Positions 1-36,975 of a stretch of 36,975 bases of DNA are shown here, piece by piece (position 1 is the stretch's first letter; every line of letters starts with the position of its first letter). The position numbers were made by a program, and so were the translations under genes. The notes beneath the pieces were generated by a model that was given only the letters and a program-made list of their open reading frames with translations, had not been told where the DNA came from and ran no database searches. Origin of the DNA: a virus (lineage: Duplodnaviria > Caudoviricetes); the IMG/VR virus record IMGVR_UViG_3300017780_004945, positions 1 through 36,975 of that record. One strand, given 5' to 3'.

Positions 1-123
1 GCTAGAAGCGCGTGAGCAAGAGCGTGAAGCAAAAATAAAGGCTGAGCAAGAGGAGAAGGAGAAAGCCGAGCGAGAGCAGTACATGCAAAAGGTTACCACC
101 GAGCGCAAGAACGCGATTGCTCA
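1..123. repeat. Terminal direct repeat, left copy (circular assembly overlap)
   Basis: Bases 1-123 (gctagaagcg...gcgattgctca) are identical to 36853-36975. The repeat lies inside an ORF that reads in frame across the join. Confidence 0.95.
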
Positions 124-517
124 AACGATTGGGAAGATCCTAAACAGTCCTGATTCAAACTTGCCTCATGATCCACGTGTTGTTGGGAGAATTGCGCAGT
201 ACATGCAACATTGCATTAGAAACGAAATCCCCTTCACGCAGGAATCGATTGTTGAAAAAGTAAATGAGGATTTCCGACAGGATTTTACTTCCTTTTTTTC
301 AAAGGCGAGCCCTAAGCAAATGTATGAGATGATAGGCCCTGACAGGGTTAAAGATCTAATGAAGTTTCACGTGGAACTAGCGAGCGGTCCAAAATCAGCG
401 CCAAAACCACAGGCAGTTCAACCCATTCGGCCAGGGTTAAAGAAGAAATACAAGACGATTGACGAGAAAAACGAAGAAGAATTTGGCAGCCGGTACGTTT
501 TCCCTGAAGACTATTAA
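1..517 (+). CDS. Capsid scaffolding protein, C-terminal part (full ORF is 36356..36852 joined to 1..517, 337 aa)
   Basis: The 83..517 track ORF is in frame with an ORF starting at ATG 36356 after an AGGAGAG RBS. It has an acidic N-terminus, a KYQVKVDGLEKEL motif and a charged coiled coil, and it lies between portal and capsid. Confidence 0.8.
   Translation, partial: LEAREQEREAKIKAEQEEKEKAEREQYMQKVTTERKNAIAQTIGKILNSPDSNLPHDPRVVGRIAQYMQHCIRNEIPFTQESIVEKVNEDFRQDFTSFFSKASPKQMYEMIGPDRVKDLMKFHVELASGPKSAPKPQAVQPIRPGLKKKYKTIDEKNEEEFGSRYVFPEDY
363..378. promoter_or_regulatory. parS-like site (ParB-binding palindrome)
   Basis: AGTTTCACGTGGAACT. Its reverse complement AGTTCCACGTGAAACT matches parS TGTTCCACGTGAAACA at all 14 inner positions. 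Confidence 0.65.
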
Positions 518-898
518 ATGATTGATCGGTTATTTGGAGAAGATAGGCTTTGGCGTGAAAAATGGTCTTACAAAGGAATGTTTCGACTTGCTGAAACAGA
601 GGAATATAACCTTCAAAAAATAAATAACCTTTTATCACCGTGGGTAGAACATAGGCTTACAACCAACATTGAAGCTATTGTAACACCAAAGTTCTTTTAT
701 GGTTTGAGTGAAGAGTTAGGAGCGCTTCGCGTTGTTTACAACGGGATAACCAAAACTAAAGAGAATTACATTGTCCTTCACTTGCATAACGTAAAGGCAA
801 AAATAACCTTTGATCCATATTTAAAAGATGGTTTGGTAGCTGTTTTTACAGAAAATAAAAAAACGATTGACTCAAATCCGAAAGTACCGTCACAATAA
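518..898 (+). CDS. Hypothetical protein (moron-like, between scaffold and capsid)
   Basis: 126-aa AT-rich ORF directly after the scaffold stop; no recognisable motif. Confidence 0.6.
   Translation: MIDRLFGEDRLWREKWSYKGMFRLAETEEYNLQKINNLLSPWVEHRLTTNIEAIVTPKFFYGLSEELGALRVVYNGITKTKENYIVLHLHNVKAKITFDPYLKDGLVAVFTENKKTIDSNPKVPSQ
867..896 (+). promoter_or_regulatory. Putative sigma70-type promoter for the capsid operon
   Basis: TTGACT (867-872), 18-bp spacer, CACAAT (891-896), directly before a ~175-nt non-coding leader. Confidence 0.45.
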
Positions 899-1075
899 GG
901 GTAATAGAATACTTTCACGGCACGGTGCTTGTCGATGTAAGTGTGCTACCCTTCTAGGACGTACGCTCGCTACCTTCCAGTAATCAGCTGCCCAATGGAC
1001 GTTGAATAAGCCATCCTTTGCAGAAAAGTTATTCGTTTAAGGTGATTTTATTAACTTTTTACGGAGGACAGCAAA

Positions 1076-2362
1076 ATGGCTGCAACCAATTCAACCAATT
1101 TACAAGGTGATTTTAAAGAAGCGTATGCGAGTGAGATCGAAAACCTCATTCCGCAATGTGCTTTTGTTCAACAAGAAGTTCCATTTATCAGCAGAGAGAA
1201 AAGAACAGGTAACCTGTTTCATCTCCCTGTAATTCTAACCAGCTCTCAGGGTTTCACATACGGAGCAGTTTCAAGCGGCGCGTTAACGCTCAATGATTCT
1301 ATTTCGATGAACACCCGAGATGCTCAGATTCAGGGTATTCAGCTCTGCCTTCAGAACCAAATCAGTTTTGAATCCGTTGCGAAATCCAAGCAGAACTCAT
1401 TCAAATCAGCTACCAAGCTGGTTATCGATGACTCTGTTGAATCGATGCGCAAACGTCTTGAGCTGATGTTTATCTACGGCGGTTCTACAACAGGACTTGG
1501 AACAATCACACAGAACTCTGATGTGAACGTTTCAGCCACTGAAACAACCATCATCGTAGACGAAGGCCAATGGAGTGCTGGTATCTGGTCAGGTCTTGAG
1601 AACTCAAAGTTTAACTTCTACGAAGGAGCTTCGACTCTTGTTTCTTCCGGCGCGGATGCAGTCTTCACTTTGGCAAGTGTTGATCCTGATACCCGAACAC
1701 TGACCATTACTGGTACGGCAACAGGTATCTCAGCGCTAGAAGCTCGCGTAACTGCGGTAGCAACGGTTCGTCCGTACTTCCAAGGTGCGTTTGGTGTAGA
1801 GGCTTCTGGTATCCAAGCGATCTTGTCGAACACTGGCACATTGTTCAACATCGATGCTGCAACCTACTCCCTATGGAGAGCAAACTTGCTTCCGATCACT
1901 GGTTCTCTGAACTACGGTCGAATTCAGCAAGCAGTAGCGAAATGCACAGTGCGCGGTCTTGATGAAGATGTCGTAGTTCTTGTAAACCCCATGGTCTACA
2001 TCGACGTATCGAACCAGATCACCGCTCTTCGACGCTTCACAAATGCTGAAGATAACAAGACGGGCAAAATGGGCGCAAGCGATTCGCTAACCTTCTACGG
2101 CCCTCAAGGAGCTATGGTAAAAGTGGTCCCTCACTTATTCGTAAAACAAGGCGATGCTTTCGTGTTGCCAATGAAACGAGTACTTCGAATCGGAGCACTT
2201 GATATGTCGTTCTCGCTTCTCGGGAATACATCGGAAGAGAACTTCTTGTACCCAATTCCAGGTACAAGCGCGTACTTCTTCTACTTGTACAGCTTGCAAG
2301 CGCTAATCATCATGACGCCTGCACGTTGCGCATACATTTCTGGCTTCTTGCCAACTTCTTAA
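1076..2362 (+). CDS. Major capsid protein
   Basis: 428 aa with a strong GGAGG RBS, located after the scaffold and followed by a terminator. The N-terminus (FKEAYASEIENLIP) and C-terminus (PARCAYISG) resemble HK97-fold podophage capsid proteins. Confidence 0.85.
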   Translation: MAATNSTNLQGDFKEAYASEIENLIPQCAFVQQEVPFISREKRTGNLFHLPVILTSSQGFTYGAVSSGALTLNDSISMNTRDAQIQGIQLCLQNQISFESVAKSKQNSFKSATKLVIDDSVESMRKRLELMFIYGGSTTGLGTITQNSDVNVSATETTIIVDEGQWSAGIWSGLENSKFNFYEGASTLVSSGADAVFTLASVDPDTRTLTITGTATGISALEARVTAVATVRPYFQGAFGVEASGIQAILSNTGTLFNIDAATYSLWRANLLPITGSLNYGRIQQAVAKCTVRGLDEDVVVLVNPMVYIDVSNQITALRRFTNAEDNKTGKMGASDSLTFYGPQGAMVKVVPHLFVKQGDAFVLPMKRVLRIGALDMSFSLLGNTSEENFLYPIPGTSAYFFYLYSLQALIIMTPARCAYISGFLPTS

Positions 2363-2371
2363 TTATTAACC

Positions 2372-2411
2372 AAAGAGGGGGGTGTTTCCACGTGAAACAT
2401 TCCCCTTTTTT
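2372..2411 (+). terminator. Intrinsic terminator after the capsid gene, with an embedded parS-like site
   Basis: AGGGGGGTGTTTC-CACGT-GAAACATTCCCCT hairpin followed by a T run. Confidence 0.8.
2383..2399. promoter_or_regulatory. Second parS-like site
   Basis: TGTTTCCACGTGAAACA equals canonical TGTTTCACGTGAAACA with one extra base; the last 14 nt match parS exactly. Confidence 0.5.
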
Positions 2412-2425
2412 GAAGGAGAATAAAT

Positions 2426-2944
2426 ATGGCTTTCCAAGTTTTAACCATCGAAACAACAGAAACAGCCGCCCAAGTATTGAGCATTGTTGACTTAAACAAT
2501 GGCGCTACTTCAGCGGTTCAATCGTATGAAAATTATCTAGCAGGTATCAACGGCGGTGTTTTCCGAGCTGAAATTGATATCGCAGTAGGCGGCGTTCAAG
2601 CGTCTGCTACTTTGACATCAACAGGTGCAGCTACGGCAGCGCAAACGGTGACAATAGGAAACGTAGTGTTGACAGCGGTAGCAGGTGCTCCGGCGGCCAA
2701 CGAGTTTACGCTTTCGGCAACACCGGCAACACAGGCGGCTAACATTGCGGCAGCCATTAACGCTTCTGCAAATTTGACGGGCATTGTAACAGCAACCTCA
2801 GCACTTGGAGTGACAACAATCACTGCCGTAGTGCCTGGAGTAGCTGGTAATGGGTTGCAAATATCTGAAACACTTTCAAACGTTACTTTAGTAGCGTTTG
2901 CTGGTGGTACGGCGGGAACAACTTTAGCAGTAGATATGAGCTAG
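2426..2944 (+). CDS. Virion structural protein (probable head decoration or minor capsid protein)
   Basis: 172 aa, Ala/Thr/Gly-rich and beta-type, with an AAGGAG RBS, immediately after the capsid gene. Confidence 0.55.
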   Translation: MAFQVLTIETTETAAQVLSIVDLNNGATSAVQSYENYLAGINGGVFRAEIDIAVGGVQASATLTSTGAATAAQTVTIGNVVLTAVAGAPAANEFTLSATPATQAANIAAAINASANLTGIVTATSALGVTTITAVVPGVAGNGLQISETLSNVTLVAFAGGTAGTTLAVDMS

Positions 2945-2945
2945 C

Positions 2946-4142
2946 ATGAGTGTAAACGTCACGATAAACGGTGTTACATACGCTCAACCAAACCAAGGAA
3001 CTCCACCACCTTGGGGCGATATTCAAGCCGATATTATCGTAGCTCTCGTCAATTCGGTTCTACAAAAGTCAGGCGGTACGTTCACTCTTACCGCCGAAAC
3101 TTATTTCGGGGCAACCTATGGTCTTAAGTCTCAGTACTATAAAGGGCCGACGGCTAATCCTTCGAGCGCGGGGGTTCTTCGTTTAGCTGTCTCTGAAGGC
3201 ATGGGGTGGCGCAACAATGCCAACGATGGAGATTTGCTTTTAACGGTTAACGGATCAAATGCGCTTCTTTTCAACGGGGTTCAATTGGCTGTGGGAACTG
3301 GCGACGTGGCTGGCCCTGGATCTTCGACGGATAACGCGATAGCAAGATTTGATTCGACTACGGGTAAAATCATTCAAAACAGTGGCGTTATTGTGGATGA
3401 CTCTAACAATATAACAGGAGTTGCATCTCTTACAGCAGCAACGGCAACCATTGGCGGAGTAGCTTTTACAGACAAAACCACAGGTGCTGCATCTTCAACA
3501 GATAACGCACTAGCAAGATTTGACTCTACCACTGGGAAAATTATACAAAACAGTGGCGTTATTATTGATGATTCAAATAACGTAACAGGTGTAGCAAGCT
3601 TAACTGCCTCAACGGCAACTATTGGAGGAGTGGCTTTTACAGATAAAGCTACGGGAGCAGCGTCGTCTACAGATAATGCAATACCCAGATACGACGGAAC
3701 GGGTGGAAAAACTCTTCAAGGTTCTTCTGTTATTGTAGATGACAGTAACAACATATCTAGCTCAGGAAATAAAATAGAATTGACTGGTTCCAATTTAGCA
3801 ACGGCGTCAGTTCCTACGGCTGATACAATTTATCCAAACTCTATGTGTAAGGGGTGGGCTTTTTTAACATGTGGAGCTGCAGGAGCGGTTACGATTAACC
3901 AAGGTTTTAATATAGCATCCGCAAGTTATAGCGGTTTATCGTTAACCGTTACGCTTCACACAGCGCTAGCAAATACAGAAGCGGCTATTGTTGGCAACAT
4001 ATCTACCGGCACCGCGATTTTTGTAGCCGACGAGATGTCGGGTACGTCGACCGTTATTTTGAAGCAATGGGATTTTGCAGGACTAGTTCAAAATTGGGGC
4101 ACGGGTGACAAAGTTCAATTTGTTATTTTTGGAATGCAATAG
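2946..4142 (+). CDS. Fibre-like virion protein with 57-aa tandem repeats
   Basis: The SSTDNAIARFDSTTGKIIQNSGV..DDSNN repeat starts at nt 3321, 3492 and 3663 (171-nt period), a motif typical of phage fibres. Confidence 0.7.
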   Translation: MSVNVTINGVTYAQPNQGTPPPWGDIQADIIVALVNSVLQKSGGTFTLTAETYFGATYGLKSQYYKGPTANPSSAGVLRLAVSEGMGWRNNANDGDLLLTVNGSNALLFNGVQLAVGTGDVAGPGSSTDNAIARFDSTTGKIIQNSGVIVDDSNNITGVASLTAATATIGGVAFTDKTTGAASSTDNALARFDSTTGKIIQNSGVIIDDSNNVTGVASLTASTATIGGVAFTDKATGAASSTDNAIPRYDGTGGKTLQGSSVIVDDSNNISSSGNKIELTGSNLATASVPTADTIYPNSMCKGWAFLTCGAAGAVTINQGFNIASASYSGLSLTVTLHTALANTEAAIVGNISTGTAIFVADEMSGTSTVILKQWDFAGLVQNWGTGDKVQFVIFGMQ

Positions 4143-4154
4143 AAGGGAAAAGAT

Positions 4155-5477
4155 ATGGCACTAAACACAGTTAAGACTTCGAAAATAGAAATCTTAGACA
4201 ACGAAGGGGATATCGCCAAAGAGATCTACCTTTCTAATGGCGTGATTACGATAGACGGCACTCCCATTTCGACAGGAGGCGGAGGAGGTGACATCAGCGG
4301 AAATGTTGGCGCAACCGATAACGCTTTGGTTCGAACAAATGGTACGGGCGGCTCAACGGTTCAAGGAGCGTCTCAAGTCACCATCGATGACAACGGCAAG
4401 CTAACCATTGATATTTCTACCGAGCAAGGGCTTGAAGTTAGTTCCTCCTTAGGCGCTGGCGCAGGACAGAATCTAGTTCTGATCGAAACTACGGATGCCG
4501 CATGGGATCGCCCGCTACTCCGCATCAATTGTGCCTCTGCGGCCGGTGGCGCAGCGAGTATACGAGTTGACGCACCGAATCCAAACCTGGAGCTGATTGA
4601 AACGGGGCAGGTTTCTCCGGCGGGCAAATTTGAGCTATCCGTGGAGAATGATCGATTTCAAATCAACGGAAGAAATGCAGCGGATAACTCGTTCGAACAG
4701 ATTTTAAATATTCACCGAGTCGAAGACGGCGGAATGGTGGGTATTGGCGCAGTTTCAGGCGATGTTCCAAACGCAAGACTGGAAGTAGCCGCTCCGGGTT
4801 CAAACTCTTACTTCATGCTCTCGCCCACGATTGGCGCAGCATCAGGCGACGTTCTGGATATTGATACAAGCGGTAACTTAGTTTTCAATGACCAAGGAAG
4901 TGCAGTCACAGCGCGCTTTGAAGGGGATACCGACGCGAACCTTTTTTACATTAACGGACCTCAAAATGAAGTTAACATCGGGATGTCCTCCAATCAAAAC
5001 GGAAAGCTTAACGTAAACGGAATTATTCAGAGCGGTCTTTCAGCAACGACAACGGGCGGTATTTGGATTGGAAACTCGGGCGGCGCTGGCTTCTCTAAGA
5101 TTGTAGCACCTGCGAGCGGATCAGACACAACTATTACATGTCCTGACGCAACGGGCACAATGGCGCTTAAGCATGTGGCAATCAATGCGCAAACCGCAAG
5201 CTATACGCTAGTCCTTGCCGACGACGGTAAAGTAATCACCATGAGTGTGGCTGGTGCTAACGATTTGACAGTCCCTTTAAATGCTACCGTCGCATTTCCT
5301 ACAGGTACACAGATTGTCGTGCAGCAACTGGGTGCTGGCCAAACAACCATTGTGGCAACGGGCGGCGTAACGCTTCAAGCGCAACCAGGTTTAAAAATAT
5401 CAGCTCAGTATGGTGTGGCGACACTCATTAAAACGGGAACAAATACTTGGATCGTTTGCGGAGCACTATCAGCATGA
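4155..5477 (+). CDS. Tail/head fibre protein
   Basis: Poly-Gly hinge, a TDNALVR fibre motif, GMVGIG..P.ARLEV and VNIG beta-helix motifs, and a C-terminal INAQTASYTLVLADDGK...TLIKTGTNTWIVCG fibre-tip domain. Confidence 0.75.
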   Translation: MALNTVKTSKIEILDNEGDIAKEIYLSNGVITIDGTPISTGGGGGDISGNVGATDNALVRTNGTGGSTVQGASQVTIDDNGKLTIDISTEQGLEVSSSLGAGAGQNLVLIETTDAAWDRPLLRINCASAAGGAASIRVDAPNPNLELIETGQVSPAGKFELSVENDRFQINGRNAADNSFEQILNIHRVEDGGMVGIGAVSGDVPNARLEVAAPGSNSYFMLSPTIGAASGDVLDIDTSGNLVFNDQGSAVTARFEGDTDANLFYINGPQNEVNIGMSSNQNGKLNVNGIIQSGLSATTTGGIWIGNSGGAGFSKIVAPASGSDTTITCPDATGTMALKHVAINAQTASYTLVLADDGKVITMSVAGANDLTVPLNATVAFPTGTQIVVQQLGAGQTTIVATGGVTLQAQPGLKISAQYGVATLIKTGTNTWIVCGALSA

Positions 5478-6214
5478 ACCTAAGCGTGATTGGAGCTATT
5501 GCTAGCGCAGTGGGTGATACAGGGTATCACTATGGATATCCCGCTTATGGCGCTGTTGAGCCAGATGTGGAAGCTCAATGGCTTTTTGATGAAGGAAGCG
5601 GCTCTATAGTCGATGAAGTCTCAAGTATAACTTTGACGGTCGACGGATCACCAACGTTTAATGTCACGGCGACAGGGGATTTTGCAGGCGTTTCTCCCGG
5701 AATTACCTACGCTCATGCAGGGCAAGTTCGACACAAGAAGAATCCATCTACAGATATATCTATAGGTACTTCTGATTTCACGTTCGAATGGTGGTTTAAA
5801 ACCTCGGACTCAACGAACACCTCAAACTATTTATTCTTTCATCATGACGATGCGACCAAAGGAATTTATGCCTTACTTAATTGCGTGACTCGAAATTTAA
5901 ACTTTTCACTGAAAGCTGATGACGGCACCAATGTCTCTATAAACTACACGCTTCCGGTCTCTTTCAATGATGGGGCCCTGCATAAGTACCGATGGGTATG
6001 CGATCGATCAGGGAACGGAGAACTTTTTGTCGACGGTACAAGTGTAGGTACGCAAGACATTTCAGGATTAAACGCAAAGGCAATAACTTTGCCAATACTT
6101 TGTTTTGGATCTTATGCTTTAGCCGTTTCTAATTTTGGAATCGATGGAACTTTCTTCGAGTTTCGAATCAGTTTCAATTTAACCAATAATAGCGGAGGGC
6201 CAAACGGTGGCTAA
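5474..6214 (+). CDS. LamG/concanavalin-A-like adhesin
   Basis: WLFDEGSG, IGTSDFTFEWWFK, DGALH, LFVDG and DGTFFEFRIS motifs. It overlaps the upstream fibre gene at ATGA, so ATG 5474 is preferred over the track start at 5447. Confidence 0.75.
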   Translation: MNLSVIGAIASAVGDTGYHYGYPAYGAVEPDVEAQWLFDEGSGSIVDEVSSITLTVDGSPTFNVTATGDFAGVSPGITYAHAGQVRHKKNPSTDISIGTSDFTFEWWFKTSDSTNTSNYLFFHHDDATKGIYALLNCVTRNLNFSLKADDGTNVSINYTLPVSFNDGALHKYRWVCDRSGNGELFVDGTSVGTQDISGLNAKAITLPILCFGSYALAVSNFGIDGTFFEFRISFNLTNNSGGPNGG

Positions 6215-6220
6215 AAACCT

Positions 6221-7012
6221 ATGCCGATAACGATTAAAGGGGATCGATTCGACTTTATCGACAGCAACGGTAATACCGAGGCGAGTCTGTATATGTCCAA
6301 CGGTGTTGCTAGTGTTGACGGTGTTCCTTTAGGCGGCGGCGGAGGAAGCGTCCCTCCCTTGTATGAAGGTGAAATCTATATTGGCGATGTATCAGAGGAG
6401 CCTGTTTCTACTGCGATATCTGGTGATATTACGCTAGGAACAGATGGCACTGTGACTCTTGGAAATGGAGCGGTAACAGGGCAAGCTTTGACAGGCATTA
6501 CGATTGAAGCGGGAGCAGTAACAAGCTCGTCAACCATTCTAGAAGCGTGCGGGTATTTTCAGCACAACATAACGACGATTGCGCAGGAAACAACGGGCCA
6601 GATTACTCAAGCGCAGATTCTTGACTTAGCTGGTAACCCTTTTGCATTGCTTCCGACGATTGATAGTGCGCTTGCGTACGTCGTTGATGAACTCCAAATC
6701 TTGCATGCATATTCAGTAGCAGCGTACACCGCTGGCTCTGACTTGATTCTGAAATACGGTGGCGGTTCGAGCTTGGCCTTACTTGATTCAACCTTTTTAA
6801 CAGGCGTTTCTAATGTACAGTCATTAATAAAACCGAGCGCGTACGACCTAGACGCAACGACAGGAACCTCCACGGGTTTTGATCTTCAAACTCAAGGCGG
6901 GAAGTCTATTGTACTTACTGTGTCAGGAGCAGATTTTACAGCAGGTAGCGCAGGAAATAAGATTTTTTACAGGCTGAGGTATCACGTAGTGAATATGTTA
7001 TCCTCAGATTAA
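6221..7012 (+). CDS. Fibre-like virion protein
   Basis: N-terminus homologous to that of 4155..5477; Gly hinge and an ISGDITLGTDG fibre motif. Confidence 0.6.
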   Translation: MPITIKGDRFDFIDSNGNTEASLYMSNGVASVDGVPLGGGGGSVPPLYEGEIYIGDVSEEPVSTAISGDITLGTDGTVTLGNGAVTGQALTGITIEAGAVTSSSTILEACGYFQHNITTIAQETTGQITQAQILDLAGNPFALLPTIDSALAYVVDELQILHAYSVAAYTAGSDLILKYGGGSSLALLDSTFLTGVSNVQSLIKPSAYDLDATTGTSTGFDLQTQGGKSIVLTVSGADFTAGSAGNKIFYRLRYHVVNMLSSD

Positions 7013-7021
7013 GGAGAAAGT

Positions 7022-7327
7022 ATGATGGAAATCGCAGATGAAAAAACAAGAGAACTAGTCGTTAACATCCTTCAAAGTGTCATTGATGACATGGGCGGGC
7101 TTACAGCGAAAAAGCTGATGCCTACGGAGTCACCCGAAACACCTGAACAAGTCGTTGAGATTCAAAAAGAAGAAGGACATCCAGAAGATGAAGCACTTCT
7201 CGCAGGTGCTCCGGCAAAGGGTGAGATTGAAATCGAAATGAATATGGAAGGCGAAGAAGTAACGGAGGAAGATCCAGAGCTTATGGCGCAGCTTCCCCGC
7301 TGGAAAAAGAAAATGAAAGGATACTAG
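7022..7327 (+). CDS. Acidic hypothetical protein
   Basis: 101 aa, Glu-rich with a basic tail; AAGGAG RBS. Confidence 0.6.
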   Translation: MMEIADEKTRELVVNILQSVIDDMGGLTAKKLMPTESPETPEQVVEIQKEEGHPEDEALLAGAPAKGEIEIEMNMEGEEVTEEDPELMAQLPRWKKKMKGY

Positions 7328-7330
7328 TCC

Positions 7331-8254
7331 ATGATTGATTACACCGTAGATCAGCTGGTCACAGATATCAAAACGACGGCTTCTGTGCCAGCGGCTCAGC
7401 CTCGTTTCACTACGGATGGAATCATCAAAATCATGACGAGGGTTCTTCAAAGCAAAATCATCCCGATGATGATGACGACACGGGAAGAATACTTTGTCGA
7501 CTATGAAGACTATACGATTGTTCAAGGAAACACTACAGGCTACGCTATCCCGACTAATGCCGTGGGGATGAAGGTTCGCTCGGTAGGTTTACTAAATCAG
7601 TCGGGAGCGCTAAACCTCACGAATTTGCCTCGGTTAAGTTTAGAGCAGATTTCAGGCTACTACTACGGTCAGTATGTTCCTTTTGGCTTCTACGTTCAGA
7701 ACAACAACATCATTTTGTGGCCGCCAAATCAAACGACGCCCTCCGATACGCTGAGAATGTACTATCTGAGACGCGTCAACGTACTAACTTCTTCGGTATA
7801 TTGCGGCCAAGTTGAGAGTATTGCCGGAAACATCCTAACTCTTTCCGATGTTCCTCTTTCATGGGTTGTGGGAGATACCATCAACGCGATTGACGCCGAG
7901 CCTGGCTTTAATACGGTCGCAAGAGAACGTGAAATTACTTTGATCTCTGGCAACGATGTCACGCTTGATGATGTGACGGACATTGCCGTAACGAATTGGA
8001 TTGCTCTTGACGGATACAGTCCAATTGCTCAGGTTCCTGTCGAAGTGCATCAGTTACTCGTTCAAGCCGCTTCTTTAGAGATTCTAAAAAGCCTTGGAGA
8101 CACCGAGGGCTATCAAAAGCTGGCGGTGGAATACAAGATGCTGGTTAGCTATGTGATGGACGTAATTACGCCCCGAGTCGATGGCAGTGTCAAAAAGGCC
8201 ATTCCTGCAGGGAACGGTATAGCTTCGTGGTGTGGGTTCGGATGGAGAAGCTAG
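7331..8254 (+). CDS. Head-tail adaptor (tail tubular protein A-like)
   Basis: 307 aa located before the nozzle gene. FYVQNNNIILWP...LRMYY and VPVEVHQLLVQAA patterns resemble podophage adaptors. Confidence 0.65.
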   Translation: MIDYTVDQLVTDIKTTASVPAAQPRFTTDGIIKIMTRVLQSKIIPMMMTTREEYFVDYEDYTIVQGNTTGYAIPTNAVGMKVRSVGLLNQSGALNLTNLPRLSLEQISGYYYGQYVPFGFYVQNNNIILWPPNQTTPSDTLRMYYLRRVNVLTSSVYCGQVESIAGNILTLSDVPLSWVVGDTINAIDAEPGFNTVAREREITLISGNDVTLDDVTDIAVTNWIALDGYSPIAQVPVEVHQLLVQAASLEILKSLGDTEGYQKLAVEYKMLVSYVMDVITPRVDGSVKKAIPAGNGIASWCGFGWRS

Positions 8255-10899
8255 AATTAAAAGTAAAGGGCTTGTATCTCTCGCCAAACGATTATAGCAG
8301 CGTTCCTCTTGGAGCCTTACTAGAAGCGTCCAACGGCGTGATTGATAAAGATTCAGTATTTGACACAAGGCGAGGTCAAACGTTCTACAGCTCTGCGGCT
8401 TTCGCATCAACTGTAGATATGATGTACAATTACAACAATACGCTACTAGTGCATTTTGGCACCACCTTAGCCTATGACGCTGGCGCAGGTGTTTTTACAA
8501 ATTACACAGGTTCTTTCGCAGATCCTGATACCGATTTTAAGATTCGATCCGTTGAAGCCAATCAGAACTTCTACTTCACGACGTCCACGGGCATTAAGAA
8601 ACTCGATAGTGTTACCGGAACCCCGACCGACGCGGGCGCACCTCCGGGGCTAGATTTAGGTGGCTCTTTAACGGGCGGATCGGGATTTCTGGCGAACAAT
8701 TTTGGCGTAGGCTACCGCATGCTTTGGGGATACAAAGACGCTAACAACAATTTGATTCTTGGTTCACCTTCTCAACGATTCACCCTTGAAAACACAACGG
8801 GCGGCTCTCGGGATGTATCTCTTAACTTTTCCATTCCTGATGGAATTACTACGGCTTGGTTTTATCAGGTGTACCGTACCTCTCAAACAGCAGCAGGAAC
8901 AACGCCTAACGATGAGATGTACTTGTGTTTAGAGGGCAATCCGACCAGCGGAGAAATTGCAGCTAATCTTCTTACCGTCACCGATTCGACTCCGGACGCT
9001 TTACTAGGACCAACGCTTTACACTTCGCCAACGCAGCAAGGAATCGAGAACGGAAACCTTCCACCTCCTTTCGCGAAAGACATCGCTTTATTCAACGGTC
9101 TGACTCTGTACGCCAACACCAGAAATAAAAACCGTATGTTCCTAACCTTGCTTGGCTCGAGTGCTCCCGCCCTTGGCTATGTAGCAACAACGGGAGATAC
9201 TCATACCAACACGACTTTGGATGGCCTCGGGACCACAACAAACGTACGAGTCGGAATGAAAGTTCGAGGAACCGGAATTCCCGCAACCTCAAGGGTTTTG
9301 ACCATAGACAGCCCTACCGCAGTGACTTTGACCGTAGCCGCTACAGCCACGGCGGCAGGTGTAACCATTGAGTTTGAGGACGTGGTTACTCTGGCAGGAA
9401 CGGAATACTACGCTAGCGCTGCCGAAAGTGTAGCGGATCGGGAGTTTTTAGCCGCGTCTGCAGGAACACCGGCGGAAGACATTGAAGATACCGCGCTGAG
9501 TCTCGTCAAAGTGATTAACCGAAACGCCACCAACACCTCGATCTATGCCTATTACACCTCGGGATACAATGAGCTTCCTGGTAAGATCACCCTAGAAGAA
9601 AGAGCGGTGGGCGGAGCTACATATTATGCAACGTCAACCAACGGAACTTCCTTCAACCCTACGTTGCCCACGAGCGGCACGACTATGGCCTCTACCAACG
9701 ATGAAAAGCAAAATGGAATCTTCATTTCTAAGAATGACCAGCCCGACGCTGTGCCGATTTATGCATTCGTTTATGCAGGATCAGCAAACAAGCCTATCCG
9801 TCGAATCATAGCGCTTCGAGACTCGGTCTTTATCTTTAAGGATGATGGAATCTTTCGATTCACAGGCAACGACTTTGCGAGCGCGGTCATTTCCCTCTTT
9901 GATAGCTCCAAGAAGCTTTACGCGTACAACTCGCCAGCGGTCTTTGACAACCAGATCTTTTGCTTTGTGGATGATGGCGTCGTCGCCGTGTCCGAGCAAG
10001 GCGTACAGCTTATCTCCAAACCCATTGAGAACGTCCTACTTGTCATTTCTCAGTACAGCAACTTTCAGGCGAACACGTTTGGCGTCGGATACGACTCGGA
10101 TCGTAAATACATGCTTTGGACCATTGACACGTCCGACGATACATACGCTCAGACGGCCTACGTGTGGAACGCGATCACAGGCACCTGGACCATATGGGAT
10201 TTGCCAAGGTATGCAGGAATCATCGCCGATGGAGACAACAAGCTCTACATGTCGCAGCCTGTAAATAATTTTGTCTACGTCGAACGAAAGTCATTTACCT
10301 ATTTTGATTATGCAGACGAAAGCTATGCCATTAACATTTCCGCGGTAAACAGCAACGTTATTACGGTCAATAGCGTAGCAAACGTTTTGGTAGGCGATGC
10401 AATACGACAAGGCACAAGAGTGGCGCTTGTGGAAGAGATCAACGGCCTAGACCTTACCCTAAATTACGTACTCTCCTGGACTATTGCGGCTGCGACCGTG
10501 GACAAGCCGTTTGTCGTTCGCATCTCGTACGTTCCTTTAGACGCGGACAATCCAAGTATCGTGAAGCATTTCCCAGAAGCCACCTACTTCTTTAAAGAGG
10601 CAAATTTTCAAGATATCCTTTCAGGATTTTCATCTAATAACGCCTCTGAAGAGCAATTTAGTTTACCTCAACCCACCAACGCCTCGGGAGATTTCGGCAG
10701 TGGGATTTACGGGGCCTCACCCTATGGTGGCCTGAATATTACGGCTGGCCGCGTAGCGATACGTACCTACTTGCCTTTGGAGCCTTCTCGCGCCAACTGG
10801 GTCACTGCTTCGCTTGAGCTAGAGGAACCATTTGCGAACATTTCCTTTATGGGGATGAGCTATTTACTTAACCCCATGCAAACGAAGTTGATCGTATGA
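8242..10899 (+). CDS. Tail nozzle / stabilisation protein (tail tubular protein B-like)
   Basis: About 885 aa, beta-propeller-like (IIALRDSVFIFKDDGIFRFTG, ISKPIE, YVWNAITGTWTIWD), in the expected position. ATG 8242 is preferred as start. Confidence 0.7.
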   Translation: MEKLELKVKGLYLSPNDYSSVPLGALLEASNGVIDKDSVFDTRRGQTFYSSAAFASTVDMMYNYNNTLLVHFGTTLAYDAGAGVFTNYTGSFADPDTDFKIRSVEANQNFYFTTSTGIKKLDSVTGTPTDAGAPPGLDLGGSLTGGSGFLANNFGVGYRMLWGYKDANNNLILGSPSQRFTLENTTGGSRDVSLNFSIPDGITTAWFYQVYRTSQTAAGTTPNDEMYLCLEGNPTSGEIAANLLTVTDSTPDALLGPTLYTSPTQQGIENGNLPPPFAKDIALFNGLTLYANTRNKNRMFLTLLGSSAPALGYVATTGDTHTNTTLDGLGTTTNVRVGMKVRGTGIPATSRVLTIDSPTAVTLTVAATATAAGVTIEFEDVVTLAGTEYYASAAESVADREFLAASAGTPAEDIEDTALSLVKVINRNATNTSIYAYYTSGYNELPGKITLEERAVGGATYYATSTNGTSFNPTLPTSGTTMASTNDEKQNGIFISKNDQPDAVPIYAFVYAGSANKPIRRIIALRDSVFIFKDDGIFRFTGNDFASAVISLFDSSKKLYAYNSPAVFDNQIFCFVDDGVVAVSEQGVQLISKPIENVLLVISQYSNFQANTFGVGYDSDRKYMLWTIDTSDDTYAQTAYVWNAITGTWTIWDLPRYAGIIADGDNKLYMSQPVNNFVYVERKSFTYFDYADESYAINISAVNSNVITVNSVANVLVGDAIRQGTRVALVEEINGLDLTLNYVLSWTIAAATVDKPFVVRISYVPLDADNPSIVKHFPEATYFFKEANFQDILSGFSSNNASEEQFSLPQPTNASGDFGSGIYGASPYGGLNITAGRVAIRTYLPLEPSRANWVTASLELEEPFANISFMGMSYLLNPMQTKLIV

Positions 10900-11312
10900 A
10901 GCTGCCGATTTTTAAACGCGTCAATCGTGAGCAATTTCCCGATGACGTGTCATGGATTGGGAACTTACTCTATCCACTAAACAACTTCTTCGAGACAGTT
11001 TACAACATTTTCAATAAAAATTTGACTTTCGAAGATAATTTTCAAAGTTTCACAAAAAACCTTCAATTTAGTACAAACTCATCGTACACTACTGGCATAT
11101 GGGACGTGATTAGCATTGCTATCCCTGATACTTTTAAAAACAGAGTTTCAGGAGTAATTATGCTTCAATTTGGCCCACAAGACACCTCTCTTACAGCAGA
11201 CATTCAAGGCATCTATCTTTCGTGGGTAGAAGACAACGGACAACTACAAATCAATTGGATTGGCGGCCTTGCCGATAGCACAATCTATAACATGAGGATT
11301 TTGGTGGTCTGA
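10896..11312 (+). CDS. Tail-associated hypothetical protein
   Basis: 138 aa, translationally coupled between the nozzle and ejection genes. Confidence 0.6.
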   Translation: MKLPIFKRVNREQFPDDVSWIGNLLYPLNNFFETVYNIFNKNLTFEDNFQSFTKNLQFSTNSSYTTGIWDVISIAIPDTFKNRVSGVIMLQFGPQDTSLTADIQGIYLSWVEDNGQLQINWIGGLADSTIYNMRILVV

Positions 11313-12679
11313 TGGCATGGGTTTATGATGACAAGAAGAACGAACTGTACGATGATACCAACGGGGTAATTGATCTCTCCGGCGCCGCCGGTTCACCGAC
11401 GGGCACGACTCCAACATCAGGCGTATCGGTAGGATCAAGCCCCAGTCCCACAAGCTCAGGACAATTCACCGACATTAATAAATACTTATCTCTCAACCAG
11501 CCCAAGACTGAAGCTCTTGGCCAAAAGGTAGCAGGTGGGGTCGAGAACACAGTTAACACTGTAGAGAGCGGTCTTTCGGGCGCTCAAAACGAATTCAATC
11601 AGCAGATCGGTCAAGCCGGTCCTCAGATTGCGCAGGATCAATACAACAAACTTGTAAACCCGATGGATCTAGTAGAGTTCACCAAGAATCCGGACAATGT
11701 TTCTAAGTTTCAATCAGACTTTGCAGGTACCTACCAAGGGCCAAGCTCTTTTCAAGACATCAACAACTATGATGATCTCTTTGATTCTTTAGATAAAGCC
11801 AACAAGGTTAAGGATCAGTTTGAAACGTCTGGCGGTCGTCAAGAACTAATTAAAGATGTGTATACCGATCCTTCTCGCGCAAAAGCAGGAATGCTCGGGC
11901 TTGATGAAGCTCTTCTCAATCAAACCCCAAGCGCCTATGCTCCGGTAAAGACACAAGTGGACCGCACGCAGGACTTGCAGGATCGATTCGATCAGATTTC
12001 ACAAAGTTCCTCGCAACAGATTCAAGACACTCAGAAAGCTTTAGCGGAACGATCCAAAGATATTCAAAGTAAATTTCTTGGTGAAGGCGGAATCTACGGA
12101 ACGTTGCAATCCAACATTGATAAACGAGTTCAAGACGTATCTTCGCAGGGCGAGAGAGCTGCTGCTGAGGCTAAAAACTGGCTTGATCCTAATTGGCTGA
12201 GAGCTAACAACAAGATTACAAGCAACACCTTGGGCAACATGATTGTAAAGCAACAAGAAGTTCCGAAAGAAGCTCTTGAGCAAATGGGAATTACTCAAAC
12301 TCAATATGCAAACCTTGTTAACCGATATTTAGAGCCTAAATATTTTCAAGAGAAAATCGATCAAACCCCGCATGAGGGAAGCGCGCTTGACCCCGACTGG
12401 TACAATCAAGCTGGAAACTGGGGAGAATACGTGACGTATGGAACTCCGACGACTGGAAACATTTCCAGGGACACAGTCGCGACGGCGGATGAGTATGCGC
12501 AGCTTGCAGCTCTTGAACAACTAATGGGCGATCAAATTAATGAGAATTTTATCACGACGCCGGACAAAGCAGGGAGCTACAGCAATGACTTCGTTGATTT
12601 CGATTACGATAGACTTTTAGAGTACTTAAAAGACCCAAGATATTTACGGCCTGTCGTATCTTCAGCGGGGCCAATTTAG
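11312..12679 (+). CDS. Probable internal virion (ejection) protein
   Basis: 455 aa, Q/D/N-rich and helical; first of four large genes after the nozzle. Confidence 0.5.
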   Translation: MAWVYDDKKNELYDDTNGVIDLSGAAGSPTGTTPTSGVSVGSSPSPTSSGQFTDINKYLSLNQPKTEALGQKVAGGVENTVNTVESGLSGAQNEFNQQIGQAGPQIAQDQYNKLVNPMDLVEFTKNPDNVSKFQSDFAGTYQGPSSFQDINNYDDLFDSLDKANKVKDQFETSGGRQELIKDVYTDPSRAKAGMLGLDEALLNQTPSAYAPVKTQVDRTQDLQDRFDQISQSSSQQIQDTQKALAERSKDIQSKFLGEGGIYGTLQSNIDKRVQDVSSQGERAAAEAKNWLDPNWLRANNKITSNTLGNMIVKQQEVPKEALEQMGITQTQYANLVNRYLEPKYFQEKIDQTPHEGSALDPDWYNQAGNWGEYVTYGTPTTGNISRDTVATADEYAQLAALEQLMGDQINENFITTPDKAGSYSNDFVDFDYDRLLEYLKDPRYLRPVVSSAGPI

Positions 12680-12694
12680 GTTAGGAGAACTAGT

Positions 12695-13558
12695 ATGGGA
12701 ATCATGTCAGGAATTTTAGATTTAGTTTCAGGGGACTCAGAAGATTACTTTACCAATGTAACGACGCCCAATGTCGAGGACATGAGGCTTAAATTAGACG
12801 AATATGTCTTGCAAGGGCTGATGACGCCCGACGAAGCTCAGTATTTTGCACAAAATCCTAGTGAGTTTGAGCAGATTCAATCCGATCCTCAATTTAAAGA
12901 AGCTCAAATGGCGGCTTTATCTGGACTCCAAGATTATGCAAATGAGGGAGGCTTAAACGCACAAGCAAGAGGGAGGCTAAATGATATCGCGAAAGAAGAA
13001 GGCATCAGGGAACGAGGAGCGCGTGAAGCTGTACTTCAAAATGCGAATGCTCGAGGCGTTGGAGGCTCGGGACTCGAGTTTCTTAGCCAGCTTAAAAACC
13101 AGCAAGAATCCGCATCAAGGCAAAGTGATCGAGATACTCAAGTTGCGGCGGATGCTGAAATGCGAGCCCTAGACGCATTAGTAAGAAGCGGATCGATGGC
13201 GGGAGACATTCGAGGTCAGGACTTTTCGGAGCAAGCACGTAAAGCGGAAGCAATGGACGCGATCAACCGATTTAACACCGGAAACATGATCCAAAATTCT
13301 CAGTTTAATACGGGCATTCGCAATCAGGCGCAGCAATACAACCTTGATACAAAGCAAGGTCTATCCGATGCCAATACGAATATTCGCAATAAGCAGCAGG
13401 GCTACAACAAGGAATTGTTGCAACAGGACTACAACAACAAAATGAGACAAGCCGCAGCTCGCGCAGGTGCATTTACGGAAGACTATGAAAGAAAACGTCG
13501 AGGCGTCGGAGATGTTGAAAAAGGTATAGGCGAAATGTTTAAAGCGGGAGCGTTCTAA
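12695..13558 (+). CDS. Probable ejection (pilot-like) protein
   Basis: Q/A/N-rich helical protein with an ARGVGGSGLE motif; AGGAG RBS. Confidence 0.6.
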   Translation: MGIMSGILDLVSGDSEDYFTNVTTPNVEDMRLKLDEYVLQGLMTPDEAQYFAQNPSEFEQIQSDPQFKEAQMAALSGLQDYANEGGLNAQARGRLNDIAKEEGIRERGAREAVLQNANARGVGGSGLEFLSQLKNQQESASRQSDRDTQVAADAEMRALDALVRSGSMAGDIRGQDFSEQARKAEAMDAINRFNTGNMIQNSQFNTGIRNQAQQYNLDTKQGLSDANTNIRNKQQGYNKELLQQDYNNKMRQAAARAGAFTEDYERKRRGVGDVEKGIGEMFKAGAF

Positions 13559-14817
13559 TGGATCTATTCGACGAAGAAGAATTAAGACGCCAGCAAGCTA
13601 TGCAAGGCCCGAAAGAAGACTTGATGTCGCAAGTACCGACTCAAGAAATGCCTCCGAGTCTTGTTGACATGCTTATTGCTAAATATCCTGAGAGGCTTGC
13701 GGGACTTAAGGCAGATCGAGAGAAACGATTAGCTGAGTTCGACCAAAAGAATGATATCGGCGGCGGATCTCGTTTTCTTGCAGGCATTGCGGGAGCATTA
13801 GGCGCTGGAGATTCAACGGAAATTCTTCAAACCAAACGCAACAACATTCTATCTAAGAGAAAGAACCTAGAGTCTTTGCTCGATCAAGACAGACGCGACG
13901 TTGAAGGCGAGCTTGATTTCGGCAAGACAGCCATTGGCCTTAAGCGTGACGAAACACGGGATCAGCGCGAAGGAATTAAGTTTAAACAAGAGCAAGAAGA
14001 TTACGCAACGGAACGAGATTTGAAGGCCAGGGAAAGTGATCCAAATTCCAAAGAGTCAGCTTTTGCTAACCAATTAGCGAAAGAGATGGGTTACAAAGGT
14101 AGGCCTTTAACAGCTGCGGAGTTCAAAGACAAAAGCAAATACTTTGAAAAAATTTATGACATGAAAGCTAAGGACCGTGACTTCAATCAACAGGAAAGGC
14201 ATTTCAATCAAACACTAGCGCAACGAGCCGCCGATAGAGCCCTACAGCGGGAGAGTAACGCAAAAGAGGATAACTGGCGTAAAATGATGACTATCCAAAA
14301 ATTTGAAGAGGAAGCACCAAAGAGAGCTTACAACAACTTGCCTGAAGAGAAAAAACAAACCATTGAAGGTTTAGCCAAAAAGAATGTCAATAAAGTGGCG
14401 ATTGCGAATCAAATCGATTCTGTCATATCCAACTGGGATTCTTTAACTGAAAGTGAAAAGCTTATTCAGGGTAGGCAGCTTATCAAAACGTTAAACTCAG
14501 CAGAAGGCGCCGATGCGGTAGGTACTGAAGAGGCAAAACGTTTGGGTTCAAACTTAGAATTTGCGATGGGCAATCTAACAAATGATAATCCAATTCAATT
14601 TGGTAGAAATTTAAAAGGGTTTAAGAAACAATCAGAAGACACTTCAAAAGCGATTCGTCGCGCAATTAACATGAACAACGATTTGATCGATGAGGCTTAT
14701 GGTAGGCCTAGATCTAGTGGATCTAAATCTTATGGCGACGATGTGAAAGCTTATGCAGCTAAACATGGCATTTCACTTGAAGCCGCACAAGCGCAAAAAG
14801 ATGCGAGGGGTGGGTAA
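13558..14817 (+). CDS. Probable ejection protein
   Basis: 419 aa charged coiled coil with a Gly/Ala hydrophobic patch (FLAGIAGALGAG). Confidence 0.55.
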   Translation: MDLFDEEELRRQQAMQGPKEDLMSQVPTQEMPPSLVDMLIAKYPERLAGLKADREKRLAEFDQKNDIGGGSRFLAGIAGALGAGDSTEILQTKRNNILSKRKNLESLLDQDRRDVEGELDFGKTAIGLKRDETRDQREGIKFKQEQEDYATERDLKARESDPNSKESAFANQLAKEMGYKGRPLTAAEFKDKSKYFEKIYDMKAKDRDFNQQERHFNQTLAQRAADRALQRESNAKEDNWRKMMTIQKFEEEAPKRAYNNLPEEKKQTIEGLAKKNVNKVAIANQIDSVISNWDSLTESEKLIQGRQLIKTLNSAEGADAVGTEEAKRLGSNLEFAMGNLTNDNPIQFGRNLKGFKKQSEDTSKAIRRAINMNNDLIDEAYGRPRSSGSKSYGDDVKAYAAKHGISLEAAQAQKDARGG

Positions 14818-14821
14818 TTAA

Positions 14822-16468
14822 ATGGCATGGGATGATGAACCACCAGATGCAAAAATATTGGCCAAATCGTCAAACTGGGATGATGAGCCACCGGACCCTA
14901 AAATATTAGAAACAACGTCAAAGCCCAAAAATGATGTTTCTAAGCTTGAATCTTTAGGCCGTGGTGCTGCTCAGGGGGCATCGCTAGGCTTTGGCGACGA
15001 GGGTAGCGGTATTTTAGAGTACGGTATCGGCAAGCTCATGGACAAGATCAAGGGCACCGATGTTTATGACGACGCCTCTTACTCAAAACTCAGAGATGAG
15101 CATCGAAAAGATAATACGTCTTCTAGGGAAGCAAATCCATGGGTTTACGGTTCAGGATCGCTTGTGGGTGGATTGCCTAGTGCGATAGCAACAGGGGGAG
15201 CGACCAAAGCCCCTGCTATGATTGCAGCAGGTACGGGGATGGGTGGTGTCACAGGACTAGGAATGTCAGAGGCAGACACAGCATCTGGCATGGCGAAGGA
15301 TGCCGGAATAGGTGCAGGATTTGGGGCAGCAGGCGCAAGTATCGCTAAGCTTGTCAGTAAATTCGGTCCTGAACTTGTCGCAAAGGTCGCACCAGGCCTT
15401 GCGAAAAAACTTGGAATTGGTGCAGAGAAAATGGCTGTTAATGCCACTGGAGCCACTGCGCTTGAAAAAGCAGATATGAAAACTGGCACAGGTAGGTATT
15501 TATTAGACGAAGGTCAAGTTGGCTGGCTCTCTTCACCTAGAAACATTTACAACAATTCTAAAACATCCATGAAGTCGGCGGGTGAGGGAATTGAATCTGT
15601 GTTAACAAGTTTGGATGAAACGGGAAGCACAGTAGATGCAAATGCTATTTTATCAAAAATTGATGACCAAATTAAAGATCTTTCAAAAAACCCTTCTCAA
15701 GCTTCTGTCGTAAGACAATTAGAAGGTTACAAAGATGACATCTTAAATGCATGGATTGCAACAGCGGGTAAAGGTTTTGCTCCTTCAGAGGCTGAGGCTA
15801 TTAAAAAAGGTTACCAGCAGTTGGCTAAAAATGCCTATGGTGAATTAGGAAGAAAAGAGTCAACAAAGGCTGCAGGTTATATTTTTAGAGAATCTGTAGA
15901 GGATTTGGCTGAAAAAGTAAATCCTAAGGCTGCAGAGGCCTTTCTAAAAGAAAAAAACACTTATGGAATGTTGGCACCCGTTGCAAAGGCTGCAAAGAGA
16001 AGGGCCGACGTTTTAGACCAAAGTCCTTTGGGTGGTCCTGGCGACTTGATGATGGCGGCTGGCGGCGTTCTAGCAACAGGAAACCCTTTGGGCGCATTGG
16101 CACCATTGGCCAGAAGATCTTTAGTTCCTAGACTTCCCTCATTTTTAGCCAAGTCATTGGATGCATCATCTCGTGGGGCTTCAAAATTGCCAGGCATTGT
16201 AAATCAAGCTGCTCCTATGCTGAATGCTCCAATTCAGTCTGGCGTTCGAAGTCAATCTCAATCCGTGATCGAGAACAAAAAGAAGCAAGATCAAAACATA
16301 CCCATTGAGAAAATGGGCAAGTTTTCAAGCTCGCTCATGAAAGCTAAACAGCGCGGCCCTCAAGCGTTAGCCGTGGCAAACTACGTTTTATCAAATAGCA
16401 ATCCTGAATATCGGGAGATGCTTAGACAACAAAAAGAACAAGAAGAAGGAGAGCAATATTATGGCTGA
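14822..16468 (+). CDS. Probable large ejection / DNA-transfer protein
   Basis: Two WDDEPPD motifs at the N-terminus, an RGAAQGASLGFGDE motif and Gly/Ala-rich membrane-like segments typical of podophage ejection proteins. Confidence 0.65.
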   Translation: MAWDDEPPDAKILAKSSNWDDEPPDPKILETTSKPKNDVSKLESLGRGAAQGASLGFGDEGSGILEYGIGKLMDKIKGTDVYDDASYSKLRDEHRKDNTSSREANPWVYGSGSLVGGLPSAIATGGATKAPAMIAAGTGMGGVTGLGMSEADTASGMAKDAGIGAGFGAAGASIAKLVSKFGPELVAKVAPGLAKKLGIGAEKMAVNATGATALEKADMKTGTGRYLLDEGQVGWLSSPRNIYNNSKTSMKSAGEGIESVLTSLDETGSTVDANAILSKIDDQIKDLSKNPSQASVVRQLEGYKDDILNAWIATAGKGFAPSEAEAIKKGYQQLAKNAYGELGRKESTKAAGYIFRESVEDLAEKVNPKAAEAFLKEKNTYGMLAPVAKAAKRRADVLDQSPLGGPGDLMMAAGGVLATGNPLGALAPLARRSLVPRLPSFLAKSLDASSRGASKLPGIVNQAAPMLNAPIQSGVRSQSQSVIENKKKQDQNIPIEKMGKFSSSLMKAKQRGPQALAVANYVLSNSNPEYREMLRQQKEQEEGEQYYG

Positions 16469-16799
16469 AACAACGGGACCGGTAGCGGCACAAAGATTTA
16501 CTGAGGACACCTTAATGGGCGTCTTTGGAACACCCTTAACAACAACTGTAAACGCTTTCGACGCAGCTGTGGCTACGACAGGGTTAGTGACAGCGAAATG
16601 GTATCGATTTGTTGCTACCCAAGATTGTCACATTCTTTTCGCAGCAAGCGGAAATGCAACGACTTCGGATATGTTTTTAAAAGCGGGTGTACCTGAGACG
16701 TTTTACTTAGGTGGAGGTCTTACGCGAGTGTCTGTTATTAAAAACACGACGGGCGGAAATCTTTACATAACCCAAATGCAAACCAATCCAAAAGCATAA
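16461..16799 (+). CDS. Small virion structural protein
   Basis: 112 aa, beta-rich, with an AAGGAG RBS, preceding the large adhesin gene. Confidence 0.55.
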   Translation: MAETTGPVAAQRFTEDTLMGVFGTPLTTTVNAFDAAVATTGLVTAKWYRFVATQDCHILFAASGNATTSDMFLKAGVPETFYLGGGLTRVSVIKNTTGGNLYITQMQTNPKA

Positions 16800-16806
16800 G
16801 GGTGAG

Positions 16807-19302
16807 ATGCCAAGAAACCTTAAGATAACTTCAGGTGGAGGAGCGGTAGCACCTTTTGTATATCCGAAGGCTGGCAACATCGTCTTTCGGCACGATATCT
16901 ACGACGGCGACACGACTGCGCAGGTAGGGTCGTACACTTACTCGCGCACGGGTACGGTGGCGTATGAGAAAAATGCCGAAGTGGTTTCTGTAGGCGCTAA
17001 TGTTCTGCCTATTGGCGCCCAGAAGCTAGGTGGCACTGAAACGATGTCAGGTCTTTACCTGATGGGGCAAATAACAAACTTTCTCCTTTACTCAGAGGAC
17101 TTCGAAAATGCTGTATGGACAGACATAGGAACTCCAACAGTAACACTGCAAGCAACATCAGGCCCTGATGGCGGTCCCGCTTTCTTGATTTCTGGAACAA
17201 CTGCAGGGGATGGGCTTGCGCAAGATTCTGGGCTGTCGACAGGAACAACCTTTCCTCATGTATTTACGTGTTACCTTAAAACCACAACAGGCACGGCAAC
17301 GGCTAGACTTAAGGTAGTGGATGCTAGCGGAGTGAGTGGTACATTTGTTGACTGCCCTTTAACGACAACCTGGAAACGCTTTGAAGTCCCTTATACCTTT
17401 GCTTCTATCTCTACAAGTGTGCGGGTTCAGATTATTGTTAATAGTCAAACCAATATCGTTGCAACCAAGGCGCAACTAGAAAGCTTTAGTAGTGTATCGA
17501 GTGGAAGGCGTGAGCGTTTTTCTACAGCGAACCCGTATGTAAAGACAACCTCTGCCACAGCTTCCAGTGGGAATACTACCTATGAAATTCCCAATGCAGT
17601 GATATCTGGGATTGCCACAAAAGGAACCATATCCCTTTGGATTATGCCTGAGTATGACGGCGTAGATATAACCAATTCAAACGGCTACTTGTTCTCGATT
17701 AATGAGGAAGTTTTTGCAGGGATTCCTCGTAAATCGGAGGGAATGCTCTTTAAGATTAATGGGACAGATACGGTTAGTTCTAACACCCATGCAGTTTATT
17801 ATATGAGCCCTCATGTGTGGAATCATTACGTATATACCTGGGATACAGGGACAGATACATATTCTATGTACCGCAATGGGGAGCTTCAACAAACATCCAA
17901 CAATGTTTTATCTGCCATAAATATTGGAGCAAACAACCTGTACATAGGTAGAAACTCCGTGAACTTAGCGTACGTCCATGCGGATATGATTTTCTCAGAG
18001 ATCCTTATTTGGGATGAGCCATTGAATGCAACGGAAGCTTTAGAAATGTATAACCATAAGGCGCCTGCAGCAATTCTCGCAGGGCCAGGAACGGGTAAGA
18101 TCTTTAGCGTTACCTTATCTAACTCCCCTGTCCCTACCATTGGCGATACCAAGTATTTCCTTGGTCACAGAATGTCAGGGCAACCGTATTATTACGATTC
18201 TCCCACAACCATGAAACAGTTTAACCCGATTGATTATGCTGCCCCAGCGTATCCCTTGGGAGGGTACAATAAGGGAGGCTTGCAGTTCTTTGGGCAGAAC
18301 ACAAACTACATCTTGCAGAGTGAAGCGCCTGGAACAACCTGGACGGCGGTCGGCGCACCAACGATTACCAATAGTGTTGGAACATTCCTTGGAACACTTA
18401 GCTATGGAACCATTAATGGAGTTAGCGGCGAAGGAATACAACAATCTGCCACCTTTGTTTCTGCAAATGATGAGTGTGTAGGCTCATGTTTTGTGTCAGT
18501 AGCTTCGGGAACACTTGATTTTACGATTGGGCTAGAAGGAGACAGTGGGGGTACGCCTGAAAGTTCAAATCAAACATTTACAGCCACAACCACACCCCAA
18601 AGATTCTCTTTTTACAAATCATTTACAGGCGCAGCGACAGGCAATGTAAGGCTTAAGATTCTACTCGCGGCCACAGGAACCCTACGAATCTCAGGGATGA
18701 TGCTAGAACGTGAGAACGACGGTCCTCCTACTCCATTTGCTAAAAACGCTCAGGATTACATTAAAACAACTACAACGACTCAAACCACAGGCAATAGCTA
18801 CGGGTATTACCGTATGCAAAATTCAATCAACATGCTTAAAGGAACCATTATTGCGTGGGGCTTTCTGTATGTGAAGAACCCTGACGACTTTATAGCTGCA
18901 AACGGTCCGACCATTTTAGGGATGCCAGGGCAATACAATGATGGCTTTTACTTTCACCACGAAATTGATGCGTTAGATTTTATCTACACGTCGATTGCGA
19001 ACCGCTACACGCCTTTTACTTCGGACCGAAACATTTGGTACCACTATGCAATTGCGTACGATGCCACGGGTGGCACACCTGACTATAGGTTGTATAGAGA
19101 TGGGGTTCTGCTTCAGCAAACAAATTCGGCTGTAACCTTAAAGTTGTGGCCTAGATTTGGTTTAATCGGAGGCGATTTACTCGGTGGCAATCATGACCAT
19201 TGGCAGGGAGCCATCGACACATTAGACATTTACGGATCAGCGATATCAACGGCCGATATTCTAGCTGATTTTAACGCAACCAAGGCCGCGTACGGAAAGT
19301 AA
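16807..19302 (+). CDS. Receptor-binding / fibre protein with two [carbohydrate-binding-like + LamG] modules
   Basis: Paired motifs: TNFLLYSEDF/TNYILQSE, PYVKTT/DYIKTT, KGTISLW/KGTIIAW, WNHYVYTWD/WYHYAIAYD, MYRNG/LYRDG. Confidence 0.75.
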   Translation: MPRNLKITSGGGAVAPFVYPKAGNIVFRHDIYDGDTTAQVGSYTYSRTGTVAYEKNAEVVSVGANVLPIGAQKLGGTETMSGLYLMGQITNFLLYSEDFENAVWTDIGTPTVTLQATSGPDGGPAFLISGTTAGDGLAQDSGLSTGTTFPHVFTCYLKTTTGTATARLKVVDASGVSGTFVDCPLTTTWKRFEVPYTFASISTSVRVQIIVNSQTNIVATKAQLESFSSVSSGRRERFSTANPYVKTTSATASSGNTTYEIPNAVISGIATKGTISLWIMPEYDGVDITNSNGYLFSINEEVFAGIPRKSEGMLFKINGTDTVSSNTHAVYYMSPHVWNHYVYTWDTGTDTYSMYRNGELQQTSNNVLSAINIGANNLYIGRNSVNLAYVHADMIFSEILIWDEPLNATEALEMYNHKAPAAILAGPGTGKIFSVTLSNSPVPTIGDTKYFLGHRMSGQPYYYDSPTTMKQFNPIDYAAPAYPLGGYNKGGLQFFGQNTNYILQSEAPGTTWTAVGAPTITNSVGTFLGTLSYGTINGVSGEGIQQSATFVSANDECVGSCFVSVASGTLDFTIGLEGDSGGTPESSNQTFTATTTPQRFSFYKSFTGAATGNVRLKILLAATGTLRISGMMLERENDGPPTPFAKNAQDYIKTTTTTQTTGNSYGYYRMQNSINMLKGTIIAWGFLYVKNPDDFIAANGPTILGMPGQYNDGFYFHHEIDALDFIYTSIANRYTPFTSDRNIWYHYAIAYDATGGTPDYRLYRDGVLLQQTNSAVTLKLWPRFGLIGGDLLGGNHDHWQGAIDTLDIYGSAISTADILADFNATKAAYGK

Positions 19303-19314
19303 TATGGAAACCAC

Positions 19315-19605
19315 ATGGCCAGAGATACACCGCAACAGAATTCAAAAAAACAAACTATGGGAACGGTGGTCTCAGTTATATCCGTATCTAGTGCTCTTGC
19401 TGTTTTTAATTTCTCTTGGAAATTTCGTGATGACGTCGAAAAAATTGTCAACAGCCAAGCGCGCCTATTCAAACCAAGCCGAGATGAAATCCGGGAAGTC
19501 TGTAAGGAACTCGTCGATACTGAGAAAGAACGGGCTCGAGATAAGGAGCGGGAATTGAGAGAGCTTTTGGATTACTTCATCAAACTAAGAAAGAGGGAGT
19601 ATTGA
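19315..19605 (+). CDS. Small membrane-anchored protein (possible holin/antiholin)
   Basis: One hydrophobic segment (VVSVISVSSALAVFNFSW) followed by a charged coiled coil. Confidence 0.45.
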   Translation: MARDTPQQNSKKQTMGTVVSVISVSSALAVFNFSWKFRDDVEKIVNSQARLFKPSRDEIREVCKELVDTEKERARDKERELRELLDYFIKLRKREY

Positions 19606-19608
19606 TTA

Positions 19609-21663
19609 GTGCCTATTGTTATTGATTATAACAAAAACGGAGGAATGGTCACGGATGGAGATAAAGGAGATATCACCGTTACGTCGGCTGGAACCGTTTG
19701 GACAATTGATAACAATGCTGTTTCGAACGCAAAAGCGGCTCAAGTGGCTACAGCAACGATTAAAGGGCGCGTCACAGCAGGCACAGGCAACGTCGAAGAT
19801 TTAAGCGGTACACAAGCCACAACCCTCCTCGATACATTTACAAGTGGACTTAAGGGTCTTGCGCCTTCGTCGGGCGGTGGAACTGCAAATTATTTACGAG
19901 CAGATGGTACGTGGACTTCACCGCCAGGCGCAGGAATTTCGGATGGTGATAAAGGAGATATCACAGTATCTGGCTCGGGCGCGACGTGGACTATAGATCC
20001 GAATGCAGTCACAAACGCCAAAGCCGCGCAAATGGCGGCAAATACTTTTAAAGGCAATAACACGGGAGGCGCTTCCGATCCTTTAGATTTAACAGTAGCG
20101 CAAGCAAAAACATTACTTGCCTTAACTTCTGCAGATGTGGGTCTTGGCAACGTTGATAATACTAGCGACGCAAACAAGCCAGTATCGACAGCACAAGGTG
20201 CAGCAGACGCAGCAGTTCAGGCTTTTGCTATCCAAAGAGCTAATCACACAGGAACGCAGCTCGCTTCAACCATAAGCGATTTTACCGAAGCTGCTCAGGA
20301 TGCTACGGGCGCGATGGTCGACACAACGCTTGTTTATGTCGACGGTACGCCATTACTTACTAGGGCTGCGTTGACGGGCGACGTCACAGCATCGCAAGGT
20401 TCTAACGCTACGACAATTGTAAACGATGCAGTTACAAACGTTAAATTAGCCAATGTAGCTACAGCAACACTCAAAGGCAGAATTACAGCAGCGACCGGAG
20501 ATCCTGAAGACCTCACCGGAACACAGGCGACGACGTTGTTAGATATTTTCACAAGCGCTTTAAAAGGTCTTACGCCTGCTTCTGGTGGGGGCACAGCCAA
20601 TTTTTTAAGAGCAGACGGTACTTGGGTCGCACCTCCGACAGGCGGTGTTTCTGATGGAGATAAAGGCGATATTACGGTTACGGGATCAGGTGCAACATGG
20701 ACTATAGACGCCGGAGTCGTAACGACTACAAAAATGGGTGGTGATGTCACGGCGGCAGGCAAAGCATTGCTTGATGATGCCGACGCTACGGCACAGAGAA
20801 CAACGCTAGGTTTAGGAAATGTGGACAACACGTCTGATGCGAATAAACCTGTTTCAACGGCTCAAGGCGCCGCGGATTCAGCGGTCCAGGCGTTTTCTAT
20901 TCAGCGCGCAAATCACACGGGCACCCAATTAGCGTCAACGATCAGTGATTTTACTGAGACGGCTCAAGATGCTGTTGGAGCGATGGTTGATTCGACTCTT
21001 GTTTATGTCGACGGTACGCCTCTTTTAACCCGTGCAGCTTTAACTGGTGATGTCACTGCGGCACAAGCTTCAAACGCAACAACGATCGCAAATAATGTGG
21101 TTTCAAATGCGAAATTGGCGCAAATGGCGGCTTCGACGATAAAGGGCAATAACACAGGTGGCGCGTCAAACGCTCTTGATCTCACAGCTACACAAACAAC
21201 AGCCATGTTAGATTTATTCACTTCCGCGTTAAAAGGTTTAGTGCCTCCTTCTGGTGGTGGCACTACAACGTTTTTAAGAGCGGATGGAACCTTTGCCGTA
21301 CCGTCTGGGGGAGGTGGTGGTGGCAGTGCAAACGTAGGAACGGCAACCATTGATTTTGGGGTATTTCCTGGCAAAAGTGATGCAACCGTGGCTGTTACCG
21401 GACAAGCTTCTATTGTAGCAGGTTCGACCGTTCAAGCGTGGCTTAAACTCTCAGCTTCAGCGGATCACAGTGCAGATGAGCACATGTTAGAGACAATTAA
21501 AGTGTATGCTGGGAATATAGTTGCAGCTACTGGCTTTACGATTTACGCTGTCAACGATGATAAAAACATTGGGGGAGCTTCTCCCCCAAATAGATATAAG
21601 AGCTATGGCGGCGGGGATACACGAATTTACGGGACATGGAATGTGTCTTGGATGTGGGCATAG
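19609..21663 (+). CDS. Long modular tail fibre protein
   Basis: Three copies of DGDKGDITV, two of [18 protein letters not shown], two of [17 protein letters not shown] and three of LRADGT(W/F), all familiar fibre repeats. Confidence 0.8.
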
Positions 21664-21674
21664 AAAGGTAATTT

Positions 21675-22349
21675 ATGGCGATACAAATAATTGGGAATGG
21701 CGGCACAGTTAGTGAAGTGGACGGGACTTTATTTAGGGCACAGAGGGTCACCTCAAGGCCTGTAGACCACGGAGCGTTAGGCGCGTATGCCTACGGTGGC
21801 ACGACAGGTATTTTGCCAGCAGCCCTAGCCGCCAATTCAGAGATCTTTCAATTCCGATGGGCCAACACACCAAATTTTGCGGTCATTCGAAAAGTAAGAA
21901 TTTCTGCTTGTGTGACTACCACGTTTTTTGCTGCTGGTGTTCCTGTTCAAATTGATCTTGTGAAATCCACAGCTTGGTCTGTGGCTGGAACAGGTGGTAC
22001 GGCCATTACGCCAGCAGCACTTTTAAAACGTCGTACATCGATGGGATCAACTTTGATGGTCGCTGGTGACATGAGAATAGCTACAACCGCGGCTCTTGGT
22101 GCTGGCACAAAAACGCTTGAAACCTTATCGTTAAGTTTTATAAACGCCCCTGGTCCTATCACAGCTTCCCTCAATGGGCAGATCATTGCGCCTGGTACCA
22201 TCCTTTGGCAAGCCGAAGTAGGAGACGGAGAGCATCCATTGGTATTGGCACAAAACGAAGGTTTTTCTATAAGGTCTGTGGCCGTTCCTGCAACGGGGAC
22301 TTGGATGGCTACGGTTAACGTCGATTGGTCTGAGGTCACGCAGTACTAA
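21675..22349 (+). CDS. Fibre-associated virion protein
   Basis: 224 aa, beta-rich, directly downstream of the long fibre gene. Confidence 0.55.
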   Translation: MAIQIIGNGGTVSEVDGTLFRAQRVTSRPVDHGALGAYAYGGTTGILPAALAANSEIFQFRWANTPNFAVIRKVRISACVTTTFFAAGVPVQIDLVKSTAWSVAGTGGTAITPAALLKRRTSMGSTLMVAGDMRIATTAALGAGTKTLETLSLSFINAPGPITASLNGQIIAPGTILWQAEVGDGEHPLVLAQNEGFSIRSVAVPATGTWMATVNVDWSEVTQY

Positions 22350-22735
22350 TGAAACTCACGGATAACTTTTACTTTCAGGAATTTAAGGGACTGCGCGGGA
22401 ATGACACGCACATTCAGAACTTCCTTATGCTAAGCTTATTTATATTGGAACCTGTAAGAAAAAAGTTTGGCGGTCCGATTGCAATCACTTCTGGCTATAG
22501 GTCCAAGGCGTATAATGAATCCATTGGCGGCTCTCCTACTTCTCAGCATGTGTTAGCAGAGGCGGTAGATTTCTTAGTTCCTAACGCGGATAAGTTCCAA
22601 GTTTTTAAGTTTTTGTGTGAGCAAATCAACTGGCCTGGCCAGATCTTTGTTTATGCAAAAAAGGGGCATCTCCATGTGGGCTTGCCCCGCCTGGGGTTGA
22701 TCCCAACAAGAAAAATCATGGAGGTAAACAAATGA
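22349..22735 (+). CDS. Endolysin, peptidase M15 family
   Basis: Zinc-peptidase motifs ITSGYRS..YN..IGG...SQH...AVDF and HLHVG. Confidence 0.85.
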   Translation: MKLTDNFYFQEFKGLRGNDTHIQNFLMLSLFILEPVRKKFGGPIAITSGYRSKAYNESIGGSPTSQHVLAEAVDFLVPNADKFQVFKFLCEQINWPGQIFVYAKKGHLHVGLPRLGLIPTRKIMEVNK

Positions 22736-22983
22736 AAAAAGCAATAATCCTTAGTGTGGTATTTTTAAGCCTAGCAGCTTTGGCGCAAGACGGGGCAGCT
22801 CCCTCAAGTCAGCCTATCATCGCTCTTCCACTTCCACAAAGTTGGTCGTCTAATGCTATTGTAGTGTTATGCGTGAACTTTGTGCTTGCGGTGACATCCA
22901 TTCTTTCGAGCAAAGTTCCAGGAGCGGCTGGAAAGATTTTGCGCTCTATATTGGATCTCTTCACCGGAAATCCCAAACACTAA
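22732..22983 (+). CDS. Putative holin
   Basis: Two hydrophobic segments; located between endolysin and spanins. Confidence 0.5.
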   Translation: MKKAIILSVVFLSLAALAQDGAAPSSQPIIALPLPQSWSSNAIVVLCVNFVLAVTSILSSKVPGAAGKILRSILDLFTGNPKH

Positions 22984-23265
22984 ATGCCATTCGTAGTTGT
23001 TCTTTTAATCGCGACGTTGTTTTTGATTGCAGGTTTTGTCGTAGGGCACTTCCTCACAAAGCAACGTCTCGAAATAGAGTTTGTACTACGTGAACGAGAA
23101 CAAGCGAAACGAATCGCAAAGGCCATGGAAAAGGTTTATGCGATGGAAAGGAAATATGAAGAACTTGCTGTTAAAATCAAAGTTTTGCAAGCCAGTGATG
23201 ATATTCCTATTGATAAGCTTAATCAGCTGTTCCAAGAGATACGTGACAAGTTGTCCTCTGAGTAA
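22984..23265 (+). CDS. Putative inner-membrane spanin (Rz-like)
   Basis: N-terminal transmembrane helix plus coiled coil, overlapped by a lipoprotein ORF. Confidence 0.65.
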   Translation: MPFVVVLLIATLFLIAGFVVGHFLTKQRLEIEFVLREREQAKRIAKAMEKVYAMERKYEELAVKIKVLQASDDIPIDKLNQLFQEIRDKLSSE

Positions 23266-23470
23266 ACTTGTAAAACCCGAGTGGAATTATAAGGGAACCG
23301 TTCTGGATGACAACAGAAATGTTTTCAAGCAACTCGAAGGCGACGACTCGTATGCGTGTATGCAGAAGGCGAGAATTCTGGAAGTGTTTACGGAATTAAA
23401 CCGATGTGACTACGCGCGCAAAAGTCTTATCAAATTAATTGATGCGGCGAACACAGAAGATAAAAAATAA
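23156..23470 (+). CDS. Putative outer-membrane spanin lipoprotein (Rz1-like)
   Basis: ATG 23156 after AAGGA gives MKNLLLKSKFCKPVMIFLLISLISC with lipobox LISC. It overlaps the inner spanin in another frame. Confidence 0.65.
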   Translation: MKNLLLKSKFCKPVMIFLLISLISCSKRYVTSCPLSKLVKPEWNYKGTVLDDNRNVFKQLEGDDSYACMQKARILEVFTELNRCDYARKSLIKLIDAANTEDKK

Positions 23471-23471
23471 A

Positions 23472-23480
23472 TGCTATAAT
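23472..23480 (+). promoter_or_regulatory. Extended -10 promoter
   Basis: TGcTATAAT, a perfect extended -10, 11 nt upstream of ATG 23492, implying a nearly leaderless mRNA. Confidence 0.6.
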
Positions 23481-23491
23481 CTTTTTGACTT

Positions 23492-23704
23492 ATGCAAAGA
23501 CGCACGTATTGTCATGACGTGGCTTACAAACCTTCCATTGTGTTGGATGTGCATAACATTGATCGAATGGTCACAAGTCATTTAGGCGAAGACTACACTT
23601 TAATTATCACTAAAAACAGCGAGCGCATTACTGTGCATATGCCGATACAGGAATGCAGGGCGCGTTTCTTTCGCGTCAAATGGGAAGATGCGGAGGAGGA
23701 ATGA
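23492..23704 (+). CDS. Hypothetical protein
   Basis: 70 aa, coupled to the next ORF by ATGA. Confidence 0.55.
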   Translation: MQRRTYCHDVAYKPSIVLDVHNIDRMVTSHLGEDYTLIITKNSERITVHMPIQECRARFFRVKWEDAEEE

Positions 23705-23910
23705 AGAGTCGTATGAATGGGAATGTTAAATGGGCAAAGGGAGCCATTCATAGAGACGTGTTTTCGATGTCGGACATGAGATCGCAAGAAAGAAAAATAG
23801 AATGTGACGCCTGTCATGTTATTTACACAAAAACAAATAGACGTGTGGTTTATCCAAGTGGAAAATATCAAATTTGTGAAAAATGTTGGCGAAAGGAGCT
23901 AAGCCGATGA
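23701..23910 (+). CDS. Small zinc-finger protein
   Basis: GGAGG RBS before ATG 23701; CDAC...CEKC motif. Confidence 0.6.
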   Translation: MKSRMNGNVKWAKGAIHRDVFSMSDMRSQERKIECDACHVIYTKTNRRVVYPSGKYQICEKCWRKELSR

Positions 23911-24014
23911 GCTTTGAGAGATTTGCAGCGTATGTTCTGGCCGGGGTAGTGATGATTGGGTGTATCGGGGTGACGATTATTTCGCTTATTTTGGATAGGC
24001 GCAAGGATCGCTGA
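23907..24014 (+). CDS. 35-aa membrane microprotein
   Basis: Hand-translated as MSFERFAAYVLAGVVMIGCIGVTIISLILDRRKDR; AAGGAG RBS and ATGA coupling. Confidence 0.55.
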   Translation: MSFERFAAYVLAGVVMIGCIGVTIISLILDRRKDR

Positions 24015-24054
24015 AAGTTAGACAAGAGTTAGAAGCTGTGCAAAGCTTTTGTCA

Positions 24055-24219
24055 ATGAAAAAATGCATGACACTCACGCTGGAATCTGGCCAGCTCATAA
24101 CAATTCAAGAATCAGATAAGCAAGGGTACTTTCAACTCAAGATTGATGATGTGATTGCGCCCTTAAACCGGAAAGAGTCGGAAATCGTAACCAACACTCT
24201 GGACAACTTCCTTGGCTAA
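24055..24219 (+). CDS. Hypothetical protein (54 aa)
   Basis: Hand-translated as MKKCMTLTLESGQ...LDNFLG; TAATG overlap with the next ORF. Confidence 0.5.
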   Translation: MKKCMTLTLESGQLITIQESDKQGYFQLKIDDVIAPLNRKESEIVTNTLDNFLG

Positions 24220-24779
24220 TGAATCGCTCCAAGATCAACACACGTCAACGCCGTAACAAAGCTTTCTCACTTTTAAATCAACCTTTACCTGTCACTATTC
24301 CCGAAGCGCCCGTGAAACCTGAGTTTCAGGATACCTATACACAAATGGGATACCCCGTAAACCACGGCCTCCAATACGAGGAACCCTTAGAAGATACCAT
24401 GGATCGCGAGCTAAATAGTATCTCTGCGTCAGACGTTCCCGTACCAGGGGGGAGTTACATTACCGACTACGACGGCATACAGCTAACGATCAGTAAGCTG
24501 TCGATGGCGTTTATGAACGCTCGGAGTAGGCTAGAATGGGCTGGGCACACAATCTCAACCCAAGAGAAGGCCCTTTACGAGAAAGAACGCCTATTGGCCG
24601 ACATTCAAGGAATTAAGACACCTCCAAGGCCACCCAAGGCCCCATTTTTCACAGAACCGACCAATGCGGGTGAGATCATCATGGTAACGCGAGAAGTCGC
24701 AAATCGTTTTGGAATGATCGCGGTAGGAACTGCGGCAGGTTCATTTTTTTTGTTTTTTTTGTGGAAACTCTTTTTTTGA
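24219..24779 (+). CDS. Hypothetical protein with a C-terminal membrane anchor
   Basis: 186 aa; ends in FGMIAVGTAAGSFFLFFLWKLFF. Confidence 0.6.
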   Translation: MNRSKINTRQRRNKAFSLLNQPLPVTIPEAPVKPEFQDTYTQMGYPVNHGLQYEEPLEDTMDRELNSISASDVPVPGGSYITDYDGIQLTISKLSMAFMNARSRLEWAGHTISTQEKALYEKERLLADIQGIKTPPRPPKAPFFTEPTNAGEIIMVTREVANRFGMIAVGTAAGSFFLFFLWKLFF

Positions 24780-25049
24780 GAATAGAGGGCTTATAAGGCC
24801 GTGCATCCCCTCGGGTACGGCTGTTATCTGTTGAAGCACTATTGTTGCACTCATCCTTCAGTTCCGCGCCTTGAATTTAGCTTAAAGCAGCTATGCACCT
24901 CGCAGAACCGTCGAAAGGCTTTATGTTGTGGCCGCCCCATTCGAACTTCACCTATTGCCCTCAACTAGGTGGCGTGCACTGCTCCTCACAGCGTCGATAT
25001 GAACCGTTAAGCCTATTGAGTATCTTTTTAAGGTGAAAGTTCTCAAAAA
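24773..25049. ncRNA. Candidate ~280-nt structured RNA or ssDNA element (strand unresolved)
   Basis: Closing stems TTTTTGAGAA/TTCTCAAAAA and GGCTTA/TAAGCC enclose several nested helices found by hand; no ORF of 60 aa or more. Confidence 0.55.
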
Positions 25050-25069
25050 CATAACCTTGCTTTTTTTTC

Positions 25070-25097
25070 TTGAATCTCTGAAATTTGTTGATACAGT
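25070..25097 (+). promoter_or_regulatory. Promoter of the candidate small RNA
   Basis: TTGAAT, 16-bp spacer, TACAGT with a TGn extension and a T-rich upstream tract. Confidence 0.55.
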
Positions 25098-25102
25098 GGA
25101 AC

Positions 25103-25190
25103 TGCATCATTTCATAAATCCAAATTTTTAAGCAATTGGAATTTATTACGGAAAGAAGAGGGACTCAAGAAATTGGGTCCTTTTTTTTTT
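25103..25190 (+). ncRNA. Candidate ~85-nt small RNA
   Basis: Bounded by the 25070-25097 promoter and a strong terminator. Internal hairpin ATAAATCCAA/TTGGAATTTAT; no ORF. Confidence 0.5.
25161..25190 (+). terminator. Intrinsic terminator
   Basis: GGACTCAA-GAAA-TTGGGTCC (8-bp stem with one G-U and a GAAA loop) followed by T10. Confidence 0.85.
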
Positions 25191-25288
25191 GTTATCAACC
25201 TAAGTAAGCGTAATTACGAGCAATGGCGCTCTTCCCTGAATGAAATGGGGTTTATCCCCTGTAATGAAGGGAAGAGCAACTAGAGGGC

Positions 25289-25337
25289 GGTACTTAGCAA
25301 GCAGGATTAAGCGTTGTTAAGTACCTTGCTTTTTTTT
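25289..25337 (+). terminator. Terminator-like hairpin
   Basis: GGTACTTAGCAA/TTGTTAAGTACC 12-bp stem (one G-U) followed by TTGC and T8. Confidence 0.5.
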
Positions 25338-25446
25338 AATAAAAAGTTTGCAAACATCATTACGTTGTGGTGAAGTGTTTATATCGAGTCAATCAAGACT
25401 CAACCGACGCCTCAAGGTTGTAGAGGCACTGGAAACAGGAGTTAAC

Positions 25447-25557
25447 ATGAAACAACAAACCAAAGATATTCTAGACGCAACACTGGGAGCTATTATTGTA
25501 GTAGCGACGTGCGTTTTCTTTTTTATAATCGTGCACGCGATGGAGGTGCTGTCATGA
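25447..25557 (+). CDS. 36-aa membrane microprotein, first early gene
   Basis: AGGAG RBS before ATG 25447; MKQQTKDILDATLGAIIVVATCVFFFIIVHAMEVLS. Confidence 0.6.
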   Translation: MKQQTKDILDATLGAIIVVATCVFFFIIVHAMEVLS

Positions 25558-25907
25558 AACTAAAACTAGACATTACCATTGAAGAAGAACAGTCCTCTAA
25601 GGGAATTGAGTCCCTTTTAGATATTGAGCACGATGTAATGGGTATCGTTGAAAAGCAGTCGCAGGGTGACATTAAGTATATGGCGCTGGCGCTAAATAAT
25701 CTGTGTGAGATCAGTAAAGCCGACAGACACGAATTGGAGTTCTTTGTTAACGAATTAAACGAGATGATTCAAGATCAACTCAAAGAGAGGGTTCAAGACG
25801 CTCTGTATAAGGTGTACCCGGTTAGCTCGATGGCGGCCGATGATCCAAATTACGAGTACCCGCTCTATATTAAAAACATTAACTGGAAGGTGTGCGATGA
25901 GTTCTAA
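25554..25907 (+). CDS. Hypothetical protein
   Basis: GGAGG RBS and ATGA coupling at 25554. Confidence 0.6.
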   Translation: MKLKLDITIEEEQSSKGIESLLDIEHDVMGIVEKQSQGDIKYMALALNNLCEISKADRHELEFFVNELNEMIQDQLKERVQDALYKVYPVSSMAADDPNYEYPLYIKNINWKVCDEF

Positions 25908-26088
25908 AAGAACCTTTGATAATCTCTTGAAAAGATTTTGGGGAGAAGAACAACCAAAAAAAGAAACCGCTTCGACGGAGCCTACAATGGATGATTTTAT
26001 ACGCCTAAAGAATAAACTGGCGGAGGACTTTCAAGCGTATGAGAAGAGCCGCGAGAAGTGGATTAATGGTACCCGAGGGGAGGAATAA
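25897..26088 (+). CDS. Hypothetical protein
   Basis: MSSKRTF..., with an AAGG RBS; coupled to the next ORF. Confidence 0.55.
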   Translation: MSSKRTFDNLLKRFWGEEQPKKETASTEPTMDDFIRLKNKLAEDFQAYEKSREKWINGTRGEE

Positions 26089-26345
26089 TGCCTTCTAAAA
26101 ACTACAAATGGCAAAAGGAATGGACCGTGGATCTAGATAGGTGCACAGCTAAACACAAGGACGGACTCTTGTTCAATGTGGACGAAGACCAAAACGGCGA
26201 GCTGGAGTGCTCCATTGAGCTGAAGGGCGAGTCTTGGAATTACTACACGATGAAGCGCGAGTCTCTTTCAAAAGATCAATTCGAAGAGCATTTAGGAAAA
26301 CTACAACGACAAGCGAAAGAAATATTTAAAGCAAAATATAAATAA
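26088..26345 (+). CDS. Hypothetical protein
   Basis: 85 aa; GGAGG RBS. Confidence 0.6.
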   Translation: MPSKNYKWQKEWTVDLDRCTAKHKDGLLFNVDEDQNGELECSIELKGESWNYYTMKRESLSKDQFEEHLGKLQRQAKEIFKAKYK

Positions 26346-26395
26346 AAGTTGTTTTTTTTAATGATAAACATAATGTCATAACGTGAAAGGATGCA

Positions 26396-27046
26396 ATGAA
26401 CGAATTAATTATACCAAGCGAACTTAAAGAACTCAGCCTTTGCTCAAGAGCGTTTTCGTATACAATTGAAAACGAACAAGACGTAATAGGCGCAAGCCAC
26501 TTGCTTTCGGAGTTTGCAGAGAAAAAGAAACTGTTTGAAAATCTGCGCGAGATGTTTATCCGCCCTATTAAGCGAGTGATGGCAAAGAAAGAGGAAGAGA
26601 TTCGAGAAGCGGCTAGGCCATTTGAAGAAGCGGATCAAGAACTTCGAAAGCGCATTGCTAAATACATGGACAGATCACGCGCTGAAAAGATTAGGCTTGC
26701 GGAAATTGAAAAGCAAAAACAAATCGAGTCTCAAAAAGAAAAGATTGAGGAGCTTACGAAAGTAGAATTAATCACAGGTGAGAAATCTATTTTAGCGCCT
26801 TTAGTGCAAGCCAACATTTCTGCACTAGAAAACATGGACATAAATGATATGCGGCAGTCTGTAAGAACGCCGCAAGGAATGGTTTCCCAAAGTTTAGTGT
26901 GGAAGTGGGAAGTGCAAGACAGCTCTTTAATTCCTCGTGATTTTTTTATCGTGGATGAAAAGAAAATAGAGACAAATTGTAAATCAGGACAACGTGATGT
27001 GCCTGGAATTAGATACTGGCAAGAAAGTAGAGTGAGTGTAAAATGA
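26396..27046 (+). CDS. Coiled-coil recombination-associated protein (Gam/Gp157-like)
   Basis: Long coiled coil ending in WKWEVQDSSLIPRDFFIVDEKKI...VPGIRYW; located before the ERF gene. Confidence 0.55.
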   Translation: MNELIIPSELKELSLCSRAFSYTIENEQDVIGASHLLSEFAEKKKLFENLREMFIRPIKRVMAKKEEEIREAARPFEEADQELRKRIAKYMDRSRAEKIRLAEIEKQKQIESQKEKIEELTKVELITGEKSILAPLVQANISALENMDINDMRQSVRTPQGMVSQSLVWKWEVQDSSLIPRDFFIVDEKKIETNCKSGQRDVPGIRYWQESRVSVK

Positions 27047-27768
27047 GCGAAATTGAAAACCAAGAAATGATGATGTCCCCAACTCTAGGAGAACTTGCAA
27101 AAGCTCTCTCTAAAGCGCAGGCCGCTATGAATCCGGCTCTTAAAGACACAACAAATCCATTCTTTAAATCTAAATATGCAGACCTTGCTTCAATATGGCA
27201 AGCGGCACAAAAGCCTCTCACAGATCAAGGTTTGTGCGTTGTGCAGCAGATTGGAAACGATGGAGAAAATATAACGATGACGACGATGCTGCTTCATTCG
27301 TCGGGTGAGTGGATCCGGAGTATTGTGAAAGCGATGCCCGGAAAGAAAGATCCTCAAAGTTTAGGATCAACAGCAACGTATCTTCGCCGCTATGGCCTCA
27401 GCGCTTTGGTAGGGATATCCACGGAAGATGATGACGGTAACGCTGGTTCTCGCGCAGACGAATACAGCTCGAAGATATTTCCAACACCAAAAACGCAAGG
27501 AGAGCCCACAAGGTTTCAAAAGGAATTAAGCGCAATTCATCGAGATGAAGAAACGAGATCTCTTCTTACGTCTGTAGCTGATACAATCCTCGGGAAGTTC
27601 TCGCCCTTTTATAACAACAAAGACGCGGCAGCTTCTTATGTTAAAGAAAAAACAGGGAAGATGCTTCGAGAATTAAACGCAGTAGAATTGGAGCAATTGC
27701 AGGTTGATTTTCTAAAAGAGTATTTCCCTCCTAGTAATGTGGTGGAAGAACAGAAGGAGATGTTTTAA
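27043..27768 (+). CDS. erf: ERF-family single-strand annealing protein
   Basis: NPFFKSKYADLASI, TMLLHSSGEWI and PQSLGSTATYLRRYGLSALVGISTEDDDGN. Confidence 0.92.
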   Translation: MSEIENQEMMMSPTLGELAKALSKAQAAMNPALKDTTNPFFKSKYADLASIWQAAQKPLTDQGLCVVQQIGNDGENITMTTMLLHSSGEWIRSIVKAMPGKKDPQSLGSTATYLRRYGLSALVGISTEDDDGNAGSRADEYSSKIFPTPKTQGEPTRFQKELSAIHRDEETRSLLTSVADTILGKFSPFYNNKDAAASYVKEKTGKMLRELNAVELEQLQVDFLKEYFPPSNVVEEQKEMF

Positions 27769-27929
27769 TGACTAAATTAGAATTAATTGAAAAACTAAAG
27801 CAAATTGAAATAAAATATGGTGACGATTGGGAAGTCGTTCATGGACGTCAAGATGATGCTCTGTTGGAATATATCGACGACGAAGAAGTAAAAGAGATTT
27901 TTTACCGTACTGCGAAATGGTGTGCGTAA
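27768..27929 (+). CDS. Hypothetical protein (53 aa)
   Basis: Hand-translated as MTKLELIEKLKQ...HGRQDDALLEYIDDEEVKEIFYRTAKWCA; AAGGAG RBS and TAATG overlaps at both ends. Confidence 0.6.
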   Translation: MTKLELIEKLKQIEIKYGDDWEVVHGRQDDALLEYIDDEEVKEIFYRTAKWCA

Positions 27930-28168
27930 TGAAAACTGATCCAAATGATCTTGTGAGCGCTGTTCAAGAAACGTCCTATCATTATGACAAGAACGGGGAA
28001 CGCGAGACAATGCATTCTGTAGACGGTGGGTTAACTAAGCGCGAATATTTTGCTGCGATGGCGATGCAGGGGCATGTTGCTAGTCCTAATATTGATACTA
28101 CCATTTTGATTATAGTCAATAATGCAGTGGCCTTGGCCGACGCTTTGATAGCGGAGCTAAACAAATGA
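27929..28168 (+). CDS. Conserved small phage protein
   Basis: The GLTKREYFAAMAMQG...AVALADALIAEL motif is common in phage early regions. Confidence 0.7.
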   Translation: MKTDPNDLVSAVQETSYHYDKNGERETMHSVDGGLTKREYFAAMAMQGHVASPNIDTTILIIVNNAVALADALIAELNK

Positions 28169-28308
28169 ATAAACGAGACCTCTTCGTCGCAGCGTTAGTA
28201 TGTGTGTGGCTCGCGCTGGTTGTTATCTTTATTTCAAGGCCTCGAGAGAGTAAAATCATTCGGGTGGATATTGGACCGGTGGAAATTGTCAGGGATGGGC
28301 AGAAATGA
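28165..28308 (+). CDS. 47-aa membrane microprotein
   Basis: Hand-translated as MNKRDLFVAALVCVWLALVVIFISRPR...; ATGA coupling on both sides. Confidence 0.55.
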   Translation: MNKRDLFVAALVCVWLALVVIFISRPRESKIIRVDIGPVEIVRDGQK

Positions 28309-28562
28309 GACAAACCTCACTAGAAGCTAAAGAATCGATTAGGCCTATGGTCAATCGGTTGGCGGCAATTGTTCTTGAGATTATAGAATCTTCTAGAACA
28401 TTGGGAAAAACCTGCGATGAGATTGAAGAAGTTTCAAAACTAAAGCATCAAACTGTAAGCGCAAGAGTGAGAGAACTTTTTCAGAAAGGGTTGATTGAAG
28501 ATAGTGGCGGGCGAAGGGCGACACGTTCAGGGCGTAGGGCAATTGTGTGGGTGGTTAAATGA
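28305..28562 (+). CDS. Winged-helix DNA-binding protein
   Basis: KTCDEIE...HQTVSARVRELFQKGLIEDSG.RR.TRSGR.AIVW pattern. Confidence 0.75.
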   Translation: MRQTSLEAKESIRPMVNRLAAIVLEIIESSRTLGKTCDEIEEVSKLKHQTVSARVRELFQKGLIEDSGGRRATRSGRRAIVWVVK

Positions 28563-28693
28563 CCGACGATGAAAAGGATTTTGCATTGTTAATTACTGCC
28601 ACAATAATAGGCAGTTTAATCATCGGAGCTGCAAGTATAGCTTTCTACACTTTTATTTCAGCCAAAGTTTTAACATGGATGGGTGTTTTATGA
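28559..28693 (+). CDS. 44-aa membrane microprotein
   Basis: Hand-translated as MTDDEKDFALLITATIIGSLIIGAASIAFYTFISAKVLTWMGVL; ATGA coupling on both sides. Confidence 0.55.
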   Translation: MTDDEKDFALLITATIIGSLIIGAASIAFYTFISAKVLTWMGVL

Positions 28694-28917
28694 CCGACGA
28701 GATTTTGAAGAAGATAGACGAAAGGATAAAGAATCAACAAAAAGTTATTGAAGCCTATGGCATTCAAGGAGTTGACAACATCTCAGAGTTAAAAGCCCTT
28801 CGTGTGGCGGTTGCTAGAATCCAAGAATGTTGCTCATTAAATTATTTGGACCCTGAAAAAGATTCTACTTTAAACGAAATCGCCGCAATCCTAGGCGTGA
28901 AAGAAGGAGAGAAATGA
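28690..28917 (+). CDS. Hypothetical protein, paralogue A
   Basis: Ends in IAAILGVKEGEK; similar along its length to the next ORF. Confidence 0.6.
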   Translation: MTDEILKKIDERIKNQQKVIEAYGIQGVDNISELKALRVAVARIQECCSLNYLDPEKDSTLNEIAAILGVKEGEK

Positions 28918-29180
28918 TTATCGATGATATTTCTGAAGCTATTGTGAAAGAAGCCGATAGACAATCGGAAATTGTAAGGGTGTATGGGGTTAAAAAAATG
29001 GATACAATTAATTCCCTTGAAGCTCTTCATGCGGCGTCTTTTGCTCTATTTGAATTAAGTTCGGTAGCTGAAAATGTTCCATGTGACGCTAAAATTCCCG
29101 TGGCGTATATTTATAAAGAGGCGCACAAAGCTTTATGTAGAATCGCCACAATCCTAGGCGTGAAAGAGGGGGAGAAGTGA
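28878..29180 (+). repeat. 40-bp direct repeat pair (28878-28917 and 29141-29180), 36/40 identical
   Basis: aatcgccRcaatcctaggcgtgaaagaRggRgagaaRtga. Confidence 0.9.
28914..29180 (+). CDS. Hypothetical protein, paralogue B
   Basis: Ends in IATILGVKEGEK. Confidence 0.6.
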   Translation: MIIDDISEAIVKEADRQSEIVRVYGVKKMDTINSLEALHAASFALFELSSVAENVPCDAKIPVAYIYKEAHKALCRIATILGVKEGEK

Positions 29181-29353
29181 CAAACCCTAAAGACACTAAC
29201 ATAATAAAAATTATAGACGACTACGAAAACACTATTGCAAGAGCTGTAAAAGAATTTCGTAAATGGCCTAGATGGAAAGTAGAAAACACTGCAACAGCAT
29301 TCAGTGGGCGTGAGAATGATGATTTGATAAGGCTATGGGAGAAATTACAATGA
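29177..29353 (+). CDS. Hypothetical protein (58 aa)
   Basis: GTG start inside the repeat; MTNPKDTNIIKIIDDY...LIRLWEKLQ; ATGA overlap with the MazG-like gene. Confidence 0.5.
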   Translation: MTNPKDTNIIKIIDDYENTIARAVKEFRKWPRWKVENTATAFSGRENDDLIRLWEKLQ

Positions 29354-29679
29354 AAATGGATGAATATCAGAAGAAAGCATTCGAGTTTAACAACGTATCC
29401 GAGGAGGCATCTCTCTTTCACTCTTTAACAGGCCTTGTTGAAGAAGTGGGTGAACTCGCAGGCAAGTTTAAGCGCCTCTCAAGGGGGGACTTTGAAAACA
29501 TCAGCGATACAGACTTCAACGTCGAGATAAGAAAAGAGATTGGCGATGTGCTTTGGTACGTGGCAGACTTTTGCACAACTCATGGCTTCTCACTTGAAGA
29601 GGTCGCCAAGAATAACCTAGAGAAGCTTACAGATCGTAAAACGCGCGGGGTGATTAAGGGAAAAGGGGATAAGAGATGA
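29350..29679 (+). CDS. mazG: MazG-like nucleotide pyrophosphohydrolase
   Basis: GLVEEVGELAGK...KEIGDVLWYVA...NLEKL.DRK.RGVIKG.GD.R (EExxE/ExxD motif). Confidence 0.88.
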   Translation: MKMDEYQKKAFEFNNVSEEASLFHSLTGLVEEVGELAGKFKRLSRGDFENISDTDFNVEIRKEIGDVLWYVADFCTTHGFSLEEVAKNNLEKLTDRKTRGVIKGKGDKR

Positions 29680-29954
29680 GATGCCCTACAAGGTCCGATA
29701 AAGATCCTCAAGAAATGCGTGAGAGAAACTATCGAATTTTATACTTAGCGTGTCGAGGGTGTACTTTAGCAGAGATTTCTAGTGTTGTGAAAGTCTCAAA
29801 AAGGAGTGTAGCTGTTACCATAAACAGGCTTCGCATAGCTAACCCAGATTTGCAGCCATTTTTAAGAGAGTATCGCGCACACCCTTCTAAACCGATAAAT
29901 TGGGTAAATCGTGAAACGTTTTATTTTAAGGAGTTTACTTATGAAGGCAATTAG
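29676..29954 (+). CDS. HTH DNA-binding protein
   Basis: RN..I..L...GCTLAEISSVVKVSKRSVAVTINRL, a sigma-region-4/LuxR-like helix-turn-helix. Confidence 0.65.
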   Translation: MRCPTRSDKDPQEMRERNYRILYLACRGCTLAEISSVVKVSKRSVAVTINRLRIANPDLQPFLREYRAHPSKPINWVNRETFYFKEFTYEGN

Positions 29955-30114
29955 ACGACAAGTATTTATAGAATTTCTTGAAGAGAAAATTGCGGAATCT
30001 AAAGAAGGAAGAGATAGAGCTATTGAAGCAAATGTAGGAAACTCAGCGGCTTGTTATGTTGCCGCTATGATTGCTTTTCAAGAAGTTTTGAATTTTATTA
30101 ATGAGAATGGGTGA
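29941..30114 (+). CDS. Hypothetical protein
   Basis: AAGGAG RBS before ATG 29941. Confidence 0.55.
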   Translation: MKAIRRQVFIEFLEEKIAESKEGRDRAIEANVGNSAACYVAAMIAFQEVLNFINENG

Positions 30115-30416
30115 TGTTTATGAAAAAGTGCACAATGTGCGGCAAAGAAATCATGGATGAAATTGAAAAAATTAAAGAGGATATGAAGGGAACGCCCTAT
30201 GTATTAAATTTGTCACACCTTGTTGAGGATGTTAACCAGATCGTTAAAAAATACGATCTGGTTCGACGCACAGGCTTAGGTGAGAATGAGTTAACAAGGC
30301 ACCTTACAAAGATGCTCGACGACTTCCAGCAGACTCTGTATTGGCATAGATGTTTTAAAGTGAGACGCGCGGAAGGTAATAATGAAGATAGTATTGTCTT
30401 TGCCACCCCTTCTTAA
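30111..30416 (+). CDS. Hypothetical protein with a split Cys/His motif
   Basis: KCTMCGKEI...WHRCF, a possible zinc-binding site. Confidence 0.55.
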   Translation: MMFMKKCTMCGKEIMDEIEKIKEDMKGTPYVLNLSHLVEDVNQIVKKYDLVRRTGLGENELTRHLTKMLDDFQQTLYWHRCFKVRRAEGNNEDSIVFATPS

Positions 30417-30738
30417 CCGACTGTATAGAATCTCAGGCGGTAGGTTCTACAAGAACCAGGAAGCCATTCGCTACAAGAACGAATGCGCCTACACCATCCG
30501 AAAGATTCTTAAGCAGCCTACAGATGACTTGCTAGAACTAAATATCAAATGGTATCGAAAAGCTCTTAGGGGAGATATTGATGCAATCTTAAAGTGTTTC
30601 CTAGACGCCCTTGAGGGGATTTTGTGGGAAAATGATTCTCAGATCATGAAGATCACCATCGAAAAGCTACATGACAAAAACAACCCTCGAATTGAACTTG
30701 AATGTATTAAATTTAAAAAACTAGACGCTGATGAATAA
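30382..30738 (+). CDS. rusA: RusA-like Holliday junction resolvase
   Basis: LPPLLNRLYR...GDIDAILKCFLDALEGILWENDSQI...NPRIE. Confidence 0.85.
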   Translation: MKIVLSLPPLLNRLYRISGGRFYKNQEAIRYKNECAYTIRKILKQPTDDLLELNIKWYRKALRGDIDAILKCFLDALEGILWENDSQIMKITIEKLHDKNNPRIELECIKFKKLDADE

Positions 30739-30756
30739 TGACGTTACGTTTGAGAG

Positions 30757-30945
30757 GTGTTAGATATGGAAGATGTAAAACCTAGAAAGACGATTTATTC
30801 GTTTTATATCACGGATGAAATGCGTTCGCAGCTAAAGCAGCAAGCGAAAAAGCGGATGAGTTCGCAGTCTGACATCGTACGCTCCGCTATTGCTAAAGAG
30901 TTAAACGGAAACGCTTCAACCATGAAAATCATTAAAAAGAGGTAA
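30757..30945 (+). CDS. Ribbon-helix-helix (CopG/Arc-like) regulator
   Basis: IYSFYITDEMRSQLKQQAKKRMSSQSDIVRSAI. Confidence 0.75.
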   Translation: MLDMEDVKPRKTIYSFYITDEMRSQLKQQAKKRMSSQSDIVRSAIAKELNGNASTMKIIKKR

Positions 30946-30947
30946 AT

Positions 30948-31169
30948 ATGAATGTAGTCAAGTTTCAAGTCGAAGATGGTGTTTATGAGAAGTTGCTACA
31001 GACTTCGGGTGAAATGGGCGTACCCGTTGCCTGCGTTGTTAGGGACTGTGTAGACCTTTATTATGCAAACAAGGAACTTTTAGTCGCTAAAGATGCTGGT
31101 GAAGTAGTAGCCGCCGTGGAAGAAAAGGCCGTTGAAGCAGTTAAACCAAAGAGAGGTAAAAAGAAATGA
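30948..31169 (+). CDS. Second RHH-like protein
   Basis: VVKFQVEDGVYEKLLQTSGEMGVPVACVVRDCVDLY plus a basic tail. Confidence 0.55.
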   Translation: MNVVKFQVEDGVYEKLLQTSGEMGVPVACVVRDCVDLYYANKELLVAKDAGEVVAAVEEKAVEAVKPKRGKKK

Positions 31170-31390
31170 TAGCGATTGAAGAAAAAGAAAAAATGGTTAA
31201 AGGTTTGGTCATGGTGCATGACACCTTACTTAAAGGTTCTTTCCCTGGAGCCTTATCCTATCAGTGTGGGAACGCTATCCAGTTTATTCAATCCTGGCAC
31301 GCCGCCTCTCTCAAAGACCTAGAGGCTGATCCTGCTTACCAAGAGAAAAAAGGCAAAGAAGGAAGTAATGGCCAAGAATCAACCAATTAA
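31166..31390 (+). CDS. Hypothetical protein
   Basis: 74 aa; GAGG RBS and ATGA coupling. Confidence 0.55.
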   Translation: MIAIEEKEKMVKGLVMVHDTLLKGSFPGALSYQCGNAIQFIQSWHAASLKDLEADPAYQEKKGKEGSNGQESTN

Positions 31391-31607
31391 GGAAAAGCCA
31401 GAGCCCATAGTCACTGAACTTGATCCCGTGACGGTTTCCATAGGCATTCAGCGCGTTAATAGTGAAGGTCTCTCTCAATGGCAATGTTTTGTCCTTCGAA
31501 CCCAAAACGAGAAAGTCATTGAAAAAGAAGTTTATCCAGCTGATTGCAAGCAGTCTTGCGTGGACTATATGATTAACGAACTCTTAGAGAAATTTGTGAT
31601 GCTATGA
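31368..31607 (+). CDS. Hypothetical protein
   Basis: 79 aa; resembles the C-terminal domain of the next ORF. Confidence 0.55.
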   Translation: MAKNQPIKEKPEPIVTELDPVTVSIGIQRVNSEGLSQWQCFVLRTQNEKVIEKEVYPADCKQSCVDYMINELLEKFVML

Positions 31608-32068
31608 TGAAAACGATTAAAAAATACTTTAAAACAAACGAAGCTTTAAAACAGCAAATTGACCAAATGGCTCAAGAGAACGTCGATTTTCTCAATAAAC
31701 TCAAGGAAATCAACGAAGAGAAGGACATGATTAAGAAGCTCGCTCGCACTCAAGAGCAAGAGGTTCAAGATAACCTCAGAAGAGCTTTCGAATCCGAGGA
31801 AAAGTTTAAAGAAATTCAGGCACAACTTAAGCTCTATAAACAAGGGCTTGAGGTACACGAGGGAGAAATCAAAGCATTGTCGGTTGTACGCGTTAAACAT
31901 GGAGAAGATGGCGAAACTTGGGCACCTATTGTTTTTACCCTTAATGAAAAGGGGACAAAGGTGCTCAAGCGTGAAGCTAAGCCCGATACGCACTTGAAGT
32001 ATGCGATTGAAAATGCGAAGATATCATTTATACAGATGTTTGACCCCGAGATGGAGGCTTTGAATTGA
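31604..32068 (+). CDS. Coiled-coil hypothetical protein
   Basis: 154 aa; N-terminal coiled coil plus a small alpha/beta domain. Confidence 0.6.
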   Translation: MMKTIKKYFKTNEALKQQIDQMAQENVDFLNKLKEINEEKDMIKKLARTQEQEVQDNLRRAFESEEKFKEIQAQLKLYKQGLEVHEGEIKALSVVRVKHGEDGETWAPIVFTLNEKGTKVLKREAKPDTHLKYAIENAKISFIQMFDPEMEALN

Positions 32069-32313
32069 CATGGATTTGGAAGAATTTAACGGTTCTCCTC
32101 TTGATTTGTGTTATCGCAAGGCAGCTATTGATCGAGAACGGCTACGCTCTCGCTATAACTACGATGTGTTTACTGGCTTCATTGACTTGGGAAAAATTCT
32201 TAGATTTGAAACAACAGAACAAAACAAACGAGGTAGAGACCGAGCTACAAAGTCTTAAAGCACGACTTTCGAAGCTTGAGCTATCTCAGAACTTTTTGAA
32301 GAAAAATGGCTAA
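32065..32313 (+). CDS. Small membrane protein
   Basis: GGAGG RBS, TTG start, two hydrophobic segments and a coiled coil. Confidence 0.55.
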   Translation: MTWIWKNLTVLLLICVIARQLLIENGYALAITTMCLLASLTWEKFLDLKQQNKTNEVETELQSLKARLSKLELSQNFLKKNG

Positions 32314-32776
32314 AGGACAAAAACCCGCACCGATTGCTTCCAAAATAGAGATCGCAAAACGGGTAGACCAGTGCCTAGATTGGCTCAGAAAAGGTTATAC
32401 GCGTCAAAGAGCGGTTCAAGAGGGTTCAACGCAGTGGGGTATAACGATACGTCAAGTTGATGATTATTGGGCAGCGGCCTTGGCTGAACTGAGTAAAGTT
32501 TACGAAAAAAACAGGCTAAAAATGTTAGCTGAAATCGATTCTAGACTTGATTACATTTACAACGAAGCGATCACAGAACAAGTCATTTCTTGTAAGTCAA
32601 ATGGCGAGCCTGTTTATGGCGTTGAATTGGGTATTGCTCGTCAAGCTGCAATGGACAAAGCCAAGCTGGCAGGTCTATTGAAAGATCAGGTTGAAATCAT
32701 GGGAAACCTTAAAACAGGTTTAGAAGATTTGTCTAACGAGGAATTGAATGCAGCGTGGGACGAAGAGAACAATTAA
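32306..32776 (+). CDS. Terminase small subunit (probable)
   Basis: N-terminal HTH (WGITIRQVDDY), a KAKLAGL motif and an LEDLSNEEL tail; directly before the large subunit. Confidence 0.7.
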   Translation: MAKGQKPAPIASKIEIAKRVDQCLDWLRKGYTRQRAVQEGSTQWGITIRQVDDYWAAALAELSKVYEKNRLKMLAEIDSRLDYIYNEAITEQVISCKSNGEPVYGVELGIARQAAMDKAKLAGLLKDQVEIMGNLKTGLEDLSNEELNAAWDEENN

Positions 32777-34146
32777 TAGCTGAATTTTGGCGTCGTGGAG
32801 ATCTTCAGTACAAGCTTTGGAATAATGTACAGCGAAAAATCAAACTAAAACTTCAGGATTGCTTAGACCGAAAAACGGGTATGTTGTTCGTCAATGCGGC
32901 TCGTGGGACCGGAAAGACGACCCTTGCTTGCAACACCTCCCTTGAGGTCATTCGAAGCCTTACCATTAAAAAGCCTCAAGTGTTCTTTGCTACCGCTTTT
33001 GCTGAAGATTTACGCTCGATCATCACGCCCACCTTTGAACGCCTCATGGAAGACAAGCCGCCTCAGATTAAGATTACGCATGTTCCTTCTAAGAAAATGT
33101 ACTTAGACCACGGTACGGGGGGACTCATGCACTACCGTGGACTAGACCTGAAACGAAACAGCCTCCGAGGAAACTACGCTGACTTTGTGGTTTTAGAGGA
33201 GTGTCAGAACATCAAGTCTCTTGGCTACCAGTGGAACTACGTAATCAAGCAGCTCTTTCGGCACCGACCAAACCCTTTGTGTATGTTCATAGGAACGCCT
33301 CCTGAGACGCCTGACCACGATTGGGTGGAGCTAATGGAGCTGGCCAGGCTTAGCGACTCCTACATTGAGCTAACCATCGATGAGCACGACATGCTTAGTG
33401 AAGAGGAAAAGGCTTTCCTCATGAAAGACATTCGGCCAGACGCGATTCAGCGTGAATTCTATTGCAAGCTGGTGGTCGATTCAACAAGAGCCATCGTACC
33501 CGAGTGGCGTGATGAGTTTGTACAGGAAATTGAGCACGACCGCTTTCGACCCTTTTATCATAACTACAACGCGTTAGATATGGGCGTTAAACGAGACTAC
33601 ACCGCTGGACTGATTGGTTACTACGACTTTCTCCGCGCTGCCATTGTGATTGAGCACGAATACGAAATCATGGGACCTGAGATGACGACCAAACTTCTGG
33701 CAAAGCTCATCAAGGACAAAGAGAAAGAAGCGGTTCCTGATTGGCGTTTTCATAAACGCGTCGCAGATAACAACTGGCCTCTTATGGTTCAGGATCTTAA
33801 CATTGATTACGACTTGCCTTTTATCTCAACCGACAAAGCGGCTCTTCGAACGATGGTCAACAAGGTTAGAATTTGGGCAGATGCGGGTAGGATTCTCATT
33901 CATCCAAGATGTAAGAAACTTCTAGGCTGCTTGCGCACAGGCATCTGGAATGAGCAGCGCAATGAATTTGGTACATCCTTCGTATATGGGCACTACGATT
34001 GGCTTGCAGCGCTGGTATACCTTGTTAGAAACATCGACGAAGGCATCAACCCGATCCCGCCGTACTTCGGTATCAACCTCGCTTCACCAAACACTGTCAT
34101 CATACCTGGACACAAAAAAGGAATTGTGAAACGCTTCGGGGAGTGA
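32755..34146 (+). CDS. terL: Terminase large subunit
   Basis: Walker A ARGTGKTT, LRG motif, Walker B FVVLEE, motif C FIGTP, QREFYC and nuclease ALDMG...D. Confidence 0.92.
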   Translation: MGRREQLIAEFWRRGDLQYKLWNNVQRKIKLKLQDCLDRKTGMLFVNAARGTGKTTLACNTSLEVIRSLTIKKPQVFFATAFAEDLRSIITPTFERLMEDKPPQIKITHVPSKKMYLDHGTGGLMHYRGLDLKRNSLRGNYADFVVLEECQNIKSLGYQWNYVIKQLFRHRPNPLCMFIGTPPETPDHDWVELMELARLSDSYIELTIDEHDMLSEEEKAFLMKDIRPDAIQREFYCKLVVDSTRAIVPEWRDEFVQEIEHDRFRPFYHNYNALDMGVKRDYTAGLIGYYDFLRAAIVIEHEYEIMGPEMTTKLLAKLIKDKEKEAVPDWRFHKRVADNNWPLMVQDLNIDYDLPFISTDKAALRTMVNKVRIWADAGRILIHPRCKKLLGCLRTGIWNEQRNEFGTSFVYGHYDWLAALVYLVRNIDEGINPIPPYFGINLASPNTVIIPGHKKGIVKRFGE

Positions 34147-36110
34147 GTTACGACAAAGATATCTATTTTGTAAACCTACCCGACAATCAAGTAGCAGAAG
34201 CCTGCATGCAGAAGATCGATGACTACTTCAGTTTTCTTACTCGATCGGGACAGCTAGCACTTTGGAAAACCACCTACAACGCGTACTACAACTCTGAAAT
34301 CGTAGGCGGTCAGATCTACAAAACAGGATCACAAAACGAATACTTTAACCTCAACGTCAACCATTTCAGATCCGTACTCACAACTCTCAAGGGCATGATC
34401 GAGCAGCAAAAGCTCGCCTTTGACTCGAAAGCTACCAACACCGATGTTAAATCCCAAGCTCAAGCGATTCTTTCCAACGGCCTTTTAGAGTATTACGCCA
34501 AAGAAAAGTCTCTCGAGGATTACACCTCCGAAGGGCTAGAGAGCGCTATCGTTCTATCCGAGGGATGGATTTTCTCAGGCTGGAACGTTCAGGCTGGGAA
34601 GATCTACGGTTATCACCCAGAGACCAACGCGCCTATCTACGAAGGAGACATTGTTTATCAATCGTACCCACCAACTCAGGTTGTGCGAGACGTCACGAAA
34701 CGTAAACCATCCGAGAATAATTGGTACATCCTGATTGATTTCGTCAACAAGTGGGATCTTATGGAGCAGTTCCCTGAATACCGCGCTCAGCTGCTTGACA
34801 TCAGCAACGATAACTTTGAGAACAACAAGTACCGCTTCTACGCAGCTAAGCACATGGAAGCCTCTAACGATGATGTCCCCGTGTTTACGCTCTTTCACAA
34901 GAAATGCCCTTCTGTTCCCAACGGCAAAGAGATCAAGTTTGTAAACAAAGATATTCTTTTGGGTAACGGCGCACTTCCCTACAGACACATACCTTTGCGA
35001 GCAATCACTACAAGCAAGCATTTAGCCTCGAACTTCGGCTACACGCTGGCTTACGATCTTGTGATTATCCAAGAAGCTTTAAATATCACCGATTCTGTCA
35101 TTATGACGAACCTTGCGACCTACGGCTGCCAGAACATCATTTCAACACGCGGCGCAAATGTCAGCGCAGAGAGCTTAAGTGGTGGCCTCAACCTCATTGA
35201 GTACACACCTGTTGAAGGCGGCGCGCCTCCTGCAGGATTAAACCTTGCTGAAGTTCCAGCTCCTCTCTTCAATCACCGTGGATCGCTTGTCCAAGATATA
35301 CAACTGGTTTCTGGAATCAACGCCGTGTCCAGGGGTGACATGTCCTCGCTGGGCAAAACGATGTCAGGCTCAGCCATGGCGTTGATCCAGAATATGGCGA
35401 TTCAGTACGCTAACAGCTTGCAGAAATCTTACATTCGAACGCTTGGAGACATCGCTACCGACACAATCATGATCCTTCGAGACTTTGCCAAGGTTCCAAG
35501 AATTGCGATGATCTCAGGTATCGCTAACAGGCCCTACATGAAGGAATTCACGGGCGACGATTTAGACAAGATTAACAGGGTGGAAATAGATGTCGGTAAT
35601 GCCATGGCTCAAACGCTTGCAGGACGCGTCGATCTTGCCGAGAAGTATATTCAAAACGGCTGGGCAAAGAGTCCACAGGAATATACACAGGTGTTGACAA
35701 CTGGGCGCCTTGACGCTGTTATTGAAGGCGCACAGCGTATCAATCTTCAGATTCGCCAGGAGAATGAAGATTTGGCGAATGGAAAGGGAGCCATTGCAAT
35801 TGCTACGGATCCTCACGTTGAGCATATTATCGGTCACTCAGGACTTATGGACGGCCTCGACGCTAGACATAATCCAGATCTAATGAACGCGGCGACCGCT
35901 CACGTTCAAGAGCACATTAACTTCCTCAAGACCGTGGACCCTATGCTTCTTACGATTTTGAAACAACCTGTTATGCAGATGCCGCCGCCTATGCCAATGG
36001 GAGGCCCTTCAGGTGCGCCTGAGATGCTAGACGCTGCAAAACCGGTTGAGCAAAAAGCTCAGGAAATCAATCAACCAAATTTACCAGAGTCACCGATTCC
36101 TTTACAGTAA
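34143..36110 (+). CDS. Portal protein
   Basis: 655 aa after terL; VSGINAVSRG...SGSAM portal motif and a Pro-rich tail. Confidence 0.85.
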   Translation: MSYDKDIYFVNLPDNQVAEACMQKIDDYFSFLTRSGQLALWKTTYNAYYNSEIVGGQIYKTGSQNEYFNLNVNHFRSVLTTLKGMIEQQKLAFDSKATNTDVKSQAQAILSNGLLEYYAKEKSLEDYTSEGLESAIVLSEGWIFSGWNVQAGKIYGYHPETNAPIYEGDIVYQSYPPTQVVRDVTKRKPSENNWYILIDFVNKWDLMEQFPEYRAQLLDISNDNFENNKYRFYAAKHMEASNDDVPVFTLFHKKCPSVPNGKEIKFVNKDILLGNGALPYRHIPLRAITTSKHLASNFGYTLAYDLVIIQEALNITDSVIMTNLATYGCQNIISTRGANVSAESLSGGLNLIEYTPVEGGAPPAGLNLAEVPAPLFNHRGSLVQDIQLVSGINAVSRGDMSSLGKTMSGSAMALIQNMAIQYANSLQKSYIRTLGDIATDTIMILRDFAKVPRIAMISGIANRPYMKEFTGDDLDKINRVEIDVGNAMAQTLAGRVDLAEKYIQNGWAKSPQEYTQVLTTGRLDAVIEGAQRINLQIRQENEDLANGKGAIAIATDPHVEHIIGHSGLMDGLDARHNPDLMNAATAHVQEHINFLKTVDPMLLTILKQPVMQMPPPMPMGGPSGAPEMLDAAKPVEQKAQEINQPNLPESPIPLQ

Positions 36111-36122
36111 TGAAAGGGCCAC

Positions 36123-36341
36123 ATGTATATTAATCACCATCATAATCATAGCCACTGCAACCATACCCTTTTATTTTGCACTACGTGCGACAGGCCGTAT
36201 TGCAGTAAATGCAATAAAGAGTGGTACACTGCATATGGCTCGGGCTGGACATCTATCTATACGACAGGACAAACGATAACCAACTGTAGCGACAATGCTA
36301 CCTCAGCAATAAATACCAACTTCACAGCACATAATCATTAA
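36123..36341 (+). CDS. His/Cys-rich small zinc-binding protein
   Basis: HHHNHSHCNH...CTTC....CSKC; AAGGG RBS; located between portal and scaffold. Confidence 0.55.
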   Translation: MYINHHHNHSHCNHTLLFCTTCDRPYCSKCNKEWYTAYGSGWTSIYTTGQTITNCSDNATSAINTNFTAHNH

Positions 36342-36355
36342 AAACTAGGAGAGTC

Positions 36356-36975
36356 ATGAACGAAGAAGGCCAAGAAGCAACCGAAGGCACAGAATCAGAA
36401 GAAAACGTAACGACATTATCAAACGACGCAGCGGAAGCAAAGGGAGCGCCAGATTCGCCCTTTAGCAACGATCCTGCAACTCGAAAGAAGCAGCAAGTAC
36501 AAGCGCAAGCAAAGCCAGCGGCTGCGGTTCCTTCCGAGAAAAAGAAATATCAAGTCAAAGTCGACGGGCTAGAGAAAGAGCTTGAACTCGATGAAGCGGC
36601 ACTTAAAGCTTACATTCAGAAGGGCCTGGCGGCTGATAAGCGGCTTGAAGAGATAGCATACTCGCGAAGAGAGCTGCAAAAGCAACAAAAAGAGCTGGAA
36701 GATTTTTACGAGAAGATGGAAAAAGACCCTCGCGGGACTCTTAAGAAGCACCCGAGGCTTTCAAAGTTAGACCTTAGATCCATTTCCGAGCAGGAGCTTA
36801 TGGAGCACCTCGAGCGTGAATCGATGGACCCACGAGACCTTAAGATCCAAGAGCTAGAAGCGCGTGAGCAAGAGCGTGAAGCAAAAATAAAGGCTGAGCA
36901 AGAGGAGAAGGAGAAAGCCGAGCGAGAGCAGTACATGCAAAAGGTTACCACCGAGCGCAAGAACGCGATTGCTCA
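36356..36975 (+). CDS. Capsid scaffolding protein, N-terminal part (continues across the join to 517)
   Basis: Open from ATG 36356 to the contig end; absent from the ORF track because its stop lies beyond the circular join. Confidence 0.8.
   Translation, partial: MNEEGQEATEGTESEENVTTLSNDAAEAKGAPDSPFSNDPATRKKQQVQAQAKPAAAVPSEKKKYQVKVDGLEKELELDEAALKAYIQKGLAADKRLEEIAYSRRELQKQQKELEDFYEKMEKDPRGTLKKHPRLSKLDLRSISEQELMEHLERESMDPRDLKIQELEAREQEREAKIKAEQEEKEKAEREQYMQKVTTERKNAIA
36853..36975. repeat. Terminal direct repeat, right copy
   Basis: Identical to bases 1-123. Confidence 0.95.

What the first reader, a model, noticed from the sequence alone, without database searches (positions are those of the whole stretch)
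24745..25446. Candidate new system: phage replicon with no Rep protein, RNA-primed and antisense-controlled
Seen: a complete genome with no recognisable polymerase, primase, helicase, initiator, SSB, integrase or CI. Its one large non-coding block contains T/A tracts, a ~280-nt folded domain, a rightward ~85-nt promoter-terminator unit and a possible leftward promoter (TTGACT-17-CACAAC, 25392 to 25364). Established: ColE1-type replicons encode no initiator; a long folded primer RNA is controlled by a short antisense RNA overlapping its 5' part and is processed near an A tract. Inference: the same logic here, with a ~430-600-nt leftward RNA ending at the A tracts and opposed by the small RNA. 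Together with the parS sites this would give a phage or phage-plasmid maintained by cis elements and host proteins. I see architectural analogy only, not sequence homology to ColE1.
Basis: partly seen in the sequence, partly recalled or inferred. Interest (0 to 1): 0.8.

Follow-up and report, generated by a model that had tools for sequence, protein, structure and literature searches.

The report
Complete phage lacking any replication gene
This complete 36.9-kb phage genome has no recognisable replication gene, so it likely copies its DNA with host enzymes; its one large non-coding block holds predicted rightward RNA hairpins and is a likely but untested origin, but shows no sign of the proposed ColE1-type antisense control.

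Summary
Half of the finding holds. The genome is a closed 36,852-bp circle in two sequencing runs. None of its ORFs matches a polymerase, primase, helicase, initiator, SSB or integrase. Its only large gap is 24780-25446 (667 nt).

The ColE1 reading fails on its details:
- The '280-nt folded domain' folds no better than shuffles (z +0.98 and -0.35).
- The terminal A tracts are Phe codons of a conserved membrane protein.
- The leftward promoter is chance-grade.
- The ~85-nt RNA would cover positions 168-252 of the supposed primer, not its 5' end.
- Hairpin wobble pairs favour rightward RNA.

The right half looks like an early control cassette: promoter, small RNA, two terminators and a repeated operator-like palindrome. 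The left 270 nt is unexplained.

Of 34 related phage records, 7 also show no recognisable replication gene. In four of them a 0.7-1 kb non-coding block sits where kin carry initiator genes. None aligns with this block. A host-run, probably transcription-primed origin here is plausible but untested. RNA-based phage origins are already described in mycobacteriophages.

The parts
24219..24779 (+). 186-aa protein: long helix (likely coiled coil) plus C-terminal hydrophobic helix. The T tracts 24744-24777 are its Phe/Leu codons. Not initiator-like.
   Evidence: 12 homologs at E<=1e-3 aligned to the last residue; AlphaFold model H83-130, H158-185; no fold match at E<=0.001 in BFVD
24780..25446 (.). 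Largest non-coding gap of the genome (667 nt)
   Evidence: no long frame under table 11, TAG=Q or TGA=W
24780..25050 (.). GC-richer (about 0.48), unstructured, unexplained segment; candidate host-dependent origin (inferred)
25019..25046 (-). Best leftward promoter-like site (TTGAGA-16-GATACT, 9/12). It would read through the 270-nt segment, divergent from the small RNA and not overlapping it.
   Evidence: consensus match only
25070..25097 (+). Rightward promoter-like site TTGAAT-16-TACAGT with extended -10 TG
   Evidence: consensus match only
25104..25190 (+). Predicted small RNA of about 85 nt: AU-rich hairpin plus intrinsic terminator (core stem 25160-25180, T10 25181-25190)
   Evidence: fold z -4.86 on +, -1.63 on -; no Rfam family
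25228..25277 (+). Strong hairpin (10-bp outer stem, inner GGGG/CCCC)
25282..25337 (+). Second hairpin with T8 tail, terminator-like; G-U wobble only on the + strand
   Evidence: 25200-25337: z -6.06 on +, -4.98 on -
25354..25365 (.). Operator-like near-palindrome (10/12 to ACGTCATGACGT); related sites at 23509, 26373 and 30738
   Evidence: motif derived from these sites, so its statistics are biased
25364..25392 (-).
26396..27768 (+). Recombination pair: phrog_10477-like coiled-coil protein (weak hit) and Erf single-strand annealing protein
30382..30738 (+). RusA resolvase
30757..30945 (+). Ribbon-helix-helix (CopG/Arc/ORF56-like) repressor; candidate binder of the operator-like sites (inferred)
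364..377 (.). parS-like core GTTTCACGTGGAAC inside the scaffold gene
2384..2399 (.). Imperfect parS-like palindrome forming the terminator stem after the capsid gene

Best explanation
This complete phage has no recognisable replication gene and likely replicates with host enzymes; the 667-nt block is likely its early control region, with a predicted rightward promoter, small RNA, terminators and operator in its right half and a likely host-run origin in its unexplained left 270 nt. Most likely mechanism (inferred, untested): host RNA polymerase, starting from the AT-rich promoter patch at 25019-25097, opens or primes the left segment, and host restart proteins load the host replisome. Later rounds would run by recombination using phage Erf and RusA. 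Control would come from a phage ribbon-helix-helix repressor on the repeated operator, not from an RNA I-type antisense RNA. Shown: completeness, absence of detectable Rep, hairpins, coding T tracts, recurrence of Rep-less relatives. Inferred: every step of transcription, priming and repression, and the host (Bdellovibrionota-like).
For: Closed circle in two runs. No replication hit in three HMM libraries, by tblastn with 18 replication, SSB or integrase proteins of relatives (best E in the window 0.58), by phmmer with 13 initiator-like or candidate proteins on six frames, or with PF14297/PF13730 read through stops. Initiator-like proteins of relatives are mostly 185-350 aa; the unexplained early ORFs of 150 aa or more here look helical (186 aa; 154 aa with weak SMC-type hits). 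7 of 34 related records also show no recognised replication gene. G002 is sister to the Bdellovibrio prophage G023 (support 99) and, like its close relative G439, has a ~700-nt gap at the head of the operon where G023 has initiator-like and loader-like genes. The window, G002 and G439 share a layout: a ~250-300-nt GC-richer stretch, an AT-rich patch, then hairpins. Hairpins 25104-25337 fold better on +. Operator-like sites sit at four transcription-unit starts.
Against: No RNA or replication data. The block aligns with no relative's block, and even G002 and G439 (mostly 79-91% identical) do not keep theirs (z 0.7), which is odd for an essential element. In G439 part of the GC-richer stretch does fold on the - strand (z -4.1), unlike here. 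Here the block lies upstream of the recombination genes, not at the usual initiator position. No GC-skew inflection marks it. HMMs miss most initiator-like proteins of this clade (0 PHROG hits for 5 of them; 0 NCBIfam hits for all tested), so HMM silence is weak evidence. Several ORFs of 60-126 aa stay unexplained, and the fold of 518-898 failed (pLDDT 40). Non-coding gaps of similar size also appear in relatives that do have replication genes (crude gene caller).
Confidence: 0.42

Rival explanations
1. A small, unrecognised phage protein is the initiator (candidates: winged-helix 28305-28562, HTH 29676-29954, 25554-25907, 30111-30416, 518-898). The block is then purely regulatory or holds that protein's origin.
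For: HMM libraries miss real-looking initiators in this clade. 28305-28562 belongs to a widespread phage winged-helix family of unknown function. 25554-25907 has no match.
Against: All are 62-126 aa, shorter than initiator-like proteins of relatives. The winged-helix family also occurs in G005, which has its own primase and helicase. No iteron-like repeats near them.
Confidence: 0.22
2. The block is only a control region. Replication starts elsewhere or in another way: host DnaA at scattered boxes, or Erf-made D-loops restarted by host PriA.
For: All defined features of the block are transcriptional. Erf and RusA are present. The block is not conserved. 7 near-match DnaA boxes lie in 23.0-24.0 kb.
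Against: The DnaA-box excess is matched by another 1-kb bin and there is no cluster in the block. Recombination alone gives no first round from a single circle (established knowledge). The left 270 nt stays unexplained.
Confidence: 0.2
3. The phage lost its replication module and depends on a co-infecting helper phage, or is a defective derivative.
For: Replication modules are swapped freely across the clade; loss of initiator genes in G002 relative to G023.
Against: Full structural and lysis sets, no gene remnants, and the identical genome is present in at least 3 freshwater runs from different studies with half or more of the words. The Rep-less state recurs in several lineages.
Confidence: 0.1
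4. One reading: a 430-600-nt leftward primer RNA from 25392-25364 ends at the A tracts and is inhibited by the ~85-nt antisense RNA, as in ColE1.
For: No Rep; sizes resemble RNA II (~550) and RNA I (108) (PMC5703827 passage). The two RNAs would be convergent and overlap. The whole leftward RNA folds with z -3.93. The operator-like site abuts the leftward -10 as the sites at 26373 and 30738 abut their rightward -10s.
Against: That z comes from the palindromic hairpins of the right half, which fold better on +. The 3' half is unstructured. The end tracts are coding. The promoter is chance-grade. The overlap is at +168 to +252. No G-run above 4. No RNAI or other Rfam match above chance, no plasmid match.
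Confidence: 0.06

Closest known systems
RNA-based (non-RepA) origins of cluster A mycobacteriophage prophages, Wetzel et al. 2020, PMC7157519 (read: abstract, passages, Discussion)
   Same: Phage without an initiator gene; a 400-500-bp non-coding region is the candidate origin; host enzymes do the priming.
   Different: There the RNA is shown by RNA-seq, lies beside phage-encoded parABS and serves prophage maintenance; those phages also carry their own lytic replication genes (recalled). Here there is no ParA/ParB, the parS-like sites are 12-14 kb away, no replication gene is recognised at all, and nothing is shown experimentally.
ColE1-type replicons (RNA II primer, RNA I antisense), as summarised in PMC5703827 (passages read)
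   Same: No initiator protein; a non-coding block with convergent promoter-like sites and a short terminated RNA.
   Different: No sequence match, no folded primer domain, wrong overlap position, no G-rich tract, and the end tracts are coding.
P22-like podophages related to Bdellovibrionales prophages (G022, G023, G024) and Silvanigrella phage CP017838
   Same: Homologous terminase, portal, capsid and tail genes in similar order (25-43% identity).
   Different: Most carry PolA plus primase, primase plus helicase, or an initiator-like gene; this one and 7 of 34 relatives show none.
Duplodnaviruses that lack almost all replication genes (PMC11348598; only the start of the abstract seen in a search listing)
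   Same: Reliance on host replication machinery is a recognised state.
   Different: How such phages initiate without any initiator was not addressed in what I saw.

Membership tests
ColE1-type replicon | No element-encoded initiator | tested here: met
   (limits: HMMs miss initiators in this clade)
ColE1-type replicon | Sequence or Rfam similarity to RNA I / RNA II | tested here: not met
ColE1-type replicon | ~550-nt primer RNA folded along its length | tested here: not met
   the 3' 280 nt folds like shuffles; the overall z comes from + strand hairpins
ColE1-type replicon | Antisense RNA complementary to the 5' end of the primer (5'-end position recalled) | tested here: not met
   overlap would be +168 to +252; with the better leftward site at 25046 there is no overlap
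ColE1-type replicon | G-rich tract needed for the persistent hybrid (recalled) | tested here: not met
   longest G-run on either strand is 4
ColE1-type replicon | R-loop, RNase H cleavage, PolA dependence | not testable with these tools
   no RNA run holds the stretch; needs experiment
RNA-based mycobacteriophage prophage ori | Non-coding RNA next to phage-encoded parA/parB/parS | tested here: not met
   no ParA/ParB; parS-like sites 12-14 kb away
RNA-based mycobacteriophage prophage ori | Transcribed region necessary and sufficient for replication | not testable with these tools
   needs cloning and deletion
DnaA-dependent oriC-like origin | Cluster of DnaA boxes beside an unwinding element | tested here: not met
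   no exact TTWTNCACA in the gap; one near box at 24760 in the upstream ORF (consensus recalled)
Lambdoid O/P-type or RepA phage-plasmid replicon | Initiator gene with iterons | tested here: not met
Phage-plasmid partitioned by host ParB | Functional parS | tested here: inconclusive
   4 sites within 1 mismatch of GTTTCACGTGAAAC in 3 of 35 genomes against 0.3 expected from base shuffles; binding untested; B. bacteriovorus has ParABS (PMC11318664 passages)

The most novel reading that the evidence does not exclude
A recurring class of tailed phages of predatory bacteria has discarded all replication genes and starts even lytic replication from a non-coding, transcript-primed origin run wholly by host enzymes. 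This block is one such origin, and the ~430-nt helix-closed element shared by G003 and G436 is another.
Probability: 0.22. Interest if true: 0.75.

Novelty: new variant of a known kind. Interest (0 to 1): 0.42.

Why it matters
Tailed phages nearly always bring at least an initiator. A complete 37-kb phage with none, plus several relatives in the same state, makes the question 'how does a Rep-less dsDNA phage start replication?' testable on a 0.7-kb fragment. A positive result would extend RNA-based phage origins beyond mycobacteriophage prophage maintenance and could give a minimal replicon for Bdellovibrionota genetics. If a small ORF is the initiator, that is a new initiator family. As it stands the origin is unproven and the ColE1 analogy is not supported, hence a moderate score.

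Tried and rejected
- Rfam: no gathering-score hit in the window; 9 hits at E<=10 in 23400-26500, best E 0.61, all far below cut-off. No tRNA or tmRNA.
- BLASTn of the block: no useful match in phages (one 42-nt hit in 9 Lak genomes, E 0.4), none in plasmids, and only short T-rich hits in 25 of 401 Bdellovibrionota-phylum genomes.
- A hidden or recoded Rep in the gap: six frames and TAG=Q / TGA=W give no frame over about 96 aa in the gap. A 'GYGCYLL' look-alike of the Lin1244 motif did not score with PF14297.
- Loci for the 186-aa family were not found in viral contigs, in 24 and 23 related records or in 401 genomes. The orthologous block of close kin could therefore not be compared.
- No RNA holder listed; this is no evidence either way.
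- The small RNA has no stand-out trans target in the genome: best non-self duplex -24.8, with several others within 2 kcal/mol.
- No sigma-28-type promoter in the block.
- A 20-nt likeness to G006 was within shuffle range.
- G009 was first counted as Rep-less (label); it has PolA and a primase.
- Single-sequence fold of 518-898 unusable.
- Earlier-findings look-ups gave nothing relevant.
- Literature searches found no description of this phage group's replication; the library lacks most subscription papers. Supplements were not read; those of PMC7157519 may hold ori RNA sequences worth comparing.

Full report
WHAT THE WINDOW IS. The window is a whole phage genome with a 123-nt end repeat. Run X1 holds a 36,882-nt contig opened at another point that matches 1-18100 with no difference. 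Run X2 has one contig covering 15010-36975 and running on to 6478, with exactly 18,752 letters between 18100 and 1. The circle is 36,852 bp and nothing is missing at the join. Either run may be the source of this DNA. A third study (X3) has a contig identical over 24282-25066. All annotated genes are on +: portal (P22-like), terminase, capsid, tail proteins, M15 endolysin, Erf, MazG, RusA, and HTH/RHH regulators. The only phage-collection relative for the capsid protein is the Silvanigrella phage CP017838. 3 of 5 terminase loci in the genome collection are Bdellovibrionales, so a Bdellovibrionota host is likely (inference).

IS THERE REALLY NO REPLICATION GENE? None was found. 61 ORFs were scanned against PHROGs and Pfam and 30 small ones against NCBIfam. 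18 replication, SSB and integrase proteins of relatives gave no tblastn hit below E 0.5 in the window. 13 initiator-like or candidate proteins gave no phmmer hit on six frames except one at E 0.5 in a late gene. PF14297 and PF13730 read through stops gave none; note that PF13730 also failed to ring in G001, which has an HTH initiator-like gene. No long frame opens in the gap under TAG=Q or TGA=W. The largest unexplained early protein, 24219-24779, has 12 homologs and models as a long helix plus a hydrophobic C-terminal helix, with no fold match. The caveat is real: initiator-like proteins of this clade often score nothing in these libraries, and several ORFs of 60-126 aa remain unassigned.

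ANATOMY OF THE BLOCK. The gap runs 24780-25446, 667 nt; the next largest is 177 nt. The T tracts at 24744-24777 lie inside the 186-aa gene and encode its Phe-rich end, which all homologs keep. They need no role as a processing site. The left part, 24780-25060, folds no better than shuffles on either strand (z +0.98, -0.35). The right part is clearly structured. A TG-extended promoter-like site at 25070-25097 is followed by about 85 nt with a terminator (z -4.86 on +, -1.63 on -). Two hairpins at 25228-25277 and 25282-25337 follow, the second ending in T8 (z -6.06 on +, -4.98 on -). G-U wobbles in two stems exist only on +, which points to rightward RNA. A near-palindrome (10 of 12 to ACGTCATGACGT) lies at 25354. 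3 of the 5 best genome-wide matches (23509, 25354, 26373) sit at starts of early units; a weaker one (30738) precedes the RHH gene. A related pattern has 4 matches against a shuffle mean of 0.31. The motif was derived from these sites, so this is a lead.

THE COLE1 MODEL. The proposed leftward promoter is there but scores 8/12 without the last T. Such sites occur at 7 per kb, and the block has 5. An RNA from it would fold with z -3.93, but this comes from the palindromic right half. The small RNA would pair with positions 168-252 of it, whereas RNA I covers the 5' end of RNA II (recalled; sizes and roles in PMC5703827 passage). There is no G-run above 4, no Rfam RNAI hit and no plasmid match. 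The best leftward site is 25046-25019 (9/12). It would transcribe the left segment divergently and would not overlap the small RNA. The parS-like sites (364-377, 2384-2399) are far from the block and no ParA/ParB is encoded. Such sites are enriched in the group, 4 in 3 of 35 genomes against 0.3 expected, so use of host ParB is possible but untested.

RELATIVES. Terminase and portal profiles gave loci in viral contigs and genomes. I fetched 34 records of 28-56 kb whole or nearly whole, plus 3 prophage stretches. I left out fragments, hits at 28% terminase identity or less, three 74-88-kb phages and G010. Of the 34:
- 18 have a polymerase, primase, replicative helicase or initiator/loader by HMM or by BLAST to HMM-labelled proteins.
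- 7 have an initiator-like, RepA-like or PolA-like ORF by weak HMM, mutual homology or motif judged by eye.
- 2 have only an SNF2 helicase.
- 7 show nothing recognised: G002, G003, G006 (81% complete), G018 (high GC, hard to call), G431, G436 (one unexplained 206-aa ORF) and G439.
These are distant kin (terminase about 25-40%); the close clade (P0002-P0009) had no long DNA in reach. In a quick terminase tree G002 is sister to the Bdellovibrio prophage G023 (support 99). G023 has initiator-like and loader-like genes at the head of the operon leading to methylase, resolvase and terminase. G002 and its close relative G439 have a ~700-nt gap there. G003 and G436 have 0.7-1 kb gaps between recombination genes and the late-early genes. 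The window, G002 and G439 share a layout of GC-richer stretch, AT-rich patch and hairpins. Against an essential conserved element: none of these blocks aligns with the window's, and G002 and G439 barely align with each other there. G003 and G436 share a colinear ~430-450-nt element closed by a 7-bp helix (best of 56 comparisons, z 4.8). It has no third copy in the loci held, no hit in the window, no Rfam family and no phage-collection match.

MECHANISM AND PRIOR ART. A phage with no initiator must start from a host-read cis element, a tiny unknown protein, or a helper. I favour a host-run origin in the left part of the block, opened or primed by host RNA polymerase from the neighbouring promoter patch, followed by Erf/RusA recombination-driven rounds, with control by an RHH repressor (confidence 0.42; all functional steps inferred). 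Rivals: cryptic small initiator 0.22, origin elsewhere or by DnaA/recombination 0.20, helper dependence 0.10, ColE1-type antisense pair 0.06. Wetzel et al. 2020 (PMC7157519; abstract, passages and Discussion read) already showed that non-RepA mycobacteriophage prophages replicate from a transcribed non-coding region beside parABS and drew the ColE1 comparison. PMC11348598 (abstract start only) notes that some tailed phages lack almost all replication genes. What could be new is a group of phages using such an origin with no replication gene at all.

VERDICT. Observation partly confirmed; interpretation partly supported; new variant of a known kind at most; interest 0.42.

Noticed in passing
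L201:12179-12611 (G436) and L062:16090-16536 (G003): Colinear ~430-450-nt non-coding element closed by a GGGCGC/GCGCCC helix in two relatives with no recognised replication gene; candidate new structured RNA or origin; no Rfam match, only two copies.
   Followed up: partly
window 23509, 25354, 26373, 30738: Repeated operator-like near-palindrome at starts of early units and before the RHH gene.
   Followed up: partly
window 364-377; L066:8568 (G006); L082:10197 (G019): Chromosome-type parS cores in phages that show no ParA/ParB, at least two inside coding sequence; more than shuffles give.
   Followed up: partly
G024:C4:33229-35133 (L051): Portal gene of a prophage-like region in a Bdellovibrionales MAG has 7 in-frame TAG codons, suggesting TAG recoding.
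   Followed up: no
L063:1067-1124 and 2255-2307 (G003): Two twister-P5 ribozymes flank a DUF932 gene.
   Followed up: no
L066:1361 (- strand, G006); similar at L087:3776 and L088:9058 (G023): Near-perfect sigma-28-type promoter (TAAAGTTA-11-GCCGATAA in G006; consensus recalled) ahead of small leftward genes.
   Followed up: no
L055:7971-9155 (G004): 394-aa ORF with PolA-like catalytic motifs by eye but no hit in Pfam, PHROGs or NCBIfam; the only replication candidate of a 31-kb complete phage.
   Followed up: partly
L059:3126-3980 (G008): RepA_C-like protein (weak Pfam hit) in a complete relative, suggesting a phage-plasmid.
   Followed up: partly
window 24219-24779: Unnamed conserved family (12 homologs) of coiled-coil, membrane-anchored early phage proteins.
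   Followed up: partly
window 899-1075: 177-nt non-coding leader before the capsid gene; no Rfam hit; relatives have gaps at the same place.
   Followed up: no
L195 around 13900-15900 (G431): Rep-less relative with long repeated units and a tandem array of ~20-nt repeats in its non-coding early region; possible iteron-like origin.
   Followed up: no
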